Shown: piece after piece, positions 1 to 64,000 of the stretch
Layout: each line of letters opens with the position of its first letter
Numbering within the stretch: position 1 is the first letter of the stretch
DNA from: Raillietiella orientalis
Taxonomy: Eukaryota
DNA: 64,000 nt
Direction of reading: 5' to 3'
Assembly (NCBI GenBank): GCA_036172245.1
Contig: JAYWIR010000095.1
Location: 124,001 to 188,000 of the forward strand
Notes under the pieces: model-generated
Database searches by the model: none
What the model saw: the letters and a program-made list of their open reading frames with translations, nothing else
Told to the model about the DNA's origin: nothing
Program-made: the position numbers and the translations under genes

Positions 1-807
1 GACGTCAACGACAACCAGCCCACCATCGAGCTGATCTTCCTGAGCGACGACGGCACGCCGAAGGTCTCCGAGGGAGCCGAGCCCGGAGAGTTCGTGGCGC
101 GCGTCGGCGTCAGCGACGCGGACTCCCGGGGAGCCTCCTCCGCCGCCGCCGCCTCCGCGCATGAGGCTGCGGCGGGAGCGGGAAGAGGAGGAGCCGGCGG
201 CGGCAGCGGGGTCAATGTGACCCTTGACGGCGGAGAGGACCACTTCGGCCTGACGACCCGCGACGGGGTCGTATACCTGGTGGTCGTCTCCCGCCCCCTG
301 GACAGGGAACGGCGCGCCCGCTACGCCCTGGAGGTCACCGCCAGCGACCACGGAGACCCGCCACTGCGCGCCTCCCGTGTCTTCCATCTGGTCGTCACGG
401 ACGTCAACGACAACGCCCCGAGGTTTCAGAGGGACGAATACCGCGCCACCGTTGCTGAGGCTGCCGACCCGGGCACCTCCGTCATCCGTGTGCGTGCTAC
501 CGACTCGGACGAGGGCGACAATGCCCGCATCTCCTACGCCATCGAGGATCGGCGCGGTCAGCCCAGCTGGTTCCAGGTCGACCCGGCCACGGGGCTTGTG
601 ACCACGCGCACTCACGTGGACTGCGAGATCGACCCTTCTCCGCGGGTGGTCGTTGTTGCCGTGGACGCCGGAGTGCCTCCGCTGTCCTCCTCGGCCACCG
701 TCCTCGTCAGCATCCGCGACGTCAACGACAACGAGCCCATTTTCGACCAGAGCTTCTACAACGTCTCCGTCCGAGAGGATGAGGCTCCGGGCAAGTGCGT
801 GCTCAAG
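1..807 (+). CDS. ds: ds exon w1 (partial at 5'; cadherin repeats ~EC4-EC6)
   Basis: Frame 1 from base 1: DVNDNQPT...PGKCVLK; donor AAG|GTAGGT at 807/808, phase 0. Confidence 0.95.
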
Positions 808-3800
808 GTAGGTCACACCCTTCTTCCTGCCTTCCTTGTAACCGCAGCCGGGGGGTCGAGCGAAGCGGCTGTCGTTGAGTGCGCGGGCGCGCGGGGGGGG
901 GCGTAGGAAACGAGAGAGCGCCTCTCCCCCCCCCCCTCTTCCGTGGGAGAGGATTCAGTCCGGGAAACTGGCGCTTGCCTTGCCCTCAAGAAGGGTCGGC
1001 GGCCAATGAACGACGTTGCGTAACCCGGGAGGCGGCGATCTCAGGGACTCGCCCACCTCCACCACCACCACGCCACCCGGTTCCCCCCTGGGCCACTCAG
1101 TCCTGGCGGACGGGGACGCCGCGGTGTCCATCGTCCGTCAGCCGAGATGGAGCGCGCGTGATGACCAACGTAGTGGGCTGAAGGTCCTCTGCCCCGTCCC
1201 CGGGGGATTCCTGGGCCCAGGGAAAGAAAGGAGGGTCGAGGAGGGGACACAGGAAGATGCATTCCTTTTGCTGCGTTGGAGACCAGGTGTTCCACCTTCC
1301 CCCGAGCGCGGCGGACGTCTGTCCTCCTTTCCAGCCCCTCGGTCGCTTTCCTCCCCCGCATCTCTTCCTTCCGCGAGTCGGCGGTTCCACTGCTGCCTGC
1401 AGATCTCTCCGGGCGGGGAGAGAGGGAGTTCGCCTGGAGATTTTGATGGCCGGAGGCAGCGTTGCCGGACCGCGGATTCGAAATCCTGCCCGGGGAGGCA
1501 ATGACTCTGCAAACGGGAAAGGAAGGGAGAGTGCCGTGGGTTTTCGAGTCTCCCCCCCCCTCCCCCTGCAGGAGGGCTCTGGTTGGCCTTGTAGCCTCCG
1601 GGTGCGGCGGAGGCGCCCCCGTCGTCTGGTCGGGACTGGAAGTCGACCCTCCAGGATCCTTCCAGGGATCGAGGAGCCGTCCGGGGTTGTCCCTTCTGGT
1701 CTCGAACGTGAACCCTCTCGGGAGAAGAGGGATTCCCCATCGATCACCATGGAGCTAGTGGATCCGCACCTCTCCAGGGCTCCTCCAGTCTCGCGGAGGG
1801 GACTCCTCCATAGGAGTCCCTTCCGCGAGACTCTGGCCCTCTGCACCCAGAAGAGCAGCGGTTGCGGCAAGCCGGATGTACGGACGGGATGTTTTTTTTT
1901 TTTTGAGGGACAGGGGAGTCGACCCCACTCGTCTGTGAGGGTGCTCAGGAGCTCGGTGTGTCTCCTGCCTCCTCCCTTAGGGTGAGGGTCGAAGGGAACA
2001 GGCGGCCAGGAGCTCCACGATCCCGGTCGCAGCAGGTGGAAGGGGTCTATCCCGTATCCCTCCCCTCCCTCCCACGGGAGCCACCGCAGGCGGCGCGCCC
2101 CGCCCTCGCCGCAGCTCCAGCTGTTGCTGAGAAAGCCCTGGCGGCGTCCACGATCTTAAAGGGAGGGAGGAGGTCCAGGGGAAGAAAGGAGGATCCTCCC
2201 TTCCGCATCTTCTAGGACATTCTATTCTCTTGCCCCGCCTCCCCGCGGGGTGTGGCTGCGGACACCCGGCCGCGAGTTCCCCTCTCTCTCTTCCAATCCC
2301 CCCCCCCCCTTCCTCCCGAACGACGAGCTCTAGAGGGTCGGGAAGAAACCACAGGGCAAAAAAGTCCTCCTGGAGCGGCCTCTCCTTCCCACCAGTGGCA
2401 GAAGGGACTCCCCCCTCCCCGTGCCTTCGGAGCAGGCCATGCACACTCAAGGATCCGCTTCCCCCCCTTTCTCTCCGGAACTGACCCGTCTCGGCCAGCG
2501 GCCGCCAGTCCTCCTCCTCGACTTCATTTTCTTCAATGGCGCCGGGGATCGAGGAGCGAACCTTTCGGAGGGGAGAAAGGAGGAGGAGAGCCTCCCGCCT
2601 GTTCCCCTGGAAAGGGGAGGGAGCTCCCGCAACGCATCCCTCCTCCTCCTCCTCCGCTCAGGCGGGAGCGCGGTGCCGACGGATGCGAGGAGCGAGCTGC
2701 AACTCCGTGTGCGCGCGCGTTTTCTTCCCGTCTTCCCCCCCCCCCCGCGCGATTGCGCGCTGCATCCCTGCGGGCGGAACGCCCTCCGGAGCGCTCGCGC
2801 GCACGCGGTTTTTCCTCCCCCTCACTCCGTGGCGCGGGGGCGCCGCCGTCCGCTTCATCACGTTCGGAGAGGTGGATTTATGGCGCCTTCCTTCCTCCGG
2901 GTGCGAGAAGCGCGGGGGCGTAACTCATCCCGCGCGCGCGCGCGCCCGCGGTTGTCCGGCGTACAGCGACGGTGGTGGCGCTGCACTCCGCCTGGGAAAC
3001 CCAGCTGCAGCCCTGCGGTGGACGCGATTTATGGAGGCGGCGAAAACGAACCCGCGGTCTCCCACGGCAACAGCGGGCAACACCCGCGTGCTCTTCCCTT
3101 CCCGCCTCACCCGCGCCCTCCGCTCGCTCCCGGGCACGCACGCCGTCGTCGCCTTTCCTTCTTTCCTTGTTTTCCGCGTGCTCACTGCTGCTGCTGCCCC
3201 GTCGCCAGACGACGAGCTGACCATTCTTCCCCGAGCGGCACGGCCCGTCGTCGCCGTCCCCACGGCCCCTCTTGGAGGGGTCGACCCTCCTTACTCGTCT
3301 CTCTTCCTTTCCTGCTCTTGCGTGGAAGCGGTTCCTACGACAACCAGCCCGGCCCGACCAGCCTACGACAATCTTCCCTCCTCCGCGGCTCAGCCGGACG
3401 GGGAGAGCACGAGCGGCGCTGGACCGTGCCGAACTCGCCATGCCGTTGCTAGGGTGCAGGAGGAGGGGCGAGAGGAAGTCGCTCCGAGAGACGGCTCGCG
3501 CATCGGGCGGAGCCCAAAAAAAAGGGGGAGGGGGAGGAGGAGGGGGGGGAGGCAGCAGCGTCTTCTGCTGTTGCTGCCGCCGCTGTCCTAACGATCGCTC
3601 TTCGCCCTTTTTATTTTTTTTGTTTCAAGAGAAAATCTGGGGGTGGGAGGGGGGGGGCGACATTCCGCCCGTGTCTGAGCGCGGACAAGACTGCAACACG
3701 TGTTGTTGATTAATGATGGCGACAGTGCGCACTTGGCCGCGGAACACGCGTGCACGCGCTTGCCCTCGCTCTCCGACGGGGGCTGCCCTCGCGCGCAGTC

Positions 3801-6800
3801 GAGCCACGACGAATGAGCGAACGGTTGAGAGGAGTCGAACTTCGGGGGCGGGTGGGGAGAGGGCAGTGGGGGGAAGAGGGGTCAGCGCAGAACAGCAGCA
3901 GCGACGACGACCACCGAACGCCTTTGAGCGGCGCGAGCTCTTCGAGAGCTACGTGCGGGGGTTGGGGCAGACGAAGAGGAAGACATCCTCCCTCCTCCTC
4001 CTCGGGGTCGTCAGGACTCCGCTCTTTCTCGGGATCCTCCAGGGTGTGGCAGCGCGTGCTCTCCTTCGTGGGACCTTCCCAAAAAACGGGTGCTGAGGCG
4101 CACATCTCTGGAAGGAAGAGCCTTTCCCGGATGGCTCTAAAAAGAGAGAGGAAGAGGAAGGGTAGAGAAGGAGGAAAAGAGGAATTGGGGAAAGGAGGAA
4201 GGGAAGGGGGAAGGGAAGAGAAAGAAAAATGGAAGAGGACGACGAGGAAGGGAATAAGAGGAAAGGAGGAAGGCAAGAGGAGGAAGAAAAAGGGTAGAGG
4301 AGGAGGAGGAGAAGGAGGAAGGGGACAGGAGGCGGGAAGGAAGAGAAGGAGGAGAAAGGGAAGAGGAGGGGGAAGACCCGCTGCTGCCACCTGACGCATT
4401 TTCTCTCCGTCTCTCTCCCTCCCCCTCCGCCTGGCTCTTTGTCTCAAACCTCCAGGCGAGCTTCAGCATCTCGCGGGTGTCATTACGCGTCCGAGCTCGT
4501 AAAGAGCAGTAAATGCCGGTACGGCTGCTGCAAGGAGATGCAAGGTCATGAGAACGGAGCAGGAGTTTTTTCTAGTCGGAGCGATAAATCGTCGTCGTCG
4601 CTCGTTTCATCCGCGAGCCACGTTAGCTCTGGCTCGAGAGCAGGGCGGGACGGAAGAGGGGGAGGAGGCACGAGCACCGCCCTCCGGTCGCTCCGAACGC
4701 GGCGGCGCAGGGTACCGCCCCCTTCCCCTTCTCCCTATCACGAACCCCCACTTAGGTCGCATATTGCCTGGAGGGTATATTTTGTCGGGTGGTCAAGTTT
4801 GACCTCCCGGCGGCCTTTGCGAGCGAGCGAAGACGACCTACCAGAGCCTCCCTCTGGAGGAGTGAAGATCCCTCCCCCCAACGCTTCGCATGCGCACACG
4901 CACCCGGGGACACGTTTCGCGCGTGCGGTTCTCCAGCGTTTCACGAGACTGCGTCTGTCCTTCCGTGCGCGGCGGTCCCGCAAGCACGTCCTTCTCGAAC
5001 GGGGAGCGGGAAGGGGGGTAAAAGAATCTGCCGAAATGCGTGGGCTGGGTCGTTCTGGCGCCGATCGCTCCGGAGAACAAAAGCGCCAAGGCGAGCCGAT
5101 TTTCTTGCCTTCGGAATCCGGCCCGTTGCCCTCACCCCGGGTGACCTCTTTCGCTGCCGGCGAGAGAGACAGGGACCTCTCTCTCCACGTCGCTTTCCTT
5201 TCTCTTCTCCCGGGGCCTTGTGAAGTCCTTGGAAAGAGACGCGTGCTCCGCATCCCGGACCGCTTTCTTGAGAGCTGCGCGAGCCGCATCAGACCCGGCT
5301 GGCATGGAGGTGTGGACGGAAGGGGAGAATTCGGCGGCGACCGCGGAGGGTTCCGAGGACCGCTGGCCTGTCGAATCACTCGCCATCCCTCGTCTCCTTC
5401 GGGTGTTTCCCGAAACCGCAGGTCTCCTTGCCCCCGCGCGCCTGCTCATCCCTGACCTTTGAGTGAAAGTCCATTCCCGAGCTGGACTGTGACTGCGCGC
5501 GAGCCCATGATTTCCCCTGCCCTCTGTGGCCCTCCTCGTGAGTGCTTCCCTGCGAGTGCTTCTTCGGTACTGCGCGATGTTGTTAGTCTTTCCTGACCGC
5601 GGGTCTGCGACCTGGTCTCTGGATTCTTCGCGTTCATCCCGTTTCTCCTTTTTCTTTTTCCTTCTCTCTCTCCCTCCCTCCAGAAGAAGGAGAGGGGGAG
5701 AACGAGACTTTTCCCTCCTCCTCCTCCTTCCAGCGATGCCGAAAGATGCATCAAATAAAAACGCGCTAGAAAACGCAAAATCCTTTCATCTCACCGCTGT
5801 GTTTGTTTTTCGGTCCCGTTTGTTTGCTTTGAATAACCAATGGCCGAGCGCTTTGGCGTGATTTTGCGATGGCAACTCGGTAAATTTCGCCGAAGTGTGT
5901 GATGAAATCTCCTGACGATAAATTTCGTGTGATGAGAGAGCACAGATTTCATTATCATCCATGCGTTGTCGTATCTCCTTCATTGTTGTTGCGAGCATGG
6001 GAAAGTCGATGCGAGCATTAATGGACGCGGTTTCTTGCGCAAGGCGGAGTCGTCATGGGAACACCGGTCGCGAGCGCGCGCGGTGGTGGAACGCAACAAT
6101 GTCGGAGCGGTCTTGGTAGCCAGGGAAAGCGTTGGCAACGCGAACTACGAGAGCGATTATTGCGAAGCCGCGCACCGTAACCACGGAAACGTTGCCGTTC
6201 AGCACGTGTGGCAATCAGGCGAGCATTGAAAATGGCGTCGAATGTGTTGCCGCGACTCATTACGGCAAAATCTGGAGCGTTTATTTTCCGATTCTTGGTT
6301 TCAATTTGCTTGCTTAAGCTGCGCGCTTCGTCCGAATAAAAAAGAAGGAAAAAGAAGCAAAAAAAATACAGGAAGAAGAAAAAACGTGACCTTTTTGAGG
6401 ATGTAGAAAAATCGGGAAAAGAGGGGAAAAAAGAGAGAGAGAAGGAAGAAAGGAAGAAGCAAACAAAAAAACAAAAACAAAAAAAGAGGCTGCATTTGCT
6501 CTGCAAATTTGAATGAGAAGTTCCGGTGACAAGAACAAAGAAGTTACAGGTATCATGAAAGATAAAAGAGCACGGGAGCGATAAACGTTCGAATCACTTC
6601 ATCGGAGGCAGGGCTAGCAATAACCGACATAAATCTTGTGCTCTCTCACGAGGACGGGCTGGACTGGTTAAATCACAGGATTCAGCAGTTTAATGAGGAG
6701 GACAAAAGCCCTGCTTCCCTGGGAAGCCTCCTCGAAGATCCCTCCTCGCCGCTTCCTAGAGAATGCTGCTCTTCAGCAGCGTGTCCGCAAGCTCTTGAAG

Positions 6801-9800
6801 TGCTCCAGATGTTTCGAAGGATGGCAAGGGGTGGAAAGGCGTAGCGGCATGAAGCAAGAGGGGAAAGGTGGGAAGGGTTCGTCAGGAATCTCGCGAGAGA
6901 AGAGAAAGACATCGGAAGCAGAGTGTTCCTGGAGGAAAAAGCATGGCGAATGGACAGGGCGCATGCTTCCCGTCCACTCGAGGAAGGCGCGCATGGAAGG
7001 GTGTGTCTTCTGGAGCATCAGCGGCGACTCTCGAGGTCGTCGCTTCGGAAAAGGGGCTGCCCCCTCCCCCCCACACACACTTGTAGTAGGAAGGAGGGAG
7101 CTGTGCAGTGTTCCCTTTGGAAAGTGCAGCTCTTGCCTGCTGCTCCTATCTTTCTTCCCTTTTCTTTTTCACCCCTCCCCTCTCCTCCATCTCTCCTCCT
7201 TCCCGGTGAGTTAGAAGAGCCAGCGGTCGAGCACCGAGGGCAGCTTTGATGGTTTGGTTGCCCTCCAGGGCCGTTGCTGCTGCGGCTGCTGCGAGTGGGG
7301 TCTCTCCAGACGCGGGGGTGGAGGGGGAAGCGCGGCCCTCCGCTTCTGCACAGGTGCTAAGCCGATGAGGACGTGTCATTTCGCCTGTCAGCGCGAGTAC
7401 CGACCTCTTTGATCCCTCGTTTTTATGGCGCATATTGGGACCGGCCGCATTTCGACCGAGGCTCCGGGCTTTCAAGCGCGTTTATGGCCCGCTTTGTGGA
7501 ATGGAGGCCCTTTGATCCGGGGGGATTTAAGTGGAAGGGGGGAAGCGGAGCCGTCAGGGCTGCTTGCTGCCTTTTGCAGAGGAACCGCCTTCCTCCTTTC
7601 CCTCCGCGCGGCGCTTCGGAGCGCCGAAAGAGCAGGAGGGGGAGGAGCTGCAGACTGCGCCAAGGCGAATGAGCTCATTTAGCAGGGGTCCATTTAATCT
7701 CGCTGAAGGTTCCTTCGAAATTAGGAGGTCGTAAAGCAGGGAACCGCCCGTTTTCGCCCATCCGAGATGCGGGACCGACGCGTCTTTCGACTGGGGATGG
7801 GGGTGGGGCCGGCGCTCCTTTCACTCGGGGGCAGAAAGCCCTTCCCCCCCCGATTCCGGGACGCATGGGTCGTTGTCGACTGGGCAGGATCGGCTGCAGA
7901 CAGACCCACCGTCCCGCGTCGCCAGGGCGCGCGCGCGCGCTGCCAGCAGCAGGCAACAAACCCCGCTCCGTCGCCCGCAACCTGCGCCGTGGCGAAAAGA
8001 CGATTTCCGAAGATTTATGTTTCCACCGTCGAGGTCGCCACCGTCCGGTATCGGGCGTCACTCGAGCCTCCCTTATCCCCTGAAGATCGCAGGCCTCGCG
8101 GATGCGCTCGCCAGTGCGCGCGCGCGCGCGTGTGGCGCGCACCACGTGACCCGACTGGAACCGTTCCTCGCCTTCCGATGATAATGGAGCGTTTCCGTGA
8201 TGATGATCGATAATGCAGCTTCGCGAAGTGGATCGTGAGAAACCTTGGAGCAGCAGATGCACGGCGCGCCGTGCGCGTTCCCGCAGTCGTGGACCTGGGC
8301 CGTGACGGCGATCTTCTCCCGCCGCTGCCCCCGGCCTCGATACGGAGGGGAAGTTCCGGGGGGTCCCTTCTGTCGGCGGACCGTCTTTCCCGGTTACCCT
8401 CGGCTCTTCTTCTACGTGCCCCTTGGGCTCTGCCGGCCGCGGTCTCATCAGTCCTACCCACCCTTTTGTGTCCTCGCCCGGTGGCAAGTGTGGCCAGACG
8501 GAAGATGCGACTCCTTGCCGAAATGGATGCAGGGACTGCCCTCTTCGGGCTGGGGGACGACCCTAGGAGCCGCGGGTAAAGTGTCGCCCAGGCCCTGCGA
8601 AGAGACGGCCATCTCGCGCGCGAGGGGAGGGCGCTCCGGGGGCTATCCAAAGGAGGCGGCAGCACGCCCTGCGCCGAGAGGAAGAACGAAGCTGCGCGGA
8701 AGCTCGATCTCTTTCCTGCGCTTTTTTCCCCTTTTCCGGAGGGACGGATGCGAGACGGCCCTCGCGTAAGCCGGGTGGAGGCGCCGAGATCATGGAGCAG
8801 GCGTGTCTTCTTCCCGCGCGCTGCTGCTGCACTCCGCCAGCATCGTTGGTCCGTGCGCGTGCGTGCTCTTCGGCCGGCGTGCAAAGGATGTGCTGCTGCT
8901 GCTGTACCCACCTGAAGGAAACCCAAAGGGGCCAAGCTCCCTTCAGCGCGACAGACTCTCCTGTCGTCCTCCGGATCTCTGGCTCCAAGACCTTCCCGTC
9001 GCGAGGCGAGCCAGAGGCTTTTGGACGCCCGGTGGTGCACCCGCCCATCCCCGCTCCTGGGTAAGGGACGAGTCCACGTCTTGAGCGTTTTCCGACACCA
9101 TGGGCACCGCGGGAGAACCGCCCTTTGCGGTACAGGAGCTCTCTCCGGGACGAAGAGGGAGGACGGCTCAAGCATGGAGGTCGCCCCTGACCAGGACACG
9201 TCTCGGAAGATGACCTTCCAGTGGCAACCTCAAGTTTCCGCATTCCCCAGCAGCAGCAGCTCGTGATCGTTTCCTTTCCGTCTCCTCCCATTTTTTCTTT
9301 TTTTTGGGAGGGGAGGGGAAGGGAGAGGGAGGTTGCAGCGCTTTTCCCCTGGAAGATGCGATCGGAGAACACCTTCCCTGTTTTCCATGGCAACGTGACG
9401 CTCGCGGATTGCCGCCGCGAAAAGCGCTTTTGTTCCTCGTTCCCGCGTGTGGGAGACAAAAAAATACACACACACACACACAGAGAGGGGGAAAAAAAAA
9501 TCTTTTGCGCGCGCGCGCCCGCGTGCGTGCGTGCGTGCGTGCGTGCATGCGTGCGTGTGGTTTTGAGGCTTTCCGCCTTTCCGCGTATGACCGGAGAATT
9601 CCGGAGAGCGCGTTGAGGGGACGTCCACGCCGCCGATGGCCCGAGGGCGAATACTTCTGGGCTTCTCGATCGACACCGGGACGGGGTCAGAGAGGTGCGT
9701 TGTAAGAGGAACGCGCCGCGTTCCCCTGGACGGAGTCCTCTTCGGCCAAGAAAGCGCGTTCTTGCTAGAAAGGAAGCAAGGGAACCGGGAACTCCTCCGT

Positions 9801-12800
9801 TCCTCCTCCCCCTTCGTTTCGCCCGCGGCAGCCGCCGCTGCGACCTGCGCTCGGTGTTACGGAAGCGGCGCCGGCCGCTGGCCGAAGGCGATGGACCGCC
9901 CTGCTTGAACAACGACGACGACAGAGGACGCGCGCAAGCGCCCAAGGCAGCGGCGAGGAAAGAGCAGACGAGAAGCATCTGCATCCCCCTGTCGCGCCTT
10001 TGTGTCTGCTCGTGCGTGGCACCCTATCCTCCCCTCTTGCGTCCCTCCCACGAGGGTAACCCCGCGTCATCGCTACCGCACCAAGGGGTCAGGGGCTGTC
10101 GGCGAGGACGCGGAGAACAGGCTCCCGCTCACGGGGACTTCCCGCGCCTTCCGTCGTCCGGGATCCCCCAGGGGGACGCGTCGTCAAGGATACCGGAGAC
10201 GGGAGCGAAAGGAGAGAGAGGGTGGTTCGTGGCGGTGCAGCGACCTGCCACCTCCGGAAGGTGAGGCGCCGCCCACTTCCGTCCTCCTAGCCTCCGGGAG
10301 AGAGGCCGGACCGTCATCCGGGGCACAGTTCCCGGGGAATGCCGTTGCGCCGCCGTGCTGGTCGGGGGAAAAGAGGAAGGAGGAGGGTGCGCACGGCACG
10401 CTGAGCTCCAGAAGGGATCGCAAGCGTTGCCCGAGAGCGAGGGAGACGTCCAGGCGGGTTTGCACCCGCTTTCGAAGGGAGCGCGCACTCTTGTTCCTCC
10501 CCCTCCCCTCCCTCCCTCCCTCCTCCTCCCCTCCCCTTCCTGGCGTCTCCGGCCGAGGTCTGCTCGGGGCGGCGGCCGCCGCTGATACCGCCTGCGGCCC
10601 GGCGTTTCCCATTGAACCTGTCCGTCGTTCCGGGCCCCGTTGATTGCACTGCCGACGTCTACACGAAGACGAAGCGGAGCCGAGGAGCCGCGCAATTACC
10701 GGGCGCGCCTCACGCAACCTGCCGGGACCGCAACGGGCGCCGTACGCTCCGCGGTCGCGGCAGCGCTGGAACCGCCAATTACCGCCGCCGTCCCGTGTGC
10801 GCTGCTTTTTCTATTTTTCTTCTTCTTCTTCTTCTTCTTCTTCTTCTTCTTCTTCTTCTTCTTCTTCTTCTTCTTCTTCTTCTCCTCCTCCTCCTCCTCC
10901 TCCTCCTCCTCCTCCTCCTCCTCCTCCTCCTCCTCCTCCTCCTCCTTCGTCATCGTCGTCTTTTTTTTTTTTTTTCCTTTGTTTCCTCCTCCTCCTCCCG
11001 TCCTCCCTTCCCTTTCGCTCATTCCCCCTCCCCCCCGTTTCCTATCCGTCTCAGGCGAAAGGACGATTAGCCGCCGATTACCGCAGCGCATTAAAGTAAT
11101 TTCGCCGTTTAAAGCACATCCGAATGACCCGCAGAGGCGAATTCCTCGGTGTTTACTCCACGTTGTCTGGGATACGCGTCTTTTTTTTTTTTTTGCTTTT
11201 TGGGCTTTTCCTTCTCTCTCTGTTTCTCGCCTCCTCCTCCCTTCTCCATGCAACCACCACTTCTCTCGCTCGTCTGGCGGCGGCAGGTCAGTCGCCTCAC
11301 TGCTAATGCTGCCGCCTCTGCTTTCTCCGGCAGGGAGCGCAGAGGTGCCCTGCCCCTCCAGGGCAGCTGGGCTCCCTTTCCTCCTACCGTCTCCACGGTC
11401 ACCATGGTGACGCCGTCAGGTTAGTCGCCCCGCCGCTGCCGCAGCTCTCTCCGGCAGGGAACGCCGAGCCGTCCCGCCCCTCCAGGGCAGCCGGCCTCCT
11501 TTTCCTCCTCCCGTCTCCACGGTCTCCATGGTAACCTGGGTCTCCTCGCAAGGCTGCCGATCTCGCGCTCCTCTTGCCTCTTCCTCCTTCCGTCTGCATC
11601 CGCGGCCTGCCAGGCAGGACCTGTGTTGACTCTCTCAAAGGTCTTCGCTCCTGAGAGGGGCGCCGATATTTGACTCCTCTCCCCCCCCCCCCCTCCCCGA
11701 GCGCTTCCTGTTTGGCAAGTGGTGGCGGAGGTCGCGCGCCTCCCCGACTTCTCCCCCCGTCCCCGGGCCTGATGGTGCGCCCTGCGGCCCCGGCGCGAAG
11801 CGCGGCAGAGCTCGACAGATGCCTGGGCAGCAGTGAGCTGCTGGACCGCCACTCGAGGGAGGAGAGGCAGACGCCGAGGGTAGCAACGGGAGGAGAATCG
11901 AGCGTGGAGGGCGCCCTTTGTTTCCCCTCCCGCCCACGTGCGCTCCTCCCCTCCCTCCCCAGGGGTGCCGAGGTCGCCCCTCGGGCCCTGGCGGATGATG
12001 AGGAGAGCGCCCGAGGGGGACGGCGGCGGCGCTCCTTCGCGTTCGGACGGGTTGGCGTCGGATGGGTCATCATCTCAGGCCTGAAAGGGCGCGCGGGACC
12101 CCCCCTCTCGGGAGAGACGCTCCCTCTCCCAGAAAGGTCCCTCAATGCCTCGGTTGAAGCCGAAAGGGGGATCCGGAGAGGGAGCGGGAGATCTCCCGTT
12201 GCTCCGATCGACCTCGCCTCCGCCATTAAGGCGTCACATTCCAGGTGACTCCATGCGCTCTCGCCTGCTGCCCTCGGGCGGTGCACCTCCACTTCTCGGG
12301 AGAGCTTCGCTCTTCCCGGAGCTTCCTCCCTTCGTCGCTGAGCAGGAAGGAGGAGGGAGCTGGGGTGGGGGGAGGATGAGGGGGATGGGAAGGCAGTGGC
12401 TCCCTCTTTTTCCTTTTCTTTCCTTTCCTTTTTTTTTTGTAGGCGTGCCGCTCCCCGCCCCGCGCGCCCGGACCGGCCTTTTATTGGCGGCCATATAAAT
12501 TCCGACGACAGGAGAAGGCCGCGGACGGGAGGGGCCGCCCGGGGCAAGGGGGAGATTTATGGCTGCTAATGAGGGTGCGCGCCTCGGCTCGTTTTCGGGG
12601 CGGCTCTTTCGGTCCAGCGAGCGGGCGTCCCCGGGAAAAACTATCGGGGGGCGTGGGGACAACAACAGCCCAAGCGGCGTCTCCTCCCGAGGCGGCGCCA
12701 GGCCTGGCGCAGTGCTCCGGCTCTCTCCCCTTGCCGTGCCTCCCCGCCACTGCCGCCGCTGCCTTCTCGGTTTTTCCCTCCTCCTCCTCCTCCTCCTCCT

Positions 12801-15800
12801 CCCCATCCCGTTGCCTCGGAAATGCGCGCGCACCCGCTCGCTCCCGAGAGGGGACCGGCAGCGCTGCGGTGCGGTGGGGGCCCGAGGTAAAGTACCGGCG
12901 TCGCCTCATTCCACGGTGACCTCTTCCGCCCTCGGTGAGGCCTCACGTCGTTCCCGTCATTGCACCCAGGGGGGCTTCCTGGAAGCCGATGGGAGGGGAG
13001 GGGAGGGGCGAGGGGGCGAATCTCCCAGCCTCCCTCTGGACCGTGGCAGGGGGAGCTCTTCCCCCGTCGCCTTTGCGCGCAGGCGACAGCCTGGGTCCCC
13101 TCGTCCCTTCTCTGCCACGTGCGCCGCCCCCTTCAGAGAGCGTGTCTTCAGGACGCCACCGGAGGCGACGGCGCGGGAAGTCGGAGAAGGTGCTGCCTCC
13201 CACGCCCCGTCTTTTCCCGAGCATCCCGGCGAGGGAGAGGCAGCTCGCCTCCTTCCTTCCCCGCCCTTCCGAAGGCGCTCTGCCGCCTGCTCTCTCGGGA
13301 AAGCGGACGGTGGAAGGCGGAACCGAGGGATGACCACCGCCCCTTCCCTCCCCCCCCAGGATACTATCACCGATCCGAGGCGCCCTCTCCCCTTGCCGGC
13401 GTCTCTTGTTTCTTTTTGCTGCGCACGCGTCCCTCCTCCTCCTCTTCCTTCCGCTCTTCTTCTTCGACCAGAGAAACGGTCACAACTCCGTCTCCTAGGT
13501 GACGGACGACTGTCTGTGGTGGTGGAGCGGCGACAGGAAAGCGAGGCGACCCGAGTGGAGTAACCCCGGGATTTATTTCTTCCGTGTTCGCCGCCGCGCG
13601 GCTCTTCTTCCCCGGCCCCTTTCTTTGTCGGGCCCTCCGCTCGCGTTTCCTCTTCCTCCCCCTCCTCCGATGCGCCCTCGCCGCCTTCCGAGCGTTCGTC
13701 GAAGCGAGGCGGACCACGGGACGGGGGTGGAAGGGAGTACGTAGCAGCAGCGGTGCTCAACTGCCCCCTTCCCCTTTTCTTGAGGACCGAGCGTCGCAGG
13801 CCGTGTGGTTGCGGTCTTCGCTCGCGGCACCCGAGCGTCGAGAGTTCGAGTTTCCCCCGCGAGATGACGCTGGTAGCGGCAGCGGGGATATCCAGTTTTT
13901 TTACCAGCTGCCGCAAGGTAGAAAAAAAACCCGGATATCCCACCGCTGAGTGGGACGGGATTGGCAGTCGATCCTCCGGATCCTTCCTGGAAACGGAACC
14001 AATTCCTCTTGAGGAGAAGTGGGCAGACATGAGGAGCGAGTGTGTGGATATTTTCGTTTCACCGGTGGCGTCCGTCCGCGGGCCCCAGGCAGCGCCCGAG
14101 ATCCGCTGGGAGAAAGCGCCCTTTCCTACCCTCTTCCTCCTCGCCGTCGTTTCGCTCCCCTCGTTCCTCCCCCTCCCGCCAGAGTGCGCGGCAGCAGCGC
14201 CGTTCGGTGCCGAGGCGGTGCAGCAGCTGGGAATCGCGCGAGAGGGTCCTTCCCGCCGGGAGTGTTATGCGCTGCTTTGACTCCTAGAGCAAAAATAGGG
14301 GGAACTTTCCCTCTCCTACCCTGCTTTTTCCCTCTCCTTCTTCATCTTTCGCTCCCCACCGACCAGACCGGACCTGCCCTCAAGATGGCTACCCGACCTC
14401 GGTCGGGTGCATGTGCCAAGGGAGAAGCAGAGGGAAGTTTGGCCTTCACTCCATGTGCGCATGGGACGAAGGCCACTGTCGATGACGAAGCGAAACACCC
14501 AGGACCATCAACCGGGGATGCCGGGCAGCGTGCGAAGGAGGGAGCCTCTGACAACGCGCATCGGTGTCTGCACACTCGTGCGCGTTCCCGGAAAATAGGG
14601 AGGCTCAGCTTAAGGTCTTTCTCGAGGCCTCCTCCCGCGCTCCAGCCTCGCATCCCTAGGGAACGCTCACTTCGAGTTAAGACACCGACGCGCGTTGTCA
14701 GAGGCGCCCTCCTTCGCACGCTGCCCGGCATCCCCGGCGGATGGTTGCTAGGTGAAGTGTCTAGTGGAAAGCGCCTTAGAAGGAGATAAGGAAGATCGTG
14801 ACGGCTCCCAGGTCCGGAAGCGGAAAGGCAGCAAAAGAAGGCTGGTGTGTCTCGGAGAGATATCGCAGAAGGGAGGCAGGAAGAAAGAGCGGAAGTGGAG
14901 ACTGAGTGTCGAGGCAGGTGCGCCCGGGCGCGGCCGCTGTCTTTGTGAGCGCGCCTCTTCGAGCGGCGCATCTCCGTGGAAGCGCCCTTTGTCCCTTGCA
15001 CGCCGCAGCAGGCTGCTAGCCTCGCAGTGCCGCTGTCACCAGCGTCGGGTGGCTCAAGCGGCGGTGGCGACGGCGCCTGCTGCTGCCCCCCGGGTGGGGG
15101 GCAGAAACCCCGGCCAGGCACGGCGGTGACCAAGGACGCGAGCTCGGAAGGAGCTCCGCGAGAATCGCTGCCCGGCCGGCGCTCGCTGGAACCAGCCTGG
15201 GGTCGGAGGATGCTGGTCGGGTTTCTCTTCCATCCCTCCAGAGACCGCGCTCTGTCCATCCTTTCGCCCCCTAGCCCGCCGCTCCCCCGACGAAGTCGCA
15301 CGCCGCCCCGGCCCACGGGAGAAAATTAATGAAACCCGGCCGTTTCTCTCCATGAGTCATTTTTTAAATTGGCAGCGTCTCTGACGTTTTCCATTTTGTC
15401 GCGCGGACGTTATCTTCCCGGAAGATTGATGGGAATCTCTGGACATCGGTCAATTATCACGGAACTTTGCCTTAATGGGTCTTCGGGAGGACGCTGGACT
15501 CTCGTGTGCATCGTCGTTCCCCCCCTTTTCCCTCCCTCCATCTCGGAAGCGAAAGACCGACTGGGATGCGCTTTCTTCAGCAAGCCTCAAAGATCGGTTG
15601 GTTTTCCAGCATCCCCAGCGTCGCAGCGTGGTTTTCGGTCTGCGCCCCGGAGATCCGGTTCTTTACCTGCCTCCTGCTTGGTGATGTTCGTTTCCCAGGA
15701 GCACGTTCTCTCTGCAATGATGCTGGCGCGCGATGCGCCGTCGTGGTGCTCTTCCAAAACATTCCCGGCGGAAAGGACCGTTCATCGCCGCCCGATGATC

Positions 15801-18800
15801 CATTAGCAGCTTCGGAGGAAGGAGCGCCGGGTGTCGGGGGATAACCTGGCGGCGCAGAGGGAAGATCGGCGATGTCCCCTCTGGCGATCGGCAAACAAAA
15901 CGCGTACAGAGATGTACGACGCCCCCGAGGCTGCAAAACCTTGGGACGTGACAGCTCCTCTCGGCCTGTGCTCATGGGGTTCTCTCCGCGGACCGTTGCC
16001 ACTGCCATTGCGCTTGGGCGGCGGCCGTCGTCCACCCTCGATTTGCGAGCCCTGGCAAGAAGAAGCAACGAGGCAGTAGTAGCAGGCGCGCCTCCCGACG
16101 CTGACGACCCCTGCCTCTCGCGAGATCTCGCAACCCTTTTTTTTCCCCGCGGACCTCCAGATGGTGTGCGCTGCACGTGTACGTGTCCTGCAAAACGAAA
16201 TCTGCAGACACGCCTCTCTCCCTGAGACTTCGCGGACGTCGACGACGTAGGAGGAGGAGGGGGAAAAAAAAAAGTAAAAAAAGGAGAGGGGGGGGAAGTC
16301 ATCTTCTCGGGTCTCCACCACACTGAATTCTTCGACTGTGGACCGTCACGCGTGATTCCGCTCTCGAAGGAATGCGGACGCGCTCGCGTGGCTGCAGAGG
16401 AAGCTGAGCCGTGCGAGAGCGTTTTTTTTGTTCATCGTTCGCTTCGCCTTCCCAGGCGTATCTCCGCGCGTCGTGGTCGCCAGCTGATGGGCGAAACGAG
16501 GATTATTCTCCGCGGTTGCGAGGAAGGAAGAGAATGGACCTGGCGTTAATCTGGAATCTCTTTAGGCATGCTTGAGATTTCGGAGGGGTGGGGGGTGGGG
16601 TGCGAAGAAGGGCAAAGGGGGAACGCGCGCGCGCACACACACACACACACAAATGTATGCTTGGTTGAGAAGGAATTTCCCCGTTGGGTTCCCGGAAAAA
16701 TCCTATAGAAACCTCGTTCCTGTGCAGAAAAGATTGAGGACAGATCTATAGTCTCGTTCTTCCTAAAGAATGCGCCCGCTTCTGTCACGTGATCATCATC
16801 AGCTTTCTCTCTCTCTCTCTCGAGCAGGCGCTGGAGCTGAGGAGAACGATGGGCTATCTTTTTGCGTGCCATGACCATGCGGGTGCTCCGTGGTCACCAA
16901 GGGATGCTCGGGGATCTCAGGAGAGTGAACGCGCCTTCGGAATGAACGGAATGCCCCGTCCAGGGACGGAGCCTGATCTTCGCTGGTTGCTGTGCATCGC
17001 ATGTCGTCATCCGGCTTTAAGAATTCAGGCGGCTCCAATGAGAACTGCAGCGGCCGGAACTCCCATGCGGAGTGCTCTCTTCCCAAATCTGCGGCTAGAG
17101 AGAGGTGTTCGTGGGGAAAGGATGGGCAGCGCGATTTTCTTTGTCGTGGAGTTCGCGGCCGTACTGCTTGGTGCTCTTCACGCTCTTCCTCTTGTTTCAT
17201 CTCCACACCGACCTTTCCATATGACCACCCCGAGAGTGAGTGGTGCAACCGCCACCCTCCCCCTCCCTTTCTACTAGGGCCCTGTCGGCAAGAATGCCCC
17301 TTTTATCTTAAGGGAAAAATGGTCCATGGGTACACTTGCTCGCTCTTCGAGGGAACGCCTTGCCGTCAGCAGAAGCATTACGGGAGACTGCACTCTGGCG
17401 GTTGCTAGTCCACGAAAGTATCTCCTCCTTCACGTGCAGGTCGGGGTTCAACGATTCCTGGAAGCTCACAAGTGTCCGGAAGATTTCCTCTGCTTCTTCG
17501 AGCTGCTCTGCTCGACACAGAGGAATTTGGAATGGAACGAAGGGAAGGACTCCGTTCATACTCAAAAAGACTCCGTCTCCTCTTTCATACTGCAAAATTC
17601 GTTTGTCATCGAATGACTTGTGCTGAAGAGTTCCTCATCGGAGGAAGTCAATTAGATGAATGGTGATAAACCCGTTTCTTCTTTGCCATTTCCTAGTTAA
17701 TGGACTCCAAAGAGAGAAATCAGTTCAGAAGCGGTCTTTCTCTTTGGAGTGCCTTTGGGCTCTTTCTCTTTAGGAGCTGCCGAAAACCCCACTTCTTCCC
17801 TCCCCCAATTGCTGCGACAGAACCTGCTTGGTCTCTTCCTTGAAAGCAAAAACCTAGTGGACTTACGAGAAAGCAAAAAAAAAAAAAAAACCACCACCAC
17901 CAGCATGTGTGCTAGCTGTTGGGAGTCCTCGATGTATGCCCTTGAGGCCATGTCAGTGTCAGCCTTTGACCTGCACGAGAAGTAGTGCCTTTGCGACGGC
18001 GGCACGCCGTCATCCGAAGGGGGACTGGAGAGATTCTCGAAAAGAAAAAAAACCGCTTGTGGGAATGGTCCAAGAGCAGAAGTGTGGACGGAAACATGGG
18101 AGATGGTGGCGCCGGACTTTCGAAAAACAAAAAGGGAGTCGGTAGTGATAGGGGATCCGCTCAAGTGGACCGGTGACTTGGCGACGAAGAGGCCACGTCT
18201 CGCTTTCTGACTGGAGACAGATGTCTTTCGAGCTAGAAGACGGAGGATTGGGTGTTTAATTGGAAGTTTCTCGTCGAAGAGGATGCAAGTGGCTGGCGAC
18301 CATTTTCCTTGACTCCGCTCGACGTCACCGGCACGAACGAGCGAGAGAAGGCACTGATCGCCAGCCTGCCAAGGTTTATCGCTCCGTTGCGGATTCTGCC
18401 CGTTCCCAAGCTGCTGCTGTCATAATTGGCGGTTTGCTGATGCAGTGCGAAGCGCCTGGAACGCAGCGAGATTCGATACGAAATCACCATTTTGTTTTCG
18501 CGAAACAGCGCTCCCCCTTTGAGTGATGCTTTCCAGAAAACATATTTTTATCACTCCATTGTTTTCGCCAGCATGGGTGTTTAAGTGAATTTCTCCGGGA
18601 TGTCTGCTGCCGCCTCACGCACACCGGCGGTGTGCGCGCGCGCTCTCTGTGCAGCTCTCGTGCCCTCGGTCCGGGCAGCCAAGTGATTCATCGCGCTCCG
18701 CTCGACTTGCCTCGGTCTCGGATGCGCGGCGATCGGTCAGTAGTGATGCACACTCATCGCAGGATCACGTTCTCGTCGTCGACCCTCCCCTCACCCTACC

Positions 18801-21800
18801 CCCCCGATCACCTTTTCGAAGATGGGGAGCCCCTTCTCGCTTCGCCCCTTTCGTGTTTTATCGCCTCGAATCTGATCTGGTGATCGGATGTTTGCATCTT
18901 TCGATGGCCCCTTCTTGCCTCCCCTTGCAATGTGTCCTTTGCTTCGAGATGCCGCGCTTTTTCCTCAACCTCAAGAACGGTGGACAGTCACTCGCGAGGA
19001 AAACACCGGGACTTTCATGCCCTTCCTCGAGTCTTTCCTTGCCTTCGCCTTGGCTCACCGACTTGCACTCTTCCTTTAATTGGCAAAGTGTTATTTAATG
19101 ACACTTTTGAGCTCGTGCGTGACCACATGTGCACGCGGCACAGAAGAAGGGTGTCAAGTGTGTTTGACATTTACACTCGTAAAGGCTGTGCCACGTGTTC
19201 GTACACACAAGTGAGGGACACACGTGTATTCGGGCGCACTCACCCCACCAGTGAAAGAAGGGAGTGTGTGGGTGCAGGCATGTGATGGAGGACTGACGGT
19301 TCTTTTGCTGACGCGCCACTCTCCAAGATACTGCAAGGGTCACGTGAGATTTCCTCTTCGGGTTGTTGGAGCGGTCGCAGCCACACGGACTTTCCGATGG
19401 CACCTCCAGACGTTGGCCCCACGGGAGCGTGATTCTGTCTTTCGTTTTGTGGGAAGATGAAAGAGGACGAAAGGCTTCCGGAAAGATCCTCCCAATAGTT
19501 CCTCAAGGCAGAGGGCACGCTGGAAAACAAACATAAAGAAAGTAGCCTTGTCAGGTTTTTCCCTCTTGTTTGCCCAAGCGCGGTCGTGGCAATAGGAAAA
19601 GCTGTCTCCCTCCGGAACAGCCTCGCCTTCATCAGTATTAATTTATACGCATTTTTCTGGAAGATGTTTGCAAGGTGGAGACAATTAATTGTTTCGTTTG
19701 TGCTGGGAACGATTAGGGCGTGCGCTTTAAGAGGAACATTCTCCGTCATCCGGATTTTCTGTAAAAAAAAAAAAAAAAAAAAAAAAACATGAAAATGAAC
19801 CGACTCCTGCGCTCTGTGCACTCCCTCCAAAAAAAGGATGCGTGTACGATACTTCGGCTCCTCAATCTCGTGTGTACTGCCTTCGTAGTAGTGTGGTCCG
19901 TGATGCTTGCATCCCAGCGGGAACCCTTTGCATTCGCTTAAAGCTCAGCTTCTCTGAGATGCGCGCACGTGGACGGCGGCAGCGCTCCTCTTTGATGAAT
20001 GTGTTTGGGGCTCACTGTCTGAGCATCTGTGTAGGCACCTATGGGCTTGGAGAGTTTCGGGATGAAAGTCGATCTTCCCGTGGTCCGGCGCTGCTCCTCC
20101 GCGAAAGTGGACTTTCGTATAGCGCGACGAAAAAAAAATTGCGACGAGTACTCTTACAGCGTTTCGTATAACGCATAAGGGAGAAATCGAACGTCTTGAC
20201 GTACCTTTCGACTTTCTGTTTAGAAACGCAATGTGTGTACACTCACCCGTTGTTTATGTATACGCAGGGAAGCTCATATTTACAAAAGATGTAGAGGTTT
20301 GTCAAAAAAATAAAATTTTAAGATGTAGGGGAGGAAACATTTTTATTCAATTTTTGAGTAAAACAAACTATTCACTATCGGACATATTTATTCACCATCG
20401 GAAGTATCCACAAATAAATTCCAGCGACATCGTCTCTTTCATCTTGGCTGTACAGATTCATCGCTTGAACGGTCCATAGTTTCGTCCGGATATCATTATC
20501 GTCACTGAGAAACAATCCCTTTTTCCAGATCACTTTTGGCTTGTAGATGTGGGGATGGACGATTTCACTTTTCTTTTAAATCCGATAGAGCGTTCTTTAG
20601 ATCGATAGATCCATTTTCATGGAATATGTTTCTAGCGTTTCGGTTATTTCCAACCCGTTATTTGGAGCCTCCAGACCCAAGTGTTGCTCTGGTGCAAATC
20701 TGGAATGAGCTTTCCTCATCGTTAGTAGAATCAGAACAACGTGCTGATTCTACTAACTCGGCTGCATCAATATCTTGGTTGTGGCTAATTAATTCAGTGA
20801 TGCCTGTGCTTTAAATTCGTGTTTATGTAATTCATTAGAAGAAAAGGGGTCGGCATCTTTCAAATGTTGGTGAATCTTCATTGTCAATCTTCTGTTGTGT
20901 GGCAACACTATTTAAAGGTGTACTTCTCGAGTAGCAATTCTTAATCCATGTCATGAAACACTTTTCCACCTTAGGTATTAACACGTCTTCTATACGGACA
21001 ACTGTATAAAGATGCGGCATACATTTGCGTCTCGTAATCAGCTCTCATTTTGTCGTATTGTACGAATTGCTGACTTTCTCGTAAGTTCCGATGCTTTAGC
21101 GGTGGTTGCCACTTTCGCGCCAGACTTCAACTCATCCGAAATTCCAATTTTTTTCCTCCACGGCTTCTCTCCTCAACTTCTCTGCTATTTTTTTTTCATT
21201 TTTTTTATTTCAGCATGCATGGCTAAAACAGCAAATACTTTTTATAGTTTTTAAAAATGGCACGTAATATTTTTTTTTTTTTGATTATTAAGTTACCTGT
21301 CTTCTGTTTTGTTTTTCCTGTATTAAAAGAAACTTTTATTTAAAGCAAGTTAATTAACAGTCTGTACGCAATGCAGCCGTATTCGAAACCGGCGCACATC
21401 TTCTCATTAGCAATGTGAGATCAGTAGTGGAATTTTTAAACTTGCATGAATTCATCTGACAGTGCATGCCTCGTATGACGCGGTTTCCTATAACGCGGGG
21501 AAGCGTTATACGGGAGTCTACTGTACATCCACAGGGATCCGTCGACGAAAAGTCGTGCCTTCGCCTCCTGTTTCTGTGCATCCGAGTTTCTTCTCCTGTG
21601 TTTGCTCGTCTCCTAGCAACCCGAAGCAAGAGAGTCTTGACCCCACTGGTGACGAAAGGTTCCTTGAAAGGTCGAGATATTCCTTTTTCGGTTCCACCGC
21701 TCCGTTTGCATGCACATCCCCACGAGCTTCAGGTTGCCCTCCAGCGGGTCCCGTAATTGCCCTTCTCTCTCGTTCTCTGATGGCAAAAGACTTCAGAGAA

Positions 21801-23062
21801 GTTCCTGGTACTTTTTCAACACACCGAAAGATCTTAGCTGGAGTTCCTGTGTGCGGTTCCGAAAACCGGTTTGGAAACAAATTGCTCTCATGATCTGTTG
21901 GCTTGCACTCTGGTGTGATTTCCATCTTTGCAATCTGCTCCACGGCGGGTTTCGGATGGAGATTCCAGTTTTTTCCCATTTCCCAGAAGGGAACGTTTGT
22001 TTTTGTATCTTTCTTGGGTTTCTTGACGACCTGCGTTCGGAATCGGGATGGGCGATAGTGATCGGCGCGATAATGGTGCTGGTAACCTAGGCAGTGGATT
22101 TTCACAGAAGACGCCTTGCGAGTGTTCGCTGTCAACCCATTTCTGCGCTTTATTTGGATTGCCTCACTTTAAGCTCACGCAGCTAGGGAAGGAAAAAAAA
22201 TGATTTGTTAAGCGTAGGACACGAGCACGATTCGCAACAAGGATACACGGAAAAGTGACTCCTTAAATCTTCAAGTGTTTGCCTTTCCAAATGGTTCTTT
22301 CGCCGTCCGCATCATGTTCTGCGCGCGCTGGAACACCAAAAATCGTAGCTGGGTGCAGCCCGGCTCTCCCCAGTTTCCGTTGTCATTGAAATGCAGTGAG
22401 CTATCAATATGAACCGCAGCAGCGAAATTTGAAAAAGGAAAAAGAACCTGCCTGATGGTTTTTGTTTTCCTCGTTTCGCCAGCATCCCTTTGGTGATCAA
22501 ACAATAAGGGTTGAGCTCTTGTGTCCGCATGGTCGGAAGATTTCTTACTTCAGCTTGGGTCCCTATGATTACCTAATCGTTTCATTGGACGCAAGTGTCA
22601 ACTGCGCGTTCCACTCTGTAGGTCTCCCGTGGTGAATCAATTTACTGCGAATGACACGGACACCTAAAAGTAACAAAAAAAGAAAAGAAAGAAAGGAAGG
22701 TAGGAAGAAAAGAGTTTGCTGAGAGAGATAAAATTCAAGAATTGTTCTTGGCAGTGTATCTTTGGAATTTCTGTTAACTCGGATAACGGGTTTTCTCCTC
22801 TTCACAACAGAACATTGGAAAATAAACACTTGAAAATCTGCTTCTATTCTCTCCGCGGCAACCGGCTTCATTTCTCTGTCCACGAGTCTTCGTTTATTCC
22901 TGGGGAAACGGAAAATCACCGCGTGCGCGTATGGATCCCCCCCCCCCCCCCCCAAAAAAAAAGCATACACTGTGTCTCAGAGATGCGATGTATTTACTTT
23001 TTAAAGGGCATTTAAGTGTGAATAGTGTAATGGCACAAAAAAGGACGCGCAAGCACGCACGC

Positions 23063-23134
<72 letters not shown>

Positions 23135-24192
23135 GATAGAGAGGAGGAAGGCGAGAACGACTCTCATTTTCTCATTTCCGACTCAAATGGCTCAAGTATC
23201 TTTTTTTCCAGGTATCGGCTACAGATCGCGATTGTGGTGTGAATGCCTTGATCAATTATACCATGGGCGGTGGAGCCAGTTTCCTGCGCAAAAAAAATCC
23301 TTTTCAAGTCATCCCGGACACGGGAGAAGTCTGCATTTCTGGAGATCTTGATTTCGAAACCAGAAGCATTTACGAGTTCACCGTAGTAGCCACAGATAAA
23401 GGTATTCTGTAGGAGAGCTTTTCTTGTACGCAAAGTCCGTCTGCAGGTGGACTCAGCACCACGGCTGTAGTGAAGGCGCACGTTGTGGATGTAAACGACA
23501 ACTCTCCATTATTTTATCCTCGTCACTACAACATCAGCCTTCGGCCTGGACACTCCTTAAACGCCCCGATTGTCGCTGTCATGGCTACGGACTTGGATAC
23601 CAGAGAATTCGGAAAAGTGTCGTACCACATTCTTCCAGAAAGTTCTCCTCATTTCCGCATCGATTCAATAACGGGAGAAATTTTCCTAACTGAAGCCTTG
23701 GGTCCAGATAAGATGACGTACCATCTCACTGTGGGTGCAGAAGATCTTGGCGGACGACCATCGGGGAACAACGCCGAAGTGTTTGTCAGTGTTGTAGACT
23801 CGTCGATGCAACCACCGGTGTTTGAGCATCCTCGATACGCTTTCGCGGTTTCAGAGGACGCACCACCAGGTTCTGCAGTCGGAAAGGTGTTGGCTACCAC
23901 AAGGTCAATCTCAGGTAAGCAGACGTTGTTACCGATACTTGTCGAATTCTTTGTTCAGCCTCCGCTAGCATCAACTACTCGATTTCCTCCGGTGATCCGC
24001 ATCAGTATTTTCAAATTGATTTGACGACAGGAATGATCACTACTAATTCTTATTTGGATCACGAAACGAGTGCGTTCGTGCTTCTGAACGTACAGGCCAC
24101 CTACGGACATCCACCAGTTTATGGGCACGCTCAGGTATGATATGAAAATACTCCATGGTCGGAAATTCCGTCACTCGGACTGAAGCCTGGTT

Positions 24193-24230
<38 letters not shown>

Positions 24231-27200
24231 CTTCTTCTGCCTTTTACAGTGTACTGGATGGAAATACATGGGAGTGTGTTTCCTCCGATATTGTGATCCC
24301 ATCCGCCTGTTGCGAGGCGATTGGAATGTGCTCTGCTTCCTACTAGGCGATGCACCATCCCTCAGTTAATCGGGTTTCAATCTCTGTTCAATCCAGTTTG
24401 TTCTTTCGAGATGCATTCCATGTGCCTGTCCATTACTGGAATTTCAATATGGAGCCGCTCTTTCGGAAGAGCATTCTCGCTTCCTCCTGTTGCACATTTC
24501 CTCATTCCTCGTCTTTATTCTTGCACCTGCCCGACGTCTTTTGATTGGATTTCATGGTTCCGTTTTCGACCTATGGATCCAGACTCCCAGCAGGAGCAAG
24601 GATTCGGGGTATACGCACGGGTGGGTGAGGCAGTTGGCTTTCGTGCTTGGTTTCTGAATATTTGAAACTTGCGCAAGAACAGTTTGTATCTTCCTGTATT
24701 TCGAGACGAAATTCGCTTGCAGCAACGGCGTCCTGTTTCTCTTTCTGTGGAACTGTAAGCCACGCATGCTGCATCTTAGTGATCCGTATATTCTGCCCTA
24801 GTCTACTTTGTCTATTCCTTTCTACTTATTAGCAGATTTACTCGCGACATTTGCTGCCTGACAGTTTCGAAACTCTTCCTTTTTTTTTTCATCTTTCGCA
24901 GGTACAGGTGCCAACAGAAAATGAAAAAAATTGGCTTCTAAGAGTAAATTTTAAGAATTCTTCCCGATCGACATCACACCTACATGCAGTTGCTATTGAA
25001 TGGTACAGAGTTCTTGATGAATGCTGATTCTTATGATTAATTAATGTGCTGCCACATTGGTTTCAGCAGCGTTACGGAGAATCACTGGAAGAATCATTTC
25101 TTATGAGCAGTCGCAGAATTTTTTCCTCTTTCTTCCAGAATATCAATCAGCGCAGGTCCTTCCATTGTATTCAGCCCGTATTTGTCGCGGTCTTTTCGTA
25201 CAGTAAACGGAAGTCTATCTTTAGAAGGAATTTTCGAAGATCCCTAGAGACATGGGATTTATAAATGACACTGGAGACAAGAAGAATGAGAGGAGCGAAA
25301 GACAGGTGGCCATCAAGGAGGTCGCTCGCTTCCAAAAGGGGAATTTCCTTTAATGAATCTGATATTTGTTTACGTTGGAACTTAAGTCCTTTTGGAATGG
25401 GTCTCGAATCGTGTTTCTCGTTTCAATAAACAGCCGTTTCCTGCTCCATGATGCAGTGCCATTCAGATGCATTCCTTTTTGCATTTGATCGAGCTTGGAT
25501 TCTTTTAAGCTCTCCACAGTAGGGATGGGAGAAAGGCAAAGCATGCCTGCAGCGCCTTGGGATTCTTTGGAGAACCTTAGCAAAGGGTGTAGCAATCTCA
25601 CCCAAAGGGTGATTTCCATTCGGAAACAGATGTAATCCTTTTCTTCCACATGGCATTCCTCGGAAGGCCAGCTCGCTAGGGAATTTTAAGACGCTACCTT
25701 CCCGCGCCACGCATCGACAGTGATTGAAATTCAGGCGACTCTTTATAATCAATTTCCGAAACAAGAACTTATGATCGATCATCCACACAATAAAAGTCAC
25801 GTTTGGAAGCCAAAAAAAAAAAAAATAGATATATATATGTGCCATTGACTACTGCGGGAATTCGCACAGCGAAGTCTGTTGCTTTATAAAAACTCGAGCG
25901 CTTGGTGGCAGCCTCACCGGAGTCTATCAGTTTCCCATCTGGTGGTGTGCATGCATTCGAAAAAGTATTCCGTTTCCCCCGCGAGATGTACCCCTGCCCA
26001 AGCAGAACGCAGAGAGGGACTTTCCCCGAGGTGCTTTAAGGATGGATTTTCCATTTCACTTCGCATCTCAGGGTGCGTGTACACAGTATGTTCCTAACGA
26101 GTGTAGGAATATATTGTCTGCAGGATTCAAATGATTTACAGAGATGCATGAGTCCCGAGATGACCAGAGCACTCAGTGCGGTCCCAGAGTCCTGTATCGT
26201 GCAGCCGACCGTGCAGTTGCCAGACCAGCTTGCGCCAGACACAGTTTGCATTGTGCCCAATCAGCCATCAGCTTGCGCATTCCAAGAGATTTTGAAATCG
26301 CTTTTCTTAAGCGGCGAGTGTACGAATTCCGAATACACAACAACGAAACTTTCTTCGTTTTTTAGCGTTCCGTGTGCCCATATCTTTACGTCTGCATTCC
26401 ATGCTTGACACTGCTGAGGTCATTTGCGCTGTTAGAACCTTTCTCTTCTCCTCCAGACGAGTGCGCTTTCCCCGTTAAGAGAACGTAAATTTCTCCTAAG
26501 GTACTCGCGGACATGGGTCGTATGGTTCCACGAACGGCGGCTCCTTTCTCGTCGCGGCGAGGTACTTCTTTTTCCTGTGAATGGGCTCCAGGGCAGCTTG
26601 ATGTTCCTTGTTTTGATGTCACGACGGCCGAGATGTACAAGTGGGGGTGGAATGCAGGAGCCGGACAAACCCAACTGCCTGTTTTCCGTCCTGCCGTGTC
26701 TTCAGAGCAGCTTCCGAGATGGCATCGGCAGGGAGCGACTACCCGCTTGATTTCGGCTGTCGATTGAACAAGTGCGTGCTTTCCTTGCAAAGCCTCGTAC
26801 CGGAAGTGGTGTGATGCTGCAGGTGTCATCTTGCTATTCGTTTCGGTCTACATTTTTGCCACCTAGTGGGGCATTCAGACGCTTGCGATGTCCAGAACAG
26901 CAAAAGACTGCTGCAGGCCTCCTGGAAAATTCGTTTGTTCTTATGATGCATGAATCGGATGTATGCGTGAGATTAAGGAAGGGTATCCCATTCGGTGGAA
27001 TGTTCTGTCTAAGAAAAACCCTCGACCAAGGATGCATTTGAATAGCCCGATAGCCGGAAGGAATCCTTGATACGCCGATCAGGTCACCTACCTAATAGGA
27101 ATGTGTTTGGGAGAAGGGGAGAGAGCTTCGAGAATTTGTATGTGTGTATCCCTGCGCGAGGGAAGAAGAGAGCGAGGAGACCAATCCCTGTAATGCGGCT

Positions 27201-30200
27201 GAAGACTCATCTTCAGATGGTTGCTTGAGTTAGTGCTCGAAACCCCGAAGGATTCTGCGATGCCGCTTTGCAGGCATGCGTCCATGAGTTCTGGAGAAAA
27301 TACCAACCACGCTCTCCACACGTTAGCGTGCCTGTTTGTTTGTTTGTGTGTTTGTTTTCATGTGCTGACTGTTATCCTCCAGACCACGTCCTAATTCCCA
27401 TCCTTTGTTTCTTCTGGTGACGGTGGAAATGCTATCATCTCCTTTTGTATTACTTTTCTTTTCAAGCAGCATGCTCCGCATAGCCTTTTCAGCTAAAGTT
27501 TCATGTTTTTGCTACCAAAGGTCAACATCACTGTCCTGGATGTCAACGACAACATTCCGGAATTCGACAGCGCTTCCGTCAAAATCTTCTTGCCTGAAAA
27601 TACACCTCTGGACTCCGCAGTGTACGTCGCGTCCGCGGAGGATCCAGACAGTGGGGAGAACGGAGAAGTCCGCTACAGAATTTCTAGAAGCAACAAGATT
27701 TTCGACGTGGATCCTGATCAGGGAGTCGTAACGCTGATCAGGGAGCTGGACTATGAGAAAGACAAGCATTACACCGTTGTGCTGGAGGCCACGGACCGGG
27801 GCACCAGCCCGCTGACGTCCACCATGCTGATCAACGTGGAAGTTCAGGACGTTAACGACAACGTTCCACTCTTCGACAAGAGCGACTACGAAGTGCAGGT
27901 GCTGGAATCCCTCGCTGTTAACACTCAGTTCCTACAGGTAGGCGAATCCCCAAGCGGGTTGCTATGAGGGTGCGGGACACCCCGTACCTGTATTCGGGAA
28001 TCGCAAAGACCCACTGTGGTGACTTCCAGGTGAAAGCAACGGACATGGATACGGGAAACAACGCCCGTTTGACCTACAGAATAACGGACAAGTTTCCCCA
28101 TACAACGTTTGGGATATTCCCGAACAACGGATGGCTGTATTTAAAAGAGCAGCTGGACAGGGAGAGAATGGATACATACTCACTGCAAATAGTGGTTTCC
28201 GATAATGGCCTCCCTCCACTCAGCTCCACCATCTCTGTCACCATCCAAGTTCTGGACGTTAACGACAACGATCCTCGTTTCGTAAACACGTCTTACCACT
28301 TTCGCGTTCCTGAAGACTTGCAAACGGGAAGTCCAATCGGTTTTGTCGGCGCGACGGACGAAGACTCAGGGATAAACGCAGATCTTCGCTTCTTATTTGT
28401 TTCCGAAAATTCTCATTTTCATATCGACTCCACCACAGGTGAGTACCTTCCCACTCCCTTTGCTAAAGGCAAAGATAGGCTCCGGGGATCCTCGTAGAAG
28501 TGGATCCCTGCATCCTACGTTGAAAATGCTAAAGATGACTGTGCTCACGTTGGCTTTCGAGAGATTATTCATCTCGATGCTGTCAGGGAGATTGTATGGG
28601 AAGGGACGTGGGATGAGCAACTCGTTAGCATTCACAAGTGCTTTTCTTTCGTACCGGCGGCTTCTCGCATCTTCCAAAGCAAAGTTTCTGAGAAAACGCA
28701 GCTCTGCTTCGTGTCCCCCTAAGAATGCAGGACTCCCTAGAGAAATATTTGCTATCATCAGGAGACGATCCTGTGGTAGAGTTGTCACTTTTCCCTCAGA
28801 AACTCTTTTCATTTTTGGATCCTGCCAAGGTTGCTTCAGGGCAGCATTTGAGCTTTCAACCATCCATTCGAATTACCTGCCTTTGGGAGGTAGCCCTTTT
28901 AGATTGCAGACTCCACGAAGGTTTTCTTCTTTGTTCTTCTGCAGCTTCTCCCCTTATCGCTCTCTTCATCCTAGTCGTCTACCTTTCCCGAATCTATGCA
29001 ACCATTATCATCTAGGATGCATTTTTGCATCTTTCGTCGTTCAGAAAATCCTTCATCAAGAAAAGGAAACGTTTGCCGATTAACAGTCATTCGACAGAGT
29101 AACGAGTACCGTTCTGACTGCGAAATTGCTGCCTCCCACCTTTTGTTATTTCTGTGGGGTTAAAAACACCCTTCTCTGACTGATCACTGTCCGCTTCCCT
29201 TTCTTCTTCACTGACTGTTTTTCTTTCATGTGTTTGTTTGTTTTTTTTTCAGGACAACTAACCACGAAGCATCCTCTGGATAGGGAAACCAGATCCATCT
29301 ACGAATTCGTAGTCGAAGTGAGAGATGGTGGAACACCAGCGAGAATTTCCCAAGCCACAGTCAAGGTCACTCTGACTGATGTAAACGATAACGCTCCCGA
29401 ATTCATCGAACCGAGAGACAGTATTGCCGTCTCTAGGGGAGAACAGCCCGCTGGTTCCCAGATCGCTAAAGTAATAGCTGTCGATAAAGATGATGGAAAG
29501 AATGGAACTGTCAATTATTTTCTTCTTGATGGTCCGTTTATCTATTTTTTACCTTCCTTTTTAATTGGCTTTCTCAGATGACAAAGGGGACAATCGCTTT
29601 TTTTCGGTCGATCCCAACACGGGGATAATAACTTCGAAATTACCACTAGAGCGCATGAACAGGCAGTGGTACAACATAAGAGTAGGAGCCACGGATGGAG
29701 GCAATCCGCCCATGCGGTCATCTCTTCTCCTGAAGGTGGAAATACTGGATGCTGAAGCACATGGATTCGAAGTGAGCGATTCTTCGATATCGTTCAAGGT
29801 TTGTATAGCAGCAGCAGCGATTCTTCCTCATAATTGTCTTTCAGTTCAAAGTAAAAGAGAATTTGGAAATCGGAAGCAGAATAGGGAAGGTGTTCGTTCC
29901 AAGCTGTAGGAACATCGAAATATGTAACGCCACCTATAGTTTGACGAACGAAGATGCAGGAAACTTTTTCTACGTCGATAGAATTACAGGAGAAATCTTT
30001 GTGGTACGACCACTTGACTACGAGCAGCAGTCACAGCACATTTTGTTGTTGAATGCGGAAGAAAACGATGTCAGTGCTTTCTATGCCACCTCAGTTCGGG
30101 TGGATATCGAAGTGGAAGACGTCAATGATAATCCTCCAGTCTTCTCAGAACGTGTTGTAAACATCAGCATACCTGAGGATGCAATTCCTGAATCTTCCTT

Positions 30201-33200
30201 TTGGAATTGCAGTGCAGAGGACAAGGACGGTGGTTTGAACTCTTTGACTCACTTTTCCTTGGTGACCCAGTACCCTGGCGACGCTTTTGAACTGGACAGT
30301 GCTACCTGCCTCCTGTCTCCAAAATCTTCTCTGGATTACGAACATATTCGTCATTATTCTGTGCTGGTTGTCGTTGCCGATCAACCAGAAAACGCATCCG
30401 AAAAATTAAGTCATTGGCAAATTGTAAACATAAATGTAGTTGATGTTAATGACAATGAGCCCCGATTCCTATCTACGAGTTCCATCAGAGTTTACGAAAA
30501 CGAAAGAGTGGGAAGTGCTTTGCTGAAAGTGATAGCGATCGATGAAGACTCTGGAGAAAATGGAAAAATTACTTATGTTATCCATTCGGGAAACAAAGAT
30601 TCTAGTTTCGCATTGGGCAGCTTATCAGGTAATCGTTCATGATATGTGGATATACACTGCAAATGTATTTTACTTGTGCTACGGGAAAAAGCGACCGCAA
30701 TGTGACAGACGGATCTTTGGATGCGCTGCATTTTTTTTTTTTCTTTTGGCTTGAAGTTAAATACCATTTACAAAAACTCTCCTAAGATTTAGGTTCTGAC
30801 TGAGCTTTTGCTCACCAGCTGTTCTTCTTAGAGACGCACTCTCTCACTGTAGACCAGAAGGACGCGACTTGTGACAGTTCCTGCCGAAAATCATAAGAGT
30901 CCCATTGCAACGTCATGAGATTTTGTGCCGTCAGCCGATCCGTATCTTTCTTGCAAAAACGACTTTGATTAAAGCGTTCCTCGGATTTGCCGATCTCTGC
31001 TTTTGAGGTCTTGGGCTGTAGAATGGACTTCAAGATACACACTTTCGAGTTTTCAATCACCGCTAATTAAGTCTGGAGAGCAAGAATATCGGTTTGCTTA
31101 TCAAGTCCATCCTTTTAAACACTTGCGAAGCCTTAAGCAATGAAGCATGTTTCAACAGGAGCAGCAATCTTGAAAATACCAATTTCTTAGGGCACCGAAC
31201 GAATATCCAATTTCCTGAAAGAGTCTTTGATGAATTCACGTAATTAAAATCTCTCGATTTTTCATTCAGCACCTTTCGTCTTCCCGAATTTTCTTGTCCG
31301 TCGCATGATCCCACTTCTTCAAATCGGGATGCTCTCCAGAATTGCTAATTATTACCGAGGTTATGTTTTCGGGAAATTTGGGTCTGCATCAAGTGGCTTC
31401 TTGGTCTTTATCTTCCCTGCCTGTTCTTTCACTTGCAAAGCAGTGGAACCATTCCCGAATACTTCCCTTTCTAGGATTCAGTGAGAGAATAATGAAATTG
31501 TTTGCCAGAAATTCTACTATGTCGTGGGAACTTACCGAAAAAATAGTTATCGTTCACATCTGTGATACGAACACGAATAGTTGATGTTTTTTTCGAGGCA
31601 TGATGATGATGATGTGAAAACTGATCTGAAAGAATGATGAAACTCTCCCACGTTTTCTTAAGAATGTTTGCTCTCATTCCAGGAATCTTGTCTCTTCAAA
31701 AACCTCTAAGTCGTGCCAGGAATTCCATTTACCACATTAACATCACCGCAAAGGACGGAGGCACTCCTTCTCACGAGCAGTGGCAAATCTTGGAGATATA
31801 CGTCGAAGACATTGTGGCCAAGAGACCCACCTTTCAAAAAGTTTCTTACGACGTTGATTTTCCAGAAAACAGTCCTCCAGGAACGAGAGTCTTTTCCGTG
31901 CCCGTGAAAACGGAAAACGTTGACGGTAAGCACAGTGGCTGTACTATCGCTATTGTTTGCTGTTCCTCCCAGATGTCTACAAGAACTTATCGTACGCCAT
32001 CATAGGGGAAACCATTGGGAACCATTTTCAAATCGATTCCAGTACTGGAATCGTGACATCCTTAGAAGAGTTTGACCGCGAGCAACAAGAACTTTACGTG
32101 ATTCCAGTTATCATGAAAAATGACTGGGCCAAACAGAGTTACGATCTGGCAACTATTCGTGTTCGTATCACAGATGTGAACGATAACGATCCCCAGCTAC
32201 AGAACTGTTACCCTCTTCATGTTTCCGAGAATAATGATTTCATGGCCATTCATTCCGTGGTAGCTCATGACAAGGACACTGGCATCAACTCCGAGGTTAC
32301 ATATAGCATCGCAGGAGGGAACCAGGAAAATCTGTTCAGTATCGATCTTCATAAAGGAAAACTGTACACTCGTTCCCTGGACCGCGAAACAACAGGGAGC
32401 CACGAACTCACTGTTTCGGCGCAAGACAGCGGTCGCCCTTCCCGAAGGTCATATTGCAACATCACCGTGCTGGTGCTGGATGAAAACGACAATGATCCAG
32501 AATTCGAGAGCCCGCATTACGCCATAACAGTACGAGAAGATGTAGTCACGGGTACAGAAATCCTGACCGTCGTTGCTAAGGACATAGATCTGGGAGTGAA
32601 TTCCCTGATCACCTATTCTTTGGACAATGAAACGAGTTGGCATTTCGTGATCGACAATCGGACCGGGGTCATCCGAACGAAAGGGTAAGCGGGAAAAGCC
32701 ACTGGATTGTGTTGAACGGGATGGACTTTCAGACCTTTGGATCGGGAAAAGCAAGGTACATTTGAATTTGAAGTCCGGGCTTCAGATGGTGGCCAGTACA
32801 ATACTCGTTTCGCTCGAGCGAAAGTGTTCATCACTCTCGAGGATGTCAACGACAACAGTCCTTTGTTTGACAAGTATCCTTTCTCTGCCGAAATTCCAGC
32901 ATCCACGCAACCGGGTGCACATCTCCTTCAAGTTACAGCAGCAGACCCAGACGCGAACATGAATGGGAAAATTGAGTTCAGGTGAGTCCACAATAGCGCA
33001 TAGTTTTGCTCTTCAGAAAGAAGTGATCTTCTTCCCCCCATATCTCTTATTTGTTTTTAAGATGAAATTTCCTGGAAAGTTCGTGAAAAGGCTCTTCAAA
33101 CCGATCAGCGTTCGGAAATATCCGCCTTCTTCCTTCAATTCTAAATTTTGTCCCGCTTTCACTCTCATCTCCTACTTTCTTGCTGTATTATTTTCCGAAT

Positions 33201-36200
33201 CTCTTCGCAGCTTCACTGTGCTCCTAGGAATTGCTTTTGTTGTTTTTTTCCTGCCGAAACAGCTAACAGATTCTCTGGTAAAAATGAATGAAGGTGATCT
33301 TCCATTTTGAGGTCCAGGGGACTTCACGGTAATCACCTTCGTTCAAGGCGCAAGCTGAAGAAATCACGAGATTGAGGAACACGAATGAGTACACGAATTG
33401 GCAATCACATATGAACGCAGCAGAGTGTAGCACTAATGGACACTTGTCAGATAATGCGCGGATAATTTTTGAAAGCTTCTCAGCAACGCAGCCTCACAAG
33501 ATCTTCTCAGTAGCGATAATGTAAAGTTATTCGAAGTACAAGAAAGAATTTCCTTCCATGTTTTTTTTTTTTTTTTTTTTTTTTTTTATCTTCAAATGCT
33601 CATGGACGTAAGAACGAAGCTGAAATAATCCAAGTAAGAAGGAAGGAAAGCCTTTCTTGTTGCTTGGCTCTCTCTTGAACCCTCACATGTCAGGTGTGAC
33701 TCTTTCTCGTATTGATGTAGTTTGTCCTCGCTAAGCAACAGTGCTGATAATGCTTGAGAAAACCTTGCTCCTTTAAATGCTCCCAGGATCCTTTTACCGA
33801 GTGTAGTTATGTGCTTCTTGTGTTTTCTCGAAACCTGCACTTTCTCTCCTCGATGAGGTCGACCGTTCGCCAACACCCGAAGACTGTCGGCTCGCGGACT
33901 TAACGAAACACAAATTGTGCGTAAAATTCGCTTCTGTCATCGGCATCTACATTCACGCTGAGATTCGATCGTGAGGGCATTTTGCAAAATTGCTGTAGCC
34001 AAACTTCACAAAGACAGCAGCTAAATCCAGTCCATCTTCCAGCTTCCTCGCCAACCAAAAGATGTTTCGGATAGAGCCAGATTCTGGGGTCGTAACGGCG
34101 GCTACAAGCCTGCGAATGGAATCAGGACGAAACTTTCAAGTTCTGGTGCTGGCCAAAGATAAAGGGGTCCCCGCAAGAAGTTCAACAGGACTGATAGAAA
34201 TCCACGTGTCTTCTCCCGATTCCAAAGCGCATCTGGAACTCAAGTTTTCAAACGCCAGCTACCACGTTTCCGTTCCCGAAGACCTACCCGTTGGTTTCCA
34301 GGTAGCCACAGTCAAAGCAGCACGTACTGATGCTCGAAGGCACAGCGTGTGGTATAGCCTTGTCGAAACGAGTGGGGATTCCTCATTCGCCATTGACCGT
34401 GCTACTGGTGTGATCCGTGTGACCAGGCAGGGTGTCCTGGACTACGAAAGGCAAAACAGGTTCCAAATTTTGGTCGAAGCCAAAAGCGAAAACCTCGATC
34501 AGTTCTTGCATGGGTTCGCGGTTGTGTGCTTGGATGTGCTCAACAGGAACGATAACGCACCCGTGTTTACCCAAGAAGTGTACTTCGCTTCCGTTTGGGA
34601 AGGCAACAACAAGGGAGCTTTCGTCATTGAAGTTCGAGCAATCGACGAAGACACGGATGATGCTGGTTCAAAACTCTCTTACAGTATCATCGAAGGGAAT
34701 TATGACAATGCCTTTATCATTGATTCCCCATCTTCCGGCATAGTCAAAACGAACATTGTCCTCGACAGAGAAATTTCTGATCAATATAAACTGACAATTA
34801 TTGCTGTCGACGAAGGTCAAGTTCAGCTAACGGGTACTTGTCTTCTGCTGGTGAACATAGTAGATATGAATGACAACCAACCAATCTTCCCTCCTCAGCG
34901 GACTGTTTTTGTTAGAGAAGGTGAGTGTCTGTTTTTTTTTTTTTGTTGTTGCTGTTAATGTCAGAGTTGGGATCTCATAAAAATATGCGATAACATCTAC
35001 CTCCAAACACGTACCCACAGTTCTGCAAACGCCAAGTGGCATGAGGGGGGAAGGTGGCATGGAAGTGATCCTAGCAAAAATGAGGTTGTAGGAACACAGC
35101 GATCGTTTTTGAGCAATGACAGCGACCGACTTGCAGTGATTCATTCTGTTTTTTAATGCATTTCCCCCCTCCCCCCCAAATATTGCGGCCTTTAGGTATT
35201 TCCCCTATCTCCATGTTTTAGACTGAACGGTGCCATTAATGAATATTGATAATGTCTTCAGTCTTTGATCATACTGAAGTGCGGCTGCAAGAACGCGGCA
35301 TTCCCCCGCCTGTTGGACTTTGCGTGTTCTGTATTGGTATGAGCAGCCTCTGTGGATCCCGAACTGCTGTTACCTGAACTCTTCATGATAACTAAGGCAT
35401 GGAAAAGGGAGCGGCAGGATTTTCGCGCCGTACCCCATTAAAACCTCCGGATTTTCCGGCGTGGAAATCAGCTGCGTGACTGTTCTTTTAGAAGCTGTTC
35501 ACAGGTCATCTGAGCTATTAGGCATTCGAAATCTTAGTTGGCTCAGATAACGAGAGTTGGTAGAAATTCACGTTCCATTTCAAAAGATTTGAAAATTTGT
35601 TAGGTCCTTTTGTGTTTTGTTTTTGCTTTTGCATCTCCATTCGAGTTCTGCACTCCAGTGTGATAAAAGACTGAAGACATGACAGAAGGCTTTTCGATTA
35701 ATAAGTTGCTGCTATTTGGGAGTGCAGGTCATTTTTTCGTGAATCTAGTAGATCGATGAAAGAAATGCGTGTATTCTGAATCGGTTTCTTCGGAAGACTG
35801 TACTTGTTCGAAGTTCAAAAAAAAAAAACAAAAACGTAATTAATCAGACTTTGTGAAATTTTCACGATCCTATTTCGGAAAAATCGCAATTAAGTGTGTT
35901 TGTATGCGTTCCGGGCGGGTAAAAAAAATAAAAATAAAATGGTCCACACGTATTTCCATAAGCAGTGACCGAGAATTTCATAGGTCCAAAAAGCCCGCAG
36001 CAAACGTCATTTGCATTTTTACTTTCAGATGTTAACATAGGATCCCTTGTGACCACTGTGGTCGCGAATGACGTGGACACTTTCCCGTATCTTGTTTATT
36101 CCTTCGCTGATGATGACGTGCAAGAGATGTTTAGCGTCGATTCCTACAGTGGGAAGATTCTGCTGCTGCAGTCTCTGGACTATGAAAAGCAAACCTCACA

Positions 36201-39186
36201 TAATGTACGGTTGCGAGTGTCCGATGGCAAGCACATATCTGAGACGAATTTGGAATTGCAAGTGCTCGACTGTAATGACAACGCGCCTATCTTCACCCAT
36301 GATTCGTATTTCGGACTGATTTCCGGGTCCACAGAACTTTCGAAGCCAATCCTTACTGCCAACATTTCGGATAGGGATTCTGCGGAGAATGCTCGTGTCG
36401 TGTACAGCCTGACGCACGATCCGAGTAAGAGCTTCTACATCGACCAAAACACCGGTGTCTTGTATACCAACCGTACAACGAGATTCACTGCGGATCATCA
36501 AGTCATACAGTTTCTGATTGTGGCCCGAGATGCCGGAAACCCAATGTTATCCAGCATTGCCACGGTGCATTTACAGGTTGCTGATGTCAACGATCATACT
36601 CCAGCCTTTCAGCAATCTCTGTACAAGTAATATAAGAAAGATTGTTTTTTTTTCTTCCTTTCTTTTAACTCCCGGATCTTTTATTTTAGAAAACGAATTG
36701 GCGCAGATACGCTTCCTGGATCAAAAATAATCCAAGTAAATGCAAGTGATGCAGATGTTTCCAGATGGAACAGCCAGATAGATTATTCCCTCGATGGAGA
36801 CAAAGACCACCTTTTCGAAATCACCAGGTCAGGAACTTGTTCTTGTGCAACGTGCTCATTCTCTGGTTTCGCTTCCAGCACTGGGGAAGTGTTTCTTGTG
36901 GGCAGGATCAACCCAGACCAGAGAAGCATGTATCGGTTAAAAATCACAGCAACCGACAGAGGGGTGCCACCTCGCAGCAGCACGGCAGAACTGCTCGTAT
37001 CTATCGAGAGCAACGAAAATGCCATTCCACGATTCAATCAGACGGAACTCAATGTGTGTGTCAAAGAGTCCACCGCTCCTGGCACTGTCGTAGCTCAAGT
37101 TCACGCATACGGCGGCAACGTCCACTCACCAATCGAGTATCGTATCGTTGCTGGAAATGAGGACTCCAGCTTCAAGGTGGATCCCAACTCTGGGAAAATA
37201 AGTCTAATGAAATCCCTGGATTTTGACTGCCTGGGATGCAGCTTGCGCTCCCTCGTGGTGGAAGCCGTTGTCAAAATCAATCACTCGGTATCAGAAGCAT
37301 CCTTAACCATAGTAACAGTGAATGTTACAGACGAGAACGACAATGCCCCCTTTTTCCCTTTAGATCATTACCGAGAATTCGTATTTGAGAATTCTCCAGT
37401 CGATTCATCCATCTTCCAGATCTCAGCAATAGATAAAGATTCGGGAATCTACGGCGAAATTGAATACAGTATCATAGCAGGAAACGAAGCCGGGAACTTT
37501 GCAATTGATTCAGAAACTGGAACAGTGGTAGCCAAGACCTCGTTTGATTACGAAGCTCAAACACTGCATCAGCTTCAAGTTAAAGCGAAAGATAAAGGAG
37601 GGAAGTGGGTCTCAGCAGATGTGTCCTTGCATATAGGGAGCCAAGACGAATACCCTCCAGTTTTTTCCCCAAGCAAATATCGATTCGTGTTACCTGGAGA
37701 TTTTGGTGATGATTACACAGTAGGTACTGTATTTGCCAGAGATCAGGATGCAGGAATTGACGGAAGAGTAATATATCAACTGAAAACCGACAATCCGTAT
37801 TTCAAAATCAATAAAACGAGTGGAGTTATATCGACCCAAAAGTCATCGGAAGATCAAGAAGACAAACACGCCTTAGACAACATCAGTATTATTGTAATAG
37901 CAGCAAGCGGGAAAGTTCACTCTTTAAGTAACTCGGCACTGGTGGAGGTCACTGTGAACTCTTCTCTAAAGGCATCTCAAGGAATCATCGTCGGACAAGA
38001 CACTAGTACCACGTATTGGGCGATGGCCCTAGTGATCATTTTCACTGTCATTGCATCATGCGCGACTGGCGTTTTGGTGTTTGTGCGTATTAGAAACAAA
38101 AAGCACTTGAAAGCTCCTTTAGCAGGCCATTATGATACCGCTTTCGACGCCCTGGATATTCCAACAAGCGATGGAGCGTTTTCCCAGTTCCCGCCCCACT
38201 ATAACGACATTGCAACATACGACATCAGAGAGAAAAAGTCCCTTGACCAAAAAGACATAACGCGCGATTTTTCGGAGCAGAGTAATTCCAGCGGGAGGGG
38301 ATCTGCAGAGGATGTAGAAGACGTCGAGGACGAAGAGATAAAAATGATCAACGAGAGGCAGATCCTGCATCAGAAGCATTTTCTGGCCGACTCCAACGTT
38401 CGTGATGTTGATGACATGTCCGACAATTCCATCCAGAATACGCAAGCCTATCTTGCTAGATTGGGCATCGATACTAGCGGTCTTTGCGAATCAAGCAAAG
38501 ATGCTCCTGATACTTCGGAAAGCATGGAGAGCATGCACATGTTTGATGATGAAGGAGGAGGAGAAAGTGATGGGATGGTGGATATCAGTAATCTGATTTA
38601 TTCCAGATTGAGTAACGATAAAAGTGTAAATACGAAGAGGACATTAAGTTTCGATGAAACCCAGCCATCGATGTCTGGTTCCTTAAGTTCAATTGTGCAT
38701 TGTGAAGAAGAACTCACCGGCAGCTATAATTGGGACTACTTGCTAGACTGGGGTCCCCAATATCAGCCTCTGGCTCACGTCTTCTCAGAAATTGCCCGAT
38801 TGAAGGATGATGATACCTCATCAGTTATAGTGCCAAAGAAGCTTCCTTTCCCCATGGCAAAAACAAGAACTCCTCTTCCTGCCCTATTGACTAATCCCCT
38901 CCAGAGGAACACTCCTGTGGTCGCATTAAGCAATCAAACTAGTCAATCATTATCTGTGTCATTGCCTTCTGCGACCCGATCTCCAATTAATAACGAATTC
39001 AGTTTTGCAATTCCCGCAATGTCCCCCAGTTTCTCCCCATCTTTATCACCTTTAGCCACAAGGTCGCCCTCTATGTCGCCGTTAATCGGCCCGTACTCTT
39101 CCATACAACCATGTTACATTAGCAAATGTATCGCATCAAACATTCCCGAAAAAACAGTGCATTCCGAAACAGAGTTGAGAATTTAA
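1..39186 (+). CDS. ds: dachsous protocadherin gene (5'-truncated by window; 16 coding exons, 2958 aa visible, 24 cadherin repeats + TM + cytoplasmic tail)
   Basis: Spliced translation is open throughout. Ds-diagnostic peptides: [108 protein letters not shown]. All introns GT-AG with matching phases. Confidence 0.97.
4139..4377. repeat. ~240-nt polypurine (GA-rich) low-complexity tract
   Basis: Almost exclusively A/G on the + strand. Confidence 0.9.
9507..9558. repeat. (GC)n/(GCGT)n alternating purine-pyrimidine microsatellite
   Basis: gcgcgcgcgc...gcgtgcgtgcgt... seen directly. Confidence 0.85.
10817..10945. repeat. compound microsatellite (TTC)22(TCC)21
   Basis: Counted directly. Confidence 0.95.
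11284..11536. repeat. imperfect tandem duplication, 2 copies starting 133 nt apart
   Basis: CAGGTCAGTCGCC...CTCCGGCAGGGA...GCCCCTCCAGGGCAG...CCGTCTCCACGGTC(A/T)CCATGGT(G/A)AC repeated at 11284 and 11417. Confidence 0.9.
20105..21523 (-). mobile_element. decayed, internally deleted pogo/Tigger-type (Tc1/mariner superfamily) DNA transposon
   Basis: Minus-strand end TA|CAGTAGACTCCCGTATAACG at 21525-21504; degenerate partner AAGTGGACTTTCGTATAGCG at 20105. Fragments [29 protein letters not shown] (HTH_psq-like), [25 protein letters not shown] and HEFKA (CENP-B/Tc5 HTH-like), then C-terminal-like [16 protein letters not shown]-rich relative to flanks. Confidence 0.75.
23068..23133. repeat. (CA)33 microsatellite
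   Basis: Counted directly; ends 78 nt before exon w2. Confidence 0.95.
23212..23401 (+). CDS. ds: ds exon w2
   Basis: Acceptor TTTTTTTCCAG|; [17 protein letters not shown]...[19 protein letters not shown]; donor G|GTATTC. Missed by the ORF track. Confidence 0.93.
23447..23914 (+). CDS. ds: ds exon w3
   Basis: Acceptor CTGCAG|; [21 protein letters not shown]...TRSIS; donor G|GTAAGC. Confidence 0.93.
23959..24134 (+). CDS. ds: ds exon w4
   Basis: Acceptor TTGTTCAG|; [21 protein letters not shown]...[27 protein letters not shown]; donor CAG|GTATGA. Missed by the ORF track. Confidence 0.9.
24197..24228. repeat. (CT)16 microsatellite
   Basis: Counted directly. Confidence 0.95.
27521..27937 (+). 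CDS. ds: ds exon w5
   Basis: Acceptor ACCAAAG| (AAG type); [15 protein letters not shown]...NTQFLQ; donor CAG|GTAGGC. Confidence 0.92.
28030..28438 (+). CDS. ds: ds exon w6
   Basis: Acceptor TTCCAG|; [18 protein letters not shown]...HIDSTT; donor G|GTGAGT. Confidence 0.93.
29253..29531 (+). CDS. ds: ds exon w7
   Basis: Acceptor TTTTTCAG|; [12 protein letters not shown]...VNYFLLD; weak donor G|GTCCGT. Confidence 0.87.
29578..29798 (+). CDS. ds: ds exon w8
   Basis: Acceptor TTCTCAG|; [16 protein letters not shown]...SSISFK; donor AAG|GTTTGT. Confidence 0.85.
29845..30628 (+). CDS. ds: ds exon w9
   Basis: Acceptor CTTTCAG|; [10 protein letters not shown]...FALGSLS; donor G|GTAATC. Confidence 0.9.
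31546..31583 (-). repeat. perfect 38-nt inverted copy of ds exonic sequence 32150-32187
   Basis: GTTATCGTTCACATCTGTGATACGAACACGAATAGTTG is the exact reverse complement of CAACTATTCGTGTTCGTATCACAGATGTGAACGATAAC. Confidence 0.97.
31683..31925 (+). CDS. ds: ds exon w10
   Basis: Acceptor ATTCCAG|; [11 protein letters not shown]...KTENVD; donor G|GTAAGC. Confidence 0.9.
31973..32684 (+). CDS. ds: ds exon w11
   Basis: Acceptor CCTCCCAG|; [10 protein letters not shown]...TGVIRTK; donor GG|GTAAGC. Confidence 0.93.
32733..32981 (+). CDS. ds: ds exon w12
   Basis: Acceptor CTTTCAG|; [10 protein letters not shown]...NGKIEF; donor AG|GTGAGT. Confidence 0.93.
34043..34920 (+). CDS. ds: ds exon w13
   Basis: Acceptor CTTCCAG|; [15 protein letters not shown]...VWEGNNKG...RTVFVRE; donor G|GTGAGT. 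Confidence 0.93.
36029..36626 (+). CDS. ds: ds exon w14
   Basis: Acceptor CTTTCAG|; [17 protein letters not shown]...AFQQSLY; donor AA|GTAATA. Confidence 0.92.
36690..36827 (+). CDS. ds: ds exon w15
   Basis: Acceptor TATTTTAG|; [22 protein letters not shown]...DHLFEIT; donor AG|GTCAGG. Missed by the ORF track. Confidence 0.85.
36879..39186 (+). CDS. ds: ds terminal coding exon (last cadherin repeats, TM ~38014-38085, cytoplasmic tail)
   Basis: Acceptor CTTCCAG|; hydrophobic [24 protein letters not shown] followed by RIRNKK; conserved Ds/DCHS intracellular motifs; TAA at 39184-39186. Confidence 0.95.
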
Positions 39187-39246
39187 GAGATTTGTTTTTG
39201 TTTTTTTCCAATTTTTCCAATGGAAATTTCTATGTGATATTCATCA

Positions 39247-39252
39247 AATAAA
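39247..39252 (+). other. candidate polyadenylation signal of ds
   Basis: AATAAA 60 nt after the stop, in a T/A-rich context; use of this site is unverified. Confidence 0.4.
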
Positions 39253-42200
39253 GAACGAATATTTATTATGTAATGCGAAAGCATTTCTCATTTGAAGAAC
39301 TGTATTTTCGTGGAACTTGAGTGGACTGAAACATTTTCCAGTTGCAGGTTCTCCAGGATGTAAAGCGGTGTGGGGTTGCAAAAGAAAAAGCTCTCTGCAC
39401 CACAGTTTGCTCCAGTCGTTCAAACTCTTCACCGAGATCATTGGTTCCTCAGGGTTGGGGCCTCTTGTCATTCATTGAGGAATGTTCTCGTGATGGATAA
39501 ATGGTAATGTATCCGGATTCGTGCCAAGTCAGATGGATGGAAAGTGAAAAAAGGGGATTGCACTCGGCATGCATACCGAATGTTCTTCCCAGGAAACCAA
39601 GGGGAAAAAATCTAAGAGAAACAAAGAGAGGCAGCAGATCAAATAGAGATCAGCAACCAGTAGGGTAGATTTAAAGATAGAAGTCCAGGCCTAGGTTTCG
39701 AAGCATAAACCGATAAGGTTATCGCTACATCAGAAAAAGCACTTAACAAATTGTCTGCAGTGTTTGACTAGCGTATGCGTAGAGTAGCGCCTTGGTAGCA
39801 TCTCTTTGAAGAAGATGTTGAAGCATACTGGATGCTCCCATACAAGTAGATACTGTTCACATAGCGAAGAAGTACTCTTAGGACAGCCTACGAAACGTTG
39901 TCATCTGTTTTTTTTTTTTTTTTGTTGTTGTTGTTCCTTTACTCGACGATCGATCTGGAATGAATAAAAGGTCGCTTCCGCTATGGAAGTCCCGTAATTA
40001 AGAATTGCGTAAAATTCACAGATTTCATTAAAATTCACCGGAGGATTATGGGTGTTGGAAACTAATTTTGGAAGCTCCTTGTGTTCACATGACTAAAGCG
40101 GGTTTCTAAATTCTGATTCCAGTTTGCAGTATCATCACCTGTAAACTGAGATGGTTGTAATTCAGGGTTGACTGTTTCATAGACAACGGATAGCGAAACT
40201 TGACCCAAAGTGAATGAATTCCTTGGTAGATGAGATTGATAACAGCACTATGATGCCTGAAGCAAAAGTCATCATTTGTATTCCTCTGGATCGATACAAG
40301 GAAGCGGTTATCTTCATGGAAATTAGGAATTCTTTCCAGAGGAATGTTTTGAAAGAATGAATTCTGGTCATCTGAAACGAACCATTAGATCTAACGCAAT
40401 CCTTGTGCGGCTTGCTCACGTCTTCAGATGCTTGTGCAGACCGGTAATCTAATAAACCAACGGAGATCACTGCATCTCTAAAACATTAGGTAATTAGGAG
40501 ATTATCGTGATCATTGTGTCTGATGCCTTTCGCAAATTTGATTGAAAAACACTGAGATTCATATGCATGAGCAAACGTCAGCCAGGAAACAGTTTAACTG
40601 GATATGCAGCATGAAAAGTGGTACGAAAACTGTCGTTTGACACCTCTTTACTGACGTTTTGGGTTCATCTGAGGCTCAGAAGAATTTTCAGCGACCCAGC
40701 TGACTCTTGCATCACACGAGTGCTTTCATCAGCATGTGATCCATAAAGTTTTTTTCATCCGAATCTTCATTGAATTGACCTGTGACGCATCCTCACAGGA
40801 ACCTTCTTCAGCGAAACCACAGTTTAGTCGCGGTGCAGAATCAGTTATTTCGCCTGTTGAATGAAATTCCAGAATCAGCTACCCCCTCGATATTAGGGTA
40901 AACTCTGAACCTCCTAATGGCTGTATGATTAAGAAAGCCTGCTCGAGCGGAGAGGAAACCGTCATCTGTCGTATTTTACAAGTGCCACCTTGACTCACTT
41001 TGAGTAGGATACCCGTTTGCAAATGCTGCGCTGTTGCGAAACCTGTTTCCTATACGCCGAGATGATTTTCAGAGCTTCTGTCACCCACCTACAAACACCA
41101 CATGTGGATGGGCAGAAACCATCCTTAGCGTCCTCTTCTCGTGATTTTTGCAAAGGATCCATCCGCCTAATCTACAGTCCCACAGATGAAAGAGTGGCTG
41201 AGTTGCGCTTCGGAGCTCTTCAGAGCAGTCGATCGCCGTTGCAAAACTTCCCTCTTCGTGTGAAAAGTGATCCTTTGCCCCAAGATAAAACGAATGAATT
41301 TCCATCTTGTCCTCCAACAGGCATGCTGGAATAAGACTACGAATTCGGACTTCCTTTTACCAACTCAAATGCAAAAGAGATGCTTACAAAAAAAAAAAAA
41401 AATGAGCATTTCTCATTTTTCCCATGACACACTTTCATCTTCCTGAGAAACGGTAACTTTTTAATAGATTTGCTCCTTGCAAATTGGATGAAGAGGAATT
41501 TTTTCTTCGTTGTCGCAGTGTGTGCAACAAAGATGGTTAAGCGGTCCATAATTTGAACGTGTGGCTCATGCAGTCCATTTCGGATAAAAAAGAAACCTGC
41601 ACATTTTGCATGATCTCTTGAAGGATGCACAGCTTGAAAAAGCAATGAAATATCAAATTGGCTGTAAATTAAAAATAATCAAAAGATTAAGTTGAAATGA
41701 AAATAATCTCGGTCGCATCAGGTAAGTAGGTATCGAGCATAAAACTACATGAGCAATAACGTTCTCGGAAGTGTTGCCAAGAATTTCTAAGGTGAATACC
41801 CAGCAGTGTCTTGTAATGTCTTGTCGTCAAAATTGAGGCTTTTTTTTTTTTTTTTTTTTTTTACTTTATGAGTATCATATCTCGAAGATCCATTACTAAG
41901 GTAGCAAGACCAAAAAACAATTTAGGCCGGTAAACCAAGAAGAACAATAGCGCAGAAACGGCAGAAAAGAGTAATTGAAAGCAGGGGGTTCAACATCTTC
42001 AGATGTTCGATTCGAATCGTCTTCCCTCAACGAAAATGAATAAATTGTACCACAAGGACTACTACGGGGGATTTGCCATAAGTGATGGAAAGGGAAGTAA
42101 GAAACAGTCCTTGTTTTATGTCATTTCATTTAAAAAATAAAAGAAAAAAAAGTCGGAATAGATCTGTTGTACTCCCCAAATGCCAACGCACCTCCGTGCA

Positions 42201-42439
42201 TGGGGAGGCGAACTTGCAAATCGCACAGATGCTAATAAAATCTCATGTCACTCAAAGCCAAGATCATACAGGTACCATTTGTTGAGGGGTGATAAAAACA
42301 GCCACATGTTGACCTTCGAGACCGACCATTCATTTGCTCATGCAGGCAAAATATCACAGGAGTCACACAATGTCTTTGATCGACTTGCATCCCACTTTAG
42401 TATTCATTAAGGTACCCAGAAACTTTAAGTGCACTTTTA

Positions 42440-42780
42440 ACTGCCTTGTTGCCTGTTGCCAAGTAACGCTGCCGTTATCATTACTTTCGATTGGCGAAAG
42501 AGCTGAAGAATCTAGGCGCTCGTGACGTGTTGCGTACAAATCTGTTTTAATTAAGATCAATTGACTGAAGATTCGCTCGGAGCCAGCTATGGTGACAGCC
42601 AAAGTTAATGCAGATTTGCATGGCAACGGCCGTAAACGGAAGAGTTTTCTTATCTCCATCAGTGGTTATGCAAACTGACAAGTTTATTGCTGTTCCCGAA
42701 TCCGTGTTCTTTCTAAGTCATTAGCGCATCCGAGAAATCACGCCTGACATCTGTGGAATGGAACTCACAATACGCTGCTG
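42440..42780 (-). mobile_element. hAT transposase remnant (C-terminal dimerisation domain, ZMYM1-like family)
   Basis: LPFTAVAMQI/ALTLAVTIAGSERIFSQLILIKTDLYATRHERLDSSALSPIE resembles the hATC pattern LTLPVTxASxERSFSKLKLIKxxLRSTMxxERLxxLAxLxIE; frameshifted. Confidence 0.75.
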
Positions 42781-45700
42781 CTTATCTCAATTTCAGCTGG
42801 TAAAAAATGGAAAAGCCTTTTCACTTCGGAGATGCGCTGAAAAGACTAAGATTATTATCACTGTTTTTTTTTTTTTTTTTTTTTTTTTTACCGGAATCTC
42901 TTCCACAAAAGACCAAGAAACACTGCAACCCAAAAATGAGTTACAGGAGGAGCAGCACTGTGTTCTGTCCCACTAACTCTTATCCTTGTCTTCGACCCAC
43001 ACGCTCCTCCAGGTGGAGTCTACCTATTCTTCAGCAATCCTCTTCCTTCGGAAATCGTATCAAATCTCGTTACGCCCGCAGTTCGCTATCTACTGAATGG
43101 CGAATTTACTGGCGTGTTTGCTGGTGTTGACGTCTTGGTTTGCTGGGAAAGGTGCCTCGAAGAACGAGGGAAGAAACGGTGGCCGGATATTTGCGCTCCC
43201 GCCTGGAGACCCGCGGTTTCCGCTCCGGGATACGAAAGTTCGACCGAGACTTCACACATTTCGATGAACCTCTTCATTCGGTAGCTCTTTGCCGTACAGT
43301 GATCCTATTCTGGCTTGAGAAGGTTTGCGTAAAATATTTCAGGGTTCTGGAGACACGAAGAGCCTTCTTCAAGGACTTCGTGAAGCAGAACGAGTGGATG
43401 TGCGTTATAGTTGCGGCTCCGCTTCGAGGGAAAGAGTTCGGTTTTTCTTGGTCTGGTTCACAAATTTGGGCATGGACGAAATGCAATTCAAAGAAATAAA
43501 TGGGGATCATGCGTTTTAAAAGCAGGCAGTTTTTTATTTTCTATCCATTCATTGTATTTTGTTTTAGAATTGGAATTTTTTGATGATCATTGCAGGAATG
43601 ATCATTTTCAAGAAGCAAAATCGATCTTCCGAATATCAAATTGCATGCACTCAATACACGTCGTGTAATACCCACGTAGACATGATAGTATATTCCTGTA
43701 TACAGCCACCTGGGAGAGCAAGTGCATTTGAATCTCAAAAAGAGTGGATGTCCGTAAAGCAGTTCCATAGAAACTTAGTTTTAGGAACGAATGAACACGA
43801 TAAAAGCTTGTTAGAAAGCACCCAGATTAAACTTCACAGATACTAGTAAACTAAAATAGCGCATTAATTGTACACTAACTAATTCATTGGTTCTCATCAC
43901 CATGGTTTCCTGTAGAAGTGTCAAGAGGAAGAGACTTTGTGCGAACTTTTCCACCGAAACTCCACTAACTTATATCAAACTGTTTTGAAAAATAAAAGGT
44001 TAAATCACGAAGTGCCTCTCCCATGATATGCCACCAGCGCTTCTTAAGAAGGCACAGGAAATCGATGTTGTTATTCGACGAGAGAGGCAGTCATGCTTTT
44101 CAAAGGAACACACGAGGGAAATTAGGATTGGGGAAACCGCTCAATGCGAGTTTCCAGGGCTGATTTTACTAAATGATTGCAACATGCTTTCTCACTACAA
44201 ATTGCTCATTTTTTTTTTTCTTTTTTTTTTGAAAACAGTCTCCCTCCCTGCATGACCCAATAATCTCTGTGAGATGCTCTCCACTCAGCTCCGGCAAACA
44301 TAATATCTATGACAGGTCAGCGACTTGTTTTTGTGCCGTGTTACGAACGGACAACTCAGCATATGTTATAATAGGAGAGGAGAGGTCACTTTCCCAACTT
44401 CTGCAACCAAGAACAATGAGTGATGCTCAGAAACAAAAGATATAGGACACTTAAGTAAAAGTGTTGCCTAACAGTTCATTCGGGGAAGAAATCCCTTGGG
44501 CAGTATTTCTTCATGATGGAAAAAAAAAAAAATAATCCATTACTTTAGATAAACGAGCAAGAGCCACACAACTATTAAAGTGGACGGGTGGTTATTCCAG
44601 TCCACACTCTGTTGTTTGGTAGGAAAGCCATACCTCAGCATCAGGTTCTATCCACGAATAATCGAGGCAGTGGTGGATGCGCCACGACCGCGTGAAGCCT
44701 CACTGTAAACTTGGAAACAAGTTTTCTTCGGCATTTTTGTCGGTTCCCTCGATATGTGACCACTTTTCTTTTATCAAGGTCTTCGGTCAGATGGCACGGT
44801 AAACGAGTTTCCATATGCTGGGTTTATCTGCCGATATTCGCACAGGGCCGTAACGATTTATTTGACAGGATGACGATTCAGGGAATATTTCCACCTATAG
44901 GAGTGCGCTAGCATAGTGTTTAAAACCATTCCCTTCCCATCACGGCATTGCCAACTGCACTTCCTGTTCTTACATTCGTGGCTCGCGTCAGACATGCATT
45001 TGCTATTACAAACTGCAAGTTCTTCAACTGCACTCTGTGCTTGTTGAAGCCAAGTTCTATCCACTCTCATGCATTCACTCATTTCGGCCGTCAGCTGATC
45101 ACAATGAATGAGACGCGGTCATCCATACGAGGACCAGCTTTTTCAACCATAATAAGAATAAACATGCCGATGGCTATCCGGAAGACAGAAAAGTATCGCT
45201 CTCTGCAGTAAGTGGAACCTTCCATGTTTTCCTCAAAAGGTTGGATCCTAGAATTTCACGGACGCAGATTGACAGTGCATCTATAGAGATGCCACGAGCT
45301 GCTTTCTTGTAGAGAACAACCAGCTGCAAAATTGATTCGACTTGAAATAAAAGGAAATGGAAAACGAGCTAGAAAATGCAAGAGCAGCAGGGCGTGTTTA
45401 ATTGGTGAAGCAATCAATTATGATGTTTTCTCAAAAGATGCAGACTGCGTATGTATTGCGGATAAAGTGCTCTTCATTTCTTCCCAACTCTGCTCTCCTT
45501 CATGCCATTGAATTTCTTTTTCTTTTCTTTTCTTTTCTTTTTTTTACAAAAAAGCTGGAACGAGAAGATTGCAGTAAATAATGTTACGGGAACATGTTAA
45601 GCCAAATAAAATCTGTAAATAGAAACTCCATATCTTTATGAACCGATCGGGGGTTGTAGCATTACAAAACTTCTTTGAACTGTACTTTTACTTGACTGTA

Positions 45701-48700
45701 CAGACAAAGAACTAATAATATAGTCAAATATCGGTATCACAACTCTGTTGCTGAAATTGGAAAAAATCGCTCCATGGAAAGGAAAAAAAAAAAAAGACTG
45801 CTTCTCATCAGAAGTTATCGCTTTTACTGAGAAATTCCCTTCCTGGGAAGTCTAGACGATGCTCAAAGATGGCAGCCATTGCTCTCTATCTTGCAGAGGA
45901 CTGAGCAGTTCTGTGCAAATGTTTCCTGATTCTTGAAACATATCTTTTTCATTCAATAAAATTAATTCAGAAATTGCTTTAAGTACTATCTTGGTAGTTA
46001 ATTATGATTCCATAAAGAGTTCAGCAAGACCATTCGACAAGAATTCCTTGATTTTCACTTTAATTCTCTCTAGCAATCGAAGACCTCGCATGCAATGCTT
46101 AACATTTGCTAAACGGATAATAAGAAAATAAGTATCTTGAGCTACTACTTCCTGTCCCTTGATTTTTGCATCCCAATATTTTTTTTTTTTATTTTTGGAA
46201 AATGATCAACGCAAATTTTTCAGAATTATTTCTGAATTTTTTATTCCGTTCCCAACCTCCATATCGGCTTTTCAATTCGTTGCCCGTGCGACCAACAAAA
46301 AAGCTATGGATTCTGATTATCCGCTCAATACAGTATCTCTGGACCAGGATCTTAAGGCTTGCTTCTCTTATTCATATGCCAAAATATGGATCGACACTAG
46401 GAAGCAGGCACAGGTGAATAAAAAAGTTAGGCACGCCAAAAGCGGAAACCAAATCCAAGATCTGAGGTGTGCCAGGAATCAAAGAAGATCAACATTTACC
46501 AAGGAAAAAGAAACTGAATAACGGCTTGATTAAAATGTCTGTAACAGCGTCGCGATCCTCTTACCATCAGTTACATAGTTAGCAGTCTCTTAACCAGCTA
46601 AGAAATAATCAAAGATCTCGACCATTTGAGACAGTTTATTCACCTAACAAGCCAATCCAAGAATTCAAAAGGGTTTACATGTAACCATAATCCAGAGGGC
46701 ACGCAAAATGTCAATCCCAACGTCGGGAACCGATGTCAACGATACGTGGAAAAGACTGGCTGCATTGACACGTGCAATCGAAGTCAGTTCCGTTCCTGCA
46801 AATCCAAGGGCCGCATCAAGTGGAGATGGAATTTCCCTGAAAAGATGAACATCAAATCCAGAGTCATCATTGGACGTTAATTACTTGATCCACGGATTCT
46901 ATCTGTGAAAAATTCCATATCCGGAAAAGCATTCTTCCAACCAAAGCAATGGAGTATCTTGAGCTACCAACACTCATTAATAGACATATGGTTGGGATGT
47001 CGTGGAGAAACTTTTTTTGGTAAGAAATGATGTTTTGGAGTAAACAGAAAAATCATTATAGAGTGGCCAGGAGCTTTAATCGTGTGATTTAATCGATGTA
47101 AGCGAGAGAGTGTAATTCATGCATTCACTTACTGCAAACACGATACGATTTTGTGAAACTCATTTGCAGAGATCGCAAATAATATAATCTCTACGATTTC
47201 ATAAAGCACCCACCAATAAACAAAACTCGAAATTTAAAACGTCACAGGAAAATTGATTGCAACATAAATAAAATCATATGCTCACTTGTTTATAGGTACC
47301 CTTGATATAAGGAAAGGAAATCGTAGACCATTTAAAACATGTTTGAAAATCATAAAGTAACAATCCAAAGATTAACAGCTTGGATAACTTATTTTTTATT
47401 GCGGAACACCGAAAAACTTCCGAACTTGCTGGACTTTTCCTTGTCAGATACGGTTAAGAGTGTGCAAAAGATTGAGTGTCGAGGAAGTCTTTAAATCTCA
47501 CAGTGCGACCCTGCAACTGCCATTTTCCAGCGGAACGCGACTTTCTCACGTGAAACACGGAAGGAGCGCCCACAGATGAAAGACTGAAGACCAACGTCCA
47601 CGTTCAGCAATACGGAACTCGGCAAAAAGAATGCATTAAATTTGAAGCAGCCGCAAGACAGGCTGCAAACAAGGAAAGGACAGACAGTTTCAAGCCACTT
47701 CGAAGTAATCTCGAATGATACTGTCCAAAAGAATTGCAGCGTCATAATTCGCAGATTACATGGAGTACATTTGTGGGATTGAAAGATGGTGACGTGCGAG
47801 CCTCCTTTCATGGAGCCGGCCACGCTGAGGTTTTACGAGACAGATGAAACTCAAGGCATGAAATAAGAGTCACCTGCTGTGTGCTTCAGGATCCTGCGAA
47901 GGAGGTATCTCCGAACATCCTGATTTACACTGGTTCTCGTGCGTGTTTTCACTGCACAACCGAAAGATTCAATTTTTGATAATTAATACGAGAAGATGCA
48001 GTTGAAGGCGACGGGTGAGCCTTCTCTTTTCGTGGACCCGCACTCATTGATGGAGCACCTAAGCCGTGCAAGAAAACGCCACTCGCTCCCAATGAAAGTC
48101 GCAAAAAAACATTGCGGAGTGAAGATCTAAAAAAAGCGAAAAAAATTCAAGAGTTCCTCCAACTGGAAAAGAATAGGATTTCCAAAATTTTCCTCCCATT
48201 TGCTTTTCAAGAGACATATCAAACAACATGCATTCCAGTATGCATTGCAGAAATCAAAGAACGGGGGGAAAACAAAAGCGGAAAATGTGAAGAGGAAGAA
48301 CAAAACAAGAATCAGGGGAGGTGACAAAAAAGAAAAAAAAAGGGAAGGGCCTTTTCCTCTCTCTTCCGATTCGACGTGAAATCAAAGGGAATTTCGCAAA
48401 TCAAAACTTCTGCTCCCTTTGAGAACGAAGTAACTTTCGCAGAATTGACAGATTTTACGGTTACCAGGAAACAGTTGCCTCTACTCTGAAGACCTGGAAG
48501 CACTGTCTCCATGCTTTCACGAAGGCATTTCCGTCCAGCATCAGCATTCACTCTGATTCGAACTGCTGTCAAATGACAATTTTTGCATCGATATATTACG
48601 ATGCCCATTTGCTAATTAGCAGCCACGAACGAACTCACAAACACTTCTCTGTACCCACATTTCGTGGTGAGCTGACAAATTAAGGACTTTATTCCTCACC

Positions 48701-51700
48701 TGAAATTCAAATGCTAACCTTTCCAAGCATCCCGAATAACATCTGGAAGAAAAAGAAGAAGAAAAAAAAGGCTCTCCGTGTGTCTCAACGTTCTTCTATC
48801 GCTCAATCTACCCGTTCTCAATCTTCGAGTGCAATTATGCCGTGAGCCAACGAGTTTCCCAGTTAAAGGATTACGACGATTCACCACGAGAGCGGCTTTC
48901 GTTTTCTTTGCTTTCAAAGTTGCTTTCGTGCTTTTCATAATTTCGTTGGCTGCCTTCATAGACGCGACTAATCAGCAACAAACAAGCACTGGTAAGAAGT
49001 TCAGCATTGCCATCAGGCATTTCGGACCGACGGTGTGACCTCTCCAGCTGCGTTGGCACGTGCTTTTTCGGGCATGCCTGACCACGGACTCCGCGGTCAT
49101 CGCACGCCTGGGTCGCGGTTCCTGGCCGATCCCCGTCCTTCGGCGCCTGTCGATCCAGGTGGATTCCAGCTTTCCAGAAGTGGTGGTGGTTGAACCTTGA
49201 GCGAAGCTCGTAAGTGGAGGGAGTGCAGTACCTGTAGGAGAACGACAGCAAGAGCGTGGAAGGCGTGGCTTCCTTTCAGGGAGCAAGGAAGCTCAGCGTT
49301 TGCTGAAATGGAGGAAACGAGCGAGGACTGCTTGCTCGTCCTCTTTTGCTCTTCGCGAGCTCCTCGAAACGTGGACGTGCTTTATGTTTTGATTCTTGTC
49401 TTACCGAACTCTTGGACACGGAAGGGGTGGCAGGTGAAAAGACTCTTAGCCGACTGCGTATGTTTACCGGGATGAAGAAGATTCCGGAAAAATCCCTTCG
49501 AAGAAAATCGCGAGTGTTTGTTGTGGCAATATTGATTTGACATTTTTCAATTCAGTTGGTTTTCGTGAAGGGTGTTGCAAAAAATGGAAATGAGGTTTAG
49601 AACTTTTTTGTCATTGTAAATTGATTTTAGCCGCTAAATGGAAATTTTTTCGATGCTGATTGTATTTGGCTTCAGGCCGTCGTTGCAAAGAGTGACACCG
49701 CCTGCTTTTGATCTTGATGCTTTAGGAATGTTTGCACGCACTGTAATGAAAGGGGTGGTAGGATGAATTCATTCTTACTCAACGAATTGTATTTTTCGAA
49801 AAAATGCTGTAAATTTCTCTGGATTGTATTTCGAACAGTTGCAGAGAGAGATGTCTAATACAAGTAGCTTCGGCAGAAGGTATGGTGAAAGCCAATCTGT
49901 CTTCAAATGATTTTCGAAATGTGGTGCGCGAGATTTGAATTCTGAATATGGTCTTGGTGATCTACGGGAAAAGAGTGATGCTCGAGGCGTGCGGAGGCAG
50001 CTGTTACATGTTGTCAGCAGCAGTAGTGTGCAAAGGACTGCGCAAGTGAAGGAAAATCATCACCTTGGGTTTTGAGTGCAAATTCAAAACCGTTGAGCTT
50101 TTTGTTTTGTAGCAAAGTGTTGGGCTGAATTAAAGGTCCAGGGACAGGGATGTTTAGTTGTACAGTATGCAGCTGCACGTGAAGGGTGTTGCCGAGGATT
50201 GATTTTTCCACTTTTTTCTTGAATTTTGTCCCTAGGAACATGCAGTAAAAAATTGTGCACTTCCTGTGCCCTTGCCTGCACAAATAGTAGTCTTGTCTGA
50301 AACCTTTTGATGCTAAACCCAAACAGTTGCTCCCTTATTTTTAAAAAGGCATCAAACTTGGCTCCAAATTACCAAATGTCTCAAGGGCACCATTGGTATT
50401 TCTTCTTGTTATTGTGAAAGTGAAAGTTCTGCTTGCTAATATGCTATGATTCACAGTTCTTAGGGTTGGTGGATGGAATCCAAGTTTTCAGTGGGCTTCT
50501 ACAGCTGAAAAGCTGACAGTGAAAATTCCAAGCAACAAGCTTTTGTGAATTTAGGGAGATTACAAGGTAGGCTGTTATTTGAAAAGCAACACTTGGTGTT
50601 GTCTGAATTGGAAAATTTTGAATCCTTTCATTCCTGATTGGATACAGCTATCCTTGCTTGTTATGTTTGCTTTCACATCAAGTGTTTTATAGGTATATCA
50701 GTGGATGCCAGTTTGGAGGATGTGTGTGCTTTATCCCAGCATGTTGTTGCTTTGAGGAGTAAAAAAGTTTCCAGACTGCAAATTCCAGCAAACAGTAGTC
50801 TTGAGAGACTTGGTTTCTGCATTCTTTCAAGCTGGACTTTCGGATGTTGTGCACGATCCCTTTGAAACTTGCAAACTTTCTGTTGGTACTTCAAGATGAT
50901 CAACTTGTTTATTCAGTGATCAGTCTTCTCAAGGTGTTTTGGTTGATAGTTGATTTATGAATTCCAGAAATGCAAGCCTTATCTTGTTAACTGGCAAAAT
51001 GAGAGAATACGGCATTCACATATCCAAAATAACATCAGAAAGTTTTTTGCCCACATTGGATGCTTTGCGGTTAAGGCTTCCATGCATCGTGGGTCTGAAT
51101 ACTCTGGCAGAAACTGATGCCACTGTGTGATTGGGTTCCAAGTATCTGCTGCAAGATGGCGCTGGCTGGCCTACAAACATTCGGATGTGGCACCGGTAGT
51201 GGTTAAAACTGGAAGCCCCTGATGAAGGCCAGAACAATGGGAGTCAACCTTCGGGTCCTTCCAGGAATCAAGGAGTGGGGAATCGTCTCCTCTGGTCTTG
51301 CAATGGAGAGTGGATCCCCCACACCAGAGGGACCCTTCCGGTTCATTCAGATGGAGTAAAAAGGCACCTCTCCAGATGTGTTGTTAAAGTAGTGGACCCC
51401 CTCCCCATTGTGGAGGGGAACCTTCCTCCGAGACTGTTGTGCTGACAGAGGAGGTGCCTCGCCACCTCTGCAGAGAGTGCAAAGAAGCGAGAGCGATCCC
51501 TCCAGGGAGGCAGTACCCCTTCTGAATTTCGGAAGCATCCCTTTGGGGTTCTCTTCAGAGTAGTGTCTCCCTGTCAGGCATTCCTCTTTTGCTTCCGCAT
51601 TGTTTGGATTTCAGAAAAGAATTATTGACATTCTTTGCAAGCTTAAAAAACTTTCTAATTAATATCACCTTTTGAAGTAACATGCATTGAGGTAATGGGA

Positions 51701-54700
51701 TGTTTCTTGCTCTCCCAGAGTTCGTGTGGAGATGTTGACTAGGGAGGTTTTTCTTGCTTTTTGTTGGGTTGGATTATGTCATAAAGCATCTGTTGCTTTG
51801 AAAGATGCATAATGGGCTTTTTCTGAGAAAGTGGAATTGATGAAATCTGCAAACATAGTAAAGCATGCAAGTTTATCTTTGAGAAGCAGTTTGCTTGCAT
51901 TCGTGCTGTTTTCTGAATGTCTGGTCTTTCAAAGTGCAGCATCTTTAGGACTGAATGAATGATATGTGAGCATTCTGCATAAAGCATTTGCTTTACCAGC
52001 TTCAGTTGAATGACAGAGACAGAATAACTGTGACTGTATGAATTTGGTTGCTTTCAAAAATGTGGTAGGGGTTCTGCTTACACCAATTTCTTGCATCACT
52101 TATGCAGCAGCAGTCGCTTTGTGACGCTGAGTTGTGAACGTTGTACGTCTGTTTTGAATGTGCAACTTTTCTGTTTGTCTTGGCCATAGGAAAAAGTATT
52201 CCTACAAAAAATGGAACCTCATGGCCAAAGTCACTGATAAAATGATGCAATGTGTAGCAGAGCAAATGATTGGTAATTTACTATCAGATGTTCTCATTCT
52301 TTTTCCGAATCCTGTATCCAGGAAGGATGCCATTTTGAGGTCTCAGTTAATAGATAATATTGCCTGATCATGCAAAGTACATTACCTTCTGAAATGTTTC
52401 TGTGGAAGATGTAATGCGGAGGTAACTTTACATCTGCCACAGTGGTATACGTTTATGATATAGTTGACTATACCTCTGCAATCATACATTTGGTGGAGGT
52501 AGCTTCACACAAGACCAAGTCTGAATCCTAGGAAATGGATGAGGATTAATAGGCTTGTTAATTTCTGTTGCATGATATCTGTTTGAAAGGAAATTCTTTT
52601 GAGATGAAGGTGACATCAGAAAGGTATATGTGGTTTAGACCTACAAAGAAATTGCAGCACTTGGGAGTGTGCACAGTACATTGTGGCCAACAATCATTGT
52701 GGAAGTAATTGGAAGTTGATGAATTTGTATCTAGGGTGAAGATTCTAAATGTGCACACAGGTAGAGGGAAAGTACTTGTTTTCCTTTGGCTACTTTGCAC
52801 ATCGCTATTGGTGTGTGCTGATTGTTGGCTGCCTCTGTATTGATTTGCAACAGCTAGCAGCACATGCTACTTGTTGCTGAGCTTCTGTTGTTTTTTCCAA
52901 AATTCGTTGGCATGAAGAATCTGTTGCGGAATGTAAAATCGCAAAAGAAACGATGCTGAGGATCACTGTAAAATTTAGCAAAAATTCGGAGAAAACAGCC
53001 AGTTGAATGAACAGGTGAAATGCTGGTTGGTGTGCCTGTGTTGTAGTTTGCTGTGAATTGTTTTGACTTGTACTTCAGCTCACATGTGGAGAACATACAC
53101 TCATGGAACCTTCGAGCTGCTTTACAATTTGCTGGTCCACAGAACACAATACTGGGTTGGCATATCAAGTAGTCCCCCCTCTTCTCCCAAATGGTTGGGT
53201 GCCTGAATGTATGCAATTATTGCGTTTCATGTGCATTAACAAAGTTTCCTGGATCAGATGAGCCACAGGGGTGCAATGTGTGTTTTGGAAATGATTGCTG
53301 ATATGCTTAACCACAGTCTATTGGGAAAGGGAATCCCTTGTACTGTTCTTTGTGGAGAGAAAGCAGATGTAATCAAGCACTGCTTATTCTTGCATTTCAG
53401 CCAATTTTTTCCTCCACCCTGTTGATATCGTTGTTCACCGCTTTTAAAGTAATGAATGGTCCCAAAGTACGCATGGATGTGTGTACTTTGTGCTGGATTT
53501 TGCATGGGACTTTGTGTTTTTCAAGTAGTTTTTCTTTTTGTCATTCCCAAAGTGTGTGGAATTGAGTGTTGGTCTACTCGAATAGCATTTGCGATTGAGA
53601 GTTCGATTTTGCATCCTGAGCAGCACCTTGGGTTCTTTCATGCTTGAGCGCATCCATTTCATGGGAACAGAGATGAAATGAGAACTAACATGATTAAATG
53701 TGAGGAGAAGTAGCTTGAAATGCATGTCATAAGCAAAGCAGGTGAAATTTCGGCCGTTTTTCTTTTTTCTGGGGGGAGAAAATGGCATTTAACCAATAGC
53801 CATGCTTTCTTGCATCAAGAATTCAGGAGTCTTTTTTGAACGTATCCTGGATTTGCCTGTTCCGGTTTCGAGCATCAGTGAAGGGCTTTGTCGGAGAACA
53901 TTTCTCGTTGGAGGGAGATGTGGGAAGCAGAAGGTAACTTGCATCTTTGAAGGAAAAACTGATTAAGTGAAGGAAAGTAAACGAATACCTGCTATTGATC
54001 TATTTGTCCTTCATTGTATTCTGAAGACTCTTCGTAAAGAACGTGGTAATTTTCGGGTCGAAGGGTGTTCAGTTGATGCTGGCACGTCTGTAGAAGGAAC
54101 CTGGTTGCCATTAACAAATAACGGGCACTTTCCTGGTGATGGGAATGCTTCATTGGCGGCTGTCGGCCGGTAGCGAAGAACCGTTTGGTTTGTGCCTGAG
54201 CTCCGTGTACCGCGAATTGAACAGAATCCTACTCGAAGGAAAGAAAAAAAAAAAGTAGGAAAGGAAAGAAAGAAAGGGTATTTTTTTTTATTCTTAACAT
54301 GTTCCTTATGTGATGACGATTAGAGAAGATTTGGCCATTTTTGTGGACCCATTGCTTCGCAGATTGTCAGTGCCTCGTATGCTAAACTCTTCAAGTGCCA
54401 TCACTGCTTTTTACTCTTTTCAAGCTTCAGTGTTCGAAAAGAAGAGCACCGTGAAGCTCTTGCAGATCGACGCGGATTAACCGATCTTATTTGTTTTTAA
54501 AAGAGATCGGAGGTTGCGGAATTCACTTTATCCTGCAAGTTGTACTTGGCTTGTTTTGATTCGGATCTTCATCTCTTGTCGGCCAAGTGAGTCCGAACCC
54601 TCTTCTCTTTCGTCTGCTGCTGACCATCCGATCTGGAATGTGGAATGCGTGTGTGATTCCTCGACTTGCACAGTATGCTGAAGAACTGAACGATGCGTTC

Positions 54701-57700
54701 CTGGATTCAGATGTGCGGTGCGAACCCAACGGTCAGCTGCCGCACGAATCCAAGTGAAACTGAGGCGGCAGTATAATAAAGCCTTCGATGAAGTTTTTGC
54801 TGAGTTGAGGATACGTCCAGGTCGCATCGGTGGAGCCCCTTTGCCATAGATGTGATGCTTGCTGGGCGTCATCGCGTCTTTGAAATCCCTGAAGCGCGTC
54901 CTCGTGGGAGGCCAGGAGTAGTGACCTGGAAGCGTTTCCCCGAGGAGACTTCGATTCTGAATTGCAGAGAGCCGTCCGTGTTTTCAACTGTTTGACTGTG
55001 CGTTTTCGTATCTGACGTATCCGTCCGTAAAACATGCATTTTCAGTACGTACAGTAAAGCTCGGAAATCTCCCTTTGTACAACATTCTGGATAACGCTCC
55101 TTTTGTTTGTGCTCATGGTAGCCATCCACGGTGCTGGGCGCATGAGTTCACGTGGATTGAGCCTCTACAGCAAGAAGACAAAAAGGGGTAAACGTCCATT
55201 GCCATGGCCTCGTCGCTGGCTGCAGACGGCAATGTTCCTATTTTCAGGTTTCAGTAGCTGTGGTTCCAATAGCTGATATCGTCGAATGCATTTTGCGTTG
55301 ATGATGCGATGTCTCTAATAAAAATCTCTGATGGCATAGCGTGCTTTTGGGGAAATTTTTCTGCGAGGATGGCCACATTTTCTTCATCAAAGATTTCTTC
55401 CTCGTTTGCGGATGGATACGATAGTCTGCTTCGATTTGTTTTCCTTACTGGAAGAAGTGTTTGTCGTGAGCAGTTCTCGTTCGCTTTGATCATTCGTAAG
55501 TAGAGTTTCTCGAAGAAGATTAGTGGAAAACGGGGTGTTTGTCCACCTTCCCGTGAGGATGGTTTCAAGCACGATCGATGGGAATCAGGGACGCGATACC
55601 CGCCAGTATGGGAAAGCCAAAAGCAGGTAAAAGGAAAGGGAAACTGAAATCTTTGCACTGATCGGGAGGAATAACGAGATCACAAACGGTCCAAGAGCAA
55701 TAAGCATGCAATAAGAATACGAGGACCAAGCAGTTGTGGATTCCGGCTCATGTTGAGAATAGTAAGGACGTGCTCAGTAAACAGGGAACCCGGCAGTGCT
55801 GCATTTACAGATGAAGGATGTGTTCTCTTTCTCTTGCCGATGACTGGCTAATACATTGTGTACTGTTGGTAATTTCCCTTGGTTCCAGAGATCGTGTTTT
55901 TTTGCGGATCTCCCTCCCGGATGGCTTTCGATTTTCATATCTTCCGGACATTTTTCGGCGGGATGCGAATACGAATCAGAGCGCCGTGCACACGGAACCT
56001 GTCGGTGAATGCACTTTCTCGTTCAAGTTCTCCGTGAATCCTTCAGCATCCAGGGTTGTTTGGATTGATCCTTTTTTCTTCTCTCTTAGAAAATGCTCTG
56101 TTGTCGCGTTTGTGCGACAAAGTGTCCGTTCAAAGGCAGCTGACGTGCATTGCCTCATTCTCTGAAGCGGTGCTTTGCGATCCAGTCTTCAGCGTATGGC
56201 AGACTCACTCTGTATCCAAAGCATGCATATGTACAAGATGTGGAAGAGGAAGCTCTGTGAAGGTGGTAAGCTTGTAATAACAAATGCGGTTCCGAAAGCG
56301 GCACATCTCGCTTGAAAGAAACCTTGATTTGCGTTCCTTCATTCCTGGAATTGACACTCGAATGCAAAGAGGACCAGTGAGAAGAAGCAACGGAAGGGGG
56401 GGAGAAGAAAAAGAATTGCAATGCAGGAGGACCGATTTGTTCTTTCTTTCCTTCGGCTGAATCAGTTGGATCAACACAGAGAGGGAGATTGAATCAGCTG
56501 AATCAGTCCAGGTAACCGCCATTCTTTCCAAAATGCGGAAGACTTTTCAAAGAGATCGGAAGAGTGGAGAAGGAAGGGTTGGATGCAAGCCTCGTGTCCG
56601 ATTGCACCTGCGCGGAATGCCGGGAAAGGGAATGCAGTTTCCAGGTTGCAGGATTTCCGAATTTCGCTAAAGTGGCTTCTGGTTGAGGTTCATTCATGCC
56701 CGCGGCAGGCTGCTTTTTGCGCGATGCGTATGGAGCACGTGATTGCTCTCAGCTTCACACCCTATCGATTTCTGTTCCTCCGAGGGAAGCCACTTTCCAC
56801 AAAGGAAGGCCGAGCGAAAGAAAATCGCGAATCATTTTTGAGAAGAAGCTCATGTTGCTTCGGAGGCTTGCAGCTCGTGTTTGCAATAGGAGAACTTTTT
56901 GTTGGCAGAAAATGCCAAGCCCGTGAATGGGGGACAGGGGTTCAAGATGTTCTTTGCTTCATGCGCATCTCACTTGCTCGTACGACAGAGACCACTGAAC
57001 CGAGCCTTCCTGTTTGCGGAGCGTGGTTGCAGGGAAGTACTTGCATCCAGAGGTAGGTGAGTCGAACCGAAAGGATCGTTTCGCGATGATTGCGCAACGG
57101 CCAAAGGCCGGTGTCGAACGGCCGCGGGGTGGGGTTTGGTGCGTCTTACTGCTGCGGGGGGAGGAGTAGCGAACCGTGTTTTCGAGGGCTCGAAGCAGGC
57201 GCTCCATGTGTTGCGGAAGCGAACGAATGTCTTGCCAACGATCATCTTCAAGTTCAGGAATCTGTTTTCGAGAAGGCTTCCCGCCGAAAGGATCATGCCG
57301 TCAAAACGATCATCTCTGTCGTGAGAATGAATACCAGTCTGGAAGGCAAGAAACGGAGTCTTTTACACACTCACTTTAGTCCTCTGGTGGCCTTTACCTT
57401 TCCTCTCTGCGTGTTTGTCTGGGAAGCCATTCGATCCCAGTTTCGCCTTTCCTTTCACGACTCTCGCGGTAATCTCGCGTATGATGGGAAGAACTGTTCC
57501 TGCGAAGAGCGCATCGATGCGAGCGTCGCGGATTTCATAGTGCACGACGTTTGCGAGCTCCCCGTGAGAGCTGCTTCTCGCTCCCCCATAGACGCATCGT
57601 GGGTCTTCAGCTCGAATTCCCCAGCGAGTGTCCGCTGAAGGAAGGAACATCTTTGCTCGTTTCTGCAAGCAATTTTGTGCTTTCCCTTTTCGTGCACGCA

Positions 57701-59139
57701 CGAAGGGTGCGTGCAGTGCCAACTGCAAAAGCCCCCCAAGCGATTTCTCAGTCAAGGAGACTTGGTTTCAGTGACCCGGCTTGAGGATGGCTGCCGGTGT
57801 CGGACGAGGAGAAAACGGACACGAATCCAGAATCGGTTCGACCGTTCTGCCGGAAGTTGCGTGCGAGGTACATGGGAAATGGAATACTCAGGTGAGAGGT
57901 CTTCCCTGAGGACAAAGGGTGGCGAGGGAAGGAGGTATCTGGGTTTCTGAGCAATCAGAGAACGGATTCGCAGGACTCGAAGGGATGGGTTGCGAAGGCG
58001 ATTTCGCTCCCAATTTCAGGATTCCGAGCAAACCGGAAATGAATCGCAAGGGAATGTGTCCCGTTGCATAAACCGTGGAACTCGGCTGCGTATTTTTCCT
58101 GTTGGACGCCCGGAGCATTGAGTGTCCGTTCGAGATGCACATCCGCGTTCACAGCATTCGTCTTCAGAGATTTTGCTTGAAGATTGCAGTCAGAAGTGGA
58201 GGATACCGCCAAAACGTTGCAGAATGACATCCAACGTGCAGCTGGATGAAGGAGCATGCGTTGCGTTTTCCGCTTTGCTTTTTTGACGATTTCAGGAAGC
58301 CGGAACTACTCGAAAGGCATGCCGGAAAGGAATCTCCGGAAGATTGTCCCTCTCATTTTCCTTTCGGTGTAGTCCCGGACGAAACGGTAACGCAAGTGGT
58401 TTGTCTACTTGAGAACGTAAGAAGTCTTGCCTGTTGACTTCCAAGGACGTGTTGGATACGGACGGAGAGGTTGGAACTGTTCTTCCAAGATGATTTCTTG
58501 ATGATAAGAATGCTAGTCGATGCTGTCCGCGAATAGCCCGTGTTTTTTTACAGGCGCACTCATCAAGGACTGCTGTCACTTCTGCGTGCATTTGCAACGG
58601 GAAGAGGCTTTTTCGGGTGGATCGCCGGCGGTTCGTGTCTTCCTGCAGGTTTCCGAGAATCTCCTGCCATTTGGTGCCGACTGGTTCTCGGATGCATCTT
58701 GGTGCGTTTGAATAACAAATGCAGGGATGCGTATATTGATTCGGATCGATGATGATGAATGCCTCATTTTGGACAGATGCGATAACGGCCGCCCTGGCCT
58801 TGGAAAGAGAAATGTGGATCCACGTTGCAAATACTCTTACCGGCCATCACGACGAGTTTCTCAGGGTGTGATCGACTTGACGTTGTCGGAGAAGGCACGC
58901 ATGCGTCCCTCTTCCTGAATGCTCGATCATCGTTTCTCCAGTCAGGAGAAGCTTGCTTACCCATCTCCAAGGGATGCGCCTTCACTGAAAATACATACCT
59001 TTTTCTTCTTCAAGTGAAGTTTTTCACAGCTGAATTCCTTGCAGCCAGTGACCGCGGGGTGCTGAGCGGTCTGCGAGTTCGATCCGAAAGGAAAAGGCAT
59101 TCCGTGATACTTCAGGTCTCCCCGTGTTTCTATGCGACA

Positions 59140-60483
59140 ATACCCTTGGATGAGGTATCAGTGGTCCACAGGTGGAGATTTAATGATCTTTGCGTTTCAG
59201 ATTCTCAGGATGCCTCAAAGAAAGAAAAGGCAAAGTTTTCCAAAGGGTGCACTTGACAGGAGAGTTGGTCGGTACCCCTCCAATTCTCTTTATCAGCGAG
59301 GTGTCCTTTTTGACACGCTTCCTGCTCCATGCTACATCGGGGACTCCACAATGTGCCGCTGGGTGTCGGCTGGCAGATAGGAGTTTTGGTATTACTTCTG
59401 GAAGCCGCCATGCGTCGAAGGTCGTGCGATCCCTGTAGCGAGAAGTGACCAACTCTGTACGGATGGATGGCCAGAGGATAAAGGGAGCGAATGGCGTTTT
59501 GATTTCGGATGCTTTTCGCTTCGCCGTCCAGGAGTTTCAATGCAAGGGTTTTGGGTCCAGAGCTCCCTTCCATGTGAAAGCCAAAGTCCGCACCGAGCCT
59601 CTCTGCTTTCGCAGGATTTGGAACTGCTTTTCAGCAGGTGAAGCTGCTCTCCGTGAGATCGGAGGCTGAGTATCGTGCAAGCTGTCTTCCCGTGACAACG
59701 AAAGCAGCTTGTGCAAGAGACTCACCTCCCGCGAAAGGGGGAGCGTATGGGCAGAGTGGAGCCCCACACCAAGGACAAGGCAAAATTGCTCCTTCACCTC
59801 GGCTTCTCGTTAGAGGTGCAGCTGTCAATCGAGTTTGACGTATGAAACAATCTCGTTTCTCTGTGTATTTTCCTTGTACTTTGACCGGGACTGCGATGTG
59901 CAATGACCTGATTCATTTTTCAGCAAGGCATTTTCAAAGTGATGTGAGATGTGCCAAGCAAACAAAAAATTTCTATTTCTTCTTTTTTTGAATACCGGGT
60001 TTGTTCACATGCTGTTTGCACACTAAGTTGATTGAAGCTTCGATTGAGGAGAATAATAATTGGCCAAAATACAGAACATGGTCAACATTATCCTCAGTGT
60101 AAGGCCGCGACTCGCATTTTTCTTGAACTTTCTCTTGGACCTCCATGTGTCGTGTGTTCCAAAAACGGCATTCGTCAGGAAAGACGGTGTCGGCGCTGAA
60201 CCTGCGAGATGCCCCTTCGTGTGGACTGTGGCTTTGAAGAAGAGCATCTTGCAAAATCAGATGGAATTTCTCAAGACTTTTTCATTTTTCTTATGTTGGA
60301 AGTTTCCTATTTTCTGTGCAACAACAAAGTTCCTATGAATCCAATTTTTTTCCTTTTCTCTCCACACAAATTTAGAAGAGTTACTTTTGCTGTGCGTTTG
60401 ACGCATATAATCGCCTTCGACAATTTTCAAGGCGCACCCAGAAATCGAGTTTTGAAAAAAAGTTACTCGCTGAACAGGGTCAA
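59140..60483 (+). mobile_element. piggyBac-like transposase remnant (boundaries uncertain)
   Basis: 60146-60247 reads CVVCSKNGIRQERRCRR*TCEMPLRVDCGFEEEH, like the piggyBac C-terminal Cys-rich domain; weaker IPLDEVSVVHRWRF (IDESM-like) near 59140; possible end AGGG|TCAA (mutated TTAA) at 60476-60483. Confidence 0.5.
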
Positions 60484-62739
60484 AGATTCGGAAGATTCAG
60501 TGTCTGGTCCTTCTTCACCCCCAGCATCATCGGAGGTTTCGACCTTTCACGGAGCATCGGGAGGCGCTGCATTGTGAGGTCTCAAGGGTCATTCCAGTAA
60601 ATGCGGAATGCATTTTCAAACATGGAGCCCGGTTCTCGCATTGTGTTGGTAGGTATTCCAGGAACATAGCAACGAAATTCCCATCCATGTGTTGAAGATT
60701 TAAACCTGTCCTCCACCTCCACCCGTGTCAGACAACGGTGTTCCAGGATCACCCCTTGCGCCGGTTGTCGGTCTTGATCGCATCCAGACGAACCGTGACT
60801 CCCCCAAAATGAGGACGCTCTTTTTGGTGTGTGGGGACTCTTCACGTGTGGATGCTGAGGCCCACCGCCGATTGCAGATTTGCCGGTTCTCAGAAAAGCC
60901 AAGAATCACCGCGACAACATCGACAGCACTCGGAAAATGACCGCGCGAACGTTGAGGTTGGTGTTTTTCTCCAGAAAGTGCATTTTCGGTTCCATACGAA
61001 TTTCCCACCGGCATTGCTTGCATTTTGGATTCGAAGGAAGCATCCGTCGGGAGGCGAACAAGTGTTTTGAGCGATGGGAGTGCCGTTCGCTGGCCGTAAA
61101 GCAACAAAAGAAACGAAAGGAAATACGAGCCTGCAAAAAAAAAGAAAAAGGGAACCCATTCCGTTTTGCAGCCCTCAGGAAAGCTCACCAGTATTTCTGA
61201 GGGTACAAAAAAACTGTGGATTCGTAGGGACCGGGAGGCCGGCTCGGAATTCGCGAGTCACATTCTCGGTTTTCGAAAACACCCCGTCATGGCGCCACTC
61301 TCGTTCGGCCAAAGTGCGAACCGAAAAGTGTCCGAAATGATCACCTCAATTGGAGCGATGATGTAATGGAATTCCTGCTGGATTTTTAACCATGGATACG
61401 CTGACGACGCTCAGTCGCAGCCAAGAGGCTCTCCGAACGCAGTATTTTTTTGTCGTACTCTGCTGCTTGCCGTTTCTTGTAGTCGAGAGATGAACGCGAC
61501 ATTCCTTGCTCATTTGCTCATCAGTGGAAGAACTCATTCCGCTGAGCTACGGTGGCAGCAGCAGCCAGAAAGAAGAAAAAAAAGTTTGCCATGCATCCAC
61601 ATATGAATTTCAAATTTTTCTTTGCTGCAGTTGGAAACATGGTGTGCGGAAGATGCGACTGATGTTTGATCGCACCAAAGGAATCGTCCGACGGGTTGCA
61701 AGGTGCGTCGAGGAGGGTGTTCCGAGGTGTCCCAACGATGGAGACAACGACAAAGTGAAGCCGGCAAATCTGCAGCGGTGCAGCAAAAGCGGTGGGTTTC
61801 CGCGGCAGCACATTTTCGTCCGAGGTGCGGCGGAGGAAAGGTCAGCCAGCAGGCACGCAGAACTTTCGATAACGTGCGACCCCGGCAGAGCGAATTCGGG
61901 CGGGACAGCCATCGATGAATTGGAGGGTCAATCTTTGAAATGCCCGAAATGCTAGAGACGACTTTTGGGAGCGGGAAAGGAAAGCTTTCGAGTCCCACCA
62001 GGCATGGCAAACGGTACGTGGCATGGCGTGATGTGGGAATGGGCTTTTACCCTCATTGACCACGCATGTGGGCGCAAGGGGTTTTCACTTGAAACTAAGA
62101 TCGGGAGGACTTCGAAGTTCCTTGATCGGGCAGCAACTCGTCGCAAGCGGGGGTGCAGTATGCGACGGCTTTGCAGTGTGAGGCGAATGGAAATAGCGGA
62201 GCCTTCCGCTCAAGGTGGTGATGGCACGCGGCTGTTCTTCGAAGTTGGCAGCTCTTCCGTCCTTCTACGCTTCACCTTCGTCATCGTGAATTTTACGAGC
62301 GACGTGTTGCACGAGGCCTCCGATTGCAGACGTTTCCGGCAACCTAGATTCCATCGTAGGCCCCCTATTCGTGAATCAGTCTGAAGGAAGCACGGAAAAA
62401 GAGAAAATGCAAGCTTGTCTCACTGATTGCAGACCATGGTGTGACTCCCGTCTTCTTTTGTGCCACTAACATCCAGCTTCGGACTGTCGGAAAGGTGAGC
62501 GAGAACAGCGACCAGAGGAGAGAAAACAAACGAGAGCGATACCGGGAATATGGAACTCAAGGAACCACAGAACAAAGTGGATAAGAAGGGCGAACGCTTG
62601 CTATTGCTTGCGATTCACTGAAGAAAGAATCCGACTCTAGGGAATGCCTGATGAAGAGAAGCCTCGCTGCGAATACTTCTTCATCGCATACCAATTGCTG
62701 AAAAAGAAAATCTGCAAAGTATGAAACATCTAACCAGGA

Positions 62740-64000
62740 ATGAAGAGCGGAAGGAGGCGGAGGATCGATGCGAGAGACGGACCCTCCATCCAGAAGCTCC
62801 GCAACAGAAACAGAAGAAGAGCAGCCCGAGCCATCCTGGGCCAGCAGGACCAGGCATGTGAACTGCAACCGGAGGTACTCGAGAAGCATTCCGATACAGA
62901 ATTAAAAGTGAAATGCAAGCCGGATGAAGACCTCTCAAAGGACACACTGGTGGGAAGAAACAACGAAACACTCCTCTTAGATTTATCTCCATTTACTCAG
63001 GAGGAGGCAATGGCAATACCGCCCAATGCAGAAAATTCCTTTCCTGGAGAAGCGTGGACACGCAAGCAGAGATGCTAACGGTAATATTCAACCTTCCGTG
63101 AAAGTTTCCTTGGATACCGGAAGGGTGTTGGTGCACCAGAACTGTACTTCTAGCGAGGAAACCCTGCGCAGCAAAGGAGATCTCCAGCCTCAGGCCAACA
63201 TTCATCTGAAGCAGCGTGTAGGGCTGCATACCAAATGCCTGGTCTCCAGACTCCGACTCTGAATCACGTAAAACGAAGGAATGGACGCTAAAAAAAAAGG
63301 GCTTCCTTCCCTTTCATGGGGTACTCGAGCAGAACTTTGTTTTCCAGAAGAGACTGGGCTCTGCTTGTCGCTGGTCGCGAGATTTTTGCCCTGTCTTTAT
63401 AGACTTCGCGAAAGCTTTCGAGACAGCTTCCCATGAGATGGTCCAGGGAACAATTAAGGAGTCAGCAGATTCATCAACATGATTCAAGACATCCACTCTG
63501 GAAGCCCCACTTTGATTCGACTGGAGTCAGCATCAAGAAGAACCTCTTCCTTGCGGCGAGAAGGGAAGCAGGGCTGCCCACTGAGCTCACTCCTCTTTAT
63601 CGAGCCTATCCTTTGCTCGATGAGGGGAAACTACGGGGAGGAAGCAATGCTGCCATACGCTGACCACGCCCTCATGCAGCAGTCCGGCAAGGTGCGCCTC
63701 GTTACATAACAGAGGGAAAAAGGCGAAAAGGGCGTGGGAAATAAATATAGGCATGAGAAAAGGGAGCATCTTTTGTGTTGCCTCATCAGAGACACAGGAA
63801 TACTTGGGGAAATCGTTCGGAGTCAAGGTGTTCCATTCGTGTCCGTCGAAGGAGGAAATCTGCCAAAAGACAAGTGCCATCCTAGATAGTGGACGATCGG
63901 GTCGGCGGCAAATGGACGCCTCCTACTTCAGAAAGACCTCCTTCTTTCCCAGTTTCGTTCAATACGGGAGGATGACAACCCACTTAAAGGATGAATGGCA
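62740..64000 (+). mobile_element. decayed non-LTR retrotransposon, Utopia/NeSL-R2-like reverse transcriptase (runs off window)
   Basis: IQKLRNRNRRRAARAILG, PFTQEEA..AENSFPG, KGFLPFHGVLEQNFVFQ, FIDFAKAFETASH, KQGCPLSSLLF, YADH (decayed YADD), EYLGKSFG, KTSFFPS; frameshifts and deletions. Confidence 0.85.

Follow-up and report, generated by a model that had tools for sequence, protein, structure and literature searches.

A perfect 38-nt reverse-complement copy of a Dachsous calcium-linker exon in an upstream intron, probably a young templated inverted insertion

Introduction

Why would an intron of a Dachsous gene hold a perfect antisense copy of 38 nucleotides from one of the gene's own exons? 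The window considered here, i.e., the whole 64,000-nt stretch of DNA that was analysed, contains such a pair, with one arm in an intron and the other further downstream, in an exon that encodes a calcium-binding linker. A preliminary description of the locus had proposed that the two arms form an intron-exon duplex, which could direct A-to-I recoding by ADAR, alter splicing or promote back-splicing, and it had named a recent templated insertion as the neutral alternative. The choice between these readings bears on a wider issue, as the origin of editing-complementary sequences is poorly documented, and a search of open-access full texts and preprints returned no paper on an origin by inverted exon duplication. 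If true, a one-step origin of an editing-complementary sequence from its own target exon would be a simple and testable answer. Here, we ask whether the copy at this locus is better read as an evolved RNA element or as the trace of a mutation.

Results

Layout of the Dachsous gene

The gene that carries the copy is a Dachsous orthologue (Table 1). Using tblastn with the Limulus protein, we obtained a colinear path that ran from residue 349 at base 1 of the window to residue 3314 at position 39183, and the last exon encodes four cadherin domains, a membrane span and the cytoplasmic cadherin motif. The best full-length relatives, from horseshoe crab, mantis shrimp, scorpion, barnacles and ticks, are all named dachsous and share 40–45% identity with it, while the best exon-sized protein matches shared 43–50% identity across 77% of the query or more, and shorter ones reached up to 56%. 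When exon w11 served as the protein query against metagenome contigs, two loci at 34–38% identity came up, which are too distant for a comparison of introns.

Around the copy, the splice sites of w9, w10 and w11 all follow the GT..AG rule, and splicing of w9, w10 and w11 gives an open frame that runs colinear with residues 1307–1896 of Limulus Dachsous, with 2 gap positions in 591 columns. The intronic arm stops 99 nt short of the 3' splice site of intron 9. Besides these 99 nt, the loop between the two arms comprises the whole of w10, the 47-nt intron behind it and the initial 177 nt of w11. The introns on both sides of w11 are minimal, at 47 and 48 nt, compared to the 1054 nt of intron 9.

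The base composition of the Dachsous gene shifts sharply along its length: the exon at positions 1 to ~900 and the first ~19 kb of the ~22-kb intron that follows have a GC content of 53–67%, and the remainder of the gene and of the window has 40–52%. Long open frames in all six frames, together with long low-complexity runs, occur in the GC-rich part (positions 1–23200). Homopolymers of A or T with lengths of 23–27 nt are located at 19763–19787, 33561–33587, 41840–41862 and 42864–42889, in introns and intergenic stretches. Past the Dachsous stop codon, positions 39200–64000 showed no convincing coding frame among stop-to-stop frames of at least 110 codons, whose translations were judged by eye.

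Table 1. Positions of the two arms, their flanks and the surrounding gene features within the 64-kb window.
Feature	Position	Strand	Description
Dachsous orthologue	1..39186	+	colinear with Limulus Dachsous residues 349–3314; 5' end outside the window
Exon w9	ends 30628	+	gene model
Intron 9	30629..31682	+	1054 nt, GTAATC...CAG; carries the copy
Left flank CGAAAAAA	31536..31543	+	A6 run; half of an 8-bp inverted repeat
Intronic arm	31546..31583	+	38 nt, copied as reverse complement from within exon w11; inside intron 9
Right flank TTTTTTCG	31588..31595	+	within a T7 run; second half of the 8-bp inverted repeat
Exon w10	31683..31925	+	243 nt, phase 1-1
Intron 10	31926..31972	+	47 nt, GTAAGC...CAG
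Exon w11	31973..32684	+	712 nt; followed by a 48-nt intron (32685–32732)
Exonic arm (source)	32150..32187	+	in w11; encodes (A) and 12 residues, DxNDN calcium-binding linker

Identity and ends of the inverted copy

We found the intronic arm (GTTATCG...AATAGTTG) to match the reverse complement of the exonic arm at all 38 of its 38 positions, with a spacing of 566 nt between the arms. The pair is the longest exact inverted repeat of the 64-kb window. After removal of low-complexity runs, a single other exact inverted repeat of at least 18 nt was left in the window besides it; complex exact direct repeats of at least 18 nt were absent from the window. When up to three mismatches were allowed, the 38-mer occurred at two sites in the whole window, namely the two arms, and 100 dinucleotide-preserving shuffles of the window gave no match to it. 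A search for the exact 38-mer in metagenome contigs likewise gave no match. The repeat search stretched the pair to 41 nt at 98% identity by adding one mismatch and two matching bases on one side, an extension that is at chance level, and a blastn search with a word size of 7, run with all of intron 9 against positions 20000–40000, returned no significant similarity besides this 41-nt match. Hence, the copy ends sharply on both sides.

The preliminary description had reported a perfect 38/38 antisense copy, an abrupt end of similarity on either side, and a loop of 566 nt that contains w10 and a 47-nt intron; re-alignment of the two arms was exact, the small-word blastn search found nothing beyond the 41-nt match, and the gene model reproduces both the spacing and the content of the loop. 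Its assignment of the exonic arm to a calcium linker of Ds at about EC16/17 also agrees with the position in the Limulus protein that is given below.

The other complex repeat of the window joins 14512–14569 with 14680–14737 (31 nt exact, ~58 nt with a few mismatches, ~110 nt apart). It is situated in the GC-rich intron; it may be an element that forms a hairpin, or it may likewise stem from a template switch. A 31-nt inverted repeat in yet another Dachsous intron (35252–35282 and 35650–35680), whose arms are 90% complementary and 367 nt apart, resembles the ends of a small non-autonomous transposon.

Source, direction of copying and age

The exonic arm encodes a strongly conserved stretch. 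Across 138 aligned homologues, the D, N, D and P of the linker were found in 136, 138, 135 and 138 sequences, respectively. As the arm corresponds to about residue 1716 of the 3314 residues of Limulus Dachsous, arithmetic at ~107 residues per repeat fits a linker at about EC16/17. Because w11 is in frame, colinear with its orthologues and carries this conserved motif, the exon is the source; an insertion of 38 nt there would have shifted the reading frame. Copying thus ran from the exon to the intron.

Between the arms, no difference was found over the 38 intronic sites and ~10 exonic sites that are effectively neutral (~48 in all). By our own estimate, this puts the 95% upper limit at ~0.06 substitutions per site since copying, unless the identity has been actively maintained. 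From this identity alone we infer that the copy is young and neutral. It would have arisen in a single mutational event.

The insertion site

To the left of the copy stands CGAAAAAA-TA (31536–31545) and to its right ATGT-TTTTTTCG (31584–31595), and the two 8-mers are reverse-complementary to each other. Minus the insert, the site would be a small quasi-palindrome in which an A6 and a T7 run are separated by a 6-nt spacer. In a control over positions 20000–63900 of the window, with a 38-nt gap and 14-nt flanks, an inverted repeat of at least 8 bp occurred at 64 of 43,900 positions (0.15%), and with directly adjacent flanks it occurred at 0.13% of positions. Since the flanking repeat was spotted after the fact, we take these frequencies as a hint and not as a test. 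Microhomology at the junctions, judged by eye, was weak: 0 nt at 31583/31584, and 2 nt past a mismatch at the other junction.

Artefact, antisense exon and mobile element as explanations

A short patch of this kind might be an artefact of assembly or polishing, in which case the 38 nt would be absent from the organism's DNA. Searches, metagenome contigs included, turned up no second copy of the locus, which leaves room for such an error, yet the 64-kb window is free of N, the patch sits within otherwise unique intron sequence, and its junctions are unique on both sides. Moreover, chimeric reads should, by our own reasoning, produce long contiguous palindromes rather than a short patch 566 nt away. 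As the patch is short, its junctions are unique and no N is present, we consider an artefact very unlikely. A different reading places the copy in an antisense exon, or in a minus-strand gene nested in intron 9. On the minus strand, an acceptor-like ttctttcag (31627–31635) and a donor-like gtaagt (31530–31535) bracket the copy, which furthermore lies within a 74-codon minus-strand open frame (31471–31695). However, neither this frame nor five or six other frames of intron 9 contained a Pfam family above its curated cut-off, frames of such length are expected by chance in ~1 kb of DNA with 42% GC (our own estimate), and splice-like hexamers are common in AT-rich introns. The bracket and the open frame are therefore probably due to chance, and we regard a nested minus-strand gene or exon as very improbable. 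A MATalpha_HMGbox match among the open frames of intron 9 scored 16 bits against a cut-off of 28 and was set aside as chance level. A mobile element, such as a MITE, was also considered: no further copy of the sequence was present in the window, and the frames of intron 9 contained no transposase-like domain. Candidate terminal repeats at 30840–30859 and 31469–31488 (80%) were attributed to chance, given that the same 3-kb stretch contains nine further pairs of comparable quality. Rfam at gathering thresholds gave 0 matches over the whole window. Within the scope of the window, neither a transposon signature nor an RNA family or protein domain appears to account for the site.

Pairing of the arms, editing and splicing

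In silico folding predicted that the two arms pair with a free energy of −64.7 kcal/mol, at a mean pair probability of 0.996 and a lowest value of 0.917 in a 1.4-kb context. A fold of positions 31500–32250, which had been suggested in the preliminary description, contained the helix in both the minimum-free-energy (MFE) and the centroid structure (z = −4.65 compared to 20 shuffles). The predicted pairing is no sign of function or selection, as perfect complementarity alone gives it. Pairing before removal of the intron is plausible because the intronic arm is transcribed first and the exonic arm begins 468 nt downstream of the point where intron 9 ends.

Could this helix be an evolved editing-complementary sequence, at which ADAR recodes the EC16/17 calcium linker and thereby shifts the stiffness of Dachsous? 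The strength of the predicted pairing, with its near-complete mean probability and its presence in both the MFE and the centroid fold, would suit such a role, and 12 adenosines lie in the exonic arm, 10 of which would change the encoded residue upon A>G conversion. A perfect and sharply bounded helix is, however, what a brand-new copy looks like, while known selective ADAR sites sit in imperfect helices; and because the D and N of the linker are nearly invariant, their disruption would more likely be harmful than useful. An intronic stretch that pairs with the edited exon is a described determinant of ADAR sites (PMC1920255, PMC3479170), and the neighbour preferences given in PMC3113232 (5' U>A>C>G, with helices shorter than ~50 bp edited at few sites) single out adenosines with the favoured 5' U at 32155 and 32167 (I>V) and at 32185 (N>D), where 67 of the 138 homologues carry N and 60 carry H. 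Adenosines with a 5' A, second in rank by the same rule, are found at 32152 (T>A) and at 32180 and 32186 (N>S). The same source, in the part cited here, describes short or loop-broken helices as the ones that are selectively edited (PMC3113232). The preliminary description had expected changes of D>G or N>D/S in the DxNDN motif, and its D>G part does not agree with these preferences: both Asp codons (GAT) carry a 5' G, the worst neighbour for ADAR (PMC3113232), and the opening base of the invariant Asn codon has the same neighbour. Hence, D>G would be the least likely outcome even if ADAR acts on the helix. A search of open-access full texts and preprints found no paper on A-to-I recoding of dachsous. 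Taken together, we judge an evolved editing element improbable at this site. Much the same holds, at marginally lower probability, for a role as splicing regulator, in which the helix would loop out w10 and promote either its in-frame skipping or back-splicing into a circular RNA. Pairing across an exon favours skipping or circularisation, and reverse-complementary intronic pairs drive exon circularisation. Both splice sites of w10 indeed lie between the arms, and skipping of w10 would keep the frame open, owing to its length of 243 nt and its phase of 1-1. But one of the arms lies inside w11 and not in the downstream intron, whereas the usual layout involves paired flanking introns, and loss of w10 would remove 81 residues and break a cadherin repeat.

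Discussion

We propose that the intronic arm is a young templated inverted insertion without an evolved function, an explanation that we hold to be probable, if short of assured. According to this model, 38 nt of w11 would have been copied as reverse complement into intron 9, ~600 bp upstream, in one event. The copying could have occurred by a template switch during replication, or by fold-back or otherwise templated synthesis during the repair of a break, and the new stretch would have landed between the A6 and T7 runs of a small quasi-palindrome. Since then, the copy has probably been neutral or slightly harmful, and it would not have acquired a role. As a by-product, the pre-mRNA would contain a perfect 38-bp intron-exon helix, to which dsRNA-binding proteins might bind in passing.

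In orientation, length, sharpness of its ends, perfect identity and A/T-tract context, the case fits a templated insertion. Had the copy been an old duplication or a long-kept structure, one would instead expect signs of decay or a helix with imperfections. The neutral alternative that the preliminary description had offered next to its editing proposal, a recent templated insertion, thus comes out as the better fit, because the copy is perfect, sharply bounded and placed in a poly(dA:dT) quasi-palindromic site. As a counterpoint, the template lies 566 nt off and the microhomology at the junctions is weak.

Overall, a functional reading is less likely than the neutral one. Some molecular effect of a perfect helix with a predicted −64.7 kcal/mol is nonetheless conceivable, as it would be a plausible substrate for dsRNA-binding proteins. 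A form of the functional reading that incorporates the insertion is that of a newborn editing site, in which one template switch gave rise to a Dachsous helix that ADAR now edits detectably, most likely with I>V and N>D/S changes of the EC16/17 linker; we consider this unlikely. For now, the functional reading is a hypothesis attached to an ordinary mutation. If the copy is neutral, the locus adds one more clean case of templated inverted insertion, and it illustrates that such events can instantly make a long perfect intron-exon helix within an essential planar-polarity gene. The locus would matter more if the helix proves to be edited or alters splicing.

Upon comparison with RNA elements, the pair shares features with several known systems. 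Like the editing-complementary sequences of GluR-B (Q/R and R/G sites; PMC1920255) and Gabra-3 (I/M site; PMC3479170), as these are described in the cited parts of both papers, it consists of an intronic complement of an exon in the same pre-mRNA, with a helix long enough for ADAR to bind. Unlike those elements (PMC1920255, PMC3479170), the Dachsous helix is perfect, its intronic arm lies upstream of the exon, the D>G sites are disfavoured and editing is putative. The resemblance goes no further than an intronic stretch that is complementary to an exon. One template switch can create a de novo miRNA hairpin (bioRxiv 10.1101/2023.04.19.537475, in the portion cited), which sets a precedent for the one-step birth of a structured RNA element that may acquire a function later. 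The Dachsous pair is dissimilar to a miRNA-like hairpin because its loop measures 566 nt. Similar to the intron pairs that drive circular-RNA formation, its complementary stretches bracket an exon and the splice sites of that exon. In those pairs both arms are intronic, whereas here the downstream arm lies inside w11, and the layout is atypical for circular RNAs because that arm is exonic.

The closer parallels are found among the products of mutation. Polymerase-theta templated insertions are short inverted copies of local sequence at breaks. Template switches need a single step to yield perfect hairpins and reverse-complement repeats (PMC5453318, PMC8794818), and poly(dA:dT) tracts, which are tied to fork stalling and breaks, are enriched at the switches (PMC7954356), according to the sections of these papers that are cited here. 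As in the four-point template switches described there (Loytynoja & Goldman 2017, PMC5453318; Walker et al. 2021, PMC7954356; Monttinen & Loytynoja 2022, PMC8794818), the Dachsous intron contains a reverse-complement copy of a nearby stretch, and it shares with those products a perfect, hairpin-capable inverted repeat, dissimilar flanks and a putative origin by a single event. It differs in that the template is 566 nt away, versus the ~100 nt within which such switches are looked for, and in that one of the arms is coding. Because the published detectors of short-range switches examine a range of ~100 nt (PMC7954356, in the part cited), the cited surveys are silent on how frequent a distance of 566 nt may be. 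In yeast break repair, fold-back events, in which one end primes synthesis and the other captures the product, are described as leaving inverted insertions of 2 to ~150 bp with 0–5 bp of microhomology at the junctions (PMC11724301, in the passages cited). The Dachsous insertion resembles these in being a short inverted copy of local sequence, although in the yeast events, as presented in that source, the template adjoins the break and clear inverted microhomology primes the synthesis, whereas here the microhomology is weak (PMC11724301). Considering all of these systems, the feature most likely belongs to a known class, the products of template switching and templated insertion.
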